The notes under the pieces: generated by a model
Database searches by the model: none
Told to the model about the DNA's origin: nothing
What the model saw: the letters and a program-made list of their open reading frames with translations, nothing else
Translations under genes and position numbers: made by a program
In this document: positions 1 to 64,000 of the stretch, one piece after another
Layout of the letters: every line of letters begins with the position of its first letter
Numbering within the stretch: the stretch's first letter is position 1
From: a virus
Taxonomy: Duplodnaviria; Caudoviricetes
Virus record (IMG/VR): IMGVR_UViG_2795386107_000001
Coordinates: 8,822 to 72,821 of that record
Direction: 5' to 3' (one strand)
Length of the DNA stretch: 64,000 nt

Positions 1-210
1 CTGCACATGGATCACGGATGGGTCTCCATCCCGCCCATTGCTGAACTCCTCGGGATGACCCCCCATCAGATCCGTCTTCCGCTCGCCGAACTGCGTGCGG
101 CAGGCATGGTCGAGCACGACCGCCGCTACGAGACTGGCGACACGGGTCGCAAGACGTGGCACACGTACGTCCGCCTCGCCGACGACACGCCCGCCGAGGC
201 CGCTGCATGA
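1..210 (+). CDS. Winged-HTH DNA-binding protein, C-terminal part (probably starts before the window)
   Basis: Frame open from base 1; IAELLGMTPHQIRLPLAELRAAGMVEH is wHTH-like; its TGA overlaps the next ATG (ATGA at 207-210). Confidence 0.6.
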   Translation: MHMDHGWVSIPPIAELLGMTPHQIRLPLAELRAAGMVEHDRRYETGDTGRKTWHTYVRLADDTPAEAAA

Positions 211-1202
211 GCCGCAATAGCGCCTCGGGCAGTGTCCGCGTAAAACGGCGGACGCCGTTCGTCATCATCGAGTCGGCGACCGCCCGCGACACACGCCTGA
301 GCTACCGCGAACTCGGGTTGCTGACCTACCTCCTGGACCAGAGCGAGGACTGGCAGGTCCGTTCGGAGCAGCTCTCCCAGGGCGAGGGACGCGAAGGCCG
401 TGACGCCGTCCGTAAGTCCCTTCACAGACTTGCGGCCTGCGGGTACTACCGCCTTGAGCGGCGTCGCTTCCGCAACGGCAAGACCGCCATGGGCACGGCC
501 ATCTCCGACCATCCCGTCGAGCAGTGGGCCACCGACTACGTGACGTTCGGCAACAAGCTCGATATCCCCGTGGTGGAACAGGAAGACGGCACCTTCTGCG
601 TGAAGTACGCGGACGGCACCCTCGGTAGCGACGGGTTCGACGTGGCCCCCGAGGACGTTGAGCCCCCAGCCGAGGAGGAGCCGGAGGAGGAACCAGCCGC
701 TGGTGAACCGGAGCCCTCGGCCGCCGCGCCAAAGGACACCTCCACGACGCAGCCCGCCAAGAAGACGTCCACCCAGAAGACCGCGGCACAGGAGAAGGCG
801 GCCACGGCCGAGGAGAAGGCCGCGCAGGAGAAGGCCGCCGACGCGGCTGCTCGCAAGGTCGCCACTTGGTGGTGGGACCACGCCGAGAAGCACCTAGGCA
901 AGTACGTCGGCCAACGTGGCGGATTCATGGCCGTCGTAGCCATGGTCCGGCGCGCGCTGGACGCGGGCTACAGCCAACAGGAATGCGCGAAGGCACTTCA
1001 GCACGCCCGAAAACACTTCCCCGCCGCACAGCAGTGGCAGGACGCCCTTGGCGTGGTCACCAACCACATCCAGCCGCAGCAGCGCAGCGGACGCATTCCG
1101 TACAGCGACTCGGCGACCTGGGGCACGACGAACGACGCCCCGAGCCAGACCCCGACTGACGACGCAGACGACGCCACCTTCGGCGTGGTCGCCCGCCTGT
1201 AA
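207..1202 (+). CDS. Phage/plasmid replication initiator (N-terminal HTH)
   Basis: FVII..ARDTRLSYRELGLLTYLL..WQV..EGRDAVRKSLHRL..GY is typical of actinophage Rep/DnaD-like proteins; acidic/Ala-Lys linker; directly upstream of a DnaC-like ATPase; start coupled by ATGA. Confidence 0.75.
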   Translation: MSRNSASGSVRVKRRTPFVIIESATARDTRLSYRELGLLTYLLDQSEDWQVRSEQLSQGEGREGRDAVRKSLHRLAACGYYRLERRRFRNGKTAMGTAISDHPVEQWATDYVTFGNKLDIPVVEQEDGTFCVKYADGTLGSDGFDVAPEDVEPPAEEEPEEEPAAGEPEPSAAAPKDTSTTQPAKKTSTQKTAAQEKAATAEEKAAQEKAADAAARKVATWWWDHAEKHLGKYVGQRGGFMAVVAMVRRALDAGYSQQECAKALQHARKHFPAAQQWQDALGVVTNHIQPQQRSGRIPYSDSATWGTTNDAPSQTPTDDADDATFGVVARL

Positions 1203-1214
1203 GGAGCGTGACCG

Positions 1215-2036
1215 ATGTCTCTCACTACGGACGCCCCGGCGATCCCTGCCCCTGCCCGCGGTCTCAACGCGCTCGGCGACCTCAGCGAGCACGTTCTCAG
1301 CGTGCTCAAGAGGGGCGGCGCGGACCTGTCCCAACTCGGTGTCCCCGCACAGCCGGAACCAGAAGACGGTCTGTGGGAGGACGTAAGCGTGCCGCAGGCC
1401 CGCGTCCGCCGCGACGTATGGAGGAACAGCATGCTGGACGCCGCGCACCACGAGTACCTGCACTTCCGGTTCGAGCACCTGGACCCGAACCAGAAGCCGA
1501 ACACGCTGCGGAACTGGCTCGGCTCCCTGGTGGAGGCGAAGAAGCGCAAGGCGCGGCCCGAGGTCCTGAACCTGATCGTGCCCGGGAACATCGGCAGCGG
1601 TAAGACGGCCGCGGTTTGCGCGCTGGGCAACGAGGCGTCCGAGCAGGGCCTGGTCGTGCGCTTCGTGAAGCACGCCACCTACCTGACGTGGCGTCGCCCG
1701 GACTCCGCCCCGCACAACCTGACCGCACATCAGGTGCGGGAGCGGTTCGTCACCTGCGACCTGCTCGTCCTCGACGAACTGTGCGGCGAGATGGACATGA
1801 CCGCCACGGAGTTCGCCCGCAAGGAGACCATCGACCTGATCGACTCCCGGCTGGCTGCCGGCCGTGCAACGGCGTTCTCGACGAATCTCCGCAGCCGTAG
1901 TCAGCCGGGCAGCCCCGGCCTCGGCGTGGTCGACATCCTCGGAGAGCGGTTGCTGTCGCGGCTCGAAGCCTCTGCCCACCTGCTGAAGATCACGGGCGCG
2001 GACCGGCGGAAGCCCCTCAAACCCCTCGACTGGTAG
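1215..2036 (+). CDS. DnaC/IstB-like AAA+ helicase loader
   Basis: Walker A GNIGSGKT, Walker B LLVLDE, STNL and RLLSRL motifs, terminal GADRR; RBS AAGGAG at 1201-1206. Confidence 0.85.
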   Translation: MSLTTDAPAIPAPARGLNALGDLSEHVLSVLKRGGADLSQLGVPAQPEPEDGLWEDVSVPQARVRRDVWRNSMLDAAHHEYLHFRFEHLDPNQKPNTLRNWLGSLVEAKKRKARPEVLNLIVPGNIGSGKTAAVCALGNEASEQGLVVRFVKHATYLTWRRPDSAPHNLTAHQVRERFVTCDLLVLDELCGEMDMTATEFARKETIDLIDSRLAAGRATAFSTNLRSRSQPGSPGLGVVDILGERLLSRLEASAHLLKITGADRRKPLKPLDW

Positions 2037-2182
2037 CCATCTCGAACTTCCCCAGCCGATAGCCGAACTGACATGGCGTGAGCAAGTCAGCGCGAGAGAT
2101 CAAAAGACGCTATATCGTTTAGTCGACCCGGAAGGCCATGAGCATAAGCCGACCGGGAAGGCCCGAACGAAGGGATGGTGTC

Positions 2183-3388
2183 TTGCCGAAGGTGTCGTTT
2201 TTCCGCGCCCGCCGGGGCAGCGAGCAGAAGCCGACAAAGCTGCTCAACGAGTCCGGGGTGCCGCCGTTTACCCGCTGGGAGCGCTTCGGTGCCAGCTTGA
2301 CCGCAGTGGGTGGGGCCGCCGTTGGAGGCCTCGGCTTCTACGCATCGTTCGACGCCGTGTCGACCGCCGCCGCATCCTGGGGCTTCACGGAGCCGTGGGT
2401 CCTTCCTACCGCCATTGACTCGGCCATCCCGGTGTTCACCGGGGCATACCTCTTCCTGATCCGTATGGGTATGCCGCTCGCCTGGGCGCGGATCGTCCCC
2501 TGGACTCTGAGCCTGATCACCTGCGCGCTGAACGTCGCGGCTGGCAGCTCATTGTGGTCCAAAGTTGCGCACGGCTCCATGTCCCTGCTCTGGGTTGCCG
2601 TCTCTGAAATCGCCGCGCACATCTACGCCGTCCGGATTGGTGCCGCCACCGGGCGTCAACTCATGGACAAGGTCAGGTGGGCTCGCTGGTTCCTCTCGCC
2701 GCTGGCTACCTTCCTGCTCTGGCGTCGTATGAAGCTGTGGGAGCTGACGTCGTACGACGACGCGCTCGACCTGGAGCAGGAGCGACTCGTCTACCAGGCG
2801 CTGCTCCGCGGCCGGTTCGGGCGGGCGTGGCGCAGGAAGGCTCCGGTCGAGTCGCTGCTGCCGCTACAACTCGTCCGCCGCGGTGTCCCGCTTGTCGAGA
2901 CGGCTGCCAGCGGTCTTCGCGCGGCAGGCATCGAGCCCACGGGCATCTTCGCTCGGCCGCCGGCCGCGCCGGTCGAGGAGGTGACGGCGCTCCCGGCCGC
3001 GGCCCCGGCCACGACACCCGCCCCAGTCCTGGCTCCGACGGTTCCGGTGGCCGCCAACAAGCCGCGCGCGGTCAGGGCCTCCGTGCCCCCGCAGTCGCCG
3101 CCGCGGAACCAGCAGCAGTGGAGCATCCCGCAGTGGAGCACTGAGGATGAGCTGTACGAGATCATCAAGGACGTCCTGGACAACGGGCACCGGGAGGCCT
3201 TCAGGGGACCGCTGACCGGCAAGGCGATCGGGCTAGTCCTCGGCAAACACGAGGGCGAGGGCCGTAAGGTCCGTGGCCGCCTCATCAAGACCTACGCCGC
3301 GACGAAGGGCATCAGCATCCCGGACAAGGCCACCATTGGCGAGATCTTCGCGCTGTTCGGCCAGGCACTGACGCCAGTCAACCCGTAA
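2183..3388 (+). CDS. DUF2637-like membrane protein (actinomycete plasmid/AICE spread-type)
   Basis: N-terminal TM helices (GFYASFDAV, PTAID, ALNVAA), then RWARWFLSPLATFLLWRRMKLWELTSY. Start taken as TTG 2183 after AAGGGA; ATG 2138 is an alternative. Confidence 0.7.
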   Translation: MPKVSFFRARRGSEQKPTKLLNESGVPPFTRWERFGASLTAVGGAAVGGLGFYASFDAVSTAAASWGFTEPWVLPTAIDSAIPVFTGAYLFLIRMGMPLAWARIVPWTLSLITCALNVAAGSSLWSKVAHGSMSLLWVAVSEIAAHIYAVRIGAATGRQLMDKVRWARWFLSPLATFLLWRRMKLWELTSYDDALDLEQERLVYQALLRGRFGRAWRRKAPVESLLPLQLVRRGVPLVETAASGLRAAGIEPTGIFARPPAAPVEEVTALPAAAPATTPAPVLAPTVPVAANKPRAVRASVPPQSPPRNQQQWSIPQWSTEDELYEIIKDVLDNGHREAFRGPLTGKAIGLVLGKHEGEGRKVRGRLIKTYAATKGISIPDKATIGEIFALFGQALTPVNP

Positions 3389-3414
3389 GGCATCCTGCCT
3401 CTACCCGTACCGAA

Positions 3415-3446
3415 GCGGCGGGCTCCCCTCCTGGGGTGCCCGCCGC
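3415..3446 (+). terminator. GC-rich stem-loop after the DUF2637-like gene
   Basis: gcggcgggc-tcccc-tcct-gggg-t-gcccgccgc inverted repeat. Confidence 0.5.
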
Positions 3447-3466
3447 CTGCATGATCGGACCCTTCC

Positions 3467-3880
3467 ATGACACCGGAGATCCTGGCCCGGATCGCCGCCG
3501 CCCGTGCTGCCCGCGACCTTTCCGACCTGGCCCGGCAGGCGGTTGGCATGACAGCCGAGACGACCGGCGTCACCGAACGAATCGCGAGCGCCCGCCGCCT
3601 GCGCCAGATGGTGAACGAGTACGTCGACCGGGTCGTCCTGGCCGAGGTACTGGCCGGCGCCGACTGGGCGGAGGTCGCTCAGGCGCTCAGCCGCCGCGAC
3701 CCGGGCACGGTGGAGGCAGAGTACGCCGACGCCGTGGCGGAGTGGAGCGCGCTCACCGAGGACGAAGCCAACGAGGCGGCCGCCGGCGTCGAGGACCTGG
3801 ACGACTGGTACGCCCGGCACCGCGAGGATCACGACCCTGACCTCGAAAAACCCGTCGCTGATCTGTTGAACAGGCATTGA
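3467..3880 (+). CDS. Hypothetical protein (helical, possible HTH)
   Basis: 137-aa ORF with high GC3 codon use; GADWAEVAQAL segment. Confidence 0.7.
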   Translation: MTPEILARIAAARAARDLSDLARQAVGMTAETTGVTERIASARRLRQMVNEYVDRVVLAEVLAGADWAEVAQALSRRDPGTVEAEYADAVAEWSALTEDEANEAAAGVEDLDDWYARHREDHDPDLEKPVADLLNRH

Positions 3881-3994
3881 GTCGGGCCTTCGTACGGGTA
3901 GACTAGTACAGCAATGAGACCAGCGAGAGCTTAGCGCTGTCGCTGACTCATCCTGCGCGGGAGAGCAACCCGCGGGCCCGAACGAAGGAACACG

Positions 3995-5692
3995 ATGCCT
4001 GGTATCACCACGCCCCAGCGCGAGCGCAGATCACGCAAGCCGACCGGTCTCCCGAACCCGCCCATGATCGTGCTGTGCGGACCCGAGAAGTGCGGCAAGA
4101 GCTACGAGGCCGCCCTCGGCACGGCATCCGACCTGGTCGGCATGACGTACTGGATCGAGGTGGGCGGGTCCGAGGGTACGGCCGACTACTACGGCCGGAT
4201 TCCCGGAGCCCGGTACGAGATCGTCGAGCATGAGGGCACCTACCAGGACATCCTCGACGCGGTTCGATGGGTCATCGCTCAGCCCCGGGTCAACGGCAAG
4301 CCCAACATGATCGTGGTGGACAACGGCACGAACATGTGGGACATGCTCAGCGACGAGCAGGCCCTGTTCGCCCGGCGGCGGGCCGTGCGCAAGGCACAGG
4401 ACAACCGGCGTCGGGCCCCTTCGCTGGACGACCCGGTCGTCGTCGACGCGGACCTGTGGAACCGGGCCAAGGACCGCTGGGGCGAGTTCTTGTGGCTGCT
4501 CCGTCGGCACTCCGGCCCCGTGGTGATCATCGCCCGTCAGGAGATCGTCACGGCGTTCGAGAACGACAAGCCCACGCGCAACACCACCCGGAAGATCAAG
4601 GCGGAGAAGAACCTCCCGGCCGCGGTCGACGCCATCGTGGAGCTTCACAGCCTGGGCGAGGCGTACCTGACTGGTGTGCGAACCCTGCACTGGGACGTCA
4701 AGCCCGGTGAGACGGTCCCGTTCCCGGACTTCTCTATCGACACCCTCTTGCGTCGGCTCGGGTTCGAGGAGGCAGCCGCCGTCCGGCAGGTCACCGAGGC
4801 CCGGCCCGAGGCGTACCTGCAGGAGCAGGACGACCAGCGCGCCCAGCAGCGGCAGCCCTCCCCGCAGCAGGCACCGGCCCGGCAGCAATCCGGGCACCCG
4901 TCGGGCCTGACGGGGGAGCGGGCCGTGGAGCTGGTCTACAAGGCCCTCAAGGACGAAAACAACCCGGAGGCGTGCCTGCACGCCATCCGTGAGGAGTGGG
5001 GCATCCGCACCCTTCGGCAGATCCGCACTCGTACGAAGCTGTGGGGCGAGATGAACGCGGACGCTCTGATCACCAAGTCTCTCGCGTACATCAAGGAGCA
5101 GGCGGAGCAGCGCAAGAACGCCGCCGGCGGAGGGAAGCCGGCCGGGCCCAGCACCCCGCCGCCCGGTCAGGGGGAGCAGGAGCAGGCGCGCGAGCACCAC
5201 GAGCCCCCGGCCCAGCCGCAGACCCCCAGCGAGCCGGGCACCGAGCAGGCGCCGCCGGACGAGAACGACGCGCCCCCGCCGCCGGACCCGCAGGCCGAGG
5301 AGCCCCCGCCCGCGGAGTCCGCGGAGGACACCAGCGCGGCCGAGGAGCCGCAGGACCTCCCGCCCCAGCGCGCCGCCAAGGCCGCCCCATCCCGGAAGAA
5401 GGACGACCCGAAGCAGATCGCGTACCAGGCTCTGCTCGACGAAGCCGAGGTTCAGGCCCGGGTGAAGTTCACTACCGTGGGTGAGCATCTGGGGCCGGTC
5501 ACCGAGGTCGGAGAACCCGGCCTCGGGCAGCTCCGGGACTACATCCAGGCCCACCGCGCCGAGGTCATCACTCTCCTGGAGGAGGCCGACGAACCCGCGC
5601 TCGCCGATCTCTACCGCAGGGCGCCGATGCCGGATCTCGGCATCAAGAAGAAGTTCGCCGACTACTTCGACCGCGCGCCCTCCCGGCAGTGA
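3995..5692 (+). CDS. AAA_24 / Sak4-like RecA-fold ATPase (putative single-strand annealing protein) with Pro/Gln-rich C-terminal extension
   Basis: Walker A GPEKCGKS, IVVDNGTNMW (Walker B-like), VIIARQ, KIKAEKNL; RBS AAGGA. Confidence 0.7.
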   Translation: MPGITTPQRERRSRKPTGLPNPPMIVLCGPEKCGKSYEAALGTASDLVGMTYWIEVGGSEGTADYYGRIPGARYEIVEHEGTYQDILDAVRWVIAQPRVNGKPNMIVVDNGTNMWDMLSDEQALFARRRAVRKAQDNRRRAPSLDDPVVVDADLWNRAKDRWGEFLWLLRRHSGPVVIIARQEIVTAFENDKPTRNTTRKIKAEKNLPAAVDAIVELHSLGEAYLTGVRTLHWDVKPGETVPFPDFSIDTLLRRLGFEEAAAVRQVTEARPEAYLQEQDDQRAQQRQPSPQQAPARQQSGHPSGLTGERAVELVYKALKDENNPEACLHAIREEWGIRTLRQIRTRTKLWGEMNADALITKSLAYIKEQAEQRKNAAGGGKPAGPSTPPPGQGEQEQAREHHEPPAQPQTPSEPGTEQAPPDENDAPPPPDPQAEEPPPAESAEDTSAAEEPQDLPPQRAAKAAPSRKKDDPKQIAYQALLDEAEVQARVKFTTVGEHLGPVTEVGEPGLGQLRDYIQAHRAEVITLLEEADEPALADLYRRAPMPDLGIKKKFADYFDRAPSRQ

Positions 5693-6426
5693 GGTGACGT
5701 GAGGTGACGCGCGCCCGGGACCGCTCGGGCGCGCCCACCGCTCTGCGTGGCCTCCCCGTGCTCGTCACCTCACCTCACCTCAAGGGGCGCGCCGCGCGGC
5801 TCGCACTCGCCTGCAGGCGCGCCCTGGGCCGGTGGCCGGCGCGCCCGTGATCGCCGCCCGAGGCGCACCCGCGCCGCGCGCCGCGCTCCCTCGACCGCGC
5901 GCCTTCCCCACGGTGGCGCGCCCCGGCCTGGCGCGCCACGGGCTGATCTTGGCGCGCCCTCAGCCGCGCGCATGCGCCCGCGCGGGCCAGGCGCGCCCCG
6001 ATCTGGCACGCGGCGCTCCCGCCTTGCCGCGCCGCGCGCCGCACCGATCTGAGACGAGCGCGCGCCGCGCCCCGTGCCCGCGCGGCATCGCGCGCCGCCG
6101 GGGGCGCGCCCCACCTTTCGGGAGGCGCGCGCCCTGTGACCTGCGAATTCGCCGACGGCGCGCCCCCTTCCCCGGTGGGTGCGCGCCTGCCCGCGCGAGT
6201 GATCAACAACGGTTGGCGCGGCGCGCGGGCTGGCTGGGCGCGGCCCTCGAGCGCGCGCCCTCGACGTGGAGCGGGGCGCGGCCGCGCGGTCAGGTTCCGC
6301 GCGCTGGTTCCCTCGAGCGCGCGGGCTCGGCGCGCTCGCGCTCGTGGTCGAGGCGCGCCCGGAGACGACGAAGGGCGCGCCGCTGGGCGCGCCCTCTTCG
6401 GTGTTCCGGCCTGTTGCCGCGCGCCT
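5693..6426. repeat. Non-coding tract with about 27 dispersed GCGCGC (often GGCGCGCC) motifs between convergent genes
   Basis: Manual count of GCGCGC between 5709 and 6392; GAGGTGACG direct repeats at 5691-5709 with an inverted copy CGTCACCTC at 5763-5771. Confidence 0.8.
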
Positions 6427-7251
6427 CTACGGCGCGCGCTTCGTCGTGGCTCGGCGGACCGCGCGCGCGTCCCGGCGCGCTTCCCGCTTCCCCTCCTGCA
6501 ACTCTGCACGCACCTGGTGCAGGAGGCTCGACAGCTCCTCGGGGTGCTTGTCGCCGAGGAGGCGAAGCGCACGCAGCCGTACGTTCGGCTCGCTCGGCAT
6601 CCGGCCGTAGCGCGCCTCGGCGTACTGGATTGCGTACCGCAGGAAGCGCTGTTCTGCAGCGGCCCGGTCGCGGAGACCACGGACACGGGCGTCGTGCGCC
6701 TTACGGCTCTCGTCGGGCGCGGCCGCCGGCAGGAACCGGCCCGGCTCCTCCGCCATCAGGCGGCAGACCTCGTCCGCCCTGGCCGCTACCCTCGGTGACC
6801 GAAAGGCGAGGGCCTGCACCCGCCGCGGCACTGGTCCCGTGACCGGCTCGTCGAGGACGAACGCCGTCCACCGCCGGGTGAACGTCTCGTCGTCGAGCGC
6901 TGCAAGGTGCTTGGCCTCCTCGTGCGCCAGGTCCTCGACGACGTCCTGATACGGACGCATGGCCGCCTGCAGGCTGGCACGGAACGGTGCGATGCGGGCC
7001 GCCTGCTGCTTCCTGCTCTCGCCCTCCTGGAGAGGCAGGAAGGTGCGGGCCCGCTTGATGGCCAGCTCCAGCGCATCAAGGGTCCGCGGTGCCATCTGGG
7101 GCGCGGCCAACGCGGCGGCCTGGACGTCGTGCGGGGCGTCGCGCTTGTCGGGGGCCCCCGTGATGTGGCGGACAACCGCGTTCATGAACTCGTCGGGCCC
7201 CATGCCCGACAGGCGCTTGATCGCCGCCTCGACCTCGTGCGCTTCGGCCAT
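6427..7251 (-). CDS. Hypothetical helical protein
   Basis: 274-aa ORF, RBS GGAGG upstream, normal codon bias. Confidence 0.75.
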   Translation of the reverse strand: MAEAHEVEAAIKRLSGMGPDEFMNAVVRHITGAPDKRDAPHDVQAAALAAPQMAPRTLDALELAIKRARTFLPLQEGESRKQQAARIAPFRASLQAAMRPYQDVVEDLAHEEAKHLAALDDETFTRRWTAFVLDEPVTGPVPRRVQALAFRSPRVAARADEVCRLMAEEPGRFLPAAAPDESRKAHDARVRGLRDRAAAEQRFLRYAIQYAEARYGRMPSEPNVRLRALRLLGDKHPEELSSLLHQVRAELQEGKREARRDARAVRRATTKRAP

Positions 7252-7581
7252 GCGGTCTGTTCCTCCGGTTCGGGTCGGGCCCGCTGCTCTCGGGCCTAAA
7301 GTGCGCGTCGTGCCTGCTGGGGCAGCAAGAGGTGGCCGTACCGAGCCTTGCGACAGCGTGTGCCGGGTTCATCGCAGGAGCAACCACTCCCCGGCCCCGA
7401 GTGCTCTGCACGCACCCGGTGGTCTCGATGCACTTGTCAGGCGCGCCCTGGGGAAGGAACACCGCGGTGTCTCTGAACCCAACGCCTGACGGCAGTCTCA
7501 ACGCTTTGTCGCGGCAGCGATACAGCCACCTCGAGTGCTGATGGTACCCGCCGGCGGAGGGCCGGACGGGCGTCGTCGCTC

Positions 7582-7902
7582 TTATTCGGCCTGCTGGGGC
7601 GTCCTCTTGGTCGTCAGGGCCTCGATCATCGGTGCGAGCTTGCTGGGCTTCCACAGAAGGTCGTAGCTGGTCTGGGAGGCGGCGAGGACGCCGAGGAGGG
7701 TGGCGGCCGTCAGCTTTCCGTGCTGGAACTGGTCCAGGCCCCCGTCGGCGCCGACGGCCGCGACACCGGCGATCAGCGCGGCCACGACCGCTACGACCTT
7801 CTTCCACTTCGCCGGCCAGGCCGGGCGCTGCACCACCGCGGTGAGAAGCGGGAGCACAGCGCCCACCTGGGCGCCGGTCGTCAGGGACTGCAGAGTGCTC
7901 AT
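7582..7902 (-). CDS. Holin
   Basis: 106 aa with 2-3 TM segments; PLLTAVVQRPAW..KKVVAVV and YDLLWKPS resemble actinophage holins; lies downstream of the tail genes. Confidence 0.75.
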   Translation of the reverse strand: MSTLQSLTTGAQVGAVLPLLTAVVQRPAWPAKWKKVVAVVAALIAGVAAVGADGGLDQFQHGKLTAATLLGVLAASQTSYDLLWKPSKLAPMIEALTTKRTPQQAE

Positions 7903-7939
7903 GGGTCCTGCCCTTCATGCTGGGTTGCGTGTCGGGCGG

Positions 7940-7975
7940 ACTGTGCGCGGCGCCGGTGCCTTGCGTCGCGTGCTC
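7940..7975 (-). promoter_or_regulatory. Bipartite promoter-like motif (holin)
   Basis: GAGCACGCGACGCAAG with CACAGT starting 22 nt after the G of GAC. Confidence 0.7.
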
Positions 7976-7977
7976 GC

Positions 7978-8388
7978 TCAGGTACCGGGCCCGTCGACCA
8001 GGTCCTCGGCGAGTTCGCGCGGCGGCGTGGGGGCGGGACGGTCGTACAGCTTGGCGACCAGGGCGCGGAGCTGGTGGATGTATTCGACCGCCGCGGCCTT
8101 CCAGCGGCGCCACTGCCGCTGTTCCTCCTCCAGGCGCTCGACGCGGTTCTCCAGCGTGGTCACCCGCTCGAGGGTCTTGGCGTTCGTCTCGCGCTGCTGC
8201 TCCAGGAGCTTGGTGAAGCCCTCGGTCACGGTCTGGACGGACGCCACGAAGGTGTTGGCCTCCTGCGTCTGCGCGTCGCTGTCGGTCTTGCGCTTGTTCC
8301 CCCGGTACACCAGCCACGCCCCGCCCAGCACACCGGTCATGCCGAAGAAGGGGGAGAGGACAGGCGCCAGAGAGGTGAGCCACTCCAC
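7978..8388 (-). CDS. Membrane-anchored coiled-coil protein (lysis cassette type)
   Basis: One N-terminal TM helix then coiled coil (LERVTTLENRVERLEEE); RBS GAGGAGG before GTG. Confidence 0.7.
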   Translation of the reverse strand: MEWLTSLAPVLSPFFGMTGVLGGAWLVYRGNKRKTDSDAQTQEANTFVASVQTVTEGFTKLLEQQRETNAKTLERVTTLENRVERLEEEQRQWRRWKAAAVEYIHQLRALVAKLYDRPAPTPPRELAEDLVDGPGT

Positions 8389-8470
8389 GGGGCGCCTCCT
8401 CGGTCATCGGTCGTCAGCTTGGGTGCGCGGGAGCCTGGGCCCGAAGGCCCGCGGCCCCCCGCAGCGCGGG

Positions 8471-8506
8471 ACCCTGCATCACGGCGAACGCTTATGTCTC
8501 CGTCAG
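8471..8506 (-). promoter_or_regulatory. Bipartite promoter-like motif
   Basis: TGACGGAGACATAAG with CAGGGT at the 22-nt offset. Confidence 0.6.
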
Positions 8507-8872
8507 CGTCGGTTGCGCGGATGTCGGGCTGACGCCGGCGACTGCGTTCCAGCCGGTGCGGATCGCTTCGAGGATCTGGTCATCCGTGATAGCGGCGGCC
8601 ATGGCTGGCGCTTCCGTCGTCCCGGTGGCGGCTGCGGCGGCGACCATCGGAGGCGAGGCGACGATGCCGACCATCATCTGCACGGTCTGTGCCGCCGTGG
8701 GGCTCAGCACGGTCTTGGCCAGGTTCCAGCGCAGCGGGTAGCCGGGTGTGTCCGGAGACTCGGCAAAGACTTCCTGCGCGATCATGGCGATGGCTAGGCG
8801 GACGCGCGGCAGTAACGTCGGCTCGTCGGCGAGACCACAGAGGGCGCTCAGCGGGAGCGGCAGGGTGGGCAA
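8492..8872 (-). CDS. Hypothetical phage protein downstream of the tail fibre
   Basis: TTG start after GAGGAGG overlapping the fibre stop; ends ITDDQILEAIRTGWNAVAG. Confidence 0.7.
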   Translation of the reverse strand: MPTLPLPLSALCGLADEPTLLPRVRLAIAMIAQEVFAESPDTPGYPLRWNLAKTVLSPTAAQTVQMMVGIVASPPMVAAAAATGTTEAPAMAAAITDDQILEAIRTGWNAVAGVSPTSAQPTLTET

Positions 8873-8883
8873 CGGGGGCCTCC

Positions 8884-11800
8884 TCACTTCGTGTAGGTGA
8901 CGCGCAGCTTCGGGGGGTTGGTCTGGCCGTAGCCGCGTGCGCGGCCGTAGTAGGTCAGGCTCGAGTTGTTTGGGTCCAGCGCGATGCCCCGCCACTTCGT
9001 GGAGTCGAACACCGATGTGATGTCCACCCACTTGCCTTCGTTCTTGGCCCAGGAAATCGTCTTGGACTCGGGGTCGCAGGAGAACGTGGAGGGGCGAGAC
9101 GTGAAGCCGTGTGCCTTGATCACGGCGCTACCGCCGTTGTTGTAGTACCAGTGATCGAAGTACAGGTAGACCTCGGCCTTTTGGATGGTCGCACCGGACA
9201 GATCGGTGCCCAGGGACGACGAGAAGCCGATGAGGCTCGCCTGCATGCCGTTCGTGGAGCTGTAGTAGCCCTGATAGCAGGAGTTGCCCCAGTAGCTGTT
9301 GTACGAGCCGCGGTTCGAGTACGACCCGGACCAGGTCGCGGAGTAGGTCTTGGTGTACTGCACGACGGGCGGGGTGGCTGTGCCGCCTCCGGTGTTGTAT
9401 CCGCCGGTCTTCGGGATCTCCGGGCCGATGTCCTCGGCGTAGAAGACGCAACTGCGGCCGGTGGTGGGTAGGCCCAGTTCGAATGTCGTGCCGCTGGTGC
9501 TGCCGGAGTTCTCGAAGGAGAGCAGGAATCGGTGCAGGCCGGCGCCGAGCGTGCTGCCCGGAACGATGTACTCGAGCTCCGCTGTCCAGTACCGGCCCGT
9601 GTGTGAAGGGGTGAGGATGACGTGCTGGCGCAGCGTCGACGTGATTGTGGGCGTGGCGGTGCCGCCGTCTCGGAGGTAGAGGCGGGCCTCCCCGTCGTTG
9701 TTGTTGTCGAAGTCGGCCGTGGCGTGGAACTTGATGCGGTACATCCGGCCGGACTCGATCGTGACGGGCAGCTCGAAGTAGCCGAGCTCTGTGCCGGTTG
9801 CTGTCACGGTCGTGGCGGGCACGCCGTAGGAGATGATTCCGCGCGGCCGCTGGTCGAGGACTGTGACCAAGGGGTCCCCGCCCACAGTGAGGGTGTCGGC
9901 GACCGCCAGGCTCTGGAAGTAGGCGCCGCCGGTCTGGTCGATCGTCGCGACGGGCAGGCCGTCCGCGCTGAGCGTCAGGTAGTTGGGGCGGCCGGTCAGA
10001 AGGGAGACCGCTTCCTCCCCGTTGTCGTCAAAGAGCTGCAGGCCTCGGGGACTGATTTCTGAGCGGGCTCCGGCGAAGCCGGACGCGAGGACGATGCGCG
10101 CCTTCGCGTTGTCGTACTGGACGGTGCCGACGCTGGAGTTGACGGTGGAGCACGCGATGCGGAGCTGCGTCGTGCCGGCGGGGGCAGCATCGTCGGGAAC
10201 GCCGCTCAGCGTGGTCCATGCGCCCTTGACTGCTGCGTTGTCCCCGGTGGTCACGGTGCTGTACCCGAGGATGTTCCCGGCCGTGTCCAGCCACTGCCCG
10301 TAGAGGCTGACCCGGAGACCGTTCCAGTCGGTGGAGGCGTAGTAGTCGATGGCCAGCCACAGCTTTTGGCCTGGCATCCCTGGCACCGTGGCCAGCGTCA
10401 TGGAGCGGGTGACGGCCGTGGGGTTGGCGGCGTTCACCTGCAGGGCCTGCGGGGTGTTGTTGCCGGGGCTGACGATGGACCAGTACGTGCTCGTGGAGGC
10501 GCGGCCGGTCGAGATGGCGCCCTCAAAACTGGGGTCGGCGATGAGGTTGCCGTCAGTGCCGAGGGACAGCCGGTCGGCGGTGATCGCTCCGGCCTTGATG
10601 TGGGTGGCGTCGATGGCACCTGCGGCGATGGCGGTTGCCGTCACGCTGTTCACGGCCATCTTGTCCGCCGTGATCGACAGCGCCGCCAGCTTGTCGGTGG
10701 TGATCGCCAGGGAAGCGATCTTCTCAGCCGTGACGGACAGGGCGATGAGCTTGTCCGTCGTGATGGACCCGGCCAGGATCTTCGGCGCAGTGATCGAACC
10801 GTCCGCGATCTGCACCCCGGGGACGAGCGGGCGGAGCGCCGCGTTGTCGAACCACACGTCGCCAGCAGTGACCTGGGCGGCCTCGATCCGAATGCTGGCC
10901 CGGACGGTCCCAGCCGGCGCTGTGAAGGTGCCGGACACCCGCCCCCAGGTCCCGACTGCGGGCGTTCCCGGTGTTCCGGCGACGCCGTAGCCGAGGATCG
11001 TTCCCGAGGCGTCTTCCCACCGCGTGTGGATGTTCACCCCGCTGCCGGCCCAGTCCGCGGACAGGTAGTAGTCGGCCCCTAGGTACAGCTGGTCACCGGC
11101 GAGTACCGGGATCAGGGTCAGGGGCACGGCCCGGTAGATCGCAGTGGCAGAGCGGCAGTCGATTTTGACGGAAGCGGCGGAGCCATTGCCCTTGGTCTTG
11201 TCCTGCGCTGCGTACGAGATTCCGAGGACGAGCGAGGCGGTGACGGCTCCCTCGAACGAGGGGTCGGGCAGGATGTTGGACCCGCCGGTGACCGTCAGCT
11301 TGTCCGTGGTGATGGCGCCTGCTGCTACCGCGTTCGCCGTGACGGAGCCAGCCGCCAACTCGGAGGCTGTGACGGAGTTGGCCTGCAGCTCCCGCGCACT
11401 GATCGCGTCTGCGGCGATCTTTCCGGCGGTCACGGCGTCCGCGGCGAGCGCTGCGGTGTTCACGGCCCCGGCCGTGATGTTGACGGAGTCGACGATGCCG
11501 GTCTTGAGGGCTTCGAGCGTCACGCAGTCGACCTGCATGACGCTGGTCGATGTCCCGCCGAGCCCGTTGTAGTTGAGCCACACGTACGGCGCGAGGAAGC
11601 GGACGTCGTTGTGTACGACGCCGGGGTTCCGCGGGTCGTTGTTCGGGCCGGTCGAGCCGACCGCGGCGCGGTCCTTGACGAAGCCGACGACCGTCACCCA
11701 GCCGTCAGCGGTCGTGATGGGCTTGCCTGACGCGGCGACGTAGTAGTGCGAGTTCGGGCTACCGGCGGTGCCGTTGCGGTTGACGAGAGTCTTTCCGTCC

Positions 11801-12822
11801 GCGCCGATGCCGGCGACGCCGACATAGAACGTCTCGGTGGCTCCGACCGGGCCGGTGAGGCGGACTCTGGCGCTCAGCCGGTACAGCACGCCGGGTTCGT
11901 ACGGGATGGCCGTGGTGCCCTGCAGACGGTTGTAGCCGGTGGCCTGCCCAACGTTCTGGCTGGTGGGGGCGTCCGCGACGCCGGAGCGGTAATCCCAGAC
12001 GCCCCCGGTGCCCTTGTCCGTGACGGTCCACGCGGCGGGGTCGTTCATCGTGTCGACGTAGCGCTGTGCTGCGCTGTCGCTGAGGGCGCCGCCGAGGGCG
12101 TTGATCAGGACGGCACCGTTGGCGATCTTCCCGACGGTGACCGCGGCCTTGGCGAGCTTGTCCTCGAGGACCGCGCCGTCGGCGAGTGCGGTGGACCCGA
12201 CAGCGCCGAGGGCGATCTTCGCCGCGGTGACCGCGTTCTGTGCGAGCTTGACATCGGTGACCATCCCGTCGACGAGGTCCTCGCTGACGGCCTGGCGGGG
12301 CTTGCCCTCAACGGCGGTGGAGGGCGGCCCGGTGACCGCCGCGGTGTTCGCGGCGACCAGGCGCACCCAGACGCTGGTGTAGCCCTCGGTGCCGACCGTG
12401 ACGGTGCCGCCGAGGGGGGCCGTGATGGTGCCGACCTGGGTGATGACGGAGGGCTCGAACGTCTCGGTGGTGCCGAGGTGGACCTGGACGAGCGAGAAGT
12501 CGGAGGGAGCCTCAGCGGCGTCCGTCCAGGCGCCGTCCCATCCGACGGTCAGGCCGGCCAACTTGGACTCGATGACCGGAGGGGTGGGGGTCGGGGGTGG
12601 GGTGGTGTTGACGGGGACCAGGGCGACGCCGCCGTCGGGCTGCACGCCGACGGAGCCCTTGAGGGTGCCCTCGTCGTCGTAGATGTCGAGGCTGCCGCCC
12701 TCGATGCTCGCGTTGTTGAGTTGGTTGGACCGTTCGAGCGCTGCCAGCCGGTCCTCGAGCTGCTTGAAGTAGGAAGCGAACTGCTTCGCCTTCTCCCGCT
12801 TGTCCAGGTTGAAGGACGACAC
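8884..12822 (-). CDS. Tail fibre / receptor-binding minor tail protein
   Basis: About 1312 aa; N-terminal LEDRLAALER, blocks of (A/S)(V/I)TA(D/E)K(I/L)A repeats, two N(I/L)xxDPSFE carbohydrate-binding-like modules, C-terminal PKLRVTYTK; GTG start after GGAGG. Confidence 0.85.
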   Translation of the reverse strand: MSSFNLDKREKAKQFASYFKQLEDRLAALERSNQLNNASIEGGSLDIYDDEGTLKGSVGVQPDGGVALVPVNTTPPPTPTPPVIESKLAGLTVGWDGAWTDAAEAPSDFSLVQVHLGTTETFEPSVITQVGTITAPLGGTVTVGTEGYTSVWVRLVAANTAAVTGPPSTAVEGKPRQAVSEDLVDGMVTDVKLAQNAVTAAKIALGAVGSTALADGAVLEDKLAKAAVTVGKIANGAVLINALGGALSDSAAQRYVDTMNDPAAWTVTDKGTGGVWDYRSGVADAPTSQNVGQATGYNRLQGTTAIPYEPGVLYRLSARVRLTGPVGATETFYVGVAGIGADGKTLVNRNGTAGSPNSHYYVAASGKPITTADGWVTVVGFVKDRAAVGSTGPNNDPRNPGVVHNDVRFLAPYVWLNYNGLGGTSTSVMQVDCVTLEALKTGIVDSVNITAGAVNTAALAADAVTAGKIAADAISARELQANSVTASELAAGSVTANAVAAGAITTDKLTVTGGSNILPDPSFEGAVTASLVLGISYAAQDKTKGNGSAASVKIDCRSATAIYRAVPLTLIPVLAGDQLYLGADYYLSADWAGSGVNIHTRWEDASGTILGYGVAGTPGTPAVGTWGRVSGTFTAPAGTVRASIRIEAAQVTAGDVWFDNAALRPLVPGVQIADGSITAPKILAGSITTDKLIALSVTAEKIASLAITTDKLAALSITADKMAVNSVTATAIAAGAIDATHIKAGAITADRLSLGTDGNLIADPSFEGAISTGRASTSTYWSIVSPGNNTPQALQVNAANPTAVTRSMTLATVPGMPGQKLWLAIDYYASTDWNGLRVSLYGQWLDTAGNILGYSTVTTGDNAAVKGAWTTLSGVPDDAAPAGTTQLRIACSTVNSSVGTVQYDNAKARIVLASGFAGARSEISPRGLQLFDDNGEEAVSLLTGRPNYLTLSADGLPVATIDQTGGAYFQSLAVADTLTVGGDPLVTVLDQRPRGIISYGVPATTVTATGTELGYFELPVTIESGRMYRIKFHATADFDNNNDGEARLYLRDGGTATPTITSTLRQHVILTPSHTGRYWTAELEYIVPGSTLGAGLHRFLLSFENSGSTSGTTFELGLPTTGRSCVFYAEDIGPEIPKTGGYNTGGGTATPPVVQYTKTYSATWSGSYSNRGSYNSYWGNSCYQGYYSSTNGMQASLIGFSSSLGTDLSGATIQKAEVYLYFDHWYYNNGGSAVIKAHGFTSRPSTFSCDPESKTISWAKNEGKWVDITSVFDSTKWRGIALDPNNSSLTYYGRARGYGQTNPPKLRVTYTK

Positions 12823-12874
12823 CCGTCCTCCCTCCACTGCTTCCGCGGCCGCCGGGATCTCCGGGGCAAGCGGG

Positions 12875-12910
12875 AGAGTGGAAGGAAGGAGGGGTTAGTG
12901 TCGCGGTCTG
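12875..12910 (-). promoter_or_regulatory. Bipartite promoter-like motif (tail fibre)
   Basis: CAGACCGCGACACTAAC with CACTCT at the 22-nt offset. Confidence 0.7.
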
Positions 12911-12911
12911 G

Positions 12912-14111
12912 TCATCCGTAGAAGTCGCTGCGCGTGAGCTGCAGGACCGCGGTGCCGGCGGCGGGGTCGATCTCCTCGGAGACAACGCGGTGCCAAATGG
13001 CGAGTTCGCCCACCCACGGCACGTCGACCTGGAGGAGGATGCGGTCGCCCAGCGCCCACGAGCCAAGCGGGGCGTTGGGGTGGTGGCGGATCGCGATGGA
13101 CGGAATCGTGAGCTGTTCCGAGTGGCGGGCGCGTTCCTTCTTGCCGTACTCGGTCAACGTCCTCGCGTTCGCGGTGCTCTTGTGCGTGATGATCTTCGCG
13201 CGGCGCAGCCGCTTGTCGTCGACGACGACGCGGACCCGGGCCGTCTTTTGCCCGCTGCCCTTACCCAGCACGTAGACGTTGTTCGCGAAAAAGTCCCCCT
13301 GATAGTTGGGGGTGGCGATCTCGATGACGTTCTCGCCCTGCGCAAATCGCAGGTCGGAGCGGGCCTTGCCGAGTCGCCGTGTGCCCAGGTCGATGTGGTG
13401 AAGGATCTTCTCCTTCGTGCCGTCCCAGTAGTGCCGCTCGAGGAAGTCGCCCTTCGCGAGGTTCATGACGTCGGTGATCGTGGAGCCACAGTCGGGGTTG
13501 TCCCACCACAGCAGCTCCCACGGGTCCTCGCCGTTCGAGGCACCGAGCTTGTACCCGGAGTCGTGGCCGTCGAGGGTGACGCCCAGCTTGCCCATCTTGT
13601 AGTCCTGCAGGTGGGCCCAGATGTGCCGGACGACGTCGTACGCATCCCATCGGGTGCTGACCTTGTCCTTCGGCTTCTTCGGCATCTTCTTCTTTGGGTG
13701 GGTGCCGTCGATGTAGCCGTCGTGGTTCTTGTCCTTGCCGTCGTACGCCCATTTCTGGGCAACCTTGGCGCCGGAGCGGATCACCGACCCGAGGTAGGGC
13801 ATGCCGCTGGGGTAGGCGGTGTATCCAGCACAGGACACCTTCATCGCCTGGCCCTCGAACGACAGGTTCGTGACCAGGCCGCCCCATCGGATGCGGCCCT
13901 CGAACTCGGCGAACAGGGCCGTCGACCACTCGGAGATGACCGGTAGACCGTCCGGCTTGGCCATCAGCCGCAGATACTCCGGCTCGATCTTCCCCGTCAT
14001 CTGGCCGGGCCCGTTCAGCTCCCGCTTGGGCGGGGAGTCCGCGACGAACGGCACGTCCCAGTCGAGGAAGTCACCCGTCACCGCGCGCATTGCGATGTAC
14101 CGCCAGGCCAT
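12912..14111 (-). CDS. Minor tail protein (baseplate hub type)
   Basis: MAWRYIAMRAVTGDFLDWDVP..RELNGPG..RWGG..LRFAQGENV; start coupled to the upstream stop (TGATG at 14109-14113). Confidence 0.8.
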   Translation of the reverse strand: MAWRYIAMRAVTGDFLDWDVPFVADSPPKRELNGPGQMTGKIEPEYLRLMAKPDGLPVISEWSTALFAEFEGRIRWGGLVTNLSFEGQAMKVSCAGYTAYPSGMPYLGSVIRSGAKVAQKWAYDGKDKNHDGYIDGTHPKKKMPKKPKDKVSTRWDAYDVVRHIWAHLQDYKMGKLGVTLDGHDSGYKLGASNGEDPWELLWWDNPDCGSTITDVMNLAKGDFLERHYWDGTKEKILHHIDLGTRRLGKARSDLRFAQGENVIEIATPNYQGDFFANNVYVLGKGSGQKTARVRVVVDDKRLRRAKIITHKSTANARTLTEYGKKERARHSEQLTIPSIAIRHHPNAPLGSWALGDRILLQVDVPWVGELAIWHRVVSEEIDPAAGTAVLQLTRSDFYG

Positions 14112-15079
14112 CAGGCGCTCACCGGCTCTTGCGAGTAGGTCACTTCGAGCGACAGCACCGTGTACGCGTCCGCGCGAAGGACGCCGGTGAAGCCCGCCGT
14201 GCCGATGCCCTCGATGTCGATGTCCCGCATCTGCCCGCGGTCGGCGGGGTCGAGGAGGAACCGGTGCCCGGCCTGGACGGCGAGCCGGCCCGCTTGGGTG
14301 GCCCCGTACGGCATGCCGACACCGTGCTGGTCGTTGAAGGACACCCGCACCTGCCCGCGGGCCTCCGTGGTGTCCGGGTGCAGCAAGCCCGTGATGAGGA
14401 CGTGCACGCTCACGTGCGTCGCCCACTCCGGCACCTTCTCCGTCCACGTGGCACCGAGCGGGAACAGCTCCCAGACGTCGGTGATGGGCCCGACGTCGTC
14501 CGGGGACGCCCACGCGCCGGGCAGGTAGCGGCGTGAGGTCTGCGTGCGCGGCCGCGCGATCTGCCGCAGGTCGGTGACCATGCTGGCGGTGATGGCGGTC
14601 GTCGACAGCGGCAGGTCGACCCGGGCGAGCGTGATGGCGGTGGAGTCGGGGTCGATGTCCAGGATGCTCGTGGTGCCGGGCGGCACGTCGGGGATGACCC
14701 TGGTATAGACGTACGGGCCCACCGTCGGGTCTTCGGGCGCTGGCCACGTCTCCCCGCCGTAGGGGTCCTCGACCCTGGCGATGATCAGGTCCGACCGTCC
14801 CCCGTCCGAGGACGTCGGCTCGATGTCCACCTGCCCGGACGTCGGCATGCGGGCCGCGTACGACTGATCGCCTCCGCCCGCGGCCGCGCGCCGCTTCGCG
14901 ACCATGGCCCCCGGCGCGACCTGCACGGCGCCGGCCGGGGCGTCCAGCGCGGTGACGAGGAGGTCGGCGGGGGCGATGACGCCCTCACCGCCGCACGCTG
15001 CCGCCTCGACGATCAGGCGCAGCGTCTCCTCGGACGCTGCCGTGCCCTCGACGAACCAGGGGATGCCGTCCCATGCCAT
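14111..15079 (-). CDS. Minor tail protein
   Basis: 322 aa; VQVAPG, RSDLIIARVEDP, AITLARVDLP, ITASMVTDLR; RBS AAGGAG. Confidence 0.8.
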   Translation of the reverse strand: MAWDGIPWFVEGTAASEETLRLIVEAAACGGEGVIAPADLLVTALDAPAGAVQVAPGAMVAKRRAAAGGGDQSYAARMPTSGQVDIEPTSSDGGRSDLIIARVEDPYGGETWPAPEDPTVGPYVYTRVIPDVPPGTTSILDIDPDSTAITLARVDLPLSTTAITASMVTDLRQIARPRTQTSRRYLPGAWASPDDVGPITDVWELFPLGATWTEKVPEWATHVSVHVLITGLLHPDTTEARGQVRVSFNDQHGVGMPYGATQAGRLAVQAGHRFLLDPADRGQMRDIDIEGIGTAGFTGVLRADAYTVLSLEVTYSQEPVSA

Positions 15080-15111
15080 GACTTGTTCTCCTTCTCCGTA
15101 CGGGAGAGGAG

Positions 15112-15147
15112 AGAGTGAGAGGCCGAGGGCGCTACTGTCGCCCGCTC
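15112..15147 (-). promoter_or_regulatory. Bipartite promoter-like motif
   Basis: GAGCGGGCGACAGTAG with CACTCT at the 22-nt offset. Confidence 0.65.
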
Positions 15148-16189
15148 ACCACCACGAGTACGCATCCCGCCAGGCCATCCGAATCCGCGGCCCTTCAAGG
15201 GCGCGGGCCGACGACTTGGTGTAGGACAGCGACGCCGTCCAGTACCCGGGCGGGAGGAACATCTGCGACAGCCGCGGACTCGACCGGGTCAGCTTGTCCG
15301 CCACCGACTTCGACGACGAGCTGGTGTAGTGGGTGACCGTACGCACCCACGGGCGGGCGTCGATCGTGACGTGCTCGCCGTCGGGAATCGTCATGGAGAG
15401 CTGCACTTCCCACAACGCCGGCGTCACCGTGAGCTTCGGGTTCTTGCACGGCCCGTGGATCTCGACGTAGGGGTATGTGTTGAGGGTGCCGCGCTGCTGG
15501 AAGGAAGCGGTCTTCTTCGACTGGAACAGCCAGGCGCCGCCCCCAATCCGGCCGGGCCGCCCTGGCAGCCCAATGAACTGGTGGTCGTACAGCTCGACTT
15601 CCTTCTCCGTCTGCTCGTAGAACCGATCGTCGACGGCCGCGAACTCGCAGACAACGGGCGTGTAGCCCTGACGGCTCAGGCGGGAGTGGGAGACGGCGAA
15701 CTTCCGCGGCCGCCCGTACAACTGGCGGGTGCGTCCCCCAGAGCTGTGCACCAGCCAGGCAGCCCGGCCGGCCTTTCCGCGGATGCCGTCGGCCCGCCAC
15801 ACCTGCCGCAGCATGTTCACGCCGTCCAGGCCCCACTGATACGGCCCCTGGTCCTTCTTGTTGTAGGCCGCGAGCACCGCCTCCGTGTTGCTCCAGTCGC
15901 CGACCCGGGTTCCTCGCGGCCACGGGCGCATCGGCCAATGCAGGTCGATGGGGCCGCCCACGCCGTCGACGCCCAGCTCGAACGTGACCGTCGCGTTGCG
16001 CTGGTAGTCGCGGCCCATGCGAACGCCGTCCTCGCCCGGCATTGCCGCGTCGGCCAGGTCCATGTCGGCGAACGTGATGTCCGGTTCGCTCAGACAGTAG
16101 ATGCCCTGCGCCTCGCGGCCGAAGGTCAAAGATGCCCCGGGATAGTTGTCGTAGGAGGAGTAGCCGAGGAGCCATTCACCGTCACGCAT
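15146..16189 (-). CDS. Distal tail (Dit-like) protein
   Basis: Directly after the tape measure; DGVRMGRDY, YGRPRKF, IHGPCKNP, IDARPW, terminal WRDAY; RBS GGAGG. Confidence 0.8.
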   Translation of the reverse strand: MRDGEWLLGYSSYDNYPGASLTFGREAQGIYCLSEPDITFADMDLADAAMPGEDGVRMGRDYQRNATVTFELGVDGVGGPIDLHWPMRPWPRGTRVGDWSNTEAVLAAYNKKDQGPYQWGLDGVNMLRQVWRADGIRGKAGRAAWLVHSSGGRTRQLYGRPRKFAVSHSRLSRQGYTPVVCEFAAVDDRFYEQTEKEVELYDHQFIGLPGRPGRIGGGAWLFQSKKTASFQQRGTLNTYPYVEIHGPCKNPKLTVTPALWEVQLSMTIPDGEHVTIDARPWVRTVTHYTSSSSKSVADKLTRSSPRLSQMFLPPGYWTASLSYTKSSARALEGPRIRMAWRDAYSWW

Positions 16190-19100
16190 TGCCTCCACCT
16201 CCCAGGCGGATGCGGCGCAGCTCGAACATGGCGTCCTCCAGAGCGGTTCCCGTCGATGCGACCGCACCGATGTTCAGATTGAGGTCACCGCCGACGAGCG
16301 ACCCGGCAGCCTGCGCGGCCGCCGTTCGCTGCCTGACGGTGGTGGCGCGCGTCCGTACGCCGCCCTGGGCGTACTGGCGCATCGCGCCGTTGGCGAAGTA
16401 GATGACCCGGCCGCCGAACATCTCGGCGACGCGCTCGAGGATCGCCTCGCTGCGCTTGCGCTTGCTGGGGGCCAGGGGGATGTACGCCTCACCGCCGGTC
16501 TCCGGCTCCGCCCACAGCCGCCACTCGCCGGGCTTGCCGATCTGCGCAATGTGGTTCTCAGCTCCGGCCGCGAAGGCACGGACGCTGTCCATAGCGCGGC
16601 GGATGCCGCCATTGGCGTACCTCACGATGCCGCCGTCCGCGTGCGTACGGACCACGGAGGGCTTGCCTGACTCGCTGTACTGGACGGTGACGTGCACGGT
16701 CTTGCCGGTCAGGTTGTTGATCGCGGTCTGGATGCGCTGCACGTTCGCGAGCGGCGACTTCGTCGGGGCCGTGATCCTGACCGTCTTGCCGCCCTTGCCG
16801 TCAACGTTCTGGATCTTGTAGCCGAGATCCTTGAGCGCCTTCTGGGCGACGGCGGTGGGCGTCTTGACCTCGATGGACTTGCCCTTGGGCAGGCCCGCGA
16901 CTTTCTGTTGGACATTCTTCAGGTCGCCGGCGGCCTTCTGGATGATCGCCTGGACTGTGACCTTCTTCTTGTCCGGGGCGTTGGCGATGTCCTGCGCCAG
17001 GGCGGCGATGTTGACGCGCGCGCCCCCGGTCGGGGCCGAGACGGTCACCTTCTTGCTGCCGGGGATTCGCTGCACGGTGAAGCCGAGGGCTTCGAGCTGT
17101 TCGCGGGCGGCGACGGTGGGCGCGTTGATCTGGATGCCCTTGCCCGGCGGGATGCTTTCGAGCTTGCCGCGCAGGGCCAGGACTTCGGCGGTCGCCTCCG
17201 GGATGCCCTTGGCGGTGACGAGGGTGGTGATGGTGTCGGGCACGAAGCCCATCTGGTCGACGAGCGCCTTCGCCTGGTCCTTCGGGATGCCCATGTCCCG
17301 GGCGAGTTCGAGGGCCTTCTTCCGGGCCTTCTCCATGGCGGCCTGACCCTTGTCCATGGCATCGGACATGGGCATCAGGCCCTGCTCCCCGGCCTCCTGC
17401 GCCTTGGTGGCGACGGCCAGCATGTTGTCGCGCAGCTCCGTGAGCTGGCTGTTGAGGGTCTGCCCGTTCTTTGTGCTGGTGTCGACCAGGTGGTCGTTGC
17501 CGACGAGTGCCTTGCCCCAGCCGTCGGCGTGGTCGATGTTCGACTTCATCGTGTCGTCGATCTGGAGCATCACGTTGTTGAGCTGGGCCTCAGCGTCGTG
17601 GAAGCTCTGGGTGTTGCCGTTGAGGGCGTCCAGTGCCCGCTTGAGGGCGTCGGTCCGCTCGTCCGCGCTCTTGGTCTTGTCGGAGAAGCCCTGCACGGCC
17701 GTCTGCAGCCGGTCGTATGCCGTGGTGCCGGTGGAAGTGCTGCCGTTCGTCGCGTCGGCGAGTTCCTGCTGTCTCTTCCTCGTCTCCTTGAGGGTGCCGT
17801 TCATGTCCCCCAAGGCGTCGGCCGCTGCCTTGTACTTCTCGCCCTGCTCCGTGTAGACGAGTTCGGACGCCTTGTCGGCGGCGTAGCTCTTGTAATACTT
17901 CGTGGCATCGGCAAGGGTCGTAAGCTTCTTCTGCAGGTCGTCGACTGAGCCGCCCTGGTCCAGGTAGGCGTTCGTGACGTCCTTGAGGCTCACGCCGGCG
18001 TCGCGCAGAACATCGACCAACTTGCCCTTGCCGTCGGCGAGCTTGACGTCATACAGGTACGCCGCTGCCTGCGCCCGTACGTTGGCGTCGACCTCGCCGT
18101 TCGACTGGGCCAGGGCCTGCGCCAGGTTCTCGACCTGTTCCTCGTGGGCCTCCGCGGCGCGCGCCGCGGCCTCCTGCTTCGAGGCGAGCCAGCCCAGACC
18201 GATCGTCGCGGCGGTGATGGCGATACCGAGGGGGCCGCCGAGTGCACCGGTGATGCCGCCGAGTGCCCGTACGGCGACCTTGTTGGCGGCGCCGATACCG
18301 CGCAGGGTGCCGGTCAGGCGGCCGCCCTGCTGCGAGACGCGGCTGTAGACACCCGACATGCGGCCCCAGAGGCTCAGGCTCGTGCCTGACGCGGTCGCGG
18401 TGCCGCGCAGCGTGGTGTTCAGCGTGCGCACGGAGGTTCCCGCGGCCACGACGGATGTGCCGAAGCCACGGAGCATAGTGGCGACGCCGCTGACGACCTT
18501 GAGGGCGAGCATCGTGCCCAGGAAGATGGCCAGGGCGCTGTTCGCACCGGGTATCACGCCCATGATCCCGTTGAAGATCTGCAGCAGGCCGTTGAAGGTC
18601 ACCAGCAGAACGCCGAGCCCGGAGCCGGCCGCCGACAGGTTCCCGATCGCCGTGGCGATGTTCGAGATCACGGAGATGAGTGCGGGCCCCACGGTCTGGC
18701 CGAGGGAGCTGAAGAAGGTGCCCAGGGCGGGCATCAGCTCGAGGCGGATCTGCCGGACCAGGTCAGTGATTCCGCCGTCCTTCATGGACCGGCCGAGCCC
18801 GCGCATGAGGTCCCCGAAGAGGAGGTTCACCTCGTGGAAGGTGGGTGCGGCGTCGCTGAACAGCTGCTTCATCGCCTTCTGTCCGGCGCCCGAGTTGGCG
18901 TAGCGCTCGAAGCGCTTCATGCTGCCCTCGAGGCCGTCCAGCATGGCGTTGCCGGTGTCCATGGCCGCGCGGCCGACTCCGCCGAGTCCCCGGATCAGGC
19001 TGCCGGTTGTCCGACCGAGCTGCGCGGCCTTGTCCCCTGCGTGATCGAGGAACTTCGCGAGGCTGCCGGTTTCCCGGCCTGCCTGCACAGAGGCCCGGAA

Positions 19101-20213
19101 CCACTGCGTCAGTCGCTTGCCGCCCTGGGCGACCCGCTCGACGAACGGGCCGGAGGCGACGAGGAAGTCGGTGGTGGCGTGGCCCATGTTGGCCAGGCCG
19201 TCGACCAGGTTGCCGACGACGCGGGAGTTCGTGCCCGCGATCGTCTTGAAGTCCTTGCGGAAGACGCCGGACTTCATGGCCTTGGCGGCGCGGTCGGCGA
19301 GGGAGCCCATCTGTGAGGCGGAGTCGCCGAGGGCGTCCTTCAGCAGGGGAAGGACTGACTTCGCCAGGGGCTTGATGTCCCCGGAGATCTTGGAGAAGAA
19401 CCGCTCACTGATGCTCTTGCGGACCTTGCTCCACGCGCCGGAGAGGGACGAGACCTCGGTGACGGTCTCGCGGGCCGACTGCGACAACTTGCCGAGGGCC
19501 TGGTCGAGCTTCTGCTGTTCGGCCTTGGTGACCTTGGTCCCAGCGGCATGCTGCTGCTGGATCTTCAGCGTCTCCTTGAGCGCGTCGCCGAAGCCGGAGA
19601 AAGCGATCTTCGTGCCGATGGCGGCGGTGCCCGCCGCGGCGATCAGCCCGGGTATCGCGCCGAGGACACCGACCGCGGGCGCGGCCGCCGAGACCAGGGC
19701 GGTGAGTCCGGCGCCGTACTGGCCGATGAGGGCGACCGCGGGCTCCAGCAGGGAGAGGAGTCCGCCGATGAGGAGCCCGCGGCCGCGGGGCATCTTCGCC
19801 CGTATCGGGACGTTGACCGGGCGGCGGTCTGCCTCATCCTGGGCGCCGGTGATGAGGTTACGGAGCCCGCTGAGGAGACCGCCGCCGCGGCGGCCGCCGT
19901 TGTCGCCGTCGCCGTCCGGTCTGACGGGAAGGTTCAGGTCGAGGTCGTCGATACTGCGGCGGATGCCGTCGAGTTCACTGCGGAACCGCTCCTCGTCGAC
20001 CTTGACCTTGACCTTGGCGGTGACGCCCTTGGACGCCTCCTCCGCGGCCTTCTTGAGCTGCTTGCGGAGCCCCTTTGCGTTGACCTCGACCTTGATCTTG
20101 GCGGCCAGGCCCTCGGCGGCCACCTCGACTTCGCTGCGCAGCTTCGCCGCGAAACCCGCAAGGTCGGCAACGACCGGCACGTCGAGGCGGCCGGCCTGCA
20201 GGCCCTCAGCCAC
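16182..20213 (-). CDS. Tape measure protein
   Basis: 1343 aa, Ala/Gly/Leu-rich, hydrophobic central stretch, C-terminal AxGG repeats and WAEPETGGEAYIPL; follows the tail chaperones. Confidence 0.92.
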   Translation of the reverse strand: MAEGLQAGRLDVPVVADLAGFAAKLRSEVEVAAEGLAAKIKVEVNAKGLRKQLKKAAEEASKGVTAKVKVKVDEERFRSELDGIRRSIDDLDLNLPVRPDGDGDNGGRRGGGLLSGLRNLITGAQDEADRRPVNVPIRAKMPRGRGLLIGGLLSLLEPAVALIGQYGAGLTALVSAAAPAVGVLGAIPGLIAAAGTAAIGTKIAFSGFGDALKETLKIQQQHAAGTKVTKAEQQKLDQALGKLSQSARETVTEVSSLSGAWSKVRKSISERFFSKISGDIKPLAKSVLPLLKDALGDSASQMGSLADRAAKAMKSGVFRKDFKTIAGTNSRVVGNLVDGLANMGHATTDFLVASGPFVERVAQGGKRLTQWFRASVQAGRETGSLAKFLDHAGDKAAQLGRTTGSLIRGLGGVGRAAMDTGNAMLDGLEGSMKRFERYANSGAGQKAMKQLFSDAAPTFHEVNLLFGDLMRGLGRSMKDGGITDLVRQIRLELMPALGTFFSSLGQTVGPALISVISNIATAIGNLSAAGSGLGVLLVTFNGLLQIFNGIMGVIPGANSALAIFLGTMLALKVVSGVATMLRGFGTSVVAAGTSVRTLNTTLRGTATASGTSLSLWGRMSGVYSRVSQQGGRLTGTLRGIGAANKVAVRALGGITGALGGPLGIAITAATIGLGWLASKQEAAARAAEAHEEQVENLAQALAQSNGEVDANVRAQAAAYLYDVKLADGKGKLVDVLRDAGVSLKDVTNAYLDQGGSVDDLQKKLTTLADATKYYKSYAADKASELVYTEQGEKYKAAADALGDMNGTLKETRKRQQELADATNGSTSTGTTAYDRLQTAVQGFSDKTKSADERTDALKRALDALNGNTQSFHDAEAQLNNVMLQIDDTMKSNIDHADGWGKALVGNDHLVDTSTKNGQTLNSQLTELRDNMLAVATKAQEAGEQGLMPMSDAMDKGQAAMEKARKKALELARDMGIPKDQAKALVDQMGFVPDTITTLVTAKGIPEATAEVLALRGKLESIPPGKGIQINAPTVAAREQLEALGFTVQRIPGSKKVTVSAPTGGARVNIAALAQDIANAPDKKKVTVQAIIQKAAGDLKNVQQKVAGLPKGKSIEVKTPTAVAQKALKDLGYKIQNVDGKGGKTVRITAPTKSPLANVQRIQTAINNLTGKTVHVTVQYSESGKPSVVRTHADGGIVRYANGGIRRAMDSVRAFAAGAENHIAQIGKPGEWRLWAEPETGGEAYIPLAPSKRKRSEAILERVAEMFGGRVIYFANGAMRQYAQGGVRTRATTVRQRTAAAQAAGSLVGGDLNLNIGAVASTGTALEDAMFELRRIRLGGGGNA

Positions 20214-20652
20214 TGCGGACCATTCCTCTCTGCATGGCGGCCATGAGCATCTGGCGGTGGCCGGTCATGCGGGGCGCCGGCGGCTCCGGTTCGGGCTGCG
20301 GCTGCTGCGGCGGGGGGCCGGAGCGGCTGTGCTTCGCTGTGGTGGAGCGCGGCGGGCGAACGATGGTGGTCGGCTCCTCACGCCGCTTGTCTGCGGCGAG
20401 GAGTCCGATCTCCTCGACGATCAGCGCCAGTAGCTCCAGGACGCGGTTCCAGCCCCCGAGGGGGCGTGAGCGGACCTGGGAGTCGTCTGGCAGACCGTCG
20501 ACGAGGGAGATCAGCCGTCGGAGGCCGATGAATCCGGGCTGTCCTGGTCGGAGCCAGACGCGTCGGGCGTCGATTCCGTGGAAGCGGGAGAGGTCGGATT
20601 CGACGTCTGCGAATCGTTCGCGGAGGAGTCGTCCGACCTGAAAAGTTTCCCC
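20206..20652 (-). CDS. Tail assembly chaperone, -1 frameshift extension (G-T type)
   Basis: The -1 frame from slippery GGGGAAA (20646-20652) reads GETFQVGRLLRERFADVESDLSRFHGID..LISLVDGLPDDS to TGA at 20206-20208, overlapping the tape measure start; not in the ORF track. Confidence 0.8.
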   Translation of the reverse strand, partial: GETFQVGRLLRERFADVESDLSRFHGIDARRVWLRPGQPGFIGLRRLISLVDGLPDDSQVRSRPLGGWNRVLELLALIVEEIGLLAADKRREEPTTIVRPPRSTTAKHSRSGPPPQQPQPEPEPPAPRMTGHRQMLMAAMQRGMVRSG

Positions 20653-21035
20653 AGCTCAACCCCGTAGACCTGGATCAGGGCGATCGTCAGGCGGACGTAG
20701 TCGCCGATGAACGGGCGTGCCTTCAGGAAGTCCTCGTGCTGGTCGCCGAGCAGGATCGCGTACGTCTGGCGTACGGCCTCCAGGAACTTGAGCGGCAGGG
20801 ACGGGCGGCGGAAGAGGGCGTTGACGACCTCCTTCACGCCGGCGTCGCCGTCGGAGGACTCGAGGACCTCGCCAAGGAGGCCAATCAGGTCCAGTTCCTC
20901 GGACAGGATCGGGTCAAGGGCGTCGGCCGGTAGCTCCGCCGGGAAGATGAACTGCTCTCCGCCGAACAGGACCGGGATGCCGTCGGGGTGCTGAACCTCG
21001 CGGCGTTCGGCGTCCAGGTCGATGACGAACGACAT
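20511..21035 (-). CDS. Tail assembly chaperone (G)
   Basis: MSFVIDLDAERREV..YGVELGK, between major tail and tape measure; contains the slippery site. Confidence 0.8.
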   Translation of the reverse strand: MSFVIDLDAERREVQHPDGIPVLFGGEQFIFPAELPADALDPILSEELDLIGLLGEVLESSDGDAGVKEVVNALFRRPSLPLKFLEAVRQTYAILLGDQHEDFLKARPFIGDYVRLTIALIQVYGVELGKLFRSDDSSANDSQTSNPTSPASTESTPDASGSDQDSPDSSASDG

Positions 21036-21090
21036 GGGTGTGACCTCTCGTGTCTGCGTAGCTGAGTCGCGGTGGTGCGGCAGCGCGCGG

Positions 21091-21126
21091 ACAGTGGCAA
21101 GCCGTTGGGGCTTGTGTCGCGCGCTG
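21091..21126 (-). promoter_or_regulatory. Bipartite promoter-like motif (chaperone/tape measure)
   Basis: CAGCGCGCGACACAAG with CACTGT at the 22-nt offset. Confidence 0.7.
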
Positions 21127-21136
21127 CCGCGAGGGG

Positions 21137-21727
21137 TCACGTCGCGGGCGCGAAGGCCGGGTCATCGGTGAGGACGTACCAGGCGTCGAGGTCATCGCCG
21201 CCCTGGACCGCGAGCCTGAGCGGCAGCACGGCCTCCTTGGTCTTGGCGAGGTCCTTGGAGACGCCTTCCATCTGCATGCAGCGGGGGACGACGTAGCGGT
21301 AGTGCTTGCCGCCGTCGATGACCTCGATGACGGCCATCACCTCGGTGCGGGAACCGATGCGCGGCGGGGTGAACTTGTAGTGCGTTGCCGCCGGCGGCCC
21401 GGCGACGCTGATGGTGCTGATCTCGCCGCCGCCGTACACCGCGCGGAAGTTCTCGCCGGACCACTGCTGCAGGTCGACCTCGATAGTGGCCGCATCGGAG
21501 GTCTGGAACGTGCGGGTCGGGTACGAGGACTGGGCGGACTTGACCTGCTCGAAGTTCGGTTCGGAGTTGAACTTCAAGCTGTCCTCGGTGGTGAGACCGA
21601 CGCTGCGCAGTGCGGCCGGCAGCGCCGCGGTGGCGTCGGCCGGCGCGGTCGTGCCGACGGGGGCCAGATAGACCCGGGTGATAGACGGAATGACGATCTG
21701 GTTGTTGTTGGTGGTCTCGCCTGCCAT
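21137..21727 (-). CDS. Major tail (tube) protein
   Basis: 196 aa; RVYLAPVGTTAP, VGLTTEDSLKF, RYVVPR; expected position in the module. Confidence 0.85.
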   Translation of the reverse strand: MAGETTNNNQIVIPSITRVYLAPVGTTAPADATAALPAALRSVGLTTEDSLKFNSEPNFEQVKSAQSSYPTRTFQTSDAATIEVDLQQWSGENFRAVYGGGEISTISVAGPPAATHYKFTPPRIGSRTEVMAVIEVIDGGKHYRYVVPRCMQMEGVSKDLAKTKEAVLPLRLAVQGGDDLDAWYVLTDDPAFAPAT

Positions 21728-21766
21728 GACGGGGTTCTCCAAGGTGTCCGGTGCTAGGGCGCGGAC

Positions 21767-21802
21767 ACCTTGGAGAGCTGGGGTGGTTAACGTCGCGTCG
21801 TC
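21767..21802 (-). promoter_or_regulatory. Bipartite promoter-like motif (major tail)
   Basis: GACGACGCGACGTTAAC with CAAGGT at the 22-nt offset. Confidence 0.7.
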
Positions 21803-22226
21803 ACGGGTGGAGGGTCACGGAGAGGTTCATCAGCCATCGGGGTTGGCCGTCGACGAGGGGCGACCAGACGAGGAGGCCGGAGGGCTTGACGCCGTTGATG
21901 ACCGGCCGGCCGGGCGTGTGCGGCGCCTCGACGATGCCCTGCGCGACCTGGGCGCAGCGGACGAGGATGCGGCGTAGCTCCGCCCTTCCTGGCCAGCCGC
22001 CCGGGTCTCCGTGCACCTCGAGCGTCACCTCCGGCGCGGTGGCCCATCGCAGGTCGCGCAGGTCTCCGCCGGGGCCGTGGCCGATGACGAGGTGCGGCCA
22101 GGGTGCTTCAGGGATGCCGGACACGCGGCCGGGACCGCCGAGGGCGTCGGCGGCCTCATCGCTCTGTTGGAGCCAGGCCAGGAGCACGGAGACCGGGTCG
22201 GCGTCCGCGACGGTCAGCTCGGTCAT
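21801..22226 (-). CDS. Tail terminator-like protein
   Basis: 141 aa immediately upstream of the major tail gene; PWPHLVI, VTLEVHG, GQPRW. Confidence 0.65.
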   Translation of the reverse strand: MTELTVADADPVSVLLAWLQQSDEAADALGGPGRVSGIPEAPWPHLVIGHGPGGDLRDLRWATAPEVTLEVHGDPGGWPGRAELRRILVRCAQVAQGIVEAPHTPGRPVINGVKPSGLLVWSPLVDGQPRWLMNLSVTLHP

Positions 22227-22498
22227 CGTGAGCGGGCGGTGAAGCCCTGCCCGCGCAGGCGGTGGGCGTAGTCCGGGGACACGTTGATCTCGGCACCGGG
22301 CGTGTAGTCGGCGCCGTCGATGCGCAGATGATGCGACAGGGTGACGGTCACCGGTTCCTGGCCTTCACCGAGGGGCGGGCCGACGACGGTCGGGGCGCGG
22401 CGGGCGCGCTCCGGGCGGGCCTCGGCGGTCTCGGTGACGGCCTCGGTGTTCTCCTCCGCCGCGGTGGCGGGCTTCTTGGTGGTGGTGTTCGTAGCCAT
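22223..22498 (-). CDS. Small hypothetical virion-module protein (probably leaderless)
   Basis: MATNTTTKKP..VTVTLSHHLRIDGADYTPGAEINVS; ATG 7 nt after a CACAGT box; ATGA-coupled to the next gene. Confidence 0.65.
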   Translation of the reverse strand: MATNTTTKKPATAAEENTEAVTETAEARPERARRAPTVVGPPLGEGQEPVTVTLSHHLRIDGADYTPGAEINVSPDYAHRLRGQGFTARSR

Positions 22499-22505
22499 GG
22501 CGCGC

Positions 22506-22540
22506 ACTGTGCGGACGGGGGCCGCTTGTGTCGCGTCGTC
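22506..22540 (-). promoter_or_regulatory. Bipartite promoter-like motif
   Basis: GACGACGCGACACAAG with CACAGT at a 21-nt offset. Confidence 0.65.
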
Positions 22541-23075
22541 AGCGGCGGGCGGCAACGATGGCGGCCGCACGGGACATGAAGTGTGTGCCGTCCGCTCGCA
22601 GGTTGCCCGGGTAGACGGTGCCGACCTCGGCCTCGACGACCATCGGGGCCTGCACGGACACGGTGACGGTGACCTTCTTCCCGGCCACGACCGGCTGTCC
22701 CGTATTGATGTGCCGGGCGATGCCCTCCGGGTCGCTGTGCGTGGTGCAGCGGCAGTTCTTGAGGTTGGCCACAGCGCGGGAGCTCTCGTCGCGGGGCTCC
22801 AGCATGTACGTCTGCGCACCCACGCCGCGGTGCTTGATGTCCCACTCCATGGAGTTGATCGAGAAGCGCAGGTTCCCGGGGACTTCCTGCCCCTGCGCCG
22901 CGACGTGGGTCGGGCGGACCTTGTCGTCGCCGACGGTCACCCATCGCTTGGTGGGCGGGGCCAGCCGCTTCGCCTCGATCTCGACCTGGTGCGCGATGCG
23001 CTGCATTGCCGGGGCGATCATGCGGGCCAGGGCCTCCTCGAGCCCCTGGTTCGGCGTGAACTTGGCGCCGGCCAT
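22539..23075 (-). CDS. Neck protein (HK97 gp10-like) with inserted MuF-like segment
   Basis: EAKRLAP..VEAEVGT..GTHFM frame enclosing KRWVTVGDDKVRPTH..NCRC; TGATG coupling at 23073-23077. Confidence 0.65.
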   Translation of the reverse strand: MAGAKFTPNQGLEEALARMIAPAMQRIAHQVEIEAKRLAPPTKRWVTVGDDKVRPTHVAAQGQEVPGNLRFSINSMEWDIKHRGVGAQTYMLEPRDESSRAVANLKNCRCTTHSDPEGIARHINTGQPVVAGKKVTVTVSVQAPMVVEAEVGTVYPGNLRADGTHFMSRAAAIVAARR

Positions 23076-23410
23076 CACAGCACCTCGGGCGGGTTCAGGG
23101 TCGCGGCGGCCTGGACGTAGTCCACATCCGGGCAGCCGGGCACCTTGTGGTTGCGGGGGGTGCCTGTCAGCGTCCAGGACCGGCCAGTCTCGTCGCTGAT
23201 GGTGTCGCCCTCCTTGACGGGCCATGCCTGCGGGTCGAGCCGTACCGTCCATGAGCCGTCGTCCTGTCGGAGGACGGACCCGGGCCAGGTGCCGCGGGGG
23301 GCGGGCTTCTGGTTCGGGTTTGGGGGGACGGGCACACCGTTGGCGTCCCGGCCCCAGGGATGGGCGAGGACGTACACGGTCAGCAGGGCGTTCGGGAGGA
23401 CGACGGCCAT
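23075..23410 (-). CDS. Head-closure / head-tail joining protein
   Basis: 111 aa beta-rich; RDANGVP, VKEGDTI..GRSWTLTGTP; position in the neck block. Confidence 0.65.
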   Translation of the reverse strand: MAVVLPNALLTVYVLAHPWGRDANGVPVPPNPNQKPAPRGTWPGSVLRQDDGSWTVRLDPQAWPVKEGDTISDETGRSWTLTGTPRNHKVPGCPDVDYVQAAATLNPPEVL

Positions 23411-23411
23411 G

Positions 23412-24047
23412 TCAGCCTGCCCCGGAGACGACGAGGGCCTTGGAGACGCCCAGCTTGACCGCGGTGACGTACGCCGTGAACGCCGCGGTGGTGTTCTTGC
23501 GGTTGGCCCGGGTCATGTCGCCGTTGAGGAAGAATGCCGCGCGCTGGGCCGTGCTGATCTCGAGCTGGACGCCCTTGCCGCGGCTGTTCCGGTTGCAGAT
23601 GTTCGTGGGGTCGTTGCCGTTCAGCTCCTCGGTGGCGAGCTGCACGGTGAACCCGGCGTCCTTGAGGCACTGGCCGATCTGGTCGCGGAGGTTGAAGTCC
23701 ATCCCGCCCAGGTACGTGAACGCCGTGGCGCCCGTCGCGCCGTGCCACGACACGATATGCGTGGCGGCCTGCGCCATCGCGAGGGCCTGCGGCTCGTCAT
23801 ACCGGGTCGACGTGATGTGCAAGTCCCCGTTGGAACCGGCGGGCTTGAAGGCGTCGAGGCTGTAGAAGTCGTGGATGTCGGCTGCGGCCGCATCGGCGAG
23901 TTCGGTTGTGCCGGTCTCGATCCCGCCCCCGTGGATGGCCAGGTGCAGCAAGGTCGAGACCTCGGAGACGCGCCAGATCCGTTGGTAGTCGATGCCCTCG
24001 ATCTGGCAGCCGGCCATCTCACCGTAGGACTGGTAGAGGTCGCCCAT
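23412..24047 (-). CDS. Poly-gamma-glutamate hydrolase family protein (PghP/DUF867-like Zn peptidase)
   Basis: AIHGGGIETGTTELA, LHITSTRYDEP, VSWHG, NICNRN, GVQLEIS; RBS AAAGGAG. Confidence 0.88.
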   Translation of the reverse strand: MGDLYQSYGEMAGCQIEGIDYQRIWRVSEVSTLLHLAIHGGGIETGTTELADAAAADIHDFYSLDAFKPAGSNGDLHITSTRYDEPQALAMAQAATHIVSWHGATGATAFTYLGGMDFNLRDQIGQCLKDAGFTVQLATEELNGNDPTNICNRNSRGKGVQLEISTAQRAAFFLNGDMTRANRKNTTAAFTAYVTAVKLGVSKALVVSGAG

Positions 24048-24067
24048 CGGGCTCGCTCCTTTCGGGT

Positions 24068-24931
24068 TCAGCGGTAGTAGCGGCCACGGGATGAGGAGTA
24101 CGGCCAGGGTGGGCGCGGCGGGCGGTTGAGTGGCTGGTAGAGGCGGCGGCGTAGCCGGTTCAGGGTTGCCAGCGCGGGCAGCGCCCCGGCCTGCCCCTCG
24201 GTGGGAGCGGCTTCGTAGGAGATCGACTGCCCCTCGGCGCTCACGGAGGACACCCGGCGCCCTGAGTTGCCCACGCCGCCGGGTCGCTGCCGCTCGGACT
24301 CCGCGGCGTGCGCGGTGACGTAGCGGACGATGGTCTCCTCGGTGGCGCCGTTGAGACCGACCAGGAAGTCGACGTCGTAGGTGCCATCCGCGTGCGGCCG
24401 GTAGGCGATGACTCGAACGGTGTCGTCCTGGTCGGGCAGAGGCCAGGAGTCGGCGTCGTCCAGGTCGCCGGTGAAGAACGGCGTGACGGCGCGCAGAGTG
24501 ATGGCCTTCGGCACGACCGGACGGTTGAGGTAACCCACCACGTCGGCCTGTGCGTTGCGGATGGCTGTCTCGAGCGCACTGCGCTGCTCGGCCGTGATCG
24601 GGAGCGGTACGCCGAGTGCATCGGCGACGGCTTCCGGGGAAGCGACGAGGCCCATGCCCATGGGCAGGTCGAGGCGCACGCTGGTGTCCTTGACCGGCTG
24701 GACCCCGTCGCTCGGGGTGAAGGTGACCATGCCCCAGTAGCGGCCGGCCGGTACCTCGGGCAGGTCGAACCGGTACACCCCGGGGCGTAGCCGGGTGACC
24801 GTGGTCGCCGCGGCGACTACCGGGCCGCTGCGGTCGGCCGTGCCGTACAGGTCCAGGCGGCTGACTGCGCCGCCGGCCGGCTCGGGGTCGTAGTGCGCCC
24901 CGCCGTACATGGGTTCATAGTCGAAGACCAC
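24068..24931 (-). CDS. Head-tail adaptor with extra N-terminal beta domain
   Basis: C-terminal half ASPEAVADALG..AIRNAQADVVGYLNR..VSSVSAEGQSISY resembles gp6/gp15-like adaptors; ATG 24910 is an alternative start. Confidence 0.65.
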   Translation of the reverse strand: MVFDYEPMYGGAHYDPEPAGGAVSRLDLYGTADRSGPVVAAATTVTRLRPGVYRFDLPEVPAGRYWGMVTFTPSDGVQPVKDTSVRLDLPMGMGLVASPEAVADALGVPLPITAEQRSALETAIRNAQADVVGYLNRPVVPKAITLRAVTPFFTGDLDDADSWPLPDQDDTVRVIAYRPHADGTYDVDFLVGLNGATEETIVRYVTAHAAESERQRPGGVGNSGRRVSSVSAEGQSISYEAAPTEGQAGALPALATLNRLRRRLYQPLNRPPRPPWPYSSSRGRYYR

Positions 24932-24942
24932 CCCGGGCCCCC

Positions 24943-25497
24943 TTACTTCTCGTCGCTGTCCGCGTCGGTCTGGGCGGCGAGCTGTTCGGCCTGTGCTACC
25001 AGGCGCTCACGGATGCGGGCCGCGATGCTCTCGGAGACGTGGGCGCCCTTGGGCTGCAGCAGGCGCTCGACGGGGCTGCGGTGCGGTCCGAGGAACGTGC
25101 GCTCGATGAGGCGGACCGTGCACGTGAGGGTGGAGCCGTACGGGGTGACGGGCTGGAAGACGGCGTCGACGTCGGCCGGGGGCTTCTTGGTGGCGTCGTC
25201 GAGGATGACCTCGGCGATGTCGTCGGGGATGACCTCGGTCGGGGAGACGTAGCCGGTGTCCGCCGGGGGCTCGGGCGCCTCATGGACGGTCGGCGGTTCG
25301 AGCGGGGCCACGTCGGGCGCCTTGGGGGTGGCGTCGGCCGTGGGCGTCTCCTCGGCGGCCGCGGTGGTGGCGGTCTCCTGCGGGCTGGAGTCGCCCGTGG
25401 GCTCCGCGGATGTCTGCGCGGTCTCGGCGACGGTGGCGTCGCCGGTCTCGGCGGTCTTCGCGGTGGGGGTCTTGCGGGTTCGGGTGGTGCCTGCCAT
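24943..25497 (-). CDS. Hypothetical protein (Thr/Ala/Pro-rich N-terminus)
   Basis: ATG after GAGAGGGAG; 184 aa. Confidence 0.7.
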   Translation of the reverse strand: MAGTTRTRKTPTAKTAETGDATVAETAQTSAEPTGDSSPQETATTAAAEETPTADATPKAPDVAPLEPPTVHEAPEPPADTGYVSPTEVIPDDIAEVILDDATKKPPADVDAVFQPVTPYGSTLTCTVRLIERTFLGPHRSPVERLLQPKGAHVSESIAARIRERLVAQAEQLAAQTDADSDEK

Positions 25498-25536
25498 GGG
25501 TGGCTCCCTCTCGGGGTGGTGTTCCGGTCGGCGCGC

Positions 25537-25572
25537 ACCCTGCACACCGGGCGGCGCTTGTGTCGCGTCCTG
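25537..25572 (-). promoter_or_regulatory. Bipartite promoter-like motif
   Basis: CAGGACGCGACACAAG with CAGGGT at the 22-nt offset. Confidence 0.7.
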
Positions 25573-25609
25573 CCGCTGGAGGACGGCGCGCGGACGTACG
25601 GTGACACCG

Positions 25610-25639
25610 GACGGCCCCCTGCCCGAGCTGGGGGCCGTC
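25610..25639 (-). terminator. Stem-loop after the IPT/TIG gene
   Basis: gacggccccc-N10-gggggccgtc perfect 10-bp stem. Confidence 0.6.
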
Positions 25640-25652
25640 CTGGCGTCTGGGC

Positions 25653-26114
25653 TCAGGCGTAGGTGAAGCCGTTGGTCTTGGTGACGTTGCCGGCGTCGTC
25701 GACGAGGACGACGTTCACCGCCCCGGCAGCGCCCGCGGGCGTCTTGACGCGCAGCTCCGTCGCGGAGACGACGTCGAGCGACGTCCCGGCGGTGGCACCG
25801 AAGTTCACCGCGGACACACCGTCGAGACCGGTGCCGGTGATGGTGACCGTGGTTCCGCCCGCGGCCGGGCCGGTGGACGGCGTGACCGTGGCGATGGTCG
25901 CCGCGGTGAACAGCCGGTCGACCACGGACTGCGGGACGACGTCCCCGGGCTGGTAGAGCAGGTGGCGCCGGGAGCCCTCGGGGCGGCCGTCGCCGCGGCC
26001 GTACGGCTCGGTCTGGTAGACGTTCTCGGTGATGCGCATGGGCGGGTCGGAGACGGCGACGGCGGGGAATGCCGCCTTCGTGATCCGCTGCCCGCTCTCT
26101 CGGTAGAGGCCCAT
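25653..26114 (-). CDS. IPT/TIG (Ig-like) domain protein, probable virion decoration
   Basis: C-terminal TIATVTPSTGPAAGGTTVTITGTGL..VNFG..VVSATELRVKTPAG..FTY is a canonical IPT/TIG pattern; RBS AAGGA. Confidence 0.85.
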   Translation of the reverse strand: MGLYRESGQRITKAAFPAVAVSDPPMRITENVYQTEPYGRGDGRPEGSRRHLLYQPGDVVPQSVVDRLFTAATIATVTPSTGPAAGGTTVTITGTGLDGVSAVNFGATAGTSLDVVSATELRVKTPAGAAGAVNVVLVDDAGNVTKTNGFTYA

Positions 26115-26153
26115 CGGTGTCCTTCCGCTGCTTCCGTGTGTGGTGGCCGCGGA

Positions 26154-26189
26154 AGGATGAGACACGGGTCAGGCTTGCGTCGTGCCCTG
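26154..26189 (-). promoter_or_regulatory. Bipartite promoter-like motif
   Basis: CAGGGCACGACGCAAG with CATCCT at the 22-nt offset. Confidence 0.65.
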
Positions 26190-26200
26190 GGTTCGGAGGC

Positions 26201-26230
26201 GCTTGCACAATTGTGCAAGAACGATCTTGG
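26201..26230. repeat. 30-bp element with 18-bp perfect palindrome CTTGCACAATTGTGCAAG (copy 1)
   Basis: GCTTGCACAATTGTGCAAGAACGATCTTGG; identical inverted copy at 32494-32523. Confidence 0.9.
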
Positions 26231-26235
26231 ACGCC

Positions 26236-27498
26236 CTACAGGAGCCGAAGGTCGTCCCAGCCGTCCGGGCCGACACTGAACACCAGAAGGCCGGCCGCGG
26301 AGACTTCGCCGCTGCGGGCGGTGTACCAGTCGGAGCCGTTGTCGAGGGTGGGGGCCTGAATCCACAAGCGGCCGTTGCCCACCTGCTGTGTCCGGAAGTG
26401 ATGGAAGTGGCCGGTGATCAACACGTCCGCGTCCGCGATCGGCTGACGGCCGAACGTCTGGCCACGCCACCAGTCCACGGCCTTGTCCGGGCGCGGGTAC
26501 TGGTGCCCGTGCGCCAGGCCCACGATCTTCCCGGCGACGTCCAGCGATACGGACTCCCGCCATCGCTCCGGCATGACGAAGCTGACGTGACCGTAGGCGT
26601 CCTCGTTGCGGGCGTAGGCGTCCGCGATCTGCGACAACACCTCTATGCCCCAGTCGTCGCTGGGCGGCCCAACTGCCTCACGGCCGCGCCTGACACGCCC
26701 ATGGTTGGAGCCGCACGTCGCGGCGACAACTCGGCCGAAGCGTCCGGCGAGACGGTCCAGGCCCTCAAAGGTGATCCGCCGGTGGACGCGGATCATCTCC
26801 GTCATGGCGAGGTCGTTGGTGTACGCCTGCTGCGCGGTGTTCTCGTAGTTCTCGACGCAGTCACCGGCGTCCATCCAGTACGCGGCGGTGGGGCCACGAC
26901 CGACGGCCTTGAGGTCGCGCAGGTGGTCGTCGAGCCGGTCGAACCGCTCAGCGACCCGGGCGACGAGTTCGGGGGTGCCGCCGTCCCTGCCGACCTTCCC
27001 GGCCTGTGCGTCGGCGTAGACGACGACCAGGGCGCGCTCCGCGGTGTCGAGGGCGGGCCGGGGCTTGCGGCGGCGGCGCATAGCGTCACGTACGAGGGCG
27101 TCGACGTCGCCGGTGGACAGCCACGCTTGGGCGGCAGGCTCGATGACGTAGCGGCAGCGCCAGACGGCGCGGGTTACGGCGTCTTCGCCCTGGGCGTCGC
27201 GGTGCCATGCGGCCGGGTCGTGCCGGGCTTCAACGAGGCGGACGCGGAACCCTTCGGGGATGGCGAGGCCCATCTCCTCGACGCGCTCGCGCCAGTCCGC
27301 TTCGCCGGCGGGCGGTGTCTCGGCGGGCGGGGCGGTGACGACCATCGTGCCGCCCGGCTCGTACCGCACTCCGCTTTCCCAGCCGCGAGGGGCGGTGGGC
27401 TGTGTCCGCTGCACCTGAGTGGCGTGGCTCTGCTCAGGGGAGGCAGGTTCGAGCAGCGCCTGCAGGTCGTTGTTCAGGGTCATCGGTCGCACCGGCAT
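26236..27498 (-). CDS. Calcineurin-like metallophosphoesterase (MRE11-like nuclease of actinophages)
   Basis: ADAQAGK, AGDCVE, GSNHG, LAHGH, ITGHFH motifs; ATG 27483 (ATGA coupling) is an alternative start. Confidence 0.85.
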   Translation of the reverse strand: MPVRPMTLNNDLQALLEPASPEQSHATQVQRTQPTAPRGWESGVRYEPGGTMVVTAPPAETPPAGEADWRERVEEMGLAIPEGFRVRLVEARHDPAAWHRDAQGEDAVTRAVWRCRYVIEPAAQAWLSTGDVDALVRDAMRRRRKPRPALDTAERALVVVYADAQAGKVGRDGGTPELVARVAERFDRLDDHLRDLKAVGRGPTAAYWMDAGDCVENYENTAQQAYTNDLAMTEMIRVHRRITFEGLDRLAGRFGRVVAATCGSNHGRVRRGREAVGPPSDDWGIEVLSQIADAYARNEDAYGHVSFVMPERWRESVSLDVAGKIVGLAHGHQYPRPDKAVDWWRGQTFGRQPIADADVLITGHFHHFRTQQVGNGRLWIQAPTLDNGSDWYTARSGEVSAAGLLVFSVGPDGWDDLRLL

Positions 27499-27755
27499 CC
27501 GTTGGACTCACCGCGCCGCCGGTGCCTGGCCACCGTGTACGCGGTGATCGGGTCGCCGTACCGGCTGAGAGTGTCGGCAATGGCCTTGGCGGTGACACGG
27601 TCGGAGTCCAGTGCCGCGCGGAGGGAGACCGCTACGTCATCATCTGCGACGGCCAGGAAGGCGCCGACGCTGCATTGGGGGCCCCGGTGAGTGGCGGGAG
27701 CGCCGGCGAGCGCGTCCAACTCTTCCGCGAGGCCAATGGGTTGCTTCTCGATCAC
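27480..27755 (-). CDS. Small Cys/His-containing HTH-like protein
   Basis: GTG after GGAGG; GPQCSVG..AKAIADTL..VARHRR..CRC; coupled to the phosphoesterase gene. Confidence 0.7.
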   Translation of the reverse strand: MIEKQPIGLAEELDALAGAPATHRGPQCSVGAFLAVADDDVAVSLRAALDSDRVTAKAIADTLSRYGDPITAYTVARHRRRGESNGCRCDR

Positions 27756-27835
27756 CGGCGTCCTCCGTCGTCGTGATGGTGGTACGTGGAGGGGGTGCAC
27801 CCGCGGTCGGGCGCACCCCCTCACCCGCGTCCTGG

Positions 27836-29128
27836 TCAGCCGGTCGGCTGGGTCCAGGTGCCGATGACGAACGACTCGGGGCGCGGGACCTCGAGGGCCA
27901 GGCGCTCGTCGGCACGGAAGGTGATCAGGCCCTTCTCGAAGTTGTCCGCGTTCTCCGAGGAGACGGTGACGCTGACGTTCTCCCTGTCGTGGAGCTGGGC
28001 ACCCAACCCGAAGGCGCCGATCAGGAAGTCGTCGTCCGCCATGGCCGTGGTCTCGACGACGTTGAGCCGCCAGACCTTCTTCTCCGCGCCGATGGCGACG
28101 GCGACGGCGACGCGGAACGCGCCGTTCTTGTCCTCTTCGACCTCGACGTGCTCCCACATCGTCGGGGACAGGACGATGCCGGTCGGCTCGTACTCGGCCA
28201 GGAGCGCCTTGGTGATGGCGCGCCGGATCTGGACGCTGTACTTGTCGGTCGCGAGGCCGGTGTACTGCTGGACTCCGGGGGTGTTGTAGATGCCGGTGAG
28301 GGACTGGCCGTCGCCGACGGAGTGGAGAAGGTCCCAGTCCTCCTGGTACTTGACGCCCTCGACCATGCGCCCGTTGATGAACGTCTTGAGGCGCGGCTCG
28401 TCGCTCAGGATGTTCTTATGCGCGTCGATCAGGTGGGCGACTTCGGCGACCGGGTACATCACCGGGGTGAGGGACAGCTTCGACCGCGGCGCGCGGCCCC
28501 AGGTGTCGGTGTCCGCGCCGGTTGCCGGGCTGACGCCGTCGGCGGCGTAGCGCTCCTTCACCTGTCGGGCGTTGTTGGTCCAGCCGGTCTCTCGGGCGCC
28601 GTAGAGGACGGCGTTCTTCGTCGAGGACTTCGGGAACAGGTCGCGGATGTGCCACTTGCGGTAGGCCCGCTCGGCGATGCCCAGGTTCTGGACGCTGCCG
28701 AGGGTCTGGTGCGTGACCGTGCCCGCTGACAGGGAGAAGATCGACTTCCCCTCCATCTCGGCACGGACGTACGGCCGATCGCGGAAGCCGGCCTCTGCGG
28801 CGCGCTTGAAGGAGTCGGACTCGACGAACAGGTCACCGAGCGACTTCTGCTCCATGGTCGGGGTCTGCCCGTAGTGGGTGGCCGCGGCCGGCGGGTTCTC
28901 CGGGGCGTCGAGGTACGACTTGACCTCGATCAGGCCCTGCTCGGCGTCGATGAGGGCCTTGATCTCCTGCGCCTCGCTGGAGACCTTGCGGAACTTGGTG
29001 GCCTGCTCGGTGGAGACGACGAAGCCGCCACCGTCCTCGACCTTGAATCCCTTGCTGATCTCCTCGGCCTCCGCGGCCTTCACCTGGAGCTGCCGCTGCA
29101 GTTCCTTGATGCGAGCGTTGTCGGGCAT
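27836..29128 (-). CDS. Major capsid protein (HK97 fold)
   Basis: N-terminal coiled-coil delta domain, IRDLFP, ILSDEPRLKTFINGRM..LLHSVGDG..TGI, FEKGLITFRADERLALEVPRPESFV. Confidence 0.95.
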   Translation of the reverse strand: MPDNARIKELQRQLQVKAAEAEEISKGFKVEDGGGFVVSTEQATKFRKVSSEAQEIKALIDAEQGLIEVKSYLDAPENPPAAATHYGQTPTMEQKSLGDLFVESDSFKRAAEAGFRDRPYVRAEMEGKSIFSLSAGTVTHQTLGSVQNLGIAERAYRKWHIRDLFPKSSTKNAVLYGARETGWTNNARQVKERYAADGVSPATGADTDTWGRAPRSKLSLTPVMYPVAEVAHLIDAHKNILSDEPRLKTFINGRMVEGVKYQEDWDLLHSVGDGQSLTGIYNTPGVQQYTGLATDKYSVQIRRAITKALLAEYEPTGIVLSPTMWEHVEVEEDKNGAFRVAVAVAIGAEKKVWRLNVVETTAMADDDFLIGAFGLGAQLHDRENVSVTVSSENADNFEKGLITFRADERLALEVPRPESFVIGTWTQPTG

Positions 29129-29213
29129 TTCTGCTCTCTCCCTGATGCTGGGGTGCGGTTGACGTGCGTCGCTCCGCCCGGCCAGCACCGGGACAGCCTC
29201 AACGCGAGGCGGA

Positions 29214-29249
29214 ATGGAAAGGGGAGAGAGGGGTTAATGTCGCGTGCTG
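29214..29249 (-). promoter_or_regulatory. Bipartite promoter-like motif (major capsid), variant -10 box
   Basis: CAGCACGCGACATTAAC; the 22-nt offset slot reads TTCCAT instead of CANNNT. Confidence 0.6.
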
Positions 29250-29353
29250 CCCGCTCAGTTCGTCAAGAGCGGGCAGCACATAGGGTGTGACCTGCGGTTT
29301 CATCGATGTGGGGCCGGTTGCCCGCGGTCGTGGACGAGAGGCTGAGTCGCGAC

Positions 29354-31549
29354 TCAGCTCTGCAGCAAGGCGAGTGCGGCCTTCACCTCGTCCGCCTCCA
29401 GCCGCACCGTGGCGGGGTCCTTCTTGTCCTGGTCGACGGCGTCCTCGGGGGCCGTGCCTTCGCTCGACGTCTCGTCCTCGGTGGGCACTTCGTCGTCGTC
29501 GCCGTCGTCGAAGGTGTACTCGTCCCACAGGTCCATGCCGGTCGGACCGGCCGCGCGGTTGGGTGCCGGGGCGGGCTGCTTCGGCGGCTGGTCGACGTCG
29601 AGTCCCTTGCGGGACAGGGCGCTGATGAGGGCGCGCACCTTGTCGCGTACGCCTTCGAGCTGGCCGGGGTTCGCGTCCGATGTGCTGATGCGGGCGGTGG
29701 CGTCGCTGAGTGCGTCGACAGTGGGCTGCACGACGCGGGCGTCGATCTCCTCGTCCTCATCTGCCTCGCGCGGGCCGTCGTCGTCATCGGGGACGACCAC
29801 GGTTGCCAGCTCCACGCGCTGCGGTTGCCCCAGCGCCACGTCGTCCGCGTCGCCGTCTCCTCCGAGCGTGTACGGGACCAGGTAGTGCTGCTCGTCTTCG
29901 CCGTCGGAGTGGACGGAGGCGATGACGTGGTCCGGGTAGGTGCCCTGGATGCATGCCCACGTGTCTTCGTCCGCGGCGAGGAGGGTGCGGACGGCTTGGC
30001 CGAGTCGGTCGCGGATCTGCTCGAACGAGGCGGGAAGGGGCTGGATCGTGTTCATGGGCTCTCCAGGGGCGGCGAGGCGGGCTTTGGCTTCGAGGACGGC
30101 GCGGTGAGCGCTCTTGCTCTCGGCGGCGTGGGTGGCGGGGTAGATCCCCAGGGCGTCTTTGTGGCGCAGGTTGCAGTAGCCCTTGGCGTTGTCCGGGCTC
30201 ATGTGGCGTCCGGCGATGGCGACGCAGCGGTTGAAGTCGCCGGGGGTGCCCCAGCCGATTTGGGCGCCGCCTTCGCCGTGGACGTACCAGTGCCGCAACT
30301 GCTCGGCGTCGCCGCGGTTCTGGTCCGTGCCCCCGGCGGCCTTGGCCTCAGCGACCATGGCGCGTGCCGACTTGTGCTCGACCTGCGATCCGTGGATGCG
30401 GGCGGCCGCCACGGCGGCCCGCGTGGACTTCTTCTCTCCGCCGAGGGCGGCGTAGGTGTTCATGACGCCGGCGGCGAACTGCTGGGCTTCGGGGCTGGGC
30501 TGTGTGCTCGGCGGGCCCTGGGGCAGGGTGGCACCGGCCAGGAGCGACCAGGGGGTGTCTCGGCACTCCGGCCGGAGCAGCGACATGTCGGGGAGGGCGG
30601 TGATGGGCCACCAGGCGGTGACCTCCGTAGCCTCGCCGTCCGGGTCGTCGGGGTTGGCCACGCGCCGCTCACCGTGGGGCCGGTTGAGCGAGACGGCCGA
30701 CTCGCTGGGGACGACCGCGACATAGCCGCGGTAGATGCCGTTCGGGGCGGTCCAGGAACCGACGATGCTTGCCGTTCCCGGCAGGTCTGCGCCGGTCTCT
30801 TCCTGCCACTCGCGCAGGGCCGCGGCGAGGGCGTCTTCGTCCTTCTCCCGGTGACCGCCGGGGAACTCCCAGGTGCCGGCTGCCGGATCGTCGTCTTCGA
30901 GGGCGCGCTGGATGAGCAGTACGCGGCCGGTGTCGGCTGCCTTGAGGGCCAGGCCCGCGACCTTGATGCGGTCCTCGTCCTTGACGGCTTCGAGTTCGAC
31001 GGGGCTCGGGGTGGCCTTGTACTCCATGCCGGGGTTGGCTGCGGCCTTGACCTCGAGGGCCCGGGTCATGGGGTGCGCGCCGTGCAGGACGGGGCTGACC
31101 TCGAAGAGGTCGAGTCGGTGGATGACGCGGACGCCGTCAGCGCGGCGGGCGGCTCCGTCAGCGGGGACGCGGTAGCCGATGGAGAACGCGGCTTCGCCGT
31201 GCTCGTACCACTGTTTGACCTGCTCGTAGGTGTCGCGGCCCTTGCTGGTGCGGCGGTTGTACTCGACGGTTGCGACCAGGGCGCCGGCTTCGGCAGGCCA
31301 GTTGGGAATCTCGGCGAACCGGGGGTCGCCGGGCATCCACTCCTCGACGGCCAGGACGACGCCGACGGCATCCTTCCATTCGTGGTGCCAGACGGCTTTG
31401 ACGCGGCGGGTGGCGAGGGTGTGAGCGAAGGCGCCGGGGACGATGAGGTCGTTGACCTCGTCGACCACACCAGTGACGGCGTAGATTGCCCGGCTGGTGC
31501 CTCGCAGGGTGCTGGGGTGTGACGATCTTGTGGGTGGAGCGCTCGGCAC
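29354..31549 (-). CDS. HK97-type prohead protease fused to NUDIX hydrolase and scaffold-like C-terminal domains
   Basis: Protease: GVVDEVNDLIVPGAF, VWHH, FSIGY, LFEVSPVLHGAHP. Intact NUDIX box GGHREKDEDALAAALREWQEETG. Then an IGWGTPGDFNRC..GYCNLRH domain and an acidic tail. Confidence 0.9.
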   Translation of the reverse strand: MPSAPPTRSSHPSTLRGTSRAIYAVTGVVDEVNDLIVPGAFAHTLATRRVKAVWHHEWKDAVGVVLAVEEWMPGDPRFAEIPNWPAEAGALVATVEYNRRTSKGRDTYEQVKQWYEHGEAAFSIGYRVPADGAARRADGVRVIHRLDLFEVSPVLHGAHPMTRALEVKAAANPGMEYKATPSPVELEAVKDEDRIKVAGLALKAADTGRVLLIQRALEDDDPAAGTWEFPGGHREKDEDALAAALREWQEETGADLPGTASIVGSWTAPNGIYRGYVAVVPSESAVSLNRPHGERRVANPDDPDGEATEVTAWWPITALPDMSLLRPECRDTPWSLLAGATLPQGPPSTQPSPEAQQFAAGVMNTYAALGGEKKSTRAAVAAARIHGSQVEHKSARAMVAEAKAAGGTDQNRGDAEQLRHWYVHGEGGAQIGWGTPGDFNRCVAIAGRHMSPDNAKGYCNLRHKDALGIYPATHAAESKSAHRAVLEAKARLAAPGEPMNTIQPLPASFEQIRDRLGQAVRTLLAADEDTWACIQGTYPDHVIASVHSDGEDEQHYLVPYTLGGDGDADDVALGQPQRVELATVVVPDDDDGPREADEDEEIDARVVQPTVDALSDATARISTSDANPGQLEGVRDKVRALISALSRKGLDVDQPPKQPAPAPNRAAGPTGMDLWDEYTFDDGDDDEVPTEDETSSEGTAPEDAVDQDKKDPATVRLEADEVKAALALLQS

Positions 31550-31588
31550 GGCGGGAAACCTCCGGCGGTGGACAGTGGGCCGCCGGGC

Positions 31589-31624
31589 ACCGTGCCGTTC
31601 GCGTCTGTCTAGTGTCCTGTGCTG
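31589..31624 (-). promoter_or_regulatory. Bipartite promoter-like motif (protease)
   Basis: CAGCACAGGACACTAG with CACGGT at the 22-nt offset. Confidence 0.65.
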
Positions 31625-31818
31625 GCCGCAGGCTCGGCCTGGGCGTCCTCAGCCTCCGAGCGGGCCATGGACCAGCCGCGCGACCAGTAGCGATAGCCGA
31701 ACTGCTGCTCCGCGTTTCCGAGGCGGTCGTACGGGCTGGCATCGCCCGGGTCGCCGGCCTGGTAGGCGGCCTTGCCCTCCTGCTGCAACCGCAGGGCGGT
31801 CGCACGGTTCAACTGCAC
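31609..31818 (-). CDS. Rmf/CrpP-fold small protein
   Basis: EGKAAYQAG..SPY..YWSRGW matches the ribosome-modulation-factor-like pattern; RBS AGGGAG. Confidence 0.7.
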   Translation of the reverse strand: MQLNRATALRLQQEGKAAYQAGDPGDASPYDRLGNAEQQFGYRYWSRGWSMARSEAEDAQAEPAASTGH

Positions 31819-31830
31819 GTCGTCAGCTCC

Positions 31831-32433
31831 CTACTGGAACATCGAGTCCTGTACGCCGCGGTCGCTCGCAGGAGCGGCCTGGGGCGGGCTGGCGGCCTCG
31901 TCGGCTTTGCTGTGCGTTCGGGTCATGTGGGCGTCGTCGACGTCGATCGCCCACGCGTCCGGGTCTGTGTAACGCCACACCTGTCCTGTCCCATCCCTCA
32001 CCCATCCGGTCAGTGTGCCGTCCGGGTCCTGATCCAGCCACGCCTGTTCGCCGTTGCTGCCGGTGTAGGAGGCGAAGGCGTTGGCCGGGTCCGTCTCGTC
32101 GCCCTCGTCGTAGGGATCGCCTGCCCACTGGCGGGCGTCGTCGGAAGGCGGTTCCGGGGCGTCGGCCGGTGGCTCGTTGCCGGGCGGTTGTGTCCCGTCG
32201 GCGGGCTGCTCCGGCGGTGCGGCCGGTTCCGGGGCGGCCGGGTCTGCTGGTGGTGCGCCCGGGTCCGTCGGGTCGGCCGGATCGCTGGGCGTCTCCTCTG
32301 CGAGCGCCCCCGGGTCGAGGTCCTCGTCGGGCGTCTCCGCGCCGGGGTCCGTGGTCTGTTCGTCGTCCTCTTCCCCGAACGGCTTGCCGCCCTTCTTGGG
32401 GAGAGCCTTGATGGCGTATCCGTATCTGGTCAC
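31831..32433 (-). CDS. Acidic Pro-rich hypothetical head-module protein (probably leaderless)
   Basis: GTG 6 nt after a CATCCT box; globular C-terminus AWLDQDPDGTLTGWVRD..VWRY. Confidence 0.7.
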   Translation of the reverse strand: MTRYGYAIKALPKKGGKPFGEEDDEQTTDPGAETPDEDLDPGALAEETPSDPADPTDPGAPPADPAAPEPAAPPEQPADGTQPPGNEPPADAPEPPSDDARQWAGDPYDEGDETDPANAFASYTGSNGEQAWLDQDPDGTLTGWVRDGTGQVWRYTDPDAWAIDVDDAHMTRTHSKADEAASPPQAAPASDRGVQDSMFQ

Positions 32434-32439
32434 GGGCGG

Positions 32440-32475
32440 AGGATGGAGGGGCGAAGCCGTTTGTGTCCCGGCCTC
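32440..32475 (-). promoter_or_regulatory. Bipartite promoter-like motif
   Basis: GAGGCCGGGACACAAAC with CATCCT at the 22-nt offset. Confidence 0.65.
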
Positions 32476-32493
32476 ACCCCGCCACCTCACGGA

Positions 32494-32523
32494 CCAAGAT
32501 CGTTCTTGCACAATTGTGCAAGC
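32494..32523. repeat. 30-bp palindromic element (copy 2, inverted)
   Basis: Exact reverse complement of 26201-26230. Confidence 0.9.
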
Positions 32524-32531
32524 CCCTCGGA

Positions 32532-32804
32532 TCAGCTCTCTGGCACGCGTGCCTGCCGGGGCGCGCCCTGCCCCTCGTCGAACACGTGGGTGTGCTCGCG
32601 GAGTACGGCGAGCACGGTCGCCTCATCACCTCCGGCCACCGTCCGCACGGGGCCGGTTGGGGACAGGGAGATGGGCTCACCCTGGTGGAGCTCCACCAGG
32701 GCCGCGGCGCGGTGCGACCCGATCACCGGGCGTTCGGCCCGCCCGGTGACCTGCACGCTGTAGGTCGCCCCGTCGTCGAACGCTCCGGTGACGGTGAATG
32801 GCAT
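32532..32804 (-). CDS. Small hypothetical protein directly after the giant gene
   Basis: ATG after GAGGAG overlapping the giant gene's stop; 90 aa. Confidence 0.7.
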   Translation of the reverse strand: MPFTVTGAFDDGATYSVQVTGRAERPVIGSHRAAALVELHQGEPISLSPTGPVRTVAGGDEATVLAVLREHTHVFDEGQGAPRQARVPES

Positions 32805-32815
32805 CAGTGCTCTCC

Positions 32816-35800
32816 TCATCGTGTGGCGAGCAGGCCCAGGAGGAACGCCCGAAGGTCGTCGTCCAGGTACCAGTCGCCGTTAAACATCGACTGAACAGAC
32901 CGCGCGAGGGTGTCACCAGTGTCCGGTTGCGTCTGCTGCCGCGACAGGATGCGGCTCAGGGCACTGCGCCGCATGCGGCGGGCGCCCGGTCGGCCGGTGT
33001 GGGTCTGGGTGAACCAGAAGATCCGCTGAGCGGCGTCCAAGTCGTCCAGGTGCTGCGCCAGATGCTGTGCGAGGGCGTACCCGGCGGTCCCGAGGCCCTC
33101 GTCGGCGAGGTCAGCGACCGTGATCCGCTGGCCGTCGGGCTCGTAGCGGCCCGCGTCGCCGTCCACAGCGGTCACACGGCGCGCGGCCGGGGTGTTGAGC
33201 CACGACCGCGGTACGAGGCGCTGCACGCCCCGTACGGCCCGCTCGGCGTCCGGGGTGCTGTCCGGGCCGAACACGATGCCGGCGTTGCCGCCGGGACCCA
33301 TGTCGCGGATCTCGGCGAGCGCGGCCGCGACCGCATCGGGTACCGCAGCGGCGTACCGGGAACGCAGGTTCTCCCACTCCCGTCGCGCGGCCGCCGCTTC
33401 CATTCGCGCCGCGGCGATCTCCACCTCGAGGTCCGGGTCGTCCGGGATGGTGGAACTGGTGCGCGCCGCCTGGAGGTTGACCAGGCGCCGCTCGGTGGTG
33501 GCCACGTAGTCGTCCGCGTGCTGGAGCGTGCCGTGCGGGTCGCTTCCGAAGTCGTCGCCGAGAGAGTCGGCGAGACGGCGGGTCACCGCCTGGTCGACGT
33601 CGCCGCCGGCCGCCCGCAGGGCAGCCATGTGGCGAAGCCCGGTCGGGCCAGGGCCACCGTCCGCGGCCTGGTCCGGGGACCAGCGGACACGGTCGCTGCG
33701 CCCCGGGAGCCGCCCGGCGGCGAGCTGCGCCCACGTCGTGGGCTGCCACCAGGTGACGCGACGCTGCGCCTGGCCGAACCGTCCGGGCTCCGGCAGGAGT
33801 CCGGCCCAGTGGGAGACCCGGGCGGCCAGGGACTCGCCATCGGCCTCGGGCAGGTCGAGCGCGCGGTGCAGGCGGGCCAGACGCCGGGACTCCGGCCAGT
33901 CACGGACACGGCGGGCGAGTCGGCCGAGGAACGCGCGGAGTCGAGCTATGCGTTCCCGGGCGTCCCGCCACTTCTCGGCGATCTTCTCGGCTCCGGCCTT
34001 CACCAGGAGCGCGATGCGCTTGGCGAGGCGGACGAGCGCCGCGACGATCCGGGCGAGCAGGCCCGGCTGACGGCCGGCCTGCGGCGACGCCGCGGCGACG
34101 CGCCGCGCAATCTGGCGGGCGGTCGCCTGCCGGGAGCCATCCATGCGCCGGGTGATGGCACGGGCGATCCTCTCGGCGTCACCCGGGTCCACGCCCGCGG
34201 CCTGGAGCTGCTGCAGCACGGCGTTCACCGCGTCGTCGACGTGTCCCGCGACGGTGCGGTTGACGTCCGCGTCGCCGTCGGTGTCCGGCCCGTTGGGGGT
34301 GCCTGCGATCCGGTCGGGGATGAGGCTGAGCAGGTCCCGGGCGCGTGCGGCGAGGTCCTCGTCGCTCTCGTCGGGCAGGGGCTCGAGGTCGTTGATGGTG
34401 CGCAGTGCTGCCCGAACCGTCGCGGTGTGGGAGTCCTGCGCTACCGCTCCGAGTGCCAGCATGGCGGCGGAGCGCTCGGGACCGTTGACAGCAGCGGCGT
34501 CGAGGGCGGCTTGAGCGTCCTCGCGTGCTGCCGTACGGGCTTCTTGCAGCGCCTCGGGGGTGAGGCGCTGGGCAATCTGCTCGCGCAGAGCGTGAATGTC
34601 GCCGGGCGGTTCGGTGCCCGCAATGGCCTCGTCGATGATGCGAACGGCAAGGCTACGGGCGTGGTCGCGGATGATCCGGTCTGCGTCGGCCTGCGGCGCC
34701 GGGTTGGGGTCGCGGTGCGCCCCGGCCGGCGGGAGGGCCGGGGAGTTAGGGCCAGCCGGCACAAGCGCGGTGTTGTCGCCCTCGGGCTGCGGCTCACCGA
34801 GCTGCCACAACGGCATCGCACCGTGGACCACACGCCGGCGCGTACGGCCGTCTTCCCCTTCCAGCAGAAGGGAACGGACTCCGCCGGGGCCGTCCTGGAC
34901 GTCGCGAACGCGGTAGACGGTCACACCGTTGCCGCGGGTGTCCGGGAGGGCGATGGTGTCGTCTTCGGCGACCTGAGAGGCGTTGGACGGTCGCGGCCGG
35001 CCGAGTTCAGCCGGAGGTGTCCGGCCAACGGCACGGTCGAGGTGATCCGCGGCGCGCAGTGCAGCACGGCCCTCGGGCGTCGACGGGTCTGCCGAGTCGC
35101 GGAGCTGCGCGGCGAGTGCGGCCGCCTGCTCCGGGGTGACCGGCAGATCCGTCGTGATGCGCACGGCGCCCTGCTGGGCGTCCAGGTCATCGTCCGGGCC
35201 GTCGGCAAGGTCCCCGATGACGTCCCGGTCGCCCGTGGTCAGTTCAGGGTCGACGGTCGGGCCGGTGACCGGCTCGACTCGGTGAGGCGGCTCGTGCACC
35301 GTGAGGTCGTCCGGCGTGTCCGGGGCGTCCTCCGGGCCGAGGTCGGGGGCGCTGCCGTCGGCACCCTGGGCCCGTGGGAGGACCGTGGCGGCGTCCACGT
35401 CGATCTGGCCGATCTCGCCCGTGGTGGTGTCGGCGTAGTCGATGGTGACCCGGTCGCCGTCCCGCTGGGTGCCGGTGACCGCCACGGTGGTGAGGGTGCC
35501 GTCGAGGTCCAGGACCACGACGTCGTCCTCCTTGAGGTCCGCGGCCGCCGGGTCGTCGAGGCCGGTCACCGGGGCGGTGGCCGGGTTGGTGTCGTCCCGG
35601 ACTTCGCCGGCGACGCGGAGGTCTCCGGCGCTGCGGGTGGTGGTGCCTTCAGCGGTGGTGATGGTGACGCGGTCGCCGTTGACCTCGTCGACGGGCCCGA
35701 GCAGCGCACCGTCGGAGTCGGTCACGATGTGGCCCGGGGTAACGCGCTGCCCGGATGCGGTCCAGCCGTCGGGACGGTCGCCGCCGGTCACCGTGAGGGT

Positions 35801-38800
35801 GGTGGGCGTCAGGCCGTCGGCGGTGTCGTCGTTGTCCCAGCGCACAGACACGGTGGTGCTGGTGGCGCCGGTGACGGTGCCTTCCCGGCTGCGGAGCCCG
35901 TCAACACCGGTGACGGTGCTGCCCGGGAACAGGCCGCGGCCGTTGCGGTCCGTGGGCACCCTGTCGGGCAGGCTGCCGGTCTGTACGGCGCTCTGGGCGC
36001 CGCTGGCCGGCGAGCCGGGCACGGTGTCGTCCGGGGCTTCAGCGCGGGCGGCGGTGGCGTTGAGCGGCGTGAAGACGTGGCCGCGCTTGCCGGTGCCGTC
36101 CGGGTTCTCCGTGACGTACGTACGCCACATGTGCTCGGTGCGGCCGTTGCGGGTGACCTCCACGCGCACCGGGCCCGTGAAGACGTACCCGGACCGCGTG
36201 ACGGCGCGCCCGTTCCTCCTCCTGCCGTCCATGCGGACCATGTCGCCGGGCACCAGGTCCGAGACCCGGGCCCAGTTCGCGGGCTGGCCGCCCACGGGCT
36301 CGGGCTCGCCCTGCGGCTCCTCGGCCGGGACGTCGGGCGTCGCAGGCTCGGGCTCCGCGGGGGCCCTGTCCGGGGTCGGCTCCGGCCGCGCGGCAGGCTC
36401 CGGGGTGCTCGTGGGCTCGGCCTGCGGGGTCGTCTCGTTGGTCGAACGGTCGTCGCGGCCGTCGTCTCTGGTGGATGCCTCGTCGGGCCGCGGGCGGCGG
36501 CGTACGACGCCCAGGTTCGGGAACGCCTCGTCGATGTTGGCGTGCTCGCCGTACTGGTTCGTCCAGGAACCCTCTGCCGGGTAGCGGTGGAGCTGCGGGT
36601 TACCGACGGCGGAGAACTCGGAGCGGTAGCGGAACGGCTCTCCCTCGCCGGTCACCGTGGCGTGCACAGTGCCCACGTACTCGTCCCGCGGAGAGATGTT
36701 CTGGCCGCGGGAGGTGGCCATGGGGAAGCTGATCTCATCGCCGGGGCGGAGGTCCGCCGGGTCAACCGGGATGGAGTAGCCGGCCTCTTCCTCCCGGGTG
36801 TTCCACTCGGCTTCCTGCTGGTTCCACGTGCGGTGGTGCAGGGCCTGCCCACGGTCGCTGTTCCACGGCTCGTAGACGTTGCCGACGCCGTTCAACCGCT
36901 CGGCGGCCTCACCGAAGAGGGTGTTGCCGTCTGCACTACGGAAGGCGCGGGCACGTTCCGCGGCGTCGGGCGCGTCCCAGGGGAACGGGTTGCCGTCCGC
37001 ATCCGTGATGCCCTCGAGGACGCGGGCAACCTCGCGGGCACGTTCGGGGTTGTGGAACCCGTCTCGGAACAGGGGCTGCATGCTGCCCGGGAGGGCCACG
37101 TTGAACCGCTGGCCGCGGCCTACGCCGGCGCGCGCTGCCTCGTTTCCGTAGATGAGCAGACGACCGCCGTCGGAGAGCTGCGTGCTTTCGGCGTCGGCGA
37201 TCTCCCCGCGCTCCTCGGGCGAGGGCTCGTCAGCGCGCTGGTCCTCCGGTACCTCGTCGAGGCGCCCATTGCGGATGTGATCCCGCAGGGCCTCCTCATC
37301 GGTGAAGCGGGGCTTGGCAGGGTCGTACGGCTCGGGCTCCGTGGTGGCGGGCTCCGCTGGGGCCTGGCCGACGTCCGCCTGCTGGCGCTGCTCCTCTTCG
37401 GCCTGTCGGCGCTGTTCCTCCTCGAAGATTTCCCGGTCTCTGCGGTCGTTGTCCCGGTACTGCAGCTTGAACTGGTTGTAGGTGACGCGGCCGCCGTTGG
37501 CGTCGTACCAGTTGATCAGCTCCTCACTGGCGTACTCCCTCCAGCGCCCGAACTTGGCCAGCTCGCCGCCGGAGAACAGTGAGCGCTCGTCGGGACGGTT
37601 GTCGCCGTACTTGTGCTTGCGGTTGAAGAAGTAGCCGTTCGTCTCCTCGATGGCCTGCTGGTAGCGGGCCTCGTCGAAGTCAGCGAACGCCGCGCGGATG
37701 ATGTCCTCTTGGGTGCGGCGGGGCCGGGTGATGTCGGCATTTCCGAAGCCCAGGGCCTCGTCCATGGCCTTGCCGCGGCGCTCGGCCTCCTCGGCGTTCT
37801 CCGGCGGGGTGTCCGGAACGGCGTTGCGGATGACCGGGTCCGGGTTGTCGCGCCGGTCCATCTCCGCCGCGACGCGCATCATGTCGTCCTGGCTGAGGGG
37901 CTGACTCACGAGCGCGTCAAGCGCATCGTCGTCAAGCTCAGTCAGGTCGGCAGGCAGTACGGGGGCGTCGGTGGTCTCCGCGGCTCGCTGCTGCTCGAAG
38001 TCGTCACGGGCAGCGTGAAGCGCGCGCTGCAGGTTGCGGCCCTCGCTGTCGCGCCACTGGCTGACGGTGCTGGGCCCCCAGGGCTGGTGCCAGTCGAAGG
38101 GCTGTCCGTCGCTGCCGGTGATCTCCTCGAAGCGACTGGCAAGGGCGCGGGCCTCCTCGGGGTTGTCGGTGCGCAGGGTCAGGCCGGGCAGGTTGGTGCC
38201 GTTGCGGGCCTGAGCGAACCGCCACAGGGTGGTGCCGTCGTCCTGCGGCTCCGGCCATGTGACCAGCCCACCGCCCGGGGAGAGAACCATGCCTTCCCGC
38301 TCAGCGGCCTGCGCGAGGGCGGCGCGCCGCTCGGGGGTGTCCTCAGCCGCGGTGAGACCTTCGCCGTTCCTCCAGGCGCGGCGAAGGGAGTCCACGTCAC
38401 CGTGACGGACCGGAGAGCGGCGGCCGCGGCCGTTGGGGGCGTGCCCCTCGCCGTCGCCACCGGTGCCGGTTGCGGCCGGAACGTTGAGGTCGGGCAGGTT
38501 CAGGTGAGGCAGGCCGGGCCCGCCGAGGCCACCAGGACCGCCGGGGCCACCGTTGCCGCCGTTGCGGCGTCGGCGACGCCTGCGCCGGTTGCGGTCGTCC
38601 TGCTCGTCCTCGTTGTCCTGGTCTTCGGCGTCCGGCTCGTCCTGCTGGTCGTCGGCGTTGTCCGGCGCGTCGGAGCTGTTGCCGTTCTCCTCATCGTCGG
38701 ACGGGGCGTCAGGGGTGTCGGCTCCGCCCCCGTCAGGGTCGGCGGCGCCGCCGTCGAGGTCACCGTCACGGCGCTGCCGGCGTTCCTCGTCGCCCTGGTC

Positions 38801-41800
38801 CTGGTCCTCCTCGCTGTCGCTGGTGTTGTCCGGGGCGTTGGCCTCGTCGCGGTTGTTCTCGTCGTCGCGGCGGTCGTTGCCGCCGTCGTCCTCGCCCCGC
38901 GCGATCCGGGCGGCGCGGCGGAACCGCTCGGCCGCGCGCTCCCCATCGGGGCCACCCAGTTCGTACATCTCCGCGAGGGAGTCGAGCCGGTCGGCGGCGT
39001 CGCGCAGCTCGGCGTCGGGGTCGTCGGAGTCCGCCGCGCGCCCCATGGCGTCGGTGACGTCGCGGATCTCTGGAAGATCGTCCCCGCCCGCTTCGTCGGT
39101 GGCCTGGCGCACCAGGCCGGACATGCGGTCGGTGCGGTCCTTGATGTCGCTCCGGCCGCTGACCGGGGTGGCCTCCGGCTCGTCGACCGCGGGCTCGTCG
39201 ACGTCGGGAGTACCGTCGGTGCCGGTCGTGCTGGTCTCGTCGACGTTGGGCTCGGAACGCTCGTACCTGTGGTTGTCGGGGATCTCCTCGTCCGGGTAGC
39301 GCAGCCGCACTTGGGCGTCGGAGTTGTAGAAGCGCTCCTCACCGTCGTTGGTGACGATGCGGGTACGGCCGCGGCCGGTACGCGCGGGCGGCTCGGCCAC
39401 GGTGTGCGTACGGCCGTCGGCGTCGGTGTACCGGTCGCCCGGCTCCAGGTCGGCGGCGTTCCGCATCTGCGCCGGACGCAGGTCGCTGGTGTCGCGGCCT
39501 TCGGCATCGGCGAACATGTCCGGCGTGCCGAACTCGTCGGCAGGCCGGACCTCCGGGTTGTCCGGGTCCGCGGTGCTGTCCGCCTGACGGGTGGTCGGCT
39601 CGTCGACGTCGAAGAGGCCGCCGGGCTCCTCCCTGGTCTGCTTGGGCTTGGGCTCCTGCTTCGGGGCGCGGCCGGCGCGGCGGGCCTCTTCCGCTTCGAG
39701 GACCTGCAGGCGGGTGCGGTCAACACCGGACAGTTCCCCGCCGTTGGCCATCTCGCGGCCCATCAGGTCCACGATCTCGTCGCGAATCTCGCCATCGTCC
39801 ATCGAGGACGGAGCCTTGGACCCCTCGGGGCGTACGGCGTCGAGCTGGTCGGACACCTCGTCCGGAGTCAGGGTGACGGTGTCGTTGCCTTCCTCGCCGT
39901 CTGCCGCGCTCTGGTCGCCGCCCTGGTCCTGGTCGTCGTTGCTGTCGTTGCTGTCGTTGCTGTCGTTGCTGTCGTCGCCGAGGTCGCCTGTGCCCGGGGT
40001 GTCGGCCGGCGGCTCGTCGTCGCCTCCGTCGCCCGCGCTGCCAGCGTCCGGGGTGTTGGTCTCCTCGGTGTCCGGCGCATCGGCGTCCGGGGTGGCGTCG
40101 GTGGAGTCGCCGCCGTTGCTCTCCCACTCCTCGCGGCGGCGGCGCAGATCGGCCGCGGCCTCGTCGATGGCCTTGCGGTAGGCGCGGTATGCGCGCACCT
40201 CGGACGGGTCGGACTCCAGCCCTTCGCCGCCTTCCAGCGTCCATGCCCACTCCAGGAGTGCGCGGTGTACCTCGATGGGGCCCGTGACCTTGAGCGTGCC
40301 CTTACGGCCCGGCTTGGCCTCCTTGAGCGCCTTCCGGGTGTCCGGGTCCTCCATGGCCGCGGTCTCGTCGACGTTGAGGAAGTCGACGAGTGCCGCCGGC
40401 ATGGTCAGCGTGACGAAGTCCTCGGGCTTGTCCCACGCGTACTTGAGCGGTTCGCCGGGCTCCTCCGCGTCCGCGGTGTCCTGGCTCTCCGTGTCGTCAG
40501 GTCGGATGCTGGCGAGGGTGTCGCTGACCTCGTCCTGGGAGAGGCGAACGGTGTCGTCGTGCTCCTGGTCGCTGTTCTCGTCGCCGAGGTCGCCGAGGTC
40601 GCCGAGGTCGCCGAGGTCGCCGGTGCTCAGGGTGTCGGCCGACTGTCCCTCGTCGCCTGTACCGCTGGCGTTGTCGGGCCCCGCGGTGTTCGTCTCCTCG
40701 GGGCCCGATGCGTCGGCGTCCGGGGTCGTGTCGGTGGAGTTGCCGTCACCGTTGTCGGTCTGCGAGGCGTCGTGCGCCGGGGGGTTGGGGGTCAGACGCG
40801 CGAGGGTGTCGCGCACCTCGTCCTCGGTGAGGTGAACGGTGTCGTCCCTCTCCGGCTCCGGGTTCTGCTCGTCCCAGCGCTGGAGGTTAGCCACGGCTTC
40901 GTCGACCGCGGCCTGCAGCGGTGCCCGCTCCTCGCGCCGCTCCTTGGCCATCGTCTCGCGGTCGTGCTTCTTGTACCGCTTCTTGTCGAGTTCGTCGGGG
41001 TCAATCTCGGGCTTGGCGTCGAGGTCGGTGATGCGGGCGACGACCTCCTCGAGCAGGTTGGCCCGTGCCCGTGCGTGGTCGATCTGCGGGGTGAGGTCTG
41101 CGGCTGCGTGTGCGGACTGGAGCAGGGCTATTTGCTCGTCCAGCTCGGGGACCTTGGCCCGGTCCGACTCCTGCAGGGCGGGCGCCTTGTCGAGAGCATT
41201 GCCAAGGCGGGTGATCATGCCCGACCCGGCGCCCTTCTTCTGGAGGTCTTCGACCGTGCGCTCAAAGTCGGAGTTCCGGAGGTCCGGGAAGCCGACGTGC
41301 GCGACGAGCCTGCCGTCCTCCTTCCGCTCCGTACGGACGCCGAAGTCCAGGCCGCGGAACTGGCCGATGACGTGCCACGGGCTCATGCCCTCGCGGTTGT
41401 GATCCAGGAGCCGGGCGGTCACCTGGCGGTGCAGCGCCTTGCCGGCGTCGGAGCGCTCGCCGTACGGGGAGCCGCCGATGGTCATGGTGAAGCGGTCGCC
41501 GGCCTCTTGGATGCGGGGCAGAGCCTGCTCGCGGCGCTGGATGCCGTCGCGGGTGGCCTGGGATTCCTGGCGCAGCTCATCGAGGGCTTCGGCGCGACGG
41601 ATACGCTCGGCGGCCTCGTTGTGCTGGTCGATCTCAAGGTCCTTGAGACGGCGGCGGGCCTTCATGAGATGACTCATGTAGGGGTTGCCGCCCATCTCGG
41701 CTTCCATGGTTTCGTAGTCGAACTCGGCGCCGTCGATCTCCTGGACGACGTCGCTGGTGTCGCCCTCCGTCGGCTCCGGCCGCTGGATGTCGACCAGGCC

Positions 41801-44800
41801 CTCGGCCTTGGCGGCGACGAACCCGGCCTTCCAGCCGTCCATGGAGCCCTTGGTCCCGAAAATGTCGATCTCGACCTCGGGGTTCTGATTGCCGTAGCGC
41901 AGGATGCGGCCGTTGCGCTGCTCCATCTGCGCCGCGCCCCAGTCGAGGTCGACGTGCGTGAGGGAGATCATGCGGTCCTGGGCGTTCATGCCCGTGCCCG
42001 CGACGGCGCTGGAACCGATCAGGACCGAGATCTCACCTTCGCGGGCCTTGCGGAACAGCTCCGTCATGTCCTCGGGCTTGCCGGACTTCTTGGCGTCCTG
42101 GACAAAGGCGATCTTGTCGGCGGGGACGCCGCCGGTGACCATGAGCTGCTTGAGTTCGGCGTAGGCGTCGAAGCCGCCCTTGTTGTCGCTGTCCGGGACG
42201 CCTTCGTTCAGGAAGATCATCTGGAGGGCGCCGGGGACGGGGTGGTCCTCGTCGCTGCCGTAAGCGACCTTGTAGACGCGGTCCTTGGTGGCGTGGTACC
42301 GCTCGATGTGCCGGTCCGCGACGGCCTTGAGCTTGTTGCCCGCGGGGGCGTTGCCGTCGACGAGCCGCGGGTCCAGGGCCACGCTGGTGCCCTCGTTGGA
42401 CACCGTGAGCATGTTGTCGTCGACCAGGGCGCCCTTGCGGGTGCGGATCTGCTGAGGCTCACCGTTGTGGATGGCGCGGCCGCGGGCGACGAGCCCCTTG
42501 AGACGCTTCTTCTGGTCCGGGGTCGCGTCGACCAGGATCAGGTTGTGGGTGCCGCCCTTGAGCTTCGGCCGGGGAATGCCGACGTCGTCGGCCCGCTTGG
42601 TGTCCGCGACCAGGCCCCACATGGTCTTCATGGCGCGCTTGTTGTGGAACTCGGAGAAGCGCTCCACGACGCGCAGGCCAGACCCGTCGGGGGCGTTCTC
42701 GATACGCAGGGTCTTGCGGCCGAAGGTGTTGGCCCACAGGTCCGGGGCGCCCGCCTTGTAGGCGTCGAGCACCCACGGCGCCGCGAACTGGAGCATGGTG
42801 AACTGCTCGCTGATGCTGTTGGACAGCGGCGTGCCGGTGGCGAGCGTGATGGTGGCGCGGCCGCCGCGGCGGCGGTGCAGGTCGGTGGTCTTCTGGTGCA
42901 GGTCGACGCCGCGGATGGACGCGGGGTCGCCGCCGGCCTCCTTGGAGCGGAAGCCAACGCCCTTGTAGCGGTGAGCCTCGTCGACGACGAAGTAGTCGAA
43001 GCCGAGGTCGTCCCAGTACGTCTCGCCCGGCTTCCGCATGGGCGCGGCGTTCTTGTTGATGTTCCGCTGGACCGTCGCGATGCGCTGCTCGATCTTCGCG
43101 ACGATGAACGGGTGGTTGGGGTTGTCGGCGTCCTCGTACTGGCGGTCAAGCTGCTCGCGCAGCGACTCCAGCTCCCGGAACTCGTACTCCTCCTGAGCCT
43201 CCGGGCTCATCTTGATGGAGCCGAAGGCCTCTTCGGTGAAGATGACCAGGTCCGGCTTGTTGGCGCGCAGCCACTCCAGCGTGCTGGAGCGCCGGTCACC
43301 GGCCAGGTCTGCCGAGGTGATCAGGTGGATATCGGCGTTCGGGTACAGGTACCGCGCTTCGTCCGCCCACTGCTTCGCCAGGTGGTTGGGCACCACGGCC
43401 ATGGGCTTTTCGATCTGCCCGGACGCCTTGAGCGCCTGGGTGCCCATGACGAGCGTTGAGGTCTTGCCGAGGCCCACCTCGTGGGCGAGGATCACGCCCC
43501 GCTCGAACTGCATCCGGGCGGCGCCGGCGAGCTGCCAGGAGTGCGGGGTCCTGTCGGGCGTGAAGCCTTCCAGGGTGGGCGACATGCCCTCGTACGAACG
43601 GACGACGTGCCCGTTCATGATGCGGTTGTAGGACTCAGTGAGGGTCGTCAGTCGCTCGGCGTTCGCCGTGGCGTACTTGGCGAACTCGGCCCGCATCTGG
43701 TCGGCCTTCTGCCGGATCAGACGGGAGGTCGTCTCGTCGACGTCCTTGCGCTTGTCGTCGTGGTAGACGGTCAGCGATCCGAAGCCGAGGACCGCGCGGG
43801 CGATCTCTACGGCGGACTTGCCCTTGGTGCCCTTCTCCGGGTTGGCCGGGACGCCGTACATGACGTTGTTGGCCTCGGGCACACGGCCGGTGTTGAGAAT
43901 CCAGCCGTACCGGTCATCGTGCGCAACGCGCAGGGTCCGGTCGCCCAGGTACTCGCGCAGGAAGCCCTGCAGCAGCTCCGGAGGCGTCCAGTGTGCGCCC
44001 ATCTCGGGCGTGAACTGGCCGATGGTCCGCTCCGGCGGCTGTACCGCCTCCAGCGCGGCCACGTTGACCGCGTACGCCGGGTCCTTCTCCGCGGCCTTGC
44101 GGGCGGCGTCGAGCTTGTCGCGGACGGCACCGGACAGGTAGGCGCTGGCCAGATCGAGGCGGCCGGTGGCCGGGTTGGTGAAGACCTCGTTACCGAGGCG
44201 CTTCAGCGCCTCCTGCGGGTCGACGTCGAGGAGGCGCGCGACTTCCCCGAGGTCCACGTCGCCGTGCGCGGCGACGACCGCGGCCAGGGCCGCCTTCGGG
44301 TCGTCGGTCGACGTCAACTGACGCCGACGGGCCGCAGCGCGCTCGGTGAAGATGCGGGAGAGGACCGGCTCACCGGTCTTGGCGTCCCACCGCTCCAGGG
44401 CGAGGACAGCCGCGGCGTCCGGGTCGGCTCGGAAGTAACCCCACGCCGTCGGGCGGCCGTTCTTGGTGCGGTGCTGGCCGGGCTTGGACAGCGGCCCGTA
44501 CTGCTCGACGTAGGCGGCGTGCAGGTCGCGGAGCTGGGCGCGGAGGGCGTCGGCGCGCTCCTCCTCGTCGTTCTTGCGGTCCAGCTCGCGCAGTTCGGCG
44601 GCGACGTCGCGGAGCTGCATGAGGTCGCGGAGCTGGGCGGTGTTGCCGTCGGCCGGGTCGATGAGGACCGGCTCAGCGCCGTTGACGTGCTGGTAGAACT
44701 GGCCGTCGTCGCCCTCGTAGAGGCGGCCGGTCCAGTCGTTGGCGTGCTTCTCCCGGGCGGTCTGCAGGTGCACCGGGGGCCGGTCGTCGCCGTCGGGGTG

Positions 44801-47800
44801 CGGCTCGTAGCCGCGGCCGTCGGCCTTCGCCTTCTCAGCCATGTCCTCGAGCGCCTTGCGGAGCTGTTCGGCTGCCTTGGCCGGGTCGCCCTTAACGGTG
44901 ACCTCCGGCCCGTACGGGCCGGACTGGGTGGTCAGCGTGCCGAGGATGTGCTCGGGGTGCTCGTCGAAGTAGGCGTTGATGTGGTGCGGGGTGCCGTTGA
45001 GGTCCCGTTCGGGGGCGTCCAGCCATGAGGTGTCGGCCGGCTCGGTGCCGTCCTCACGGCGCCGGAACACGAGCACGTCGGTGGTGACCCCGGTGCCGGC
45101 GTCGTTGAAGACGCCGGAGGGCAGACGGATGGCGCCCACCAGGTCGCCGTACTTGGCCATCTGACGGCGGGCCTTGTCGCCCTTGGAGTCGAGCGTCTGC
45201 CGGGAGGTGATGACGGCCGTGATGCCGCCCGGACGGACGAGGGCGATCTCCTTGGTGACGAACCCGTTGTGCAGGCTCTCCGCCGGGTACCGCTTGTCAT
45301 CGAACGGGACGCGGGCGAACGGCACGTTGCCGATCGCCGCGTCAAAGGTCCCCGGCCGGGCGTCGCTCTCCGCGAAGGACTCGTTCAGGACGTTGGCGTG
45401 CGGGTAGATCGCCTGAGCGATCCGGGCCGTGGTCGGGTCGAGCTCCACACCGGTCAGGCGCGCACCGTCGGGGGCGACGCCGAAGAACGTGCCCGCGCCG
45501 GAACCGGCTTCGAGGACGTCGCCACGGTCGAACCCGAAGGCGCGCAGGCCATCCCACATCGCCTCGGCGATGGGCTGCGGCGTGTAGTGCATGGACAGCA
45601 CGCCGCGGGACGCCTGCCGGAACTCAACCGGCGTCAGAACGCGCTGCAGCTCGCTGCGGATGTCGCTGTACTCGGACCACCGCTCGTGGTCCTTGGCGAA
45701 CTTGCCGTACCGAGTGCCGCCCTGCTGGTAGCGCGGTTCCTTCTCGTTCGGCTCGCTGGCGAAGATGATCGGCACCGAGCCCCACCCGGACCAGCGGGCG
45801 AGGATGCGCTTCTCCTCGTCGGTGGCCGGCCGGTTCTCGGCCTCCAGCTTCTTGAGGACCTTGATGGCCTCGACGTTGGCGGCCGCACGCGCGCGTGCGC
45901 CCTTGGGCGCGTCGGCCGGGTCCGGCCGGAACCGCGCTACGCGTCGTACATCGCGTCCCTGATCTCCTGCAGGTGCTGCTCCATCGGCGTCTGCTCGGGC
46001 GCCTTCTCCGCGCCCTCCTCCGGCTCGGGCAGAAGCTCCCTCAGAACCATCGCCGTCGCGTCCGCCCTGATCTGCTTGAGCCGGCCGACCCTCTCGTCGT
46101 AGCCCTCCGGCTCCGGCACCGTCTCCTCCAGCGCCTGCTCCGCGACCAGAATCCGGCTCTCGATCTCCCTGGCCTTCGTCTCCACGAACGCCTCCGGATC
46201 GTCCATCGCCGCCCACTCCTGCGGCAGGTACGTCCGCCAGTGATCCCGGACCGTCGGACTGAACATGTTCATCGTCGTCGCCTCCCAGCGCTGCACGGAG
46301 CGCGGCCTGCTGTGCCTCGATCTCCTCGCGGGAGATGACCTTCTGGTCGTCGTTCCCGCCATTCTTGCGGACTGCCTCACGGGCTGACTCAATCGCGTGC
46401 AGTGCCACGTTGATGGAATTGAGTCGGGTCTTGGCCTTCGCCCGGTCCGACTTGTCCGCGTCGCGGTCCGCGGCCTGCACGGACATGTCCCGCGACAGTT
46501 CTTCCGTCACCCGGTGCAGCTCCGCGAGGAGACCCTCGGGAATGACCAAGTTCCGGCCCTTGATGTGGTGGCCCTTCTTGCTGCTGGGCACCAGCGGGTT
46601 CACGCCGTCGTCCCAGCCGTACCGGTCCCGGAACAGGTGGAAGAGGTACTGGCGTTCCTCGGATGCGTTGGAGAGCCGGTCGCCGAGGCGGGCCGTCTGG
46701 TACAGCTCGACGAACATCTTCGGGACGAACACGCGCCGCTCACGGCCCCAGGTGCGCTCACCTCGGGTGTCCGGGTCCTGGTCGTAGGCGCGGACCAGCG
46801 CGGCCAGGGCGGCGGCTCGCGAAGGGTACGCCGTGTTGCCGTGGCCCCAGGAGTTCTTGCCCCAGGTCCAGCCGATCTCTCGGCGGTCGCGCCCGTAGCC
46901 GAGGTTCTGGTTGTAGTCGATGTAGCCGTACCCGGCGCCGCCGTCGATGCTGATTTGCCCGTTGGAGTCGGGGTTGTCGACGCGGGCGAGGAGCTGTTCG
47001 ACCTCGGGGGTGGTGTCCCGGCGGTTCAGTTCGGCCTCGATGGCGGCCATGCGTGCCTCGCGGGCCGCCTTGACGTCGTCCGACTCGTAGTTCGAGCGGC
47101 CGCGGCGCAGCTCGGTGTACTCGTCGAGCAGCTTCTTGGAGTCGACGGCGTCGGGGGTGTCCCGGTCCGTGATGGCCCGCTTCTCCCGCTCGCGTCGCTC
47201 CTGCTTGATGTCCTCCAGGCGGCCCTCGAGGACCCGCTGAGCCTCCGGGGACGCCTTGCGGAAGTCCCGCTTGATGAGTTCGTTGTATTCCTCGGACAGG
47301 GCTTCGTCGTCGAGGTCAGCGACCGGCGGCCGGTCGGCGATCTGCTCGGCGCGGCGCCGCTGCTGCTCACCGACGATCGCGTCGTGCCGCTTCTGCAGGG
47401 CGGCGCGTACGGTCTGCTCGGCCTCGTGGTCGTCGCCGGCGGCCTGGTGCAGGGTGACCCGGTGGGCGACGGCGTCGCGGGCCTTGGCGAGGTCCTCCTC
47501 GGCCATCGTGGTCAGGTCGGTGTTCTCGTCGACCAAGGCCTGGGAGCGGCGGCGGCGCTCGCTGTAGATGGCGCGCTCGACGTCGTTCGCGGGCTCGCCC
47601 CTGCGGGAGCCGTACGTGCCGCGTTCCTGCTGCGACTCCTTGACGCGGGCCTCGATGTCGGCGTCGCTGAGCTGGGTGGCGTCGCGGGCCGCGGCTTCGT
47701 CCCGCTCCTTCCGCCGGCGCTTCTGCTCCTCGGTGATCAGGTCGATCTCGCTGTCGAGGCGCCGACGGTTGGCTTCGGAGCGGGAGGTGCGGTATTTCGT

Positions 47801-49957
47801 GTACCGCTCGTTCTTCATCGTGTTCAGCCGGGCGTCGGTGGCGTCGCTGATCTCGCGGCGCAGCGCGGCAGTTTCGTCGCCTCCGTCCCCGGGTGCGTCG
47901 GGGGTGCCCTGGCTGGTCTCGTCGGTGACGTGGACGTTGCGGCCCTGGCGGGCGAGATTGCTCAGGACCTCCGAGATGCGTTCGTCCCGGGTGGCGTCGG
48001 TCATGTTCGCCTGGGTCTGCCAGGAGCCGACGGGGCCCATCGTCGGGGCCCACTTCACGGCCTTGACCTTGCCAACCGCGTCGTAGTCCCGCTGGTCGCC
48101 CTTGATGGTGCCGCGGAAGACCATGACGCGCTTGGCGGGCTTGCCGTCCTTGCCCGGCTTCATCACCCACGCCGCGGTGACGCGGTCCCGCTTCTGCGGG
48201 TTCTGCGCGGCAAGGTGGAGGCGTGCCATGACCTGGGCGCCCTGCGGGGGGTACTGCGGGACGGGGACAACGACGCCGTTGATCGTGGCCTTCGGCGGGT
48301 AGCCGCGCTCGCTGGTGGCGGCGACCTGCCCGTCGGGGCCGTACAGGGTGATCGCGCCGCCGTCGTTGACGAAGTGGTAGCCGTCGACGCCGTCGACGGG
48401 CCGTGCGCCGTCCGGGAGGGCCGGGGTGGGCTCCGGCTGTGCCTCCGGCTGCTGGGGGGCGTCGGGGGCGTTCGGGGCCTGGGGCGCGGCTGCCGGGGCG
48501 TTCTGGCCGGCGGGGGCGCCACCGCCCTGTTCCAGCTGGAGCTTGGCGAGGGCCTCGTCGACGACCTCGCGGAAGGACTTGTTGTCCTCGGACCGCCACT
48601 TGCTCACGGTGACGTGGGAGAGGTCCAGCGGCTTGCCGTCCTCGCCCTTGAGGTTGGAGGCGACGAGGAAGCGGCCGAAGCGCTGTGCTTCCTGCTGGGT
48701 CTCGAAGCGGGGGTGCAGGGTGAAGCCACTGCCGGTGGCGACGAGTCGCCAGTTGCCGTCTCCGTCCCGGTGGGTGACGAGCTGTCCGCGTCCGACGAGC
48801 TTGAGGCGGTCGTCGGCGATGAGGCTGTCCAGCTTCTGGAGCGCGGCGCGGGACGTGGGGTCGGTGTGCTGGCTCAGGCGCTCGCGGATGCCCTGCCAGT
48901 GCGTGCGGACGTCCTGCAGGGTGGTGAACCGTCGCCCGTCCGCGGCCGGGGCCGCCGGGGTAGCCGGGTTGGTGGTCGGCGCTGGGGTGGCGTCGAACTC
49001 CTTGCGGGCTCGGATGATGGCGCCCTGGATGTTCTCGCCCTTGGTGGAGCGCCAGTCACGGGCGGCGCGGTCGAGCTGCGGGTCAGAGAAGTCGAACGGC
49101 TGGCCGAACTTGGTGATCTGCCCGTTGACGGCGGTCTTGTCGAGGTGGTCGGCGAACCGGGCGGCGTCCTGCGGGGTGTCGAAGTCGCCGGCGCCGTCCA
49201 TGCGCTGTCCGGTGCCGGTGGCCGTCAGGTACCAGCGACCGTTGTCGTCACGGAGGATCGCGAAGCGGCCGTTCGGGGTCACCTGCAGGTCGTCGTCGTA
49301 GGCAACCGAACGCAGGAAGGTGGCCATCTCCGGCCTGGTACCGGGCTGCTGGGCGAGCTGCGTGAAGTGGCGGCGGACGGCAGCGGTGTCGGCGTACCGG
49401 GCTCCGGCTGCGTTCTGCTGGTTGGGAAGCGCGTCGAGGTTGACGGGGTGGGCGCCGTCTTCCGGCTCGTCCTGGTCGTCCTCGCGGTCCGGGCCGTCGC
49501 CCTCGTCGTCGCCGATCGGGCGGCCCTGGTCGTCGGCGTTGTGGGGGTCGTTGGGGGTGTCCGGGTCGCCGTCGTCGTCCCGGGCCACGCCGTTGCCGCG
49601 GCGCGGGTCCTCGTGCCGACGCTCGTCCTCGGCTGCGACCTTGTTCTCGTCCTCGGTCGGCGCGGTGCCGTCGGGACGGGCGACCATCGTCACCCACTTG
49701 GCACTCGTGGTGTGCCGGCGTCCCCGGAACTCGTTGGGGCCGCTTTGGTCCTGGACGAGGACGCGGTCGTGCGGAAGGGCGCGCACGACGCGCGCGAGCT
49801 TGCCGCCCCAGAGCCTGACCGTTCCACCCGTCTCGATGAAGCGGCCCTTGCTGTCGCGGGGGTGCAGGGCAGGGTTCCACGGCCGACGCGTGACCTTGAC
49901 CTCGAGGTCGCGATTCAGGTCCTGCGACTCAGCCTGTGCAGTGGGGCGATTCAGCAT
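32816..49957 (-). CDS. Giant (~5,713 aa) DarB-like polyvalent protein: N6-adenine DNA methyltransferase + SNF2/SF2 helicase + accessory domains
   Basis: MTase HYTP, LEAGSGAGTF, IGNVPF (about 45050-45900); helicase AHEVGLGKT, VDEAH (42971-42982), ATGTP, GTGMN, QRNGRILRYG; N-terminal WNPALHPRDSKGRF; lies between portal and protease. Start 49957 inferred from promoter geometry; the ORF track gives 49969. Confidence 0.9.
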   Translation of the reverse strand: MLNRPTAQAESQDLNRDLEVKVTRRPWNPALHPRDSKGRFIETGGTVRLWGGKLARVVRALPHDRVLVQDQSGPNEFRGRRHTTSAKWVTMVARPDGTAPTEDENKVAAEDERRHEDPRRGNGVARDDDGDPDTPNDPHNADDQGRPIGDDEGDGPDREDDQDEPEDGAHPVNLDALPNQQNAAGARYADTAAVRRHFTQLAQQPGTRPEMATFLRSVAYDDDLQVTPNGRFAILRDDNGRWYLTATGTGQRMDGAGDFDTPQDAARFADHLDKTAVNGQITKFGQPFDFSDPQLDRAARDWRSTKGENIQGAIIRARKEFDATPAPTTNPATPAAPAADGRRFTTLQDVRTHWQGIRERLSQHTDPTSRAALQKLDSLIADDRLKLVGRGQLVTHRDGDGNWRLVATGSGFTLHPRFETQQEAQRFGRFLVASNLKGEDGKPLDLSHVTVSKWRSEDNKSFREVVDEALAKLQLEQGGGAPAGQNAPAAAPQAPNAPDAPQQPEAQPEPTPALPDGARPVDGVDGYHFVNDGGAITLYGPDGQVAATSERGYPPKATINGVVVPVPQYPPQGAQVMARLHLAAQNPQKRDRVTAAWVMKPGKDGKPAKRVMVFRGTIKGDQRDYDAVGKVKAVKWAPTMGPVGSWQTQANMTDATRDERISEVLSNLARQGRNVHVTDETSQGTPDAPGDGGDETAALRREISDATDARLNTMKNERYTKYRTSRSEANRRRLDSEIDLITEEQKRRRKERDEAAARDATQLSDADIEARVKESQQERGTYGSRRGEPANDVERAIYSERRRRSQALVDENTDLTTMAEEDLAKARDAVAHRVTLHQAAGDDHEAEQTVRAALQKRHDAIVGEQQRRRAEQIADRPPVADLDDEALSEEYNELIKRDFRKASPEAQRVLEGRLEDIKQERREREKRAITDRDTPDAVDSKKLLDEYTELRRGRSNYESDDVKAAREARMAAIEAELNRRDTTPEVEQLLARVDNPDSNGQISIDGGAGYGYIDYNQNLGYGRDRREIGWTWGKNSWGHGNTAYPSRAAALAALVRAYDQDPDTRGERTWGRERRVFVPKMFVELYQTARLGDRLSNASEERQYLFHLFRDRYGWDDGVNPLVPSSKKGHHIKGRNLVIPEGLLAELHRVTEELSRDMSVQAADRDADKSDRAKAKTRLNSINVALHAIESAREAVRKNGGNDDQKVISREEIEAQQAALRAALGGDDDEHVQSDGPGSLADVPAAGVGGDGRSGGVRGDEGQGDREPDSGRGAGAGGDGAGAGGLRREGRPAQADQGGRDGDGSEGASARAGGGRGEGARADADGAAPAGDQGRDVRRVARFRPDPADAPKGARARAAANVEAIKVLKKLEAENRPATDEEKRILARWSGWGSVPIIFASEPNEKEPRYQQGGTRYGKFAKDHERWSEYSDIRSELQRVLTPVEFRQASRGVLSMHYTPQPIAEAMWDGLRAFGFDRGDVLEAGSGAGTFFGVAPDGARLTGVELDPTTARIAQAIYPHANVLNESFAESDARPGTFDAAIGNVPFARVPFDDKRYPAESLHNGFVTKEIALVRPGGITAVITSRQTLDSKGDKARRQMAKYGDLVGAIRLPSGVFNDAGTGVTTDVLVFRRREDGTEPADTSWLDAPERDLNGTPHHINAYFDEHPEHILGTLTTQSGPYGPEVTVKGDPAKAAEQLRKALEDMAEKAKADGRGYEPHPDGDDRPPVHLQTAREKHANDWTGRLYEGDDGQFYQHVNGAEPVLIDPADGNTAQLRDLMQLRDVAAELRELDRKNDEEERADALRAQLRDLHAAYVEQYGPLSKPGQHRTKNGRPTAWGYFRADPDAAAVLALERWDAKTGEPVLSRIFTERAAARRRQLTSTDDPKAALAAVVAAHGDVDLGEVARLLDVDPQEALKRLGNEVFTNPATGRLDLASAYLSGAVRDKLDAARKAAEKDPAYAVNVAALEAVQPPERTIGQFTPEMGAHWTPPELLQGFLREYLGDRTLRVAHDDRYGWILNTGRVPEANNVMYGVPANPEKGTKGKSAVEIARAVLGFGSLTVYHDDKRKDVDETTSRLIRQKADQMRAEFAKYATANAERLTTLTESYNRIMNGHVVRSYEGMSPTLEGFTPDRTPHSWQLAGAARMQFERGVILAHEVGLGKTSTLVMGTQALKASGQIEKPMAVVPNHLAKQWADEARYLYPNADIHLITSADLAGDRRSSTLEWLRANKPDLVIFTEEAFGSIKMSPEAQEEYEFRELESLREQLDRQYEDADNPNHPFIVAKIEQRIATVQRNINKNAAPMRKPGETYWDDLGFDYFVVDEAHRYKGVGFRSKEAGGDPASIRGVDLHQKTTDLHRRRGGRATITLATGTPLSNSISEQFTMLQFAAPWVLDAYKAGAPDLWANTFGRKTLRIENAPDGSGLRVVERFSEFHNKRAMKTMWGLVADTKRADDVGIPRPKLKGGTHNLILVDATPDQKKRLKGLVARGRAIHNGEPQQIRTRKGALVDDNMLTVSNEGTSVALDPRLVDGNAPAGNKLKAVADRHIERYHATKDRVYKVAYGSDEDHPVPGALQMIFLNEGVPDSDNKGGFDAYAELKQLMVTGGVPADKIAFVQDAKKSGKPEDMTELFRKAREGEISVLIGSSAVAGTGMNAQDRMISLTHVDLDWGAAQMEQRNGRILRYGNQNPEVEIDIFGTKGSMDGWKAGFVAAKAEGLVDIQRPEPTEGDTSDVVQEIDGAEFDYETMEAEMGGNPYMSHLMKARRRLKDLEIDQHNEAAERIRRAEALDELRQESQATRDGIQRREQALPRIQEAGDRFTMTIGGSPYGERSDAGKALHRQVTARLLDHNREGMSPWHVIGQFRGLDFGVRTERKEDGRLVAHVGFPDLRNSDFERTVEDLQKKGAGSGMITRLGNALDKAPALQESDRAKVPELDEQIALLQSAHAAADLTPQIDHARARANLLEEVVARITDLDAKPEIDPDELDKKRYKKHDRETMAKERREERAPLQAAVDEAVANLQRWDEQNPEPERDDTVHLTEDEVRDTLARLTPNPPAHDASQTDNGDGNSTDTTPDADASGPEETNTAGPDNASGTGDEGQSADTLSTGDLGDLGDLGDLGDENSDQEHDDTVRLSQDEVSDTLASIRPDDTESQDTADAEEPGEPLKYAWDKPEDFVTLTMPAALVDFLNVDETAAMEDPDTRKALKEAKPGRKGTLKVTGPIEVHRALLEWAWTLEGGEGLESDPSEVRAYRAYRKAIDEAAADLRRRREEWESNGGDSTDATPDADAPDTEETNTPDAGSAGDGGDDEPPADTPGTGDLGDDSNDSNDSNDSNDDQDQGGDQSAADGEEGNDTVTLTPDEVSDQLDAVRPEGSKAPSSMDDGEIRDEIVDLMGREMANGGELSGVDRTRLQVLEAEEARRAGRAPKQEPKPKQTREEPGGLFDVDEPTTRQADSTADPDNPEVRPADEFGTPDMFADAEGRDTSDLRPAQMRNAADLEPGDRYTDADGRTHTVAEPPARTGRGRTRIVTNDGEERFYNSDAQVRLRYPDEEIPDNHRYERSEPNVDETSTTGTDGTPDVDEPAVDEPEATPVSGRSDIKDRTDRMSGLVRQATDEAGGDDLPEIRDVTDAMGRAADSDDPDAELRDAADRLDSLAEMYELGGPDGERAAERFRRAARIARGEDDGGNDRRDDENNRDEANAPDNTSDSEEDQDQGDEERRQRRDGDLDGGAADPDGGGADTPDAPSDDEENGNSSDAPDNADDQQDEPDAEDQDNEDEQDDRNRRRRRRRRNGGNGGPGGPGGLGGPGLPHLNLPDLNVPAATGTGGDGEGHAPNGRGRRSPVRHGDVDSLRRAWRNGEGLTAAEDTPERRAALAQAAEREGMVLSPGGGLVTWPEPQDDGTTLWRFAQARNGTNLPGLTLRTDNPEEARALASRFEEITGSDGQPFDWHQPWGPSTVSQWRDSEGRNLQRALHAARDDFEQQRAAETTDAPVLPADLTELDDDALDALVSQPLSQDDMMRVAAEMDRRDNPDPVIRNAVPDTPPENAEEAERRGKAMDEALGFGNADITRPRRTQEDIIRAAFADFDEARYQQAIEETNGYFFNRKHKYGDNRPDERSLFSGGELAKFGRWREYASEELINWYDANGGRVTYNQFKLQYRDNDRRDREIFEEEQRRQAEEEQRQQADVGQAPAEPATTEPEPYDPAKPRFTDEEALRDHIRNGRLDEVPEDQRADEPSPEERGEIADAESTQLSDGGRLLIYGNEAARAGVGRGQRFNVALPGSMQPLFRDGFHNPERAREVARVLEGITDADGNPFPWDAPDAAERARAFRSADGNTLFGEAAERLNGVGNVYEPWNSDRGQALHHRTWNQQEAEWNTREEEAGYSIPVDPADLRPGDEISFPMATSRGQNISPRDEYVGTVHATVTGEGEPFRYRSEFSAVGNPQLHRYPAEGSWTNQYGEHANIDEAFPNLGVVRRRPRPDEASTRDDGRDDRSTNETTPQAEPTSTPEPAARPEPTPDRAPAEPEPATPDVPAEEPQGEPEPVGGQPANWARVSDLVPGDMVRMDGRRRNGRAVTRSGYVFTGPVRVEVTRNGRTEHMWRTYVTENPDGTGKRGHVFTPLNATAARAEAPDDTVPGSPASGAQSAVQTGSLPDRVPTDRNGRGLFPGSTVTGVDGLRSREGTVTGATSTTVSVRWDNDDTADGLTPTTLTVTGGDRPDGWTASGQRVTPGHIVTDSDGALLGPVDEVNGDRVTITTAEGTTTRSAGDLRVAGEVRDDTNPATAPVTGLDDPAAADLKEDDVVVLDLDGTLTTVAVTGTQRDGDRVTIDYADTTTGEIGQIDVDAATVLPRAQGADGSAPDLGPEDAPDTPDDLTVHEPPHRVEPVTGPTVDPELTTGDRDVIGDLADGPDDDLDAQQGAVRITTDLPVTPEQAAALAAQLRDSADPSTPEGRAALRAADHLDRAVGRTPPAELGRPRPSNASQVAEDDTIALPDTRGNGVTVYRVRDVQDGPGGVRSLLLEGEDGRTRRRVVHGAMPLWQLGEPQPEGDNTALVPAGPNSPALPPAGAHRDPNPAPQADADRIIRDHARSLAVRIIDEAIAGTEPPGDIHALREQIAQRLTPEALQEARTAAREDAQAALDAAAVNGPERSAAMLALGAVAQDSHTATVRAALRTINDLEPLPDESDEDLAARARDLLSLIPDRIAGTPNGPDTDGDADVNRTVAGHVDDAVNAVLQQLQAAGVDPGDAERIARAITRRMDGSRQATARQIARRVAAASPQAGRQPGLLARIVAALVRLAKRIALLVKAGAEKIAEKWRDARERIARLRAFLGRLARRVRDWPESRRLARLHRALDLPEADGESLAARVSHWAGLLPEPGRFGQAQRRVTWWQPTTWAQLAAGRLPGRSDRVRWSPDQAADGGPGPTGLRHMAALRAAGGDVDQAVTRRLADSLGDDFGSDPHGTLQHADDYVATTERRLVNLQAARTSSTIPDDPDLEVEIAAARMEAAAARREWENLRSRYAAAVPDAVAAALAEIRDMGPGGNAGIVFGPDSTPDAERAVRGVQRLVPRSWLNTPAARRVTAVDGDAGRYEPDGQRITVADLADEGLGTAGYALAQHLAQHLDDLDAAQRIFWFTQTHTGRPGARRMRRSALSRILSRQQTQPDTGDTLARSVQSMFNGDWYLDDDLRAFLLGLLATR
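39935..39972. repeat. 9-bp in-frame tandem repeat (GTCGTTGCT x4; Ser-Asn-Asp)
   Basis: Directly visible in an acidic linker of the giant gene. Confidence 0.85.
40580..40622. repeat. 9-bp in-frame tandem repeat (GTCGCCGAG x4-5; Gly-Asp-Leu)
   Basis: Directly visible in an acidic linker of the giant gene. Confidence 0.85.
45937..46272 (-). CDS. TnpV-like small protein nested in an alternative frame of the giant gene
   Basis: GGAGG (46281-46285) 8 nt before ATG; 111 aa with very high GC3; DHWRTYLP..DDPEAF..EGYDERVGRLKQIRADATAMVLRELL resembles TnpV-type proteins. Confidence 0.8.
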   Translation of the reverse strand: MNMFSPTVRDHWRTYLPQEWAAMDDPEAFVETKAREIESRILVAEQALEETVPEPEGYDERVGRLKQIRADATAMVLRELLPEPEEGAEKAPEQTPMEQHLQEIRDAMYDA

Positions 49958-49964
49958 GCCGCGG

Positions 49965-50000
49965 ACCATGTAGAGCGCGGGTGCTTAGCGTCGCGGCCTC
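49965..50000 (-). promoter_or_regulatory. Bipartite promoter-like motif (giant gene, leaderless geometry)
   Basis: GAGGCCGCGACGCTAAG with CATGGT at the 22-nt offset; ATG 7 nt later. Confidence 0.7.
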
Positions 50001-50015
50001 GTGGCCGGGTACGGA

Positions 50016-50114
50016 CCGGCTACTTCGGCGTGAGGAGGCGGAACGGCGAGCCAGCCGGGGAATCCGAACCCGCCGACGGCGAGTGTGGATCTGCCGACCT
50101 TGCTGGTGCGGGTG
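50016..50114 (-). pseudogene. Degenerate duplicate of the 3' end of the small membrane-protein gene (diverged direct repeat of 52618-52718)
   Basis: Roughly 80% identical by eye; reads RTSKVGRSTLAVGGFGFPGWLAV versus RTSKVGRAIFAVGWFGFSGWFAI. Confidence 0.8.
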
Positions 50115-50326
50115 GGAGGGTCATGCCCCTTTCCGGATCTGACGTGGAATTCAGGTCTGAGACGAAGCCGTGCTGCCGCGCGCGTGTTCGAAGGTTGGCA
50201 ACTCTGAGACCAAGTCCGATGCCGGATGATTGGATACCGGTGTCTGGCGGTGTGGGGGGTCGTTGGCCTTTCTGTAGGCCGCAGATGCACGAACAGGCTC
50301 GGTTCGAGGGAATGGAGGGCCGGGCG

Positions 50327-51085
50327 GTGAGCGATCGCAGTTCGATCGAGTGGACCGAGGCAACGTGGAACCCGACCACGGGATGCGACCGTGTCTCCGC
50401 AGGCTGCGACAACTGCTACGCGCTAGCTCTGGCGAAACGTCTGAAAGCTATGGGCTCGCCGAAGTACCAGAGCGACGGTGATCCACGTACCTCCGGGCCG
50501 GGGTTCGGGCTGACCCTGCACCCAGACTCGCTGGAGATCCCCTACGGATGGAAGAGCCCGCGGACGGTGTTCGTCGACTCCATGAGTGATCTGTTCCACG
50601 CTCGGGTGCCCCTCGACTACGTACGCCGCGTGTTCGAAGTGATCGCAGGTACCCCGCAGCACACCTACCAGGTGCTCACCAAGCGCGCACGCCGACTGAG
50701 ATTGGCTGCCGACCGGCTTCAGTGGCCGGAGAATCTGTGGATGGGCGTCTCGGTGGAGAGCGCCAAGGAACTGCCCCGGGTTGACGACCTGCGGCAGGTT
50801 CCTGCAGCGGTGAAGTTCCTTTCGTGCGAGCCCTTGCTGGGGCCGCTGGACGGGCTGGAATTGACCGGCATCGACTGGGTCATTGCAGGAGGTGAGTCCG
50901 GGCCCGGGCACCGGCCGCTCGACCCGGCCTGGGTGACACACATCCGCGACACCTGCCAGCAGGACAAGGTGGCCTTCTTCTTCAAGCAGTGGGGCGGCCG
51001 TACACCCAAGGCTGGCGGCCGTGAACTGGACGGTCGCACTTGGGACGAAATGCCGCACCGTGCGTTGGCTCTTGCGGCAGGTTAG
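50327..51085 (+). CDS. DUF5131 family protein (phage Gp37/Gp68-like, three-Cys radical-SAM-like)
   Basis: SSIEWTEATWNPTTGCDRVSAGCDNCYA, SMSDLFH, LTKR, FLSCEPLLG, WVIAGGESG, FFFKQWGG; GTG after GGAGG. Confidence 0.92.
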   Translation: MSDRSSIEWTEATWNPTTGCDRVSAGCDNCYALALAKRLKAMGSPKYQSDGDPRTSGPGFGLTLHPDSLEIPYGWKSPRTVFVDSMSDLFHARVPLDYVRRVFEVIAGTPQHTYQVLTKRARRLRLAADRLQWPENLWMGVSVESAKELPRVDDLRQVPAAVKFLSCEPLLGPLDGLELTGIDWVIAGGESGPGHRPLDPAWVTHIRDTCQQDKVAFFFKQWGGRTPKAGGRELDGRTWDEMPHRALALAAG

Positions 51086-51296
51086 CCCCGAGGCCGCTGG
51101 CTGCGGCACCTGACGCGATCGGCTGCGCGCCTATGGAGGAACCAAGTCCTCACCCGTCGCCCTGAGCGGGCACATCAGCCTGGTCGCAAAGCGCCATAAC
51201 AGCACGCACTTCGGTCTCGATGCCATGCAGTGAAGAGCCATTTCCCCGCAACACCGGTACACACCCAGGGCATCTGCCGCAAAATCGTCCCAACCA

Positions 51297-52549
51297 TGTC
51301 CATCGAGCTGACAAGGCGGGGGATCTTGGACGAGTCCGAGGCAGTGCTCGACGAAAAAGTTCTCGATCTGAGCGGTGAGAGCGCCGACGACACGGAACTC
51401 GACAGCAGTAGCCCGTTCTTCGTCAGCAAGAAGGCCGCTGCTGTGCTCAAACATGCGATCCTCGACCAGTATGTGGTTCCCTTCGCCAGCAAGGTCGGCA
51501 GGTACGCACCGGACGGCCGTGTCGTCTACCTCGACAGCTACGCGGGACCAGGTCGTTACGAGGACGGCACCCCAGGATCACCCGCTCTGATCCTGGAATC
51601 GGCAGCGCGCATCGCAGGCTTCCGCCAGCTTGACTGCTACTTTGTCGAGCGCGGGCGCAAAAGCTACCGCTCTTTGGCCGCTCTCGCCGAGGAAGCGAGC
51701 GGCAGCGGGCTGACCGCGCACGCGCTACAAGGACGAGCCGAGAAGCACCTCGATCACGTGCTCCAACGAGCCGCAGGGCAACCCCTGTTCGCCTTCCTGG
51801 ACCCATTCGGACTCGGGCTCAGTTTCCAAGCCCTCACCCAGCAGATCTTCGGCTCCCGCAGCACCCACGGAACCACCGGCCGCTATGCCACAGAGGTCCT
51901 GCTCAACTTCAACGCCAATGCAGTGCGTCGCATCGGAGGTCTGCTCACTAGCCCCAAGGACACACCGGGGAAACCGGCCACGCTGCGCGCAATGGACGCG
52001 GCCTGCGGCGGACCCTGGTGGCGTGACGAGTTCCACGACTCCAAAGACAACGCCGAGGCCGTCCAGCGCATCACCGCTGGCTTCGCTCGGCGTGTCGCAC
52101 GTACTGTCCGTGCAGGCTACTGGACCATCGAAGTCCGTAACCGTGCTCACCACCAAGTCGCATACCACCTCGTGCACTTCAGCCGCCACAAGGATGGCCT
52201 CTGGCTGTTCGGGGAAGCCGCCAGTCGGGCTCAGATCGAATGGCGCCGTGCTTGCCTCCCCCCGCCTGACGAAGGCGCTCTCTTCGGCGCCGCTGACACC
52301 TTCGATGACGAGGAAGAGCGCCGGGCACAGGCCTGGGTCAAACAGATCCGTCGGAATATCGAAGGCCTGCAGCAGCGCGTTGGCCCCTTCCGAATCGGTG
52401 ACCACCAGGCGGAGGTCCTCGCCGGAGTTCTTGGCCAGGCATGGAGCAAGCACATCCGCGCCGCAGTGAAGCAGTTGTATAAGGACGGCATGACCAACTG
52501 CACCGGAGTCGGCGATGTGCGCGAGCTGCGCATCACCCCACCGCGATGA
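51297..52549 (+). CDS. tcmP: Three-Cys-motif partner protein (SAM-dependent methyltransferase-like fold)
   Basis: KHAILDQY, YLDSYAGPGRY..GSP, FAFLDPFG, EVLLNF, YHLVHFSRH; adjacent to DUF5131; start codon uncertain. Confidence 0.85.
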
Positions 52550-52621
52550 GACGCTTCGAGCCGCGACCGCATCGACACAACACCAGCTGCTGCGCGTGGC
52601 CTCGCGGAGGAATCGGGCCGG

Positions 52622-52834
52622 CTACATCGTCTCCGTGAGGATGTGGATGGCGAACCAGCCGGAGAATCCGAACCAGCCTACGGCGAAGATGGCTCTGCCG
52701 ACTTTGCTGGTGCGGGTGCGGAAGAGTCGGCGGACGTTCTCCGACAGGGTGTCCTTGTCGCGCGCGTTGGCAAGGGCAATGCCCTCTGCCACGGCGAACG
52801 CGATGGTCCATGCGATCCAGATTGCTACCCACAT
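52622..52834 (-). CDS. Small two-TM membrane protein
   Basis: MWVAIWIAW..EGIAL..DTLSENVRRLF; RBS AAGGAG overlapping the portal end. Confidence 0.75.
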   Translation of the reverse strand: MWVAIWIAWTIAFAVAEGIALANARDKDTLSENVRRLFRTRTSKVGRAIFAVGWFGFSGWFAIHILTETM

Positions 52835-52839
52835 GACAG

Positions 52840-55293
52840 TTACTCCTTCGGGTCGGTGACGTAGTGGAGGCGGCATCGGCAGTTGATCGTGAGGGCGATC
52901 GGTGCGAATGGGTCGCCGGGGTAACGGAGGCTGGAGCCGTCGACGGTGTACGGGGTGCCGACGGGGAGCGTCTTGCCGTTCAGCGCCTTGTGGGCGGGGC
53001 GTACGCGGTCGTCTCCGCGGGTGATCCAGGTTCGGACGACGCCGGGGCCGGCGTGTTCGGCGGCGGCGTCTGCTGCGCCGTTGATGGTCGAGATGGCGCA
53101 GGTCTCGGCGATCCGGGCGATCAGGGCGGGCTCTGCGGAGTGGTAATGGCTGACGACGGCGTGCTCCAGGTCGCCCACGTCCTTGGCGTCGTTCTGCGCG
53201 GCGGCGAGGGCGTCGGCCAGTTCGGTGAGGAACGCGGTCACGGCCTCGCCGGCGAACGCCGCGGTGACGATGGCGGCCGCGGCCGCGGAGGGGGGAACGT
53301 CGTCCGAGCCGGTGAGGGCCTGCCCCACCTTGCGGGCGGTGGCGATGGCTGCCTGTTGGAGGATCGGCGTCAGGGTCTGGGAGGTCTCCTCAGCCCAGCG
53401 GGCGGCGCTGACGACGCGGTTCTGGTCGAGGTCGGCGTCGACGTGCCGGACGTCGTTGTCGTTCTCCGGCTGCCAGTAGCGGGTGTACTTGCGGATCTTC
53501 GGTGCGCGGAGCCGGGCCAGGATGACGCCTTCCTGGCGCGCCAGGAGGGCGGTGACGGCGGCTGCCACGGCCATGGAGAGGGCGTCGAAGTCGTCGTCTG
53601 TGACCTCGAATCCGTCGTCCTGGGGGAGTGCCTTGCTCTCGATCGTGTCGCGGGCGGCGGCGACGTCCTCGGCGGCCTCGCCGGGCTGGGTCTGCTCTTG
53701 GGCGTTCCGGGCGCGGTCGACGTCGGCGGCCGCATCGCCCGGGGCGGTGGCGGTGTTCGTGGCGCGTGCTGAGGCGACGGCGTCCGCGGCGGTGCTGCCT
53801 GCGGGCAGTGCGAGGGGGGCCTGCGCTCGTGCTGCGGTGACGGCGGCCGCCGCGTCCTGGCCGGGATCGACGGCGCGCGCGGCTGCCACGTCCGCGGCCG
53901 CGGAGTCTTCCGGAGCGGCGCCCTGGGGGAGCGGGGCGCCGGTGGGCGCCGCGCCGGGCATTCCGCCGGCGGCCGGGTCGGGACCGAGGCCGAGAGCCGC
54001 GGCGTCCTGCGGGTTGGCGGGTATGGGGGCCTTCTGCGGGCTGATCCACAGGGCGCGGGACTGCGGGACGTTGAAGGCTTCCCGGCCTGCGATCTCCCGG
54101 TACTCGTCGATGGTGATGAGGCCCTTGTCGAACTCCTCCCGGGCTTCTTGCCGGGCCTGGCGGCGGGGGAACTCGAGGGCCTGGACGCGGGAGGTGTCGT
54201 ACCGGACGGTCCAGCCGTCGTCCAGCTCAGGGTCGAACCCGGAGGCCACCAGGTTGAGGTGGGGCAGTTCGGTGTGGTCCCAGAAGTTCCACTCTTCCCG
54301 GTCCGCGTTGGCGTAGGTGCGCTCGGAGGCGTTGCCGACGATGCTCTCGGGCACGCCGAAGGCGGCCAGGATCTCGCCCTTGGAGATGCCGGCCAGCGTC
54401 TCGTACGCCATCTCGCGCGGCCGGGCGGAGGTGTCGACGTATGTGACACCGCCGGGGCCGGTGCCGACGAGGGTGAGCTGCCCGGCGTTGTGCGCGCCGG
54501 GGGCCAGGCGCTTCTGGATGCGGTCGACTTCGCGCGGGTCGACGCCGTCCAGGTCGATACCGACAATTCCGCCCGGTCTGCCGTCATTGTCAATAAATGA
54601 GATGTTGTATGTGCGCGCCTTGACGTCGAGGTCGACGGACAGGCCCGCGGCCTCAAGCGGGGTGACACCGCAGAACGGATCGGTGGGGTGGGGGTCCCTG
54701 ATCCAGATGACGTGTTTCGGCTTCAGCTCCCGGACCTGACCGGCGTAGTTGGTGAACTCGAAGTGCTTGACGTAGTCGCCGTTCTCGTCGTCCGGGATGA
54801 TCTGGACGCGGTCTGGTGGCAGCAGATCGAGCCGGGTGAGGGTGCCGCCCCGTGAGTAGGTCTTCTCGATGAACACGCCCTTCTTCGACAGAAGGAGCTG
54901 CGCGCTCAGCCGCTTCTTGAAGACGTCGGCGGTCTCCAAGGGGTTGGACTTCTTGTTCAGCAGGCGAAGAAGCGGGTGGTCGTCGAGGGTCTCCTCGAAG
55001 CGCCGCTCGTCGCCTCCCCGGCCTATTTGGATCGGTAGGGTACTGGCGTGCTTGCTGATCGCCTCGATGGACTTGAAGGTCCAGATGCTGCGTTCGTAGC
55101 CCTCGATGATGACGCGCTCGAGGTCCCAGCCGTCCGCGCGGCCTGGTGTCCCCCAGACGTTCGTGACGCCGGCGTACGTCATCGACACGTACGCGTTGCC
55201 CGCGAGGAGATCCTTTGTCTCCGTGGGCGGCGGGGGTGCGGCGGTCCGGGGGACAAGGAGGCCGCGGAGTGCGGGGAAGAGTTGGCGGGGCAT
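52840..55293 (-). CDS. Portal protein fused to C-terminal MuF (head morphogenesis) domain
   Basis: HPLLRLLN..NP, LLPPDRV, GVTPLEAA, NDGRPGG, ILAAFGVPES, GLITIDEYRE; Ala-rich linker; C-terminal WITRGDDRVRPAH..YPGDP..INCRC. Confidence 0.92.
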   Translation of the reverse strand: MPRQLFPALRGLLVPRTAAPPPPTETKDLLAGNAYVSMTYAGVTNVWGTPGRADGWDLERVIIEGYERSIWTFKSIEAISKHASTLPIQIGRGGDERRFEETLDDHPLLRLLNKKSNPLETADVFKKRLSAQLLLSKKGVFIEKTYSRGGTLTRLDLLPPDRVQIIPDDENGDYVKHFEFTNYAGQVRELKPKHVIWIRDPHPTDPFCGVTPLEAAGLSVDLDVKARTYNISFIDNDGRPGGIVGIDLDGVDPREVDRIQKRLAPGAHNAGQLTLVGTGPGGVTYVDTSARPREMAYETLAGISKGEILAAFGVPESIVGNASERTYANADREEWNFWDHTELPHLNLVASGFDPELDDGWTVRYDTSRVQALEFPRRQARQEAREEFDKGLITIDEYREIAGREAFNVPQSRALWISPQKAPIPANPQDAAALGLGPDPAAGGMPGAAPTGAPLPQGAAPEDSAAADVAAARAVDPGQDAAAAVTAARAQAPLALPAGSTAADAVASARATNTATAPGDAAADVDRARNAQEQTQPGEAAEDVAAARDTIESKALPQDDGFEVTDDDFDALSMAVAAAVTALLARQEGVILARLRAPKIRKYTRYWQPENDNDVRHVDADLDQNRVVSAARWAEETSQTLTPILQQAAIATARKVGQALTGSDDVPPSAAAAAIVTAAFAGEAVTAFLTELADALAAAQNDAKDVGDLEHAVVSHYHSAEPALIARIAETCAISTINGAADAAAEHAGPGVVRTWITRGDDRVRPAHKALNGKTLPVGTPYTVDGSSLRYPGDPFAPIALTINCRCRLHYVTDPKE

Positions 55294-55688
55294 CAGGCCC
55301 CCTCATCGCTGGACAGCCACAGGCCAGCGGCGACGGCAAGGATGCTGATGGCCAGCCATCCGAGCGGCGGCAGCAGGTAGAACAGAACGGCGGTCTGCCC
55401 GGAGTAGCTGCTGAACGCGGCGATGGCTCCGGCGTCTTGCTGCCATCGGCTCTTGGAGTTGCGGCGGACGAGAACACCGCTGGCGCACAGGCCGACGAGG
55501 GAGGCGGACAGGCCCGCGGCCCAGTGCAAGGCGCCCAGCGCCCCGAGGCCGCCGAGCACACCGAACGAGAGCAGGAGGAATCCGAACGCCTCCCGGCCGA
55601 TCTTCGCGTCGGGGAGCACCGACCCAGTGATGTCGGTGGTGGCGACAATCGGGTCGTCGTTCGACGGCTGAGGTTGCTGAGTAGTCAC
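55293..55688 (-). CDS. Small multi-pass membrane protein upstream of the portal (probably leaderless)
   Basis: About four hydrophobic segments; TGATG coupling to the portal; GTG 7 nt after a CATGGT box. Confidence 0.7.
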   Translation of the reverse strand: MTTQQPQPSNDDPIVATTDITGSVLPDAKIGREAFGFLLLSFGVLGGLGALGALHWAAGLSASLVGLCASGVLVRRNSKSRWQQDAGAIAAFSSYSGQTAVLFYLLPPLGWLAISILAVAAGLWLSSDEGA

Positions 55689-55695
55689 GCCGCGC

Positions 55696-55731
55696 ACCAT
55701 GAACGGCGGGCGGCGTTAGTGTCGCGTGCTC
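55696..55731 (-). promoter_or_regulatory. Bipartite promoter-like motif (portal operon)
   Basis: GAGCACGCGACACTAAC with CATGGT at the 22-nt offset. Confidence 0.7.
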
Positions 55732-56236
55732 AGCGTGGGGGCCGTGACACCCCGGACATGTAGGCGCCAATGCCGCGACGCTGGAGGGTGCCGCCGGGGA
55801 CGACGCGGGCGTTCTTCGGCGGTACGGGGATCTTCCGCTTCGCGCGGGTGCTCTGGTCGCCGCCGATCAAGTGCCGGTTGTCGATCTTGGCTGAGCAGTC
55901 GTCGCCGCGTACTTCGTCGTACGGGCGTCGGCAGCCCTTGCAGTAGACCTCCAGGGCATCAACGCGCTGCCCTTCGGCGGCCTTGAAGCTGCCGCGGTAG
56001 TCCGCGATCTTCGCGACCTTGGGCGTGACCTCGATCTCCGCGGCCACCACCCACACGTGCGAGAGATCCGGCTTCTCCTCCGCTGCTGGCGTGGCCGGGG
56101 GCTCCGGGGCGGCCTCCTTGATCGTCTTCGTCTCCACCCGCGGCGGCGTCTCGGGCTCAAGCCAGGAGAACAGTTTCTCTTGCAGGTGCGACCGGTGGCC
56201 GGTCTCGGATGAGAGGGGAGCTATCGCGGTAGTCAC
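55730..56236 (-). CDS. Hypothetical protein with putative Zn-binding motif
   Basis: GTG after GGAGG; HVW..VYCKGCRRPY..C; basic C-terminus. Confidence 0.7.
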   Translation of the reverse strand: MTTAIAPLSSETGHRSHLQEKLFSWLEPETPPRVETKTIKEAAPEPPATPAAEEKPDLSHVWVVAAEIEVTPKVAKIADYRGSFKAAEGQRVDALEVYCKGCRRPYDEVRGDDCSAKIDNRHLIGGDQSTRAKRKIPVPPKNARVVPGGTLQRRGIGAYMSGVSRPPR

Positions 56237-56493
56237 CGTTCCTCCGGAGCGCGCTGCGGGGTTGACGTAAAGCGCAACCCCCTTCACAGCCAAAACGTCA
56301 ACGACCGTGATCTGTTACACATGACCCGTTTGGGGCAACTCACCGGAGTGGATCAACACCTTTGCGTGATCTTCGAAGGTCACAGATGTGATCGTTTCCG
56401 ACGCGCCAGAAGGCCGTGTGAAGCGCCCAGATCTGATCTTCTGAGAGGGATAGGGTGGGGCATTCCACGATCCATCTCGGAGGTGCCCGCCCG

Positions 56494-59400
56494 GTGGCCG
56501 ACAGCTTTGTTCACCTGCACAATCACACCGAATACTCGATGCTCGACGGCGCGCAGAAGCTCAAGCCGATGTTCGCTGAGGTCGACCGGCAGGGCATGCC
56601 AGCGGTGGCGATGTCCGACCACGGCAACATGTTCGGTGCGTACGAGTTCCATCAGGTGTCCAAGGGCTTCGACAGGGTCAAGCCGATCATCGGGATTGAG
56701 GCGTACGTCGCCCCATCTTCGCGCCGCAATCGCAAGCAGGAGTTCTGGGGGCCGGGCGGGCAGCGCGCCATGTCGGACGACGGCGAGGGCTCGAAGGACG
56801 TCTCCGGCGGAGGCCGCTTCACCCACATGACCATGTGGGCCCAGAACGTCCAGGGCCTCAAGAACCTGTTCTACCTGTCCACCGAGGCCAGCTACACCGG
56901 GCAGTTCCCCGCCGGTAAGCCGCGCATGGATATGGAGCTGATCAGCGAGCACGCTGAGGGCATCATCGCGACGACGGGATGCCCCTCCGGCGCGATCCAG
57001 ACCCGGCTGCGCCTGAACCAGTACGACGAGGCACTCAAGGTCGCCGGCGCTTACCAGGACATCTTCGGCCGGGAGAACTACTTCCTGGAACTGATGGACC
57101 ACGGCCTGTCCATCGAGCGCGACGTCCGAGACGGACTGCTGCGCCTGGCCAAGCAACTGGCCATCCCGCTCCTGGCCACCAACGACGCGCACTACATCCA
57201 CGAGGACCAGGCGGACGCGCACGACAACCTGCTGTGCATCGGCGTCGGCAAGAACAAGGCCGACGAGAAGCGGTTCAGGTTCCAGGGCAGCGGCTACTAC
57301 CTGAAGACCGCGCAGGAGATGCGTGCCCTGTTCTCCGAGCTGCCCGAGGCGTGCGACAACACGCTGCTGATCGCGGAGCGGATCGAGTCGTATGACTCGG
57401 TCTTCGAGAACGTCGACGAGATGCCGCAGTTCCCCGACGTGCCGGAGGGGGAAACGCAGGAGTCCTGGCTGCGCAAGGAGTGCCTGAAGGGCCTCGCCAT
57501 GCGCTACGGGGACCCGATCCCCGCCGAGGTCATGGAACGCTTCGAGACCGAGATGTCGGTCATCGGCCCCATGGGCTTCTCCAGCTACTTCCTCGTGGTC
57601 GCGGACATCTGCAAGTACGCGCGGGACAACGGTGTGCCGGTCGGACCTGGCCGTGGTTCGGCTACCGGCTCGATCGTCGCCTACGCGACCCGCATCACTG
57701 AACTGTGCCCGCTCGAGCACGGCCTCCTCTTCGAGCGATTCCTGAACCCGGAGCGCATCAACCCTCCGGATGTCGACCTCGACTTCGACGACCGCCAGCG
57801 CGACAAAATGGTGCGCTACGTCACCGAGAAGTACGGCGACGAGTACACCGCCATGGTGAACACGTTCGGCAAGATCAAGGCCAAGAACGCGATCAAGGAC
57901 AGCTCGCGCATCCTCGGCTACCCCTTCAGCCATGGTGAGCGGATCACCAAGGCGCTGCCGCCGGACATCATGGGCAAGTCCATCCCGTTGGATGGCATCT
58001 TCGACCCGCAGCATCCTCGGTATGGCGAGGCCGCCGAGATCCGGACGATGTATGAGAACGAGCCGGACGTCAAGAAGGTCATCGACACCGCCAAGGGCGT
58101 CGAGGGCCTGACCCGAGGCACTGGTGTCCACGCGGCTGCGGTCATCCTGTCCAAGACCCGACTGACCGAACGTATCCCGCTGCACATGCGTGCGGCCGAC
58201 GGCGTGAAGATCACCGGCTTCGACTACCCCAGTTGCGAAAACATGGGGCTGGTCAAGATGGACTTCCTCGGGCTGCGGAACCTGGGTGTGATCGACCACG
58301 CCATCCAAAACATCCGCGAGAACCGCGGCGTCAAACTCGCCTGTGTTGACCCGATGGACGGCGACACCGAGACAGTTGTCATCCCCCTCGATGACAAGAA
58401 GACGTTCGAGCTTCTTGGCCGGGGCGACACTTTCGGTGTGTTCCAGCTCGACGGCGGCGGCATGCGCGCCTTGCTCAAGCTCATGGAGCCGAGCCGATTC
58501 GAGGACATCGCGGCCGCCCTCGCCCTGTACCGGCCCGGCCCGATGGCCGCCAACGCACACACCAACTACGCGCTGCGGCAGAACGGCAAGCAGGACCCCG
58601 ACCCCATCCACCCCGAGCTCAAGGAAGTCCTCGACCCGATCCTCGGGTCTACTCACCATCTGCTCATCTTCCAAGAGCAGATCATGGCGATCGCCCGGAC
58701 TCTCGCGGGGTACACGCTCGGCGGCGCCGACATGCTGCGCCGCGCGATGGGCAAGAAGAAGCCCGAGGTCCTGGCCGCGGAATGGGACAAATTCCACGGC
58801 GGCATGAAGGACAATGGCTACTCAGAGGAGGCCATCAAGGCCATCTGGGACGTCATGCTCCCGTTCTCCGGGTACGCCTTCAACAAGTCCCACACTGCCG
58901 GCTACGGCCTGGTCTCCTACTGGACCGCCTACCTGAAGGCGAACTACCCGGCCGAGTACATGGCCGCACTGCTGACGTCCGTCGGAGACGACAAGGACAA
59001 GGCCGGCGTCTACCTGGCCGACGCCCGCAAATTGGGCGTGACCGTTCTACCGCCCGACGTCAACGAGTCCGTCGCGGAGTTCGCGGCCATCGGCGACGAC
59101 GTGCGCTTCGGCCTCCGATCGGTGCGCAACGTCGGCGACAACGTCATCGAAGCGATCATCGCGGCCCGTAAGTCCCAGGGGAAGTTCACCTCGTTCGCCG
59201 ACTTCCTGGACAAGGTCGAGTTGCCCGCGCTCAATAAGAGGGCCGTCGAATCGCTCATCAAGGCCGGCGCCTTCGACTCCCTCGGCCACACACGCAAGGG
59301 GCTGACGGCCGCTCACGAAGCAGCCATCGATGCGGTTGTGCCGCTGAAGAAGGCCGCCGCATACGGGCAGGACGACTTGTTCGCAGGGATGGGCAGCGAC

Positions 59401-60093
59401 AGCAGCGACGAAGGGGCCGGGTTCGGCCTCGACGTGCCTATCGGCGAGAGCGAATGGCCGCGTAAGCAGCTCCTCTCCACTGAGCGGGAGATGCTCGGGA
59501 TGTACGTCTCGGCGCACCCTCTGGACGGCACTGAACACATCCTGGCCGCTAACCGGGACACCACCATTCCCGATCTGCTGGCTTCAGGCCGCACGGAGGG
59601 CATGGTCCGTCTGTCCGGGCTGATCACCAGTGTCCAGCCGAAGATGACCAAGCAGGGCAACGCGTGGGCCATCGTCAATTTGGCCGACCGTGACGGCACC
59701 ATAGAGGTCCTGTTCTTCCCGGCCTCCTACCAGCTCGTCATGGGCGCGCTCGTCGAGGACGCCGTGGTATCGGTCTTTGGCAGGCTCAACGATCGTGACG
59801 GCACCATCAGCATCTTCGGCCAGGAGTTGCAGGTCCTGGACGTCACAGCCGCCGAGCGCAACGGTGCGGCGCCTGTCCAGCTCGCTCTTCCCTACCACCG
59901 CATCAACGAGCCCACGGTGAAGGAACTCAAACGGATCATGGGAGCTCACCCAGGGGAGAACCCCGTGCGTCTGACGGTGCGTGGCCCGCAGAAGACGACC
60001 ATCTTCCAGCTTCAGGCCATGGTGAACGCGGCAACTATCGCGTCCGACATCAAGGGTTCCTTCGGCGCGGAGGCTTGGCAGGGCGTGGCGTGA
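56494..60093 (+). CDS. dnaE: DNA polymerase III alpha subunit
   Basis: PHP FVHLHNHTEYSMLDG, SDHGN, TNDAHY; GPGRGSA; catalytic PDVDLDF and KMDFLGL; YAFNKSH; C-terminal OB fold; GTG after GGAGG. Confidence 0.97.
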   Translation: MADSFVHLHNHTEYSMLDGAQKLKPMFAEVDRQGMPAVAMSDHGNMFGAYEFHQVSKGFDRVKPIIGIEAYVAPSSRRNRKQEFWGPGGQRAMSDDGEGSKDVSGGGRFTHMTMWAQNVQGLKNLFYLSTEASYTGQFPAGKPRMDMELISEHAEGIIATTGCPSGAIQTRLRLNQYDEALKVAGAYQDIFGRENYFLELMDHGLSIERDVRDGLLRLAKQLAIPLLATNDAHYIHEDQADAHDNLLCIGVGKNKADEKRFRFQGSGYYLKTAQEMRALFSELPEACDNTLLIAERIESYDSVFENVDEMPQFPDVPEGETQESWLRKECLKGLAMRYGDPIPAEVMERFETEMSVIGPMGFSSYFLVVADICKYARDNGVPVGPGRGSATGSIVAYATRITELCPLEHGLLFERFLNPERINPPDVDLDFDDRQRDKMVRYVTEKYGDEYTAMVNTFGKIKAKNAIKDSSRILGYPFSHGERITKALPPDIMGKSIPLDGIFDPQHPRYGEAAEIRTMYENEPDVKKVIDTAKGVEGLTRGTGVHAAAVILSKTRLTERIPLHMRAADGVKITGFDYPSCENMGLVKMDFLGLRNLGVIDHAIQNIRENRGVKLACVDPMDGDTETVVIPLDDKKTFELLGRGDTFGVFQLDGGGMRALLKLMEPSRFEDIAAALALYRPGPMAANAHTNYALRQNGKQDPDPIHPELKEVLDPILGSTHHLLIFQEQIMAIARTLAGYTLGGADMLRRAMGKKKPEVLAAEWDKFHGGMKDNGYSEEAIKAIWDVMLPFSGYAFNKSHTAGYGLVSYWTAYLKANYPAEYMAALLTSVGDDKDKAGVYLADARKLGVTVLPPDVNESVAEFAAIGDDVRFGLRSVRNVGDNVIEAIIAARKSQGKFTSFADFLDKVELPALNKRAVESLIKAGAFDSLGHTRKGLTAAHEAAIDAVVPLKKAAAYGQDDLFAGMGSDSSDEGAGFGLDVPIGESEWPRKQLLSTEREMLGMYVSAHPLDGTEHILAANRDTTIPDLLASGRTEGMVRLSGLITSVQPKMTKQGNAWAIVNLADRDGTIEVLFFPASYQLVMGALVEDAVVSVFGRLNDRDGTISIFGQELQVLDVTAAERNGAAPVQLALPYHRINEPTVKELKRIMGAHPGENPVRLTVRGPQKTTIFQLQAMVNAATIASDIKGSFGAEAWQGVA

Positions 60094-60449
60094 GAGGCGA
60101 GCAGAGCAATGAGGAGACAATCCTCCTCAAGGTCGAAGACACGCCGCCTTGCCCGCAGTGCGACGGCCCCACGCTGCTCCTCGCACGGTTTCCCCATGCC
60201 TGGAAGAACGGCCTTGGGCGGGACGTCTCGGGCCTCAGAGAAACGGTGCTGTGTCAGGGCTGCCATCACGGGGACCCAGCCGCGGCCGAGCTGCTCGCGC
60301 TGTACGCCGTCGACGGCCACGTGAACCCGGAGAACCTGGACGTCTTCGGCGGGCTTGTCGCCGCCTGGGTCGAGTCCGTACGGCAGCGCAAGGTCGACGA
60401 AGGCGCGCTGAACGCCGAGTTCGAGCTGTGGAAACGAGGCGAGTTGTAG
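60090..60449 (+). CDS. DUF6300-like zinc-ribbon protein
   Basis: CPQC..ARFPHAWKN..VLCQGC; GTGA overlap with the dnaE stop. Confidence 0.7.
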   Translation: MRGEQSNEETILLKVEDTPPCPQCDGPTLLLARFPHAWKNGLGRDVSGLRETVLCQGCHHGDPAAAELLALYAVDGHVNPENLDVFGGLVAAWVESVRQRKVDEGALNAEFELWKRGEL

Positions 60450-60465
60450 CCCCTTTGGAGCGCTA

Positions 60466-60504
60466 GAAGGGGCCCGGTCTGCTTTTGAGCAGCCGGGCCC
60501 CTTC
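60466..60504. terminator. Bidirectional terminator-like hairpin between convergent genes
   Basis: gaaggggcccgg-t-ctgct-tttg-agcag-ccgggccccttc long stem with one bulge. Confidence 0.8.
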
Positions 60505-60516
60505 AGTCTTGGGCGT

Positions 60517-62055
60517 TTAGGTCAGGGCATGGTGCAGGCGGAGCACATGGGCCACCATCGAGTCCTGTTGTGTGGGTGGTTGGCGTTCCAGTCGTAGGGC
60601 GACAGCCGCCAGCTCGTCTGCGTCGATGAACTTGCCATCGATCAGCGGTGAGCCCGATTCCAGCATGGTGCGGATTGCGGCCGGACCGAATCGGGAGAGG
60701 GCCCGGTGCAACACGTCGTGGAAGTTCTCCCGCAGCGGCGGGTGGGTCACCTCCGCATCGAAGCCGAGGCGTTGGAGGCGCACCCTGGCCAGGTGCTTCT
60801 TCCGACGCCAGGAGAAAGGTAGCCACTGCCCGAAGCGCCACATCACGGGATCGGCGAGCGGGTACAGCGGCCACACTCCGGCCCGCAGGTACATGGGCGC
60901 ACCGCAGACGAGAGCGCGGAGTGTGGAGTCGGAGATCGGGGGTGCAGGGGGTATGCCGCTCTCCTGGTCCCGTAGGGCCTCGAACGTGTTGGGTGTGAGC
61001 CAGCAGGGGACTTCTGAGGGCGTCAGCGGCGGTTTTGGTTCCGGCGGCAGGCTCAGCATTTCGTCCCCGCCCACCCCGGCCGCGGCCCAGAGCACGCCGT
61101 CTGCCTTCCACTTGGCCAGCAGTCGACTGTGCCCAGCAATGTAGATCTCCTCGTGGGGTCCCAACTGCACGCGCGGGGCGTGCCGCGGGTCCAGCGGCAG
61201 GTAGTCGGCGGCACGCAGCACGGTGTCCCGGAAGCCGGCATAGCGGATCATCGCCTCCCGGCGCCGCTTCTGCTGTTCCCCGGCAGCACCTTGCTGGATC
61301 AGCGCGCCGCTGAAGATGACGGGCCCGTGGCGGGTGGCCAACGACATGGCCACATTGCTGCTGTCCATCCCTCCGGACAACTCGACCGCGGTCCGCTCGG
61401 GTAGGTAGTGGTGGTCTGCCAGTACGGCGTCGAGGAGTCGTTCGTAGCCGTCGAGGACCCTTGCGTCCGGGGCGAGTTCGCGGGGCTCATCGTGGCGAGC
61501 AGGCTCAGGCATCCGCACCCGGAGTTCCCCATCGTGGAACGAGGCGCTGGAGCGTTCAGTGAGCAGGGATATGCCCTGCCACGCGGTGCGGGTGCTGTAG
61601 TGGCCGGTCAGGGCCAACAGCCGGGCGATCTCGATGGGGTCAAGATGCTGGTTGGGCATCGCGCTGCGCAAGCGCGTCACGTCCCAGTGCCCGTGCAGGA
61701 TGCCGTGATTCGCTGTCAAGTAGACAGGAGCCGGAGCGTGCGCACCGGTGCTGACTGTGATCCCGTTCAGGGTGATCTCGATGAGATGGTGTGCTCGCGC
61801 CCATGAAGTCGCCTCATTGAACGCTTCGTTGTAGGCCCGCTGGCTCAACGGCCTTGGTGAGCCCGGTGAGTGGGGCGGTCGTCCGGGAGCGCGCTCACGT
61901 ACCTGGAAGACAACACGCTGGCTGTCCCGAGCCGACCAGGTTTCCAGCGCTGGATGATCATAGGGGGAGATCCAGGAGGAGCCACTGCGCCAGCGGTCAC
62001 CGGCCCACTCCCATGACGTGCTGATCGACGCGGTATCGAACCGCATACTCAGCAT
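60517..62055 (-). CDS. Asparagine-synthetase-like adenylating enzyme (lasso-cyclase / macrolactam synthetase related)
   Basis: PP-loop ELSGGMDSS, GVGGDEML, YPLADP, RKKHLAR; no N-terminal Cys glutaminase motif; RBS AAGGAG. Confidence 0.85.
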   Translation of the reverse strand: MLSMRFDTASISTSWEWAGDRWRSGSSWISPYDHPALETWSARDSQRVVFQVRERAPGRPPHSPGSPRPLSQRAYNEAFNEATSWARAHHLIEITLNGITVSTGAHAPAPVYLTANHGILHGHWDVTRLRSAMPNQHLDPIEIARLLALTGHYSTRTAWQGISLLTERSSASFHDGELRVRMPEPARHDEPRELAPDARVLDGYERLLDAVLADHHYLPERTAVELSGGMDSSNVAMSLATRHGPVIFSGALIQQGAAGEQQKRRREAMIRYAGFRDTVLRAADYLPLDPRHAPRVQLGPHEEIYIAGHSRLLAKWKADGVLWAAAGVGGDEMLSLPPEPKPPLTPSEVPCWLTPNTFEALRDQESGIPPAPPISDSTLRALVCGAPMYLRAGVWPLYPLADPVMWRFGQWLPFSWRRKKHLARVRLQRLGFDAEVTHPPLRENFHDVLHRALSRFGPAAIRTMLESGSPLIDGKFIDADELAAVALRLERQPPTQQDSMVAHVLRLHHALT

Positions 62056-62082
62056 CAGCCGCTCCTTAGTTCGGAGACTGGG

Positions 62083-62111
62083 ACGGGGCCCCTCACAAGG
62101 AGGGGCCCCGT
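62083..62111 (-). terminator. Stem-loop after short peptide gene 2
   Basis: acggggcccct-cacaagg-aggggccccgt perfect 11-bp stem. Confidence 0.7.
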
Positions 62112-62124
62112 TGAGGACAGAGGG

Positions 62125-62259
62125 TCAGTCGTCCTCGTTGACGCGCTGGTCACCCTGGCCCGAGGGCTTGCGGTGCCGGGCCTCGGGGGTCGGCGCCGTG
62201 GTGCGCGCCGAGGTGGTGAACATTTCCTCCAGGTCGCGGAGCGCCGATTCGGCGTTCAT
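62125..62259 (-). CDS. 44-aa peptide, candidate RiPP precursor 2
   Basis: MNAESALRDLEEMFTTSARTTAPTPEARHRKPSGQGDQRVNEDD; RBS AAGGAGG; below the ORF-track cutoff. Confidence 0.7.
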   Translation of the reverse strand: MNAESALRDLEEMFTTSARTTAPTPEARHRKPSGQGDQRVNEDD

Positions 62260-62422
62260 CGCATTCCTCCTTGAACGAGTCGATCCGTGAACGTGCTGAC
62301 GACGGTTCCTACCCTGTGCAGTGCTGGGATCAGTCCTCGTCGTCGTTGATGTGCGAGCTGATGCTGATGGCGCAGCACCAGATTGGTGCGACCCATGGTC
62401 ATGCGGGCGCGCTCACTCAGTG

Positions 62423-62457
62423 GGTGGGGCGGGGACCACCGACGATCCCTGCCCCAC
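62423..62457 (-). terminator. Stem-loop after short peptide gene 1
   Basis: gtggggc-ggggac..atccct-gccccac imperfect long stem. Confidence 0.55.
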
Positions 62458-62478
62458 GTTCAGTGCGGTTCGGAGCGG

Positions 62479-62691
62479 TCAGGCCGCGACGGTGGGCGTC
62501 GACGGCTTCAGGGTCACGGTGGTGTCCGGGCGCAGCGCCTGGTTGTTCTGGACGGCGCCGCAGTTGTTCGCGCCGGTGCCGACCAGGCCGCCGGCCGCGA
62601 GCTCGGTCCACTCCTCGACGTCTGCCGCGGTCACGCCCATGCCGGGCGCGTCCAGGGCGAGGCTCTTCGACTCGACGATGGTGTCGCTCAT
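62479..62691 (-). CDS. 70-aa peptide, candidate RiPP precursor 1
   Basis: MSDTIVESKSLALDAPGMGVTAADVEEWTELAAGGLVGTGANNCGAVQNNQALRPDTTVTLKPSTPTVAA; RBS AAGGAG. Confidence 0.7.
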   Translation of the reverse strand: MSDTIVESKSLALDAPGMGVTAADVEEWTELAAGGLVGTGANNCGAVQNNQALRPDTTVTLKPSTPTVAA

Positions 62692-62726
62692 GCGGGATCT
62701 CCTTGTTGTGCGACGGGATACAGATG

Positions 62727-63335
62727 TCAGGCGGTCTTGCTTGCGACCGCCACCACGACGGCTTGGCCGTCTTCCACTGGCCGGACCGTGCTGGTCAGCC
62801 AGCCCGGTCCGACCGCCAGCAGCCCGGGGGAGGGACGGAAGGTGACTTCCCTTCCCCAGGGCAGACCGGGCATCGCGGTTCCCTCGCTCCCCGCGCGGGG
62901 GTCGAGGAGAGCCACGGACCCGGAGTCTTCGTGCTTCGGCTGGGTGGCGTGCAGGAAGCACCAGCCGAAGAGATCGGAGGATGAGGCGTATTGGGGAATC
63001 TCGAAGCCGCGGCGCCAGACCTGGACGGTCATCTTGATCGTGCCGTCCGGGCGCCTCGCCTCGGTCAGCCTCATCTCGTCGGTGGCTGCGTAGCTCGGCA
63101 CACCGCCCTGAAGTCCGTGCTCCTGCTCCAACTCGTCCATCGCGGAGCTGAATTCGGCGCGCAGGGTGTCTGGGTCTGTCAGCGCGGTTTCCAGGGGCAG
63201 GAACTCCTGCTGCGGGCCTTCGAGGGGGATGTCGAAGAGGCGGATGATCGTCGCCAGGTCGATCCTGCGTACGCCGCAGGCGGTCTCCCACAGGCGGGTG
63301 ACGGTCTTCTCGCCCGGCTTCAGCATCGTGCTCAT
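62727..63335 (-). CDS. 2OG-Fe(II) oxygenase-fold protein lacking the metal ligands
   Basis: Parallels its neighbour (LLDPR, PxPGLL, PGWL) but the His positions read QYA and LTS; ATGA-coupled. Confidence 0.7.
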   Translation of the reverse strand: MSTMLKPGEKTVTRLWETACGVRRIDLATIIRLFDIPLEGPQQEFLPLETALTDPDTLRAEFSSAMDELEQEHGLQGGVPSYAATDEMRLTEARRPDGTIKMTVQVWRRGFEIPQYASSSDLFGWCFLHATQPKHEDSGSVALLDPRAGSEGTAMPGLPWGREVTFRPSPGLLAVGPGWLTSTVRPVEDGQAVVVAVASKTA

Positions 63336-64000
63336 GAAAGGGCCTCCGATGTGTCGAACGCGGCGTTCCAGGCGATGCAGATGCGTGTCCCTCCGTCGTG
63401 GAGCGTGGCCTGCACGCTGTGCGGGAGCCAGGAGGGGAAGCCGACGAGGAGCCCGGGCTGGGGCTGCACGGAGTACACCCCAGGTGAACCATGGCGGGCG
63501 ACGGCGGCCGGCCGCGGGTCAAGGAGTTGGAGGTGCCCGGCGTCTGGGCCCACGCCGCCGGTCTCGATGTAGTAGGTGCCGGAGAACACCGAGTCGTGGT
63601 GCGTGTGCTGCCGGTGGCTGCCGCCCTCGTGGTAGACGACGGCCCAGCCTTCGGCACGGATCGCGGACTTCTCGAATACTCGCGCTGCCAGATCTTCCTT
63701 GTCGGACAGGGCATCGAGGGTGAGGTCGCGGATCGCGTCAAGGATGCGTTCGCGCAGCCAGTCGACGGCCGGGTGGTCCCAGCGCAGGATGTCGAGGCTG
63801 GACTTCTGCGCCCCGATGACGCCGAACTGGTACTCCGGTTGCTTCGATTCGGCCTCGAGGATCAGGGTCCGGAGCTGGGAGTTCATCTCCTGGACCGTCT
63901 CGAGGCCGAGCCCCGGGCTGTCCATCGCGGTCAGGTCGGCCTGGTAGAAGCCGGTCGGCCAGGCCGTGAAGGTGGTCGAATGGGTTCGCGTCGTCGTCAT
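63332..64000 (-). CDS. TIGR02466-like 2OG-Fe(II) oxygenase
   Basis: WAVVY..HRQHTH..FSGTYY..LLDPR..FPSWLPHSV..RICIAWN; ATG lies at the window edge so the start cannot be confirmed. Confidence 0.88.
   Translation of the reverse strand: MTTTRTHSTTFTAWPTGFYQADLTAMDSPGLGLETVQEMNSQLRTLILEAESKQPEYQFGVIGAQKSSLDILRWDHPAVDWLRERILDAIRDLTLDALSDKEDLAARVFEKSAIRAEGWAVVYHEGGSHRQHTHHDSVFSGTYYIETGGVGPDAGHLQLLDPRPAAVARHGSPGVYSVQPQPGLLVGFPSWLPHSVQATLHDGGTRICIAWNAAFDTSEALS

What the first reader, a model, noticed from the sequence alone, without database searches (positions are those of the whole stretch)
29354..40846. TVxLxxDEVxxxL motif shared by the protease C-terminus and three sites of the giant protein: candidate capsid-loading signal
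Seen: the protease fusion ends ATVRLEADEVKAALALLQS* (29354-29413). The giant protein has DTVHLTEDEVRDTLARL (~40793-40846), DTVRLSQDEVSDTLASI (~40505-40558) and DTVTLTPDEVSDQLDAV (~39833-39886), each at the end of an acidic disordered linker. Knowledge: scaffold and protease C-terminal amphipathic helices dock on the capsid interior. Inference: the giant enzyme uses copies of this helix to be packaged, which would be a transferable packaging tag.
Basis: partly seen in the sequence, partly recalled or inferred. Interest (0 to 1): 0.85.

Follow-up and report, generated by a model that had tools for sequence, protein, structure and literature searches.

The report
Protease-tail peptide repeated in giant protein
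A Streptomyces phage repeats the short tail peptide of its capsid-maturation protease three times inside a giant DNA-modifying protein encoded in its head genes, which probably marks both for loading into the capsid, though no binding has been tested.

Summary
The window is part of a 72.8-kb phage record related to Streptomyces phage Gilgamesh. TV.L..DEV occurs four times in all six frames: at the C-terminus of the protease-NUDIX fusion and at residues 3043, 3139 and 3363 of a 5717-residue DarB-like methylase-helicase protein. A scoring matrix trained only on protease tails picks the giant's copies at 17-26 bits, against a null maximum of 5-8 bits. In a 10-Mb Streptomyces chromosome the pattern occurs three times, all in the prophage's protease and giant.

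117 of 121 protease homologues carry the peptide, 111 of them two residues from the end, after a linker that is 48% Asp/Glu. 84 of 121 giant homologues carry one to three copies; 26 more keep only the first half. AlphaFold2 predicts all four copies as short isolated helices next to disordered segments.

My best reading (about 45%) is a tethered capsid-docking helix shared by protease and cargo, possibly with a release site beside it. The rivals are protease processing sites, another shared partner, and loading through the giant's near-invariant N-terminal HPRD..GRF module.

I rate it a new variant of known capsid-targeting signals, of moderately high interest.

The parts
29354..31549 (-). Prohead protease (Peptidase_S78) + NUDIX + helical and mixed domains + acidic linker + tail: a 731-aa fusion
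   Evidence: Translation. Pfam PF04586 E 1.4e-10 and PF00293 E 3.9e-16. AF2 domains at 15-170, 195-345, 350-470 and 509-650.
29405..29581 (-). Disordered acidic linker of the protease fusion (residues 657-715)
   Evidence: pLDDT below 50. In 117 homologous tails the 30 residues upstream are 48% D/E and 1% K/R.
29357..29413 (-). Protease C-terminal peptide ATVRLEADEVKAALALLQS (helix at residues 719-730)
   Evidence: It scores 41.2 bits on the tail matrix.
32816..49969 (-). Giant 5717-aa polyvalent protein (DarB-like)
   Evidence: GC3 0.90. 120 homologues of 3209-6321 aa.
49829..49876 (-). N-terminal NPALHPRDSKGRFIET motif of the giant protein (rival loading signal)
   Evidence: Present in the first 150 residues of 113 of 121 giants and nowhere else in them.
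41891..45382 (-). N6-adenine methylase (about aa 1530-1654) and SNF2/SF2 helicase (about aa 2156-2693) dyad
   Evidence: Pfam: SNF2-rel_dom E 5e-8, ResIII 3.7e-6, Helicase_C 1.5e-4, N6_Mtase 1.5e-3. The last two are below their curated cut-offs.
40787..40843 (-). Copy A, DTVHLTEDEVRDTLARLTP (aa 3043-3061), just after the helicase module
   Evidence: (19.4 bits). Predicted helix at segment residues 60-70.
40499..40555 (-). Copy B, DTVRLSQDEVSDTLASIRP (aa 3139-3157), heading an optional small-domain cassette
   Evidence: (25.7 bits). Predicted helix at 156-166 between disordered stretches.
39827..39883 (-). Copy C, DTVTLTPDEVSDQLDAVRP (aa 3363-3381), at the start of the conserved C-terminal part
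   Evidence: (17.3 bits). Predicted helix at 380-389.
27836..29128 (-). Major capsid protein (430 aa from MPDNARIKEL). Residues 1-103 are a delta/scaffold-like extension before the conserved KS.G..F.ES
   Evidence: Pfam PF05065 E 5.4e-31. Translation. 84% identical to Gilgamesh gp53. Alignment consensus.
52840..55293 (-). Portal and MuF-like fusion protein
   Evidence: Pfam PF04860 E 3e-41 and PF04233 E 2.4e-5 (below cut-off). Gilgamesh gp46 annotation.

Best explanation
The 19-residue peptide D-T-V-x-L-x-x-D/E-E-V-x-x-x-L-x-x-hydrophobic-R/Q-S/P is a tethered docking element. It consists of a short extended stretch (V.L) and then an N-capped amphipathic helix, held on a flexible, mostly acidic linker.

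Proposed steps, all inferred:
1. At the C-terminus of the HK97-type prohead protease fusion, the peptide brings the protease, with its fused NUDIX or 2H enzyme, into the assembling prohead. It does so by binding the inside of the shell, most likely the N-terminal delta (scaffold) domain of the capsid protein.
2. The giant DarB-like methylase-helicase protein carries one to three internal look-alikes at its module boundaries and uses the same site, so it is co-assembled as cargo.
3. When the protease digests the delta domains, the receptor disappears and the cargo is free to leave with the DNA.
4. A cut within or beside the motif, comparable to the herpesvirus M-site or the end of the T4 targeting sequence, may add to the release.

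Shown: the motif, its specificity, its conservation, and its predicted helix-on-linker form.
Inferred: binding, the receptor, packaging of the giant protein, and release.
For: - Specificity. The motif occurs only in these two proteins in the whole record, in 24 fetched loci L004-L028, and in a 10-Mb host chromosome (3 of 3 matches, control 0).
- Protease conservation. 117 of 121 homologues carry it near the end, and 111 of those end exactly 2 residues after the 17-mer. It follows a linker that varies in length and sequence.
- Giant conservation. 84 of 121 giants have 1-3 copies at 10 bits or more (141 copies), against a null maximum of 5.1 in 599,451 positions. The copies are conserved islands in indel-rich linkers. 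They persist in divergent IMG/VR relatives whose flanking domain is only 39-52% identical.
- Periodic pattern. The invariant positions are hydrophobic at 2, 4, 9, 13 and 16, plus D/E-E at 7-8. The positions between them vary. This is the pattern of a binding face, not of a 3-5 residue cleavage site.
- Structure. AF2 predicts the tail as helix 719-730 after a disordered linker at 657-715. It predicts copies A, B and C as 10-11 residue helices next to disordered stretches.
- Context. The order is portal-MuF, giant, protease, then a capsid protein with an N-terminal extension and no separate scaffold gene. DarB-type dyads are virion proteins in P1 (PMC9024508 and PMC5512222 passages).
- Precedent. 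A protease C-terminus has been proposed as a prohead-targeting signal in SPN3US (PMC7411985, section 3.5). For HK97 (Duda 2013) the content is recalled, because the paper was not held.
- No recent copying. Synonymous codons differ between the copies.
Against: - No binding test was possible, and there are no virion proteomics for this group.
- 26 of 121 giants, including Gilgamesh gp48, keep only the first half of one copy (V.L.PDEV then NAPAAAA). They have lost the L13 and position-16 residues of the putative binding face, while their proteases keep the full tail.
- The giant's copies never have the Lys10 that is invariant in protease tails, and they end in R-P rather than at a C-terminus.
- The giants carry a much better conserved N-terminal HPRD..GRF module that could be the real loading signal.
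- Co-variation between cognate tails and copies is weak. The mean best identity is 9.39 against 8.67 of 17 positions, and 0 of 5000 shuffles reach the observed value. All of the effect comes from one clade of 13 pairs (10.0 against 7.7). The other 25 pairs show none (8.63 against 9.05).
- L-[DST]-x-x-E-V is also a generic helix capping-box and hydrophobic-staple pattern (my own knowledge).
- The delta domain is itself net acidic (18 D/E against 12 K/R), so simple charge complementarity with the acidic tag does not explain binding.
Confidence: 0.45

Rival explanations
1. The motif is a recognition or processing site for the prohead protease. The giant polyprotein would be cut at its module boundaries after assembly, and the protease would trim its own tail. 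No docking is involved.
For: - The copies sit exactly at module boundaries: after the methylase-helicase or UvrD module, before an optional cassette, and before the conserved C-terminal part.
- The only part kept in all lineages is the contiguous core V.L..DEV.
- T4-type and giant-phage cargo is cut at short x-x-E sites by prohead proteases (PMC7411985 passages).
- Polyvalent proteins are thought to be processed (PMC5512222 passages).
Against: - A site 11 residues from the protease's own end would release only a small peptide, yet the helix after it is the most conserved part of the tail (K10, L13 and A14).
- Conservation is periodic over 17 residues rather than local.
- The presumed capsid-protein maturation site (K-S before LGDLF, by analogy with HK97) does not resemble the motif, and the capsid protein has no matrix hit of 8 bits or more.
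Confidence: 0.2
2. The peptide binds a shared partner other than the capsid shell. Candidates are the portal-MuF protein, DNA, the copies themselves, or a host factor. It would serve ejection, ordering or regulation rather than loading.
For: The specificity, conservation and helix-on-linker form are the same as for docking. None of them names the partner. MuF-type proteins bind portals and head contents (PMC5512222 passages).
Against: No positive evidence points to any particular partner. Known protease and scaffold tails act on the capsid protein (recalled).
Confidence: 0.15
3. The giant protein is loaded through its N-terminal HPRD..GRF module, or simply by co-assembly. The TV.L..DEV copies would be structural linker-end helix caps whose likeness to the protease tail has no shared function.
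For: - NPALHPRDSKGRFIET is present in 113 of 121 giants and is almost invariant.
- Unchecked AI notes e1-5966457 and e1-5950382 describe HPRG..GKF-type N-terminal tags on actinophage head cargo.
- P1 DarB and the T4 internal proteins use N-terminal signals.
- The pairwise similarity of the tail to the giant is only z 3.0.
- 26 of 121 giants have a half motif only.
Against: - A generic helix cap would not be confined to two proteins in a 10-Mb genome.
- It would not score 12-32 bits on a matrix trained on a different protein.
- It would not stay conserved inside otherwise free-drifting linkers.
Confidence: 0.15

Closest known systems
C-terminal capsid-targeting region of prohead proteases: HK97 gp4 (Duda, Oh, Hendrix 2013; title seen in reference lists, content recalled, paper not held) and SPN3US gp245 (PMC7411985, section 3.5, read)
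   Same: A prohead serine protease whose C-terminal part, not its catalytic domain, is thought to bring it into the prohead. The capsid protein has an N-terminal scaffold (delta) domain and there is no separate scaffold gene.
   Different: Here the signal narrows to a 19-residue peptide on a 60-residue acidic linker. The protease is fused to NUDIX or 2H enzymes. The same peptide recurs inside a second, giant protein. Nothing has been measured.
T4 capsid targeting sequence of IPI-III and Alt, and the N-terminal 30-residue signal of P1 DarB (PMC7411985 and PMC9024508, passages read)
   Same: Short peptides that address enzymes to the inside of a phage head for co-injection. P1 DarB is also a methylase-helicase protein.
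   Different: Those signals are N-terminal. T4's binds a separate scaffold core and is cut off at L/I-x-E. The motif here is C-terminal or internal, is present in several copies, and is shared with the protease.
Phage polyvalent proteins with the DarB-type methylase-helicase dyad (Iyer et al. 2017, PMC5512222, passages read)
   Same: A giant multi-domain protein encoded among the head genes of a portal-terminase phage. It has an adenine methylase followed by an SNF2-type helicase, and the modules are swappable (methylase-SNF2, UvrD or none among 120 homologues).
   Different: The passages I read describe no loading peptide and no link to the protease tail.
Encapsulin cargo-loading peptides
   Same: A short conserved peptide on a flexible linker docks diverse cargo on the inner face of an HK97-fold shell.
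   Different: Encapsulins are not viruses and have no portal, protease or delta domain. The peptide sequences are unrelated.
Herpesvirus protease/scaffold C-terminal tail with its M-site (recalled; the homology of phage prohead proteases with assemblin is cited in the reference list of PMC7411985)
   Same: Two proteins, protease and scaffold, share one C-terminal capsid-binding tail. A nearby cleavage site releases them.
   Different: In herpesviruses the sharing comes from nested in-frame genes. Here two unrelated genes carry look-alike peptides, and the cargo is an enzyme, not a scaffold.

Membership tests
HK97-type prohead protease with a C-terminal targeting region | N-terminal Peptidase_S78 catalytic domain | tested here: met
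   PF04586 E 1.4e-10, 42 bits against a cut-off of 21. The confident AF2 domain is at 15-170.
HK97-type prohead protease with a C-terminal targeting region | Capsid protein with an N-terminal delta/scaffold domain and no separate scaffold gene between protease and capsid genes | tested here: met
   A 103-residue extension precedes the conserved KS.G..F.ES. Only 225 bases lie between the protease stop codon and the capsid protein start.
HK97-type prohead protease with a C-terminal targeting region | The C-terminal region is necessary or sufficient for encapsidation | not testable with these tools
   This needs prohead assembly assays.
T4-type capsid targeting sequence | An N-terminal leader of 10-20 residues | tested here: not met
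   The motif is C-terminal in the protease and internal in the giant (aa 3043, 3139, 3363).
T4-type capsid targeting sequence | Ends in an L/I-x-E prohead-protease site and is removed | tested here: inconclusive
   The motif holds L-x-x-D/E-E, not L-x-E. Cleavage cannot be seen from sequence.
DarB-like methylase-helicase polyvalent protein | An adenine methylase domain followed by an SF2/SNF2 helicase in one polypeptide | tested here: met
   N6_Mtase E 1.5e-3 (18.4 bits, below the cut-off of 20.4) at aa 1530-1654. SNF2-rel_dom E 5e-8 (above its cut-off) at aa 2156-2249. Helicase_C at aa 2631-2693. The methylase hit is weak.
DarB-like methylase-helicase polyvalent protein | Encoded with the head/late genes of a portal-terminase phage | tested here: met
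   It lies between the portal-MuF and protease/capsid genes. The order is the same in Gilgamesh.
DarB-like methylase-helicase polyvalent protein | Present in the virion and protects incoming DNA | not testable with these tools
   No proteomics were found (0 papers).
Encapsulin cargo-loading peptide | The shell is an encapsulin (HK97 fold without portal, tail or protease) | tested here: not met
   Portal, protease, tail tube and tape-measure-size genes are present. This is an analogy only.

The most novel reading that the evidence does not exclude
A portable 19-residue 'protease-tail' helix is the general loading address of this phage lineage. It docks on the capsid protein's delta domain. It brings in both the protease, with its fused NUDIX or 2H enzyme, and a roughly 620-kDa DarB-like enzyme held by up to three tethers. 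It is released automatically when the protease destroys its receptor. If so, any protein could be loaded into these capsids by adding the linker and peptide, and the rule 'cargo copies the protease tail' may hold in other actinophages (the unchecked note e1-6087035 reports a parallel case).
Probability: 0.35. Interest if true: 0.8.

Novelty: new variant of a known kind. Interest (0 to 1): 0.64.

Why it matters
How giant polyvalent anti-defence proteins get into HK97-like capsids is unknown. The known signals (T4 CTS, P1 DarB) are N-terminal and specific to their lineages.

A short, sharply defined peptide shared by the protease and its putative cargo gives a direct handle on the question. It predicts a receptor on the delta domain. 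It suggests a self-clearing release mechanism. It could also serve as a tag for loading foreign proteins into phage capsids.

The family is large: more than 100 Streptomyces elements, many of them on contigs of about 125-135 kb. A cultured member exists (Gilgamesh, on S. lividans), so the idea can be tested with ordinary phage genetics and proteomics.

Tried and rejected
Nothing was folded, and I did not attempt docking in any other way.
- Distant relatives. In Gordonia phage ChisanaKitsune and Brevibacterium phage Cantare the protease tail resembles none of the 12 and 7 neighbouring head-module proteins (z 1.4 or less). The matrix also finds nothing there. The motif belongs to the Gilgamesh-like lineage only.
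- Fifteen IMG/VR loci fetched with a divergent protease show the tail but no internal copy within the 10 kb upstream. For 5 of these records I searched the whole record. Three of the 5 hold the copy-C region further upstream, and the 2 without a match are 39-43% complete fragments. I read 2 of the 3 and both have copies. The third, L029, printed nothing because no frame of that locus met the script's filter of at most one stop codon.
- A second IMG/VR scan with P0101 returned no locus.
- A search for naturally split forms, in which the helicase module would end in copy A as a true C-terminal tail, gave 7 hits. I examined 5. Three have frameshift-like out-of-frame ends or look like fragments. 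Two are long C-terminal portions of giants that keep the normal C-terminus. None is a clean split.
- Recent gene conversion between the copies is rejected, because synonymous codons differ.
- A C-terminal degradation tag of the ssrA type was considered and dropped. The internal copies cannot be C-terminal degrons, and the tails do not end in LAA (reasoning).
- PHROGs and Pfam give nothing for the giant protein outside the methylase-helicase part.
- Literature searches (listings only unless stated otherwise) found no description of this motif.
- Duda 2013 could not be read.
- I opened no supplementary files.
Full report
**What the window is.** The window is bases 8822-72821 of a single 72,821-base virus record. 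It has about 70% G+C. Its late genes lie on the minus strand. In transcription order they are:
- a portal-MuF fusion (52840-55293);
- a 5717-residue ORF (32816-49969);
- small ORFs;
- a 731-residue fusion of an HK97-type prohead protease (Peptidase_S78) with a NUDIX domain (29354-31549);
- the major capsid protein (27836-29128);
- an exonuclease-like gene, head-tail adaptor, tail tube and tape-measure-size genes.

The nearest named relative is Streptomyces phage Gilgamesh (129 kb). Its capsid protein is 84% identical and its protease fusion 61% identical, and it has the same gene order.

The giant protein carries an N6-adenine methylase signature and an SNF2-type helicase. This is the 'methylase-helicase dyad' of P1 DarB-like polyvalent proteins (PMC5512222, passages).

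**The observation.** All four peptides are present at the stated places.
- TV.L..DEV matches only these four sites in six frames of the window and of the whole record.
- I built a 17-residue scoring matrix from protease tails alone: 98 unique tails from 116 regex-defined instances among 121 proteases.
- That matrix scores the giant's copies at 19.4, 25.7 and 17.3 bits. The best of 598,409 reversed-translation positions scores 8.4.
- In the 10-Mb Streptomyces chromosome that holds locus L009, the back-translated pattern matches three times. All three are in that prophage's protease tail and giant protein. A reversed control pattern matches nowhere.
- A plain pairwise alignment of the tail against the giant is only marginal, at z 3.0. 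The case rests on the family profile and on the repetition.
- The DNA of the four copies differs at synonymous positions, so they are not recent copies of each other.

**Conservation in proteases.** I retrieved 120 homologues of the protease fusion. All those that carry an organism name are from Streptomyces. Many lie on contigs of about 125-135 kb. They are fused either to NUDIX or to a 2H/LigT domain.
- Counting the window's protein, 117 of 121 carry the peptide near the end.
- 111 of those end exactly two residues after the 17-mer.
- The peptide follows a linker of variable length whose last 30 residues are 48% Asp/Glu and 1% Lys/Arg.
- The exceptions look frameshifted (P0015, P0118), extended (P0073, P0074) or divergent (P0098, P0101, P0119, P0121).

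**Conservation in giants.** I retrieved 120 homologues of the giant protein, 3209-6321 residues long. Their central cargo is methylase-SNF2, a UvrD helicase, or neither.
- Counting the window's protein, 84 of 121 have one (42), two (27) or three (15) copies at 10 bits or more, 141 copies in all. The null maximum is 5.1 in 599,451 positions.
- The internal consensus is D-T-V-[TRH]-L-[SDT]-x-[DE]-E-V-x-x-x-L-[DA]-x-[IVL]-R-P.
- Of the 37 giants below threshold, 26 keep only the first half at the copy-C site (V.L.PDEV followed by NAPAAAA), as Gilgamesh gp48 does.
- Nine of the others have sub-threshold copies, and two have degenerate ones.
- Copy A always follows the inserted helicase module. Copy B heads an optional small-domain cassette. 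Copy C opens the conserved C-terminal part.
- In an alignment with eight loci the copies are conserved islands in indel-rich linkers.
- Two divergent IMG/VR relatives, whose flanking domain is 39% and 52% identical, still carry recognisable copies. One has two in tandem.

**Structure.**
- AlphaFold2 on a 112-sequence alignment models the protease fusion as protease (15-170), NUDIX (195-345), a helical region (350-470), a mixed domain (509-650), a disordered linker (657-715, pLDDT below 50) and a terminal helix (719-730).
- On a shallow 9-sequence alignment of giant residues 2990-3620, copies A, B and C each come out as a 10-11 residue helix with pLDDT of about 50-75. B and C lie between disordered stretches. 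A lies after a long helix and before a disordered stretch.
- The invariant positions are hydrophobic (2, 4, 9, 13, 16) plus the acidic pair at 7-8, and the positions between them vary. This fits one binding face of an extended-strand-plus-helix element.

**Mechanism.** The best-supported reading is a tethered docking peptide that brings the protease, and by imitation the giant protein, to the inner surface of the assembling shell.
- The likely receptor is the capsid protein's delta domain. This phage has a 103-residue N-terminal extension on the capsid protein and no scaffold gene.
- Digestion of the delta domain would then free the cargo.
- The precedents are the proposed C-terminal targeting signal of the SPN3US protease (PMC7411985, section 3.5), the HK97 protease (recalled; the paper was not held), the N-terminal signals of T4 internal proteins and P1 DarB, and, from memory, encapsulin cargo peptides and the herpesvirus scaffold tail.
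- Binding, the receptor and packaging of the giant protein are all inferred.

**Evidence against, and rivals.**
- The half-motif giants (26 of 121) have lost the helix's hydrophobic positions, although their proteases keep the full tail.
- The giant's copies never carry the tail's invariant Lys10.
- The copies lie at module boundaries, which fits protease processing sites as well. However, the presumed capsid-protein maturation site (K-S) does not resemble the motif.
- Giants carry a near-invariant N-terminal NPALHPRDSKGRFIET module (113 of 121). Unchecked notes of this scan describe HPRG..GKF-type modules as a widespread head-cargo tag in actinophages, so loading may not depend on the TV.L..DEV copies.
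- I tested co-variation on 49 protease-giant pairs. 38 pairs had a copy of 8 bits or more. Cognate pairs beat non-cognate ones (9.39 against 8.67 identities of 17; 0 of 5000 shuffles reach this). The whole effect comes from one clade of 13 pairs, and the other 25 pairs show none. It therefore counts as about one evolutionary event.
- More distant phages (Gordonia, Brevibacterium) show no tail-cargo likeness.

**Verdict.**
- I put about 45% on docking or loading (with or without an adjacent release cut), 20% on processing sites only, 15% on another shared partner, and 15% on no shared function with N-terminal loading.
- It is a new variant of known capsid-targeting signals.
- It is worth a bench test, because a cultured relative exists and the motif is short and sharply defined.

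Noticed in passing
window 49829-49876 (-): The giant protein starts with a near-invariant NPALHPRDSKGRFIET motif followed by a small beta-rich stretch. The motif is present in 113 of 121 homologues and only near the N-terminus. It resembles the HPRG..GKF cargo tag described in unchecked notes of this scan.
   Followed up: partly
window 29354-31549 (-), and P0003-P0122: The protease fusion carries a swappable enzyme between the protease and the tail. It is NUDIX in some elements and a 2H/LigT phosphoesterase in others (precomputed Pfam labels). If the whole fusion enters the capsid, these could be pre-packaged enzymes that degrade nucleotide signals.
   Followed up: no
tables: Many homologous elements sit on contigs of about 122-136 kb in Streptomyces assemblies, and a few are labelled plasmid. 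Others lie inside chromosomes, and Gilgamesh (129 kb) encodes a tyrosine integrase. This suggests a large family of temperate or plasmid-like phages. The window's own record, at 72.8 kb, may be a fragment.
   Followed up: no
L002 5208-9205 and L003 7662-10784: In Gordonia phage ChisanaKitsune and Brevibacterium phage Cantare, head-module proteins (a VIP2-like ADP-ribosyltransferase, an HNH protein and a 1040-aa protein) share an N-terminal motif of the type VR.V..(Y/F)WG.PYGTPITPG. This is a different candidate cargo tag.
   Followed up: no
window 49985-52840: About 2.8 kb between the portal-MuF gene and the giant gene has lower G+C (0.64). It has no ORF with the GC3 signature of the neighbouring genes and no Pfam or PHROG hit. 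Gilgamesh has only a 246-base gene there.
   Followed up: partly
window 31612-31830 (-): A small ORF gives a weak ribosome-modulation-factor hit (PF04957, E 0.0097, below the cut-off). Its Gilgamesh counterpart gp51 is annotated the same way. It sits just upstream of the protease gene.
   Followed up: no
window 32816-49969 (-), about aa 225-290, 395-450, 3950-4050 and 4270-4350: By eye, the giant protein holds several copies of a module of about 70-100 residues, of the form ...G.W.L.A.G.....F.T..EA..FA. It occurs near the N-terminus and again in the C-terminal third. Its function is unknown.
   Followed up: no
window 26236-27507 (-): An exonuclease/metallophosphoesterase-like gene (PHROG 284, E 4e-57) lies directly after the capsid gene inside the head module, as in Gilgamesh gp55.
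   Followed up: no

What the first reader, a model, noticed from the sequence alone, without database searches (positions are those of the whole stretch)
45937..46285. A complete TnpV-like gene nested in a second reading frame of the 17-kb giant gene
Seen: just before the methyltransferase domain, the +1 frame on the same strand has GGAGG-N8-ATG and a 111-codon ORF with nearly all G/C third positions. Over the same bases the giant frame loses codon bias and reads as a G/A/D/R-rich linker, with no stop before it and no new start after it. Knowledge: small TnpV-type genes commonly precede SNF2/methyltransferase genes in mobile elements. Inference: an upstream head-internal protein gene read through the partner gene and fused to the MTase-helicase, leaving a dual-coding segment that still makes the partner. 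Caveat: high GC3 in the nested frame makes an open shifted frame fairly likely by chance.
Basis: partly seen in the sequence, partly recalled or inferred. Interest (0 to 1): 0.88.

Follow-up and report, generated by a model that had tools for sequence, protein, structure and literature searches.

The report
Small gene hidden inside giant gene
A complete 111-codon gene for a small helical protein is written one base out of frame inside the floppy linker of this Streptomyces phage's 5,717-codon anti-restriction gene, and comparison with dozens of related elements shows that selection keeps both readings, so one stretch of DNA very probably encodes two proteins.

Summary
On the minus strand GGAGG (46285-46281), 8 nt, then ATG 46272 to TAG 45937 gives a 111-aa ORF in the +1 frame of the 5,717-aa giant ORF (49969-32816). 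Codon bias switches frame exactly at these two points. In the window alone the open giant frame could be chance (P about 0.29). Comparison excludes chance. The giant frame runs through the nested gene in 34 of 36 related Streptomyces loci. Nested codons ending in T number 0 of 1213 where T would make a giant-frame stop, against 221 of 2845 elsewhere. Ordinary coding shows no such avoidance. The same overlap occurs in 9 of 10 actinobacterial plasmid loci, in 4 of 5 chromosomal copies, and in equivalent form in 3 proteobacterial phages. "TnpV-like" is only a remote relationship: the protein itself misses Pfam TnpV, and relatives hit below threshold. The overlap is older than this phage's N-terminal fusion. 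Translation of both frames is inferred, not shown. This scan had already reported the same gene-within-a-gene on other DNA. My literature searches found no description of it.

The parts
32816..49969 (-). Giant ORF of 5717 aa: a phage-type polyvalent, DarB-like protein. It consists of an N-terminal 1232 codons with no family match, the dual-coded linker, an LPD36-MTase-SNF2 core, and about 2060 C-terminal codons with no family match.
   Evidence: ORF. (no family for residues 1-1343 or for the last 2061). (phrog_10089, DarB-like antirestriction, E 5.7e-276).
46281..46285 (-). Shine-Dalgarno GGAGG, 8 nt before the nested ATG. In the giant frame it reads as Gly-Gly codons.
   Evidence: It is conserved as GGGAGG in the window's clade (GAGAGG in L008) and as a purine-rich GAAGGGG-type stretch, with variants, in the second clade.
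45937..46272 (-). Nested gene in the +1 frame of the giant ORF: 111 codons plus TAG. It encodes an acidic (pI 4.4), all-helical small protein remotely related to TnpV.
   Evidence: ORF. (37 orthologues, 30 invariant columns). (AF2 pLDDT 94.0, five helices). (remote link to TnpV). (pI).
45938..46273 (-). Giant-frame codons 1233-1344: a Gly/Ala/Asp/Arg-rich, low-complexity linker read from the same bases as the nested gene.
   Evidence: Stop avoidance and G-bias at the shared position.
45776..45931 (-). Start of the LPD36-like helical domain (FRPDPAD...ANVEAIKVLK...ARWSGWGS, with GWGS as the GxGU motif). It begins 2 codons after the nested TAG in the giant frame.
   Evidence: sequence. The motif definition comes from passages of PMC5512222.
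40742..45907 (-). DarB-like core, comprising an N6-adenine methyltransferase and a SNF2-type helicase.
   Evidence: phrog_10089 over residues 12-1733 of the piece that starts at 45940; phrog_11801 DNA methyltransferase, E 1.3e-156. (SNF2-rel_dom 33.7 bits against cut-off 24.9, about 43223-43504; Helicase_C 22.5 against 23.5, about 41891-42079; Eco57I 17.2 against 25.3, about 45155-45382).
52840..55293 (-). Context: portal protein with a C-terminal head-morphogenesis (MuF-like) region, upstream of the giant gene.
   Evidence: phrog_2662, E 1.1e-85; phrog_2468, E 2.1e-22.
29354..31549 (-). Context: head maturation protease fused to a NUDIX domain, directly downstream of the giant gene. The major head protein follows at 27836-29188.
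   Evidence: phrog_80, E 7.8e-17; phrog_1198, E 1.6e-15; phrog_10, E 2.1e-37.

Best explanation
This is a true same-strand gene-within-a-gene.

Giant frame. Ribosomes that start at the giant ATG (49969) read straight through 46273-45938. There they make a disordered linker of about 110 residues, rich in Gly, Ala, Asp and Arg. The linker ties the 1,232-residue N-terminal region to the LPD36-methyltransferase-SNF2 helicase core. That core belongs to a DarB-like polyvalent protein encoded in the head module. By analogy with P1 DarB, the protein is probably packed in the capsid and delivered with the DNA to counter restriction.

Nested frame. Other ribosomes start internally at GGAGG-N8-ATG (46272) in the +1 frame. 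They make a separate 111-aa acidic helical protein and stop at TAG 45937, two codons before LPD36 begins.

Role of the small protein. It is a distant TnpV relative and the constant companion of the LPD36-MTase-SNF2 module in mobile elements. It most likely works with that module as an assembly, delivery or regulatory partner.

Origin. The small gene supplies the ordinary coding signal. The giant's linker is the overprinted reading of it. The overlap is old and is shared with plasmids and other phages. This phage lineage added a long N-terminal region in front of it.

Shown versus inferred. Both ORFs, their conservation, and selection on both frames are shown. Translation of each frame, internal initiation, virion packaging and the small protein's role are inferred.
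For: 1. Nested gene. It has stand-alone-length homologues of 105-112 aa at 53-84% identity. 37 orthologues share 30 invariant columns. The start codon and an SD-like purine run are conserved. The AF2 model has pLDDT 94. GC3 is 0.89-0.96 in the nested frame.

2. Continuity of the giant frame.
- In 34 of 36 related loci it is open from 2.2-4.2 kb upstream to the end of the held DNA.
- Indels before the nested ATG, and between the nested TAG and the FRP motif, are multiples of 3: -3, +3 and +27 nt.
- There is no usable start codon between the nested stop and LPD36.

3. Stop avoidance.
- Across 37 loci, nested codons ending in T number 0 of 1213 where the next codon starts AA, AG or GA, against 221 of 2845 elsewhere.
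- In ordinary coding of the same genes the figures are 1767 of 36055 (4.9%) against 5730 of 99377 (5.8%).
- In alignment columns with mixed context, T3 occurs in 54 of 962 safe cells and 0 of 811 dangerous cells.
- P(open) under synonymous resampling is 0.14-0.47 per locus, yet all are open.

4. Composition of the shared position. In four-fold codon boxes G3 is 0.76 observed against 0.36 expected, in all 35 loci tested. This gives the linker G-starting codons.

5. Generality.
- In 9 of 10 plasmid loci from Micrococcales, Propionibacteriales, Mycobacteriales and Kitasatosporales, the helicase frame is open across the whole small gene. P(open) is 0.003, 0.008, 0.058, 0.09, 0.15, 0.39, 0.43 and 0.52. 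T3 is 0 of 320 in dangerous contexts against 68 of 849 in safe ones.
- The exception, L044, has the giant gene starting after the small gene. It has 4 stops in that frame, with T3 4 of 37 in dangerous contexts. It serves as a natural control.
- In most plasmid loci the big ORF has candidate starts, several with an SD (for example AAGGAGG-N5-ATG in L042), and a shared N-terminal peptide upstream of the small gene.
- Four more chromosomal loci behave alike, with P 0.43, 0.068, 0.054 and 0.074.
- LPD36-MTase lies downstream in all 14 non-phage loci tested.
- Vibrio phage VvAW1 (GC 0.50) has an equivalent +1-frame ORF, and P(giant frame open) there is 0.0003.

6. Not an assembly error. Independent DNA contigs X2 and X3 span 44500-47500 with 0 gaps.

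7. Context. The giant gene lies between the portal and the protease and major head genes.
Against: - There is no direct evidence that either frame is translated here. I found no Ribo-seq, proteomics or strain-specific RNA data. The only RNA-library cover is two short metatranscriptome contigs (46050-46290 and 46121-46422), and DNA carry-over is not excluded.
- One 82-nt, depth-3 contig from an RNA library shows 1-nt and 4-nt deletions at 45934 and 45939. At that depth it may be an error or another strain.
- 2 of 36 related loci (L008, L017) have the giant frame broken 65-92 nt after the nested stop while the small gene stays intact. The small gene can therefore outlive the giant.
- In the window alone the open frame has P about 0.29 by chance.
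- Related loci share ancestry, so cell counts overstate the number of independent events. The column test and the distant plasmid and phage loci mitigate this.
- Amino-acid identity between the two Streptomyces clades is the same in both frames (0.56 and 0.55). The linker sequence itself shows no extra constraint beyond openness and composition.
- The small protein's function is unknown. It has no fold match in PDB or BFVD and no PDB sequence match.
Confidence: 0.8

Rival explanations
1. Frameshift reading. The small ORF is not a separate product. Ribosomes that start at its ATG slip by -1 into the methylase-helicase frame and make a TnpV-MTase-helicase fusion, as in IS3 transposases or dnaX. 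Alternatively, giant-frame ribosomes shift into the nested frame.
For: The giant frame is the -1 frame of the small gene in every locus examined. In the window no independent start exists for the MTase-helicase part after the nested stop.
Against: No X_XXY_YYZ slippery heptamer lies in the nested frame in 44 of 45 loci. Stop avoidance covers the whole nested gene, not just its 3' end. In most plasmid loci the big ORF has candidate starts, several with an SD, and a shared N-terminal peptide upstream of the small gene. No protein of 196-2000 aa carrying the small protein in frame was found (weak evidence). None of the best 150 profile hits exceeds 331 aa.
Confidence: 0.05
2. The giant ORF is only apparent. 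The N-terminal region, the small gene and the MTase-helicase are three separately made proteins, and the open frame across the small gene is a by-product of GC-rich third positions.
For: With G or C at nested third positions, giant-frame codons rarely start with T. The open frame has P about 0.29 in the window alone. Public annotation sometimes calls the small gene alone.
Against: The upstream region has no stop, and the MTase part has no start before codon 1399. T3 is 0 of 1213 in dangerous contexts against 221 of 2845 in safe ones, with no such avoidance in ordinary coding. Indels at both junctions are in threes. P(open) is 0.0003-0.008 in lower-GC relatives that are nevertheless open. The one locus where the genes really are separate (L044) does have stops in that frame.
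Confidence: 0.05
3. The nested ORF is a silent relic. The DNA once encoded a separate TnpV-like gene, but now only the giant frame is used.
For: No expression data exist for this phage. The annotated close relative CP108533.1 lists only the giant CDS (the PLSDB gene table is incomplete).
Against: A relic would lose its start, its stop or its frame. All 37 orthologues keep a start codon, an SD-like run, the same stop position and 30 invariant residues, at 54-93% identity to the window protein. GC3 stays at 0.89-0.96 in the nested frame. The gene survives intact in the two loci where the giant frame is broken.
Confidence: 0.05
4. Sequencing or assembly artefact. Indels in this record falsely join or shift frames.
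For: One depth-3, 82-nt RNA-library contig shows deletions at 45934 and 45939.
Against: Two independent DNA assemblies span 44500-47500 with 0 gaps, showing 7 and 53 substitutions. 34 of 36 independently assembled relatives have the same frame relations.
Confidence: 0.01

Closest known systems
Rz/Rz1 spanin genes of phage lambda (recalled, not tested here)
   Same: A complete gene with its own start lies wholly inside another gene, on the same strand and in the +1 frame, in a tailed phage. One of the two readings is of low complexity.
   Different: In that pair the embedded Rz1 is the small, proline-rich, presumably younger reading, and the two products are known to form one complex. Here the embedded gene carries the ordinary coding signal and a confident fold. 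The host gene's reading is the low-complexity one and serves as an inter-domain linker of a 5,717-aa protein. Partnership of the two products is only inferred.
comS nested out of frame in srfAB of Bacillus subtilis (recalled, not tested here)
   Same: A small gene is embedded in another frame inside a giant multidomain gene.
   Different: comS is 46 codons, is lineage-restricted, and is functionally unrelated to the host enzyme. The present pair is kept across several orders of Actinomycetota. An equivalent +1-frame ORF is present in three proteobacterial phages.
TnpV, Pfam PF14198 (Tn4451-type transposon protein; its function is unknown to me)
   Same: It is a small helical protein of mobile elements. 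14 of 60 members of the window protein's wider family hit PF14198. In the four hits whose details I saw, three of four align residues 2-81 to profile positions 24-111 of 111 and the fourth aligns residues 27-80 to positions 52-110. The nearest ESM Atlas clusters are auto-named TnpV family.
   Different: The window protein does not hit the profile at E<=10. Relatives score 18-24 bits against a cut-off of 27. This is a distant sister group, not a recognised member.
P1 DarB and phage-type polyvalent proteins with the LPD36-adenine MTase-SWI2/SNF2 module (PMC5512222, passages read)
   Same: The host gene has LPD36 with a GxGU motif, then an MTase, then a SNF2 helicase. It sits in a head-gene module.
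   Different: It is much longer, with 1,232 and about 2,060 residues of unknown function on either side. In the main text of that paper the words TnpV, overlapping and frameshift do not occur. Its supplementary files were not seen.

Membership tests
Pfam TnpV (PF14198) | Match to the family profile at or above the gathering score (27 bits) | tested here: not met
   The window protein has no TnpV hit at E<=10. Family relatives score 18.1-23.7 bits against the cut-off of 27.
Pfam TnpV (PF14198) | Remote homology traceable through intermediate sequences | tested here: inconclusive
   14 of 60 members of alignment A3 hit PF14198 at E<=0.01, the best at 5.1e-05, and the alignments are colinear. The ESM Atlas's nearest clusters are named 'TnpV protein family protein' at scores 0.93 and 0.91. 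No profile-profile test against the Pfam seed alignment was possible.
Pfam TnpV (PF14198) | Small protein (about 110-120 aa) encoded on a mobile element | tested here: met
   It is 111 aa and all-helical in a phage. Relatives occur on plasmids.
Same-strand embedded overlapping gene pairs (Rz/Rz1, comS/srfAB type) | Inner ORF wholly inside the outer ORF, on the same strand and in a different frame | tested here: met
   Nested 46272-45937 lies inside 49969-32816, in frame +1.
Same-strand embedded overlapping gene pairs (Rz/Rz1, comS/srfAB type) | Inner gene has its own ribosome-binding site and start codon | tested here: met
   GGAGG-N8-ATG is present. A start codon is present in all 37 orthologues and an SD-like purine run in nearly all, in sequence only.
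Same-strand embedded overlapping gene pairs (Rz/Rz1, comS/srfAB type) | Both frames maintained by selection | tested here: met
   Nested frame: 30 invariant columns in 37 sequences. Outer frame: T3 is 0 of 1213 against 221 of 2845, with the control and the column test. G3 is 0.76 against 0.36. Distant loci agree.
Same-strand embedded overlapping gene pairs (Rz/Rz1, comS/srfAB type) | Both protein products detected | not testable with these tools
Polyvalent / DarB-like proteins with the LPD36-MTase-SNF2 module | LPD36 helical domain with a GxGU motif directly N-terminal to the methylase | tested here: met
   The sequence ...ARWSGWGS... lies at codons 1391-1398. The motif is as described in PMC5512222. 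This was judged by inspection, not by a profile.
Polyvalent / DarB-like proteins with the LPD36-MTase-SNF2 module | Adenine methyltransferase followed by a SWI2/SNF2-type helicase | tested here: met
   phrog_10089 DarB-like, E 5.7e-276; phrog_11801 methyltransferase, E 1.3e-156. PF00176 scores 33.7 bits against 24.9. Eco57I and Helicase_C fall below their cut-offs.
Polyvalent / DarB-like proteins with the LPD36-MTase-SNF2 module | Delivered with the DNA (virion-packaged) | not testable with these tools
   Only position supports this: the gene lies between the portal and the protease and major head genes.
Programmed -1 ribosomal frameshift sites | Slippery heptamer X_XXY_YYZ in the upstream frame | tested here: not met
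   None was found in 44 of 45 nested genes scanned, including the window.

The most novel reading that the evidence does not exclude
The overlap may be more than a historical accident. It may be an ancient, functional piece of gene architecture shared by DarB-like and polyvalent methylase-helicase genes of phages, plasmids and integrative elements across bacterial phyla. In this reading the partner gene is deliberately kept inside the linker that precedes LPD36. Two consequences would follow. First, the two products would be made from one message in a ratio set by ribosome traffic, because elongating giant-frame ribosomes pass over the internal SD. Second, recombination that shuffles polyvalent modules could never separate the pair. 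This would be one of the oldest and most widespread long same-strand overlapping gene pairs in cellular mobile elements. It would also give a function to the unexplained TnpV family, as a cofactor, chaperone or regulator of the LPD36-MTase-SNF2 module.
Probability: 0.3. Interest if true: 0.85.

Novelty: new member of a known kind. Interest (0 to 1): 0.72.

Why it matters
- Long, fully embedded, same-strand overlapping genes with evidence of selection on both frames are rare outside small viruses. This is a clean case with an internal negative control (L044).
- Annotation pipelines call either the giant gene or the small gene and pick truncated starts for the helicase. As a result, a whole protein family that always accompanies an important anti-restriction module is largely invisible.
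- The result ties the functionless TnpV-like family to the LPD36-methylase-SNF2 module of polyvalent proteins. That gives a concrete partner to test.
- It shows how a high-GC third position lets a neighbouring gene read through an existing gene and recruit it as a linker. This is a route to giant multidomain proteins.

Tried and rejected
Searches that gave nothing:
- Pfam, PHROGs and NCBIfam on the 111-aa protein gave no hit.
- The PDB sequence search gave none.
- Foldseek against PDB gave 0 of 35 rows at E<=0.001. Against BFVD the best hit was E 0.33. The fold therefore gives no function.
- The search for fused, longer forms gave none of 457 candidates (weak evidence).
- tblastn of the small protein against 50,697 phage records gave no match. 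A local HMM was needed to see the weak proteobacterial equivalents, and those scores are only 8-21 bits on a 15-ORF database, limited to the N-terminal HW..P motif.
- The viral scan with the LPD36-MTase piece returned only contigs already held.

Tests that did not discriminate:
- Amino-acid identity of the two frames between clades is 0.56 against 0.55.
- The L071a row is invalid, because its reference frame held 10 stops.
- The P(open) rows for L008 and L017 are not meaningful, because their reference stretches held 41 and 39 stops.

Read data:
- The joints listed for X2 and X3 rest on sides of 20-26 nt from other contigs, and I treat them as chance matches.
- Bins without RNA-library cover say nothing.

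Literature:
- The searches were 'TnpV + helicase + methyltransferase' (1 irrelevant paper), 'TnpV' (38 papers; 25 listings read, none on an overlap) and two searches on overlapping or nested genes (listings only).
- For PMC5512222 I read passages only.
Its File S2 and Table S1 could mention neighbouring TnpV-like genes.

Genome G271 is marked unpublished.
Full report
WHAT IS THERE

The window is part of a 72,821-base virus record. All features described here lie on the minus strand. One ORF runs from ATG 49969 to 32816 and encodes 5,717 aa. Inside it, GGAGG (46285-46281), 8 nt, ATG (46272-46270) and TAG (45939-45937) define a 111-codon ORF in the +1 frame.

GC at the giant's third codon position is 0.90 overall. 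It drops to 0.30-0.55 exactly between the nested ATG and TAG, while GC at the giant's first position (the nested third position) rises to 0.90-1.00. Over these bases the giant frame reads a linker of 110 residues: G34, A18, D14, R14.

The giant frame has no stop here. Its only nearby start codons are GTG at codon 1252, inside the overlap, and GTG at codon 1399. The latter already lies behind the GWGS motif of the next conserved domain.

IS IT MORE THAN CHANCE?

For this one sequence the answer is not clear. I kept the nested protein and redrew its codons from the giant gene's own usage. The giant frame stayed open in 29% of 2,000 trials. The comparison with relatives decides the matter.

The small protein has 10 homologues of stand-alone length, 105-112 aa, at 53-84% identity. 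I fetched 36 related loci: 21 from Streptomyces genomes and 15 from IMG/VR.

In 34 of the 36, the frame equivalent to the giant frame is open from 2.2-4.2 kb upstream of the nested start to the end of the DNA held. The two exceptions, L008 and L017, are shifted 65-92 nt after the nested stop. Inside the nested gene, all 37 sequences have zero giant-frame stops.

A giant-frame stop arises only when a nested codon ends in T and the next codon begins AA, AG or GA. The evidence on this point is as follows.
- Such T's number 0 of 1,213, against 221 of 2,845 in harmless contexts.
- In ordinary coding parts of the same giant genes (35 loci, with L008 and L017 dropped) the rates are 4.9% (1,767 of 36,055) and 5.8% (5,730 of 99,377). 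There is therefore no general avoidance.
- Counted by alignment column, to reduce pseudo-replication, T3 occurs in 15 of 52 never-dangerous columns and in 0 of 11 always-dangerous ones. In the 48 mixed columns it occurs in 54 of 962 safe cells and 0 of 811 dangerous cells.

A second signature is the composition of the shared position. In four-fold codon boxes the nested third base is G in 0.76 of cases against 0.36 expected, in each of the 35 loci. This makes giant-frame codons start with G, giving Gly, Ala, Asp, Glu or Val.

A third signature concerns indels, which are multiples of three at both junctions. Before the nested ATG there is a -3 nt difference. Between the nested TAG and the conserved FRP motif there are +3 nt differences in the second clade and +27 nt in L007. 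Only the giant frame codes at these positions.

THE NESTED GENE IS REAL

The 37 orthologues, 54-93% identical to the window protein, share 30 invariant columns. All keep a start codon and the same stop position, and nearly all keep an SD-like purine run. The AlphaFold model has pLDDT 94.0 and five helices. The protein is acidic, with pI 4.4.

WHAT FAMILY?

The window protein has no match in Pfam, PHROGs or NCBIfam, even at E<=10 for TnpV. A profile of the 37 orthologues finds 524 small proteins at E<=1e-3 among 1.84 billion representatives. The best 150 are 75-331 aa long.

Of 60 aligned family members, 14 hit Pfam TnpV (PF14198) at E<=0.01. In a detailed scan of 10 members, 4 hit at 18.1-23.7 bits against a cut-off of 27. 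In three of the four, residues 2-81 align to profile positions 24-111 of 111; the fourth (P0023) aligns residues 27-80 to positions 52-110. The nearest ESM Atlas clusters are auto-named 'TnpV protein family protein', with scores 0.93 and 0.91.

I therefore call it a distant TnpV relative, not a member. No fold or PDB match gives a function.

THE HOST GENE

Residues from codon 1355 onward match PHROG 10089, 'DarB-like antirestriction' (E 5.7e-276). They also match a methyltransferase PHROG and the SNF2 Pfam domain.

The segment that starts two codons after the nested TAG reads FRPDPAD...ANVEAIKVLK...ARWSGWGS. It fits the LPD36 domain with its GxGU motif. Passages of PMC5512222 describe that domain as the constant N-terminal companion of the methylase-SNF2 dyad in polyvalent proteins.

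The gene lies between the portal (52840-55293) and the protease-NUDIX fusion and major head protein (29354-31549 and 27836-29188). A close relative, annotated as a plasmid record, shows the same portal-then-giant order, with the giant called as one 17.5-kb CDS.

THE OVERLAP IS OLDER THAN THIS PHAGE

tblastn finds the small protein in 24 plasmid records, and I read 11 regions. One of these, H1 (CP108533.1), is the close relative and is not counted among the ten distant loci below.

In all 10 distant loci the small gene lies directly before, or inside, an SNF2/helicase-related ORF that carries LPD36-MTase. That ORF is always in the same relative frame.
- In 9 of the 10 that frame is open across the whole small gene, which is 91-185 codons long, and for 145-350 nt upstream.
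- P(open) under resampling is 0.003 (Microbacterium), 0.008 (Rhodococcus), 0.058 and 0.15 (Nocardia), 0.09 (Ruania), 0.39 (Streptomyces), and 0.43 and 0.52 (Nocardioides and Paenarthrobacter).
- T3 is 0 of 320 in dangerous contexts against 68 of 849 in safe ones.
- The exception is L044. There a roughly 30-kb gene starts at the small gene's stop, the frame has 4 stops, and T3 is 4 of 37 in dangerous contexts. It is a natural negative control.
- Upstream of the small gene the big frame has candidate starts, several with an SD (for example AAGGAGG-N5-ATG in L042), and a shared peptide: a basic patch followed by GQLSLE.LW. In these plasmids the big gene therefore starts 110-165 nt before the small gene and swallows it.

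A profile search of 401 Actinomycetota genomes found the family in 7. Of 5 copies in 4 genomes, 4 are overlapped in the same way, with P(open) 0.43, 0.068, 0.054 and 0.074. The fifth is an extra stand-alone copy just before the giant ORF.

Earlier notes of this scan report the same arrangement on other DNA, in Bacillota and in proteobacterial phages. I checked three cultured phages that hold LPD36-MTase.
- Vibrio phage VvAW1, Burkholderia phage BcepMigl and Pseudomonas phage Itty13 each have a 107-109-codon ORF in the giant +1 frame. Each has an SD-like run and an ATG, and ends about 50-160 nt before LPD36.
- These ORFs are the three best hits of my family HMM among 15 candidate ORFs. The scores are weak, at 8-21 bits.
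- In VvAW1 (GC 0.50) the giant frame stays open in only 0.03% of resamplings.

I did not test the Bacillota claim.

ALTERNATIVES

- A -1 frameshift fusion is unlikely. No slippery heptamer is present in 44 of 45 nested genes, stop avoidance spans the whole gene, and no in-frame fused form was found.
- Assembly error is excluded. Two independent DNA contigs span 44500-47500 with no gaps.
- A silent relic is unlikely, given the conservation of start, stop and residues, and the survival of the small gene in the two loci where the giant is broken.

AGAINST MY READING

- Nothing here shows translation.
- The RNA evidence is two short metatranscriptome contigs, and one low-depth contig has deletions at the nested stop.
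- The loci are related to one another.
- The linker shows no constraint on its sequence beyond openness and composition.
- The small protein's role is a guess from constant adjacency.

VERDICT

This is a real, selection-maintained gene-within-a-gene: a small, distantly TnpV-like gene overprinted by the linker of a DarB-like polyvalent protein gene. Its reading is partly supported: the dual coding holds, membership of TnpV is not established, and the fusion history differs from what was proposed. It is a new member of the known kind of embedded overlapping genes. It has already been seen elsewhere by this scan. It was not found in print by my searches (supplements not seen).

Noticed in passing
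L042:6871-6985, L043:6576-6690, L047:1342-1504, L038/L039 about 7850-7900 (giant frame): In plasmid relatives the big methylase-helicase ORF begins with a shared N-terminal peptide: a basic patch (M)ARR.. followed by GQLSL(E/D).LW (DQLALWDL in pTC1 and pNOCA01). From memory it resembles the QL[SD]LF beta-clamp-binding motif. The window's giant protein has no such motif.
   Followed up: partly
L038:7580-7924 (pTC1) and L039:8450 (pNOCA01): Public annotation looks inconsistent here. In pTC1 an antisense 'hypothetical protein' overlaps the conserved N-terminal peptide of the big ORF. In pNOCA01 the SNF2-related gene is started at a GTG inside LPD36. In pTC1 the helicase is started 22 nt before the small gene's ATG.
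   Followed up: partly
L044:6995-14240 (Streptomyces plasmid, linear, 545 kb): A TnpV-like gene is followed by an annotated CDS of about 29.9 kb (about 9,968 aa) called 'UvrD-helicase domain-containing protein'. This is the only locus where the small gene is not overlapped.
   Followed up: partly
L071:3440-4340 (genome handle G298): Two tandem TnpV-like copies lie here. The first is stand-alone and ends exactly where the >12-kb ORF opens. The second is nested inside that ORF.
   Followed up: partly
L008:10331-10400 and L017:10331-10425: In 2 of 36 relatives the giant frame is shifted just after the nested stop, while the small gene is intact. These are possible pseudogenes or sequencing errors.
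   Followed up: no
window 29354-31549 (-): The head maturation protease is fused to a NUDIX hydrolase domain and to a further conserved domain, phrog_6439.
   Followed up: no
window 52840-55293 (-): The portal protein carries a C-terminal region that matches 'head morphogenesis' (MuF-like) PHROGs. According to PMC5512222, MuF is one of the anchors of phage-type polyvalent proteins.
   Followed up: no
window 46050-46422: Two root-metatranscriptome libraries from one study hold contigs at 1-3 mismatches. They cover the nested gene's 5' half and its start junction. Transcription is not proven, because DNA carry-over is possible.
   Followed up: partly
L041:4906-14213 (Streptomyces plasmid next to T4SS coupling-protein genes): The same small gene is nested in a CDS of at least 3,453 aa, with about 700 residues in front of it. 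This is a second case of N-terminal accretion upstream of the overlap, here in a conjugative context.
   Followed up: partly

Follow-up and report, generated by a model that had tools for sequence, protein, structure and literature searches.

Canonical lasso peptide clusters encode a precursor (A), a cyclase (C) that resembles asparagine synthetase (AS-like), an RRE (B1) and a transglutaminase-like peptidase (B2), and the rings of lasso peptides span, to our knowledge, 7–9 residues. The Cys-less members of the superfamily that we know of (beta-lactam synthetase, CarA and the lasso cyclases) all form intramolecular amides. A smaller arrangement has been described in Actinomycetota for triculamin (triA, triC, triT and triD), where a precursor, an AS-like cyclase and an N-acetyltransferase occur without B1 or B2, TriT has been proven to confer resistance by acetylating lysines of the ring, and the only non-canonical lasso clusters found by the authors were triculamin-like (PMC12070363). 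Beyond lasso peptides, TsrC, ScdTA, PesC (nitrilobacillins) and FzmA (fosfazinomycins) are AS-superfamily enzymes which act on ribosomal peptides, and further clusters contain aKG-HExxH hydroxylases of the peptide beta-hydroxylase family TIGR04267.

We analysed a 64,000-nucleotide stretch of IMG/VR record IMGVR_UViG_2795386107_000001, hereafter the window, the last position of which (64000) is the end of the record as well as of the window. At this end two cassettes lie head to tail on the minus strand, each with a conserved gene content and each occurring independently of the other: cassette A, which consists of a peptide gene (pep44) and an AS-like enzyme gene, and cassette B, which consists of an oxygenase gene, a gene for a ligand-less paralogue and a second peptide gene (pep70). 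A previous sequence-only reading had picked out these five ORFs, all of which were present where it had placed them, and had joined them into one system; we instead read the region as two independent peptide-modification cassettes side by side, with a probability of roughly 0.55. Both are on the Streptomyces host chromosome, outside the neighbouring prophage, in a variable spot which adjoins a conserved anchor formed by dnaE, the DNA polymerase gene (56455–60093, plus strand), and a DUF6300 gene (60075..60449, plus strand; PF19817, E = 6e−33) overlapping the end of dnaE.

The AS-like enzyme and pep44 were found without oxygenase genes in 78 of 79 genome loci, including L002–L004 and all 74 more distant loci, and among the genome loci compared L005 was the only one to share with the window the presence of both cassettes. 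The cassette B operon, paralogue included, turned up in 27 metagenome loci and, among 401 sampled Streptomyces genomes, in only 3, accompanied by the AS-like gene only in near relatives of the window; none of those 27 loci had this gene, nor did L085 or L086, and in 14 loci, counting L085 and L086, the sequence extends 1.5 kb or more downstream of the pep70-family gene. These distributions count against an integrated five-gene system in which the oxygenase pair would hydroxylate both peptides and the AS-like enzyme would amidate or cyclise them, as do the gap of about 220 nt between the pep70 stop and the pep44 start and the presence in each cassette of a separate peptide, RBS and downstream hairpin (that of pep70 not exceeding shuffled sequences in stability). 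We consider such a system highly improbable, although the five genes lie next to one another and point the same way both in the window and in L005, and despite close relatives seeming to hold both cassettes on one contig, as judged solely by equal contig sizes. The nitrilobacillin cluster also speaks for it, since its AS-like enzyme requires earlier Asp hydroxylation and is accompanied by an aKG-HExxH hydroxylase as well as by a pseudo-enzyme devoid of metal ligands (10.64898/2026.03.11.711119). It should be noted that the cassettes were repeatedly seen together in close relatives of the window (L005; proteins on shared contigs, 5702 and 6835 bases long). Cross-talk between the cassettes is possible in these relatives.

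The enzyme of cassette A (60517..62055, minus strand; 512 aa) is an AS-like, beta-lactam-synthetase-like PP-loop ATP pyrophosphatase and a putative peptide macrolactam synthetase. Its fold and clade place it in the asparagine-synthetase superfamily, with a dead glutaminase-type N-domain (N-terminus MLSMR, with no Cys following the Met) and an intact PP-loop domain (SGGMDSS, residues 227–233), in agreement with what had been noticed from the sequence. The AF2 model had a pLDDT of 93.4 and a pTM of 0.92; the best solved matches by structure and sequence were beta-lactam synthetase (1jgt, 1mc1) and carbapenam synthetase (CarA; 1q15), and TsnB9 and AsnB were also among the best solved relatives. 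The PP-loop and a vestigial Cys-less N-terminal Ntn-type domain are shared with these synthetases, as would be, in the mechanism proposed below, an ATP-dependent acyl-adenylation that leads on to an intramolecular amide; however, identity is 12–14%, and the synthetases use small-molecule substrates rather than a ribosomal peptide. The Pfam Asn_synthase match reached only E = 0.04, and NF033561 (lasso-type macrolactam cyclase, NCBIfam) scored 30 bits (E = 2e−7), far short of its cut-off of 300. The family, with 493 cluster representatives at E ≤ 1e−30, forms a separate clade of its own (support 100/99), for which the tree gives no firm link to true lasso cyclases. Seven loci contain only C-terminal fragments of the enzyme, without a peptide, and the L117 genome has a second paralogous enzyme–peptide pair with its own K-x2-G-x2-D peptide.

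The precursor gene pep44 (62125..62259, minus strand; 44 aa) encodes a leader-like part containing F14, followed by K31-P-S-G34-Q-G-D37 and, further on, D43. An ORF 72–79% identical to it is found at the same place in L002–L005, and a small ORF with the K-x2-G-x2-D motif near its C-end, 13–17 residues from the end, stops 18–190 nt ahead of the enzyme gene in 70 of 80 loci (motif search; 71 of 80 by HMM), bearing out the expectation of conserved precursor-type peptides next to modifying enzymes. Peptide–enzyme adjacency and co-orientation are strict across genera at 31–41% enzyme identity. The conserved residues of the family are K31, G34, D37 and D43; because the ORFs for alignment A2 were picked by the K-x2-G-x2-D motif, the invariance of the first three is partly circular, while at least 90% of the 45 rows share F14 and D43, which were not selection criteria. 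Between the pep44 and enzyme genes there is a G+C-rich 12-bp hairpin (62083..62111, minus strand), which may be an attenuator, terminator or mRNA 3' stabiliser (−32.7 kcal/mol, z = −3.9, equalled by 0 of 200 shuffles). Most relatives have a long hairpin at the same place (z < −2 in 40 of 69 intergenic regions, median z −2.37), with none in the Nocardiopsis group, where spacers are 42–46 nt. Strong RBSs and downstream stem-loops had been described for both peptide genes: the RBSs were confirmed (AGGAGG type for pep44, AAGGAG for pep70), as was the pep44 stem-loop, but the hairpin downstream of pep70 did not stand out from shuffled sequences (z −1.25, with 26 of 200 shuffles as stable).

For cassette A we tentatively propose, at somewhat below even odds, an ATP-dependent Lys31–Asp37 side-chain macrolactam with the leader retained. 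The enzyme would directly bind the conserved N-terminal part of pep44 (a D/E-x-hydrophobic-Phe motif) and adenylate the side-chain carboxylate of Asp37, and attack by the epsilon-amine of Lys31 would give a 7-residue side-chain-to-side-chain macrolactam (−18 Da). As the nucleophile would be internal, a leader peptidase and an RRE would be unnecessary and the leader may remain. The ring partner is uncertain because D43 is nearly as conserved as D37, and since the upstream peptides of the divergent loci L033 and L051 share the Phe motif yet lack a Lys where the alignment would put it, Lys cannot be the nucleophile throughout the family. The proposed product resembles graspetides of the microviridin type, which have side-chain Lys-to-Asp/Glu macrolactams in leader-bearing ribosomal peptides; these are made by a different enzyme superfamily through an ATP-grasp acyl-phosphate rather than a PP-loop acyl-adenylate, and no ATP-grasp gene was conserved near cassette A.

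Likenesses to canonical lasso clusters include a Cys-less two-domain AS-superfamily enzyme encoded right after a small precursor gene, a hairpin between the A and C genes, and a conserved Asp six residues past a conserved amine-bearing residue, a spacing that fits a 7-residue lasso ring. A classical lasso or lariat could form if an unlinked housekeeping protease removed the leader, with the freed alpha-amine of Gly34 or Lys31, rather than an internal Lys side chain, joined to Asp43 (8–10-residue ring) or Asp37 (7-residue ring). The nearest curated family by sequence is indeed NF033561, Gly34 is invariant with Asp43 mostly 10 residues past it, and triculamin is a lasso whose formation requires no more than A, C and an acetyltransferase (PMC12070363). 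We nevertheless consider leader removal unlikely. No lasso peptidase, RRE or exporter accompanies pep44 and the AS-like enzyme, no protease is conserved nearby and, besides a GNAT acetyltransferase, no neighbour family exceeds 11 of 79 loci. PF13471 was absent across the whole genomes G001 and G002, two of the three cassette-carrying genomes searched for the lasso B peptidase, and matched megabases from the AS-like gene in G003; PF05402 had no match near this gene in four genomes and none at all in G002, in agreement with the earlier remark that no B peptidase or RRE is in view. The tail past Asp43 is very short, at 1–6 residues too short for threading, a 10-residue ring would lie beyond the lasso range known to us, and K-P, found at 31–32, is a poor protease site. 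The Gly1–Glu9 ring suggested previously for pep44 finds no conserved acid at position 42 and no protease available to free Gly34.

The triculamin core also has Lys, the Asp of its ring is set in a G-x-x-D/PGDG-like motif, and its acetyltransferase serves for protection (PMC12070363), the role proposed here for cassette A relatives. However, triculamin precursors have a follower and no leader, whereas in pep44 a conserved N-terminal part of about 30 residues with the Phe motif precedes a motif at the C-end, which also argues against a leader-removal ring. TriC is without the N-terminal 150–250 residues and the N-domain of the cassette A enzyme is complete and conserved; the core is strongly cationic in triculamin and acidic in cassette A; and TriT has 296 aa against about 175 aa for the cassette A GNAT. 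Streptomyces triculaminicus also carries a cassette A locus (L057), and the family A profile found no second relative in its genome at E ≤ 0.001.

Of the 69 loci that could be evaluated, 59 have the GNAT gene next to cassette A, following it; the window has none. An extra core Lys was found in 56 of 59 GNAT-positive loci vs 2 of 10 GNAT-negative loci, an association which reflects few independent lineages (roughly five of them GNAT-less); the exceptions were L022, L025 and L027 (GNAT-positive yet with a single core Lys) and L009 and L068 (GNAT-negative yet with two). By analogy with triculamin and albusnodin self-protection, the GNAT of most relatives probably acetylates the second, free Lys, and the clade of the window would have lost both extra Lys and GNAT.

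Lys31 is retained in GNAT-less clades too, which favours cyclisation over a reaction sparing Lys, a less likely course than leader removal, in which Asp37, Asp43 or the C-terminus would be amidated with nitrogen from free ammonia or another amine, or Asp37 converted to an aspartimide or isoaspartate. An adenylated Asp of pep44 could give an aspartimide or amide: the Lys-less L033 and L051 peptides still adjoin a family member, beta-lactam synthetase closes its ring onto a nearby backbone-type nitrogen, and TsrC, ScdTA, PesC and FzmA amidate, nitrilate or hydrazidate carboxylates (10.64898/2026.03.11.711119; 10.64898/2026.09.23.753898). These enzymes use glutamine-derived or related nitrogen and a conserved C-terminal residue and, for the FzmA type, carry or accompany RREs, whereas cassette A has no glutaminase nucleophile as an ammonia supply, no RRE on its enzyme and no conserved C-terminus. 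Because the end residue (D, E, I, V, T, R, M, P or S) and tail length vary widely, a C-terminal reaction is disfavoured. An imide would not form readily either, given that Asp37 is followed by a variable residue that is often bulky (Q, T, V).

Cassette B starts in the window with an Fe(II)/2-oxoglutarate-type oxygenase gene (63332..64000, minus strand; 222 aa), the start codon of which takes up the final three bases of the window. Its description as TIGR02466-like was sound, with 65.8 bits against a cut-off of 27 for PF13759 and 57.2 bits, slightly below the cut-off of 62.5, for TIGR02466. The paralogue gene (62727..63335, minus strand; 202 aa) overlaps the oxygenase stop by 4 nt. In an alignment of five oxygenase/paralogue pairs, H-x-D and the distal His of WL.H are retained by the oxygenases, and the paralogues have lost H-x-D in 5/5 and the distal His in 4/5, as expected of a ligand-less protein. 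The stretch DPRAGS..TAMPGLPWGR is invariant in 17 paralogue sequences, which indicates selection; the 25 paralogue clusters are all named 'hypothetical'. We regard the paralogue as a probable non-catalytic partner subunit, with which the oxygenase would form a heterodimer.

The pep70 gene (62479..62691, minus strand; 70 aa) belongs to a conserved family of 68–70 aa with the motif Q-x-N-x-A-L-R-x-x-T-x-V-x-L, found directly after the paralogue gene in 23 of the 27 loci from metagenomes (in the remaining 4 the contig stops there) and also in L005, L085 and L086, the last two without its conserved Cys. The second Gly (G35) of the reported GG is invariant, but a conserved double-glycine site was not found. 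As the family is conserved over its whole length, with only the last 3–9 residues varying, a 'core' part is not delimited; AF2 predicted a single helix (22–33) in an otherwise unstructured peptide (pLDDT 58). The conserved operon order is methyltransferase, aKG-HExxH hydroxylase, oxygenase, dead paralogue and peptide. The HExxH gene lies directly upstream of the oxygenase gene in L005, L085, L086 and 12 metagenome loci, and its product scored 56.7 bits against TIGR04267 (cut-off 40); L091 and L093 had no HExxH or methyltransferase match within their upstream sequence of more than 3 kb. The cluster was thus rightly expected to continue past 64000, as the 84%-identical L005 has methyltransferase-like and aKG-HExxH genes there, though not the anticipated peptidase and transporter genes, and the window would hold the 3' end of a five-gene operon. 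In contrast to described aKG-HExxH clusters, the constant core is the PF13759/TIGR02466-type oxygenase, dead paralogue and 68–70-aa peptide, a combination for which we found no report in the literature searched, and the window does not reach as far as the HExxH gene. The oxygenase would oxidise, most likely hydroxylate, pep70 within the conserved Q-x-N-x-A-L-R segment; Asn/Asp hydroxylation is a reasonable guess for pep70 only, and the best reading of the product is a hydroxylated, probably methylated peptide.

That the small ORFs are no substrates at all, but either miscalled ORFs or small proteins with a regulatory or structural role, beside an AS-like enzyme acting on a small molecule, is the least probable explanation. 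Neither cassette has an accompanying exporter or protease, pep70 is conserved at full length, unlike typical hypervariable cores, and all database names read 'hypothetical protein'. Against this, both small ORFs recur far more than by chance, the pep44 adjacency is strict, conservation focuses on a short motif with an amine and a carboxylate, the RBS and hairpin layout is that of precursor genes, pep70 is predicted to be unstructured, and the HExxH partner comes from a peptide hydroxylase family. The peptides are therefore likely to be substrates of their neighbouring enzymes. In the literature searched we found neither cassette family described, in keeping with the original view of an undescribed system, and cassettes A and B appear to be conserved, so far undescribed gene sets, each apparently modifying its own small peptide.

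The window covers the final 64 kb of a record of 72.8 kb, listed at its source as a provirus, and base 64000 is where that record ends. A prophage occupies window bases 1 to ~56300, abutting dnaE, and its genes include those for a tail tube (21137-21742), a poly-gamma-glutamate hydrolase (23412-24047), a capsid protein (27836-29188), a prohead protease fused to a NUDIX domain (29354-31549) and a portal (52840-55293), with IstB-like and DUF2637 proteins toward the left end. One open reading frame inside the prophage runs for 5717 codons on the minus strand (32816-49969), and its sole family matches were to an SNF2/ResIII helicase-like stretch (residues ~2156-2336 of the N-terminal 3000), with no Pfam match elsewhere. 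After the prophage come dnaE (56455-60093, plus strand) and a DUF6300 gene (60075-60449, plus strand), which overlaps the end of dnaE and encodes Cys-x2-Cys pairs. The genes studied here (60517-64000) lie past dnaE and DUF6300 on the minus strand, outside the prophage, and on this location we rejected the possibility that they are phage cargo. The order of peptide gene, asparagine synthetase (AS)-like gene, DUF6300 and dnaE was conserved in four other Streptomyces genomes (loci L002-L005), two of which lack phage genes at this place, so the genes belong to the host chromosome. In L005 a related element seems to sit at the same place as the window prophage.

All five open reading frames (ORFs) listed in the sequence-only reading were present as described: an oxygenase, its ligand-less paralogue, a 70-aa peptide (pep70), a 44-aa peptide (pep44) and an AS-like enzyme, with good ribosome-binding sites before both peptide genes. 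That reading had joined them into a single RiPP system and was partly right. The distribution data indicate two systems, each of which occurs widely without the other and has its own peptide and its own signals: cassette A, comprising pep44, a hairpin and the AS-like enzyme, and cassette B, comprising the oxygenase, the paralogue and pep70. No AS-like gene was found in any of the 27 metagenome loci of cassette B. A single pathway is contradicted by distribution across the families and might apply at most within the window's own clade, where the cassettes recur together in L005. Proteins of both cassettes also share contigs of 5702 and 6835 bases, a co-location judged from equal size alone. The neighbour of cassette A in L002-L005 and L068 is dnaE/DUF6300, and cassette B adjoins this pair in L086 and 5 of the 27 metagenome loci. 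This suggests that the cassettes occupy the same variable spot, not that they serve a common function; a functional link to replication would be another reading. DUF6300 was seen to stay beside dnaE in distant actinobacteria whose dnaE is 50-60% identical, and its genes at other loci were located at 19434-19817 (L086), 5697-6023 (L087), 1179-1475 (L088) and 10771-11073 (L097). We conclude that the region is two undescribed, conserved RiPP-type cassettes made of known kinds of enzyme, and that co-located "clusters" at variable chromosomal spots can be two systems. A simple scan of the minus strand from 60400 to 64000 returned no sigma-70-like promoter and no T-tailed terminator, a result which is uninformative for a high-G+C actinobacterium.

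In the AS superfamily, a PP-loop domain adenylates a carboxylate, which is then attacked by an amine. In those members which have no N-terminal Cys, such as beta-lactam synthetase, carbapenam synthetase and the lasso cyclases, the amine comes from the same substrate. The enzyme of cassette A (512 aa) contains the PP-loop SGGMDSS and starts MLSMR, so that no Cys follows the Met, in agreement with the earlier observation that the glutaminase Cys is lacking. All 17 aligned members of its family (family A) start with MLS, MLK, MIK or MFS and none with Met-Cys, and G229, D231 and S232 were invariant among 45 family A sequences. A confident AlphaFold2 model built from 45 sequences (pLDDT 93.4, pTM 0.92) had a conserved, well-folded N-domain (residues 1-190, by alignment and model). 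Foldseek placed beta-lactam synthetase first (E 1e-14), then TsnB9, AsnB, carbapenam synthetase and human ASNS, with matches to 1mc1, 1jgt, 7ylz, 1ct9 and 1q15 at E 1e-14 to 7e-11; beta-lactam synthetase was also the best match in a profile search of PDB sequences (E 6.6e-7). The SGGxDS PP-loop and AsnB-like two-domain fold place the enzyme in the AS superfamily, and its ESM Atlas matches were solely to "asparagine synthase-related" clusters. The Pfam family Asn_synthase (PF00733) matched only marginally (E 0.04 for the window enzyme; relatives scored 24-29 bits or were unmatched), so surveys and annotation pipelines based on PF00733 may overlook family A.

Family A is large. A profile search of 1.84 billion representatives found 855 proteins at E <= 1e-10, 493 of them (representatives at 50% identity) at E <= 1e-30, and a word-based search found 32 relatives, nearly all named "hypothetical protein". 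An alignment of these relatives, scanned against one genome per species, gave 79 loci, in Streptomyces, Nocardiopsis, Saccharothrix, Actinokineospora, Lentzea, Actinomadura, Pseudonocardia, Nocardia, Frankia, Promicromonospora and one Acidobacteriaceae MAG. We built a maximum likelihood tree of 20 family A members with two canonical lasso cyclases, five Cys-bearing AS proteins and one AS-like protein of 430 residues from the same genomes. Family A came out as one clade (100/99) carried by a long stem, and support for joining it with the lasso cyclases was just 52/43. The Cys-bearing proteins formed a separate clade.

A small co-directional ORF was found almost everywhere in the 450 nt upstream of the enzyme loci. 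Using the window proteins in tblastn, we found pep44 directly upstream of the enzyme in L002-L005 at 72-79% identity. The sequence-only reading had asked for conserved precursors next to homologous enzymes, and a motif search of 80 loci, the window and 79 from genomes, found these in 70: a pep44-type ORF stopping 18-190 nt ahead of the enzyme gene, with K-x-x-G-x-x-D 13-17 residues from its C-end, behind an N-terminal part of ~30 residues with a conserved Phe. In an alignment of 45 of these peptides K31, G34 and D37 were invariant, which is partly due to the ORFs having been selected by motif, and F14 and D43, which were not selection criteria, were kept in at least 90% of rows. At the C-end, both the last residue and the tail length varied. 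A pep44-family HMM built from the 45 peptides matched in 71 of 80 loci (here the 79 genome loci plus the paralogous locus L117). Seven of the nine negative loci (L062, L066, L070, L073, L075, L076 and L079) contain only a C-terminal enzyme fragment or start at a contig end; the other two (L033 and L051) encode divergent peptides which keep the Phe motif and have no Lys at the aligned place. Upstream in this Lys-less sub-clade (L033 9561-9935; L051 9564-9994) a further stretch of ~77 aa was seen to be conserved; L033 has it fused to the peptide, and L051 has it as an ORF of its own. Copies of the cassette A peptides in databases are unnamed and have no Pfam assignment.

Some genomes hold more than one such peptide. 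The genome of L005 encodes a second AS-like paralogue of 490 aa (L117, G001:C65, 1477-3439) with its own upstream peptide, which ends K-M-P-G-G-G-D-N-N-G-D-H-C-S-K and resembles a Pseudonocardia "GDHC" subgroup; a single genome can therefore carry two different types of cassette A. In L020 a second peptide-like ORF (12601-12756; pep44-HMM match E 2e-5) lies ~1 kb downstream of the enzyme gene.

Stem-loops had been proposed downstream of both peptide genes. The 12-bp hairpin which follows the 44-aa gene clearly departs from chance (z -3.9, with 0 of 200 shuffles as stable), whereas the one after the 70-aa gene was not distinguishable from shuffled sequence (z -1.25, 26 of 200). A long hairpin past the precursor stop was present in most cassette A loci, with z < -2 in 40 of 69 intergenic regions; the Nocardiopsis group, whose spacers measure 42-46 nt, has no such hairpin. 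Between the pep70 terminator region and pep44 is a spacer of ~220 nt (62260-62478, minus strand) which seems to be conserved with L003, a spurious ORF translation being similar in both. This spacer may be the site of a pep44 promoter or regulatory element.

Clustering of the neighbouring ORFs in cassette A revealed one further conserved partner, a GNAT acetyltransferase of ~175 aa (PF00583, with no NCBIfam family) immediately after the enzyme gene. By tblastn it was present, on either strand, in 59 of 69 evaluable loci and absent from the window, L002-L005, L009, L021, L023, L036, L063 and L068. The window's clade is nested in the tree among clades bearing the GNAT, so its absence there is due to loss. 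All other neighbour families occurred in at most 11 of 79 loci each, and no conserved peptidase, RRE, ATP-grasp ligase or exporter was found among the neighbours of the 79 loci. The lasso B2 peptidase family PF13471 had no match across the whole genomes G001 and G002, and its two matches in G003 (6.16 and 8.32 Mb) are far from the cassette A gene at 3.14 Mb. The RRE family PF05402 had no match in G002; its matches in G001, G003 and G404 are on a different contig from the gene or 0.6 Mb or more from it, and the enzyme itself showed no RRE in Pfam scans. The earlier statement that no lasso B peptidase or RRE is in view holds for the conserved neighbourhood.

Among known systems, cassette A is closest to lasso peptides, to the non-canonical lasso clusters of the triculamin type and to TsrC, ScdTA, PesC and FzmA, which are AS-like tailoring enzymes; it lacks most of the features which define these systems. 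The family A profile scored the G003 lasso cyclase, which is beside a PF13471 gene, at 31 bits, in contrast to 650-720 bits for family members. The lasso-type macrolactam cyclase family of NCBIfam (NF033561) scored the window enzyme at 30 bits against a cut-off of 300, and, unlike canonical lasso clusters, the cassette A cluster contains no B2 peptidase (PF13471) or RRE (PF05402), its enzymes forming their own clade. A canonical lasso precursor has Thr at -2, a small residue at position 1 of the core and Asp/Glu at position 7-9. The pep44 family shows no assignable cleavage site; if Lys31 is taken as position 1, Asp37 becomes residue 7, the first residue is a Lys and no conserved Thr precedes it. 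Cassette A would operate in the manner of a lasso cyclase system, yet is not a member of that group. The triculamin precursor is described as leaderless with a follower peptide (PMC12070363), whereas the cassette A peptide has an N-terminal part of ~30 residues and its motif near the C-end. Likewise, the triculamin cyclase is N-terminally truncated and the 512-aa enzyme has a full N-domain, and the N-acetyltransferase adjacent in triculamin clusters is missing in the window and L002-L005 and present only in the more distant relatives (59 of 69 evaluable). We rejected assignment to the triculamin clusters, although L057 derives from the triculamin producer.

The conserved reactive groups of pep44 are one amine (Lys31) and two carboxylates (Asp37 and Asp43). 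Given these groups and no protease to free an N-terminus, the favoured reading is that the AS-like enzyme would form a macrolactam between the side chains of Lys31 and Asp37 on the uncut peptide. A classical head-to-side-chain ring is an alternative which would call for proteolysis by an enzyme unlinked to the cluster. Another alternative is amidation or aspartimide formation; AsnB and amidotransferases of the TsrC and PesC type differ from the cassette A enzyme in having the N-terminal nucleophile Cys. The chemistry is not uniform across family A, as the Lys-less peptides of L033 and L051 indicate.

The GNAT pattern is consistent with the Lys31-Asp37 ring. An additional core Lys was present in 56 of 59 GNAT-positive loci, mostly directly N-terminal to the invariant Lys, and in 2 of 10 GNAT-negative loci, where the residue before the invariant Lys is usually Arg; the association covers ~5 GNAT-less lineages, with 5 exceptions in all. 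According to the triculamin paper, TriT acetylates the ring lysines of triculamin, which abolishes activity, and is needed for production (PMC12070363). By analogy with TriT, the GNAT would neutralise a free Lys, and an invariant Lys consumed in the ring would need no acetylation.

In cassette B, the oxygenase (222 aa) scored 65.8 bits for PF13759 (cut-off 27), fell slightly short of the TIGR02466 cut-off of 62.5 with 57.2 bits, and retains the H-x-D...H triad. The paralogue (202 aa) had no family match and aligns with the oxygenase; in the 5 pairs aligned, it and its homologues have lost H-x-D in all 5 and the distal His in 4, in agreement with its description as ligand-less. The two genes overlap by 4 nt, which, with an invariant DPRAGS..TAMPGLPWGR loop in the paralogue, argues for a functional partner. 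With 25 clusters, every one "hypothetical", the paralogue family is small, and it was present in just 3 of 401 sampled Streptomyces genomes; Pfam and NCBIfam scans gave no family for pep44, pep70 or the paralogue. By tblastn, L005 was the only one of the 79 family A genome loci with the oxygenase, paralogue and pep70. Scanning metagenomes with an alignment of the paralogues returned 27 loci, with the oxygenase directly upstream in 23 (the remaining 4 have no upstream sequence) and a gene for a 68-70-aa peptide ~100 nt downstream, also in 23 (in the remaining 4 the contig stops there). An HExxH gene was present in 12 of these loci and a methyltransferase-like gene in 10, and neither was matched in L091 and L093 despite more than 3 kb of upstream sequence.

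The pep70 family is conserved across nearly its whole length (S-L-R-L-x-G-P-G-L-G ... G-L-I-V ... Q-D-N-F-A-L-R-A-E-T-T-V-x-L, with G17, G35, Q48, L53 and L61 invariant) and only the last 3-9 residues vary. A double-glycine leader was rejected, as just one Gly of the pair is conserved. The predicted structure was of low confidence (pLDDT 58) and had one helix, as would be expected of an unstructured precursor.

The window record stops at the start codon of the oxygenase. In L005, whose oxygenase is 84% identical, the order is methyltransferase-like gene, HExxH gene (7409-8110), oxygenase, paralogue and pep70, then pep44 and the AS-like gene, so the operon almost certainly continues past 64000 with methyltransferase-like and HExxH genes; the sequence-only reading had anticipated a continuation past the window edge. 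The other two Streptomyces genomes with oxygenase and paralogue contain an enlarged relative of cassette B (L085 7058-14143; L086 9655-14908), consisting of an HExxH hydroxylase, a YcaO protein, two kinds of methyltransferase and one or two oxygenase/paralogue pairs. The HExxH homologue of L085 scored 56.7 bits against TIGR04267 (aKG-HExxH peptide beta-hydroxylase; cut-off 40), and the YcaO is of the thioamidation type by NCBIfam, yet below cut-off. The peptide of these loci (105-109 aa) is divergently transcribed, its first 70 residues aligning with pep70 ahead of a 40-residue C-terminal extension. The oxygenase with its non-catalytic paralogue would carry out Fe(II)/2-oxoglutarate hydroxylation of pep70, and further hydroxylation and methylation would come next.

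Literature searches found neither cassette described, although family A may be listed in the PF00733 similarity-network file to which a 2026 fosfazinomycin preprint refers (preprints on AS-like RiPP enzymes: 10.64898/2026.03.11.711119, 10.64898/2026.09.23.753898). According to that preprint, many clusters that have AS-like enzymes but no relation to lasso peptides are still uncharacterised, and the triculamin authors report no non-canonical lasso cluster besides triculamin-like ones (PMC12070363). The paper on decRiPPter (PMC7794033) does not mention asparagine synthase.

Within the literature searched, cassette B provides the first substrate candidate for the widespread PF13759/TIGR02466 oxygenases of unknown function, and is another case of an active enzyme paired with a dead paralogue. 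AS-like enzymes are a fast-growing source of peptide chemistry, including lasso rings, C-terminal amides, nitriles and hydrazides, and cassette A is a large, cleanly defined candidate for a missing AS-like class; it consists of two to three genes, and its precursor is short and holds an invariant pair of amine and carboxylate. Lying at the edge of PF00733, its family of 493 representatives would be largely missed by family-based genome mining. At a probability of roughly 0.4, cassette A may represent a new class of ribosomal peptide, in which a stand-alone, deep-branching AS-like cyclase would itself recognise the leader and close an internal Lys-to-Asp side-chain ring without a leader peptidase or RRE, the leader being retained, a short Tyr/Asp-bearing tail possibly lying in or against the ring, and most members being bioactive enough to need a Lys-acetylating GNAT. 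This link to the GNAT hints at antibiotic activity. If this reading is true, "lasso logic" would exist without a leader peptidase or RRE, and the Lys-Asp ring, if right, would be a peptidase-free route to constrained peptides, useful for engineering.
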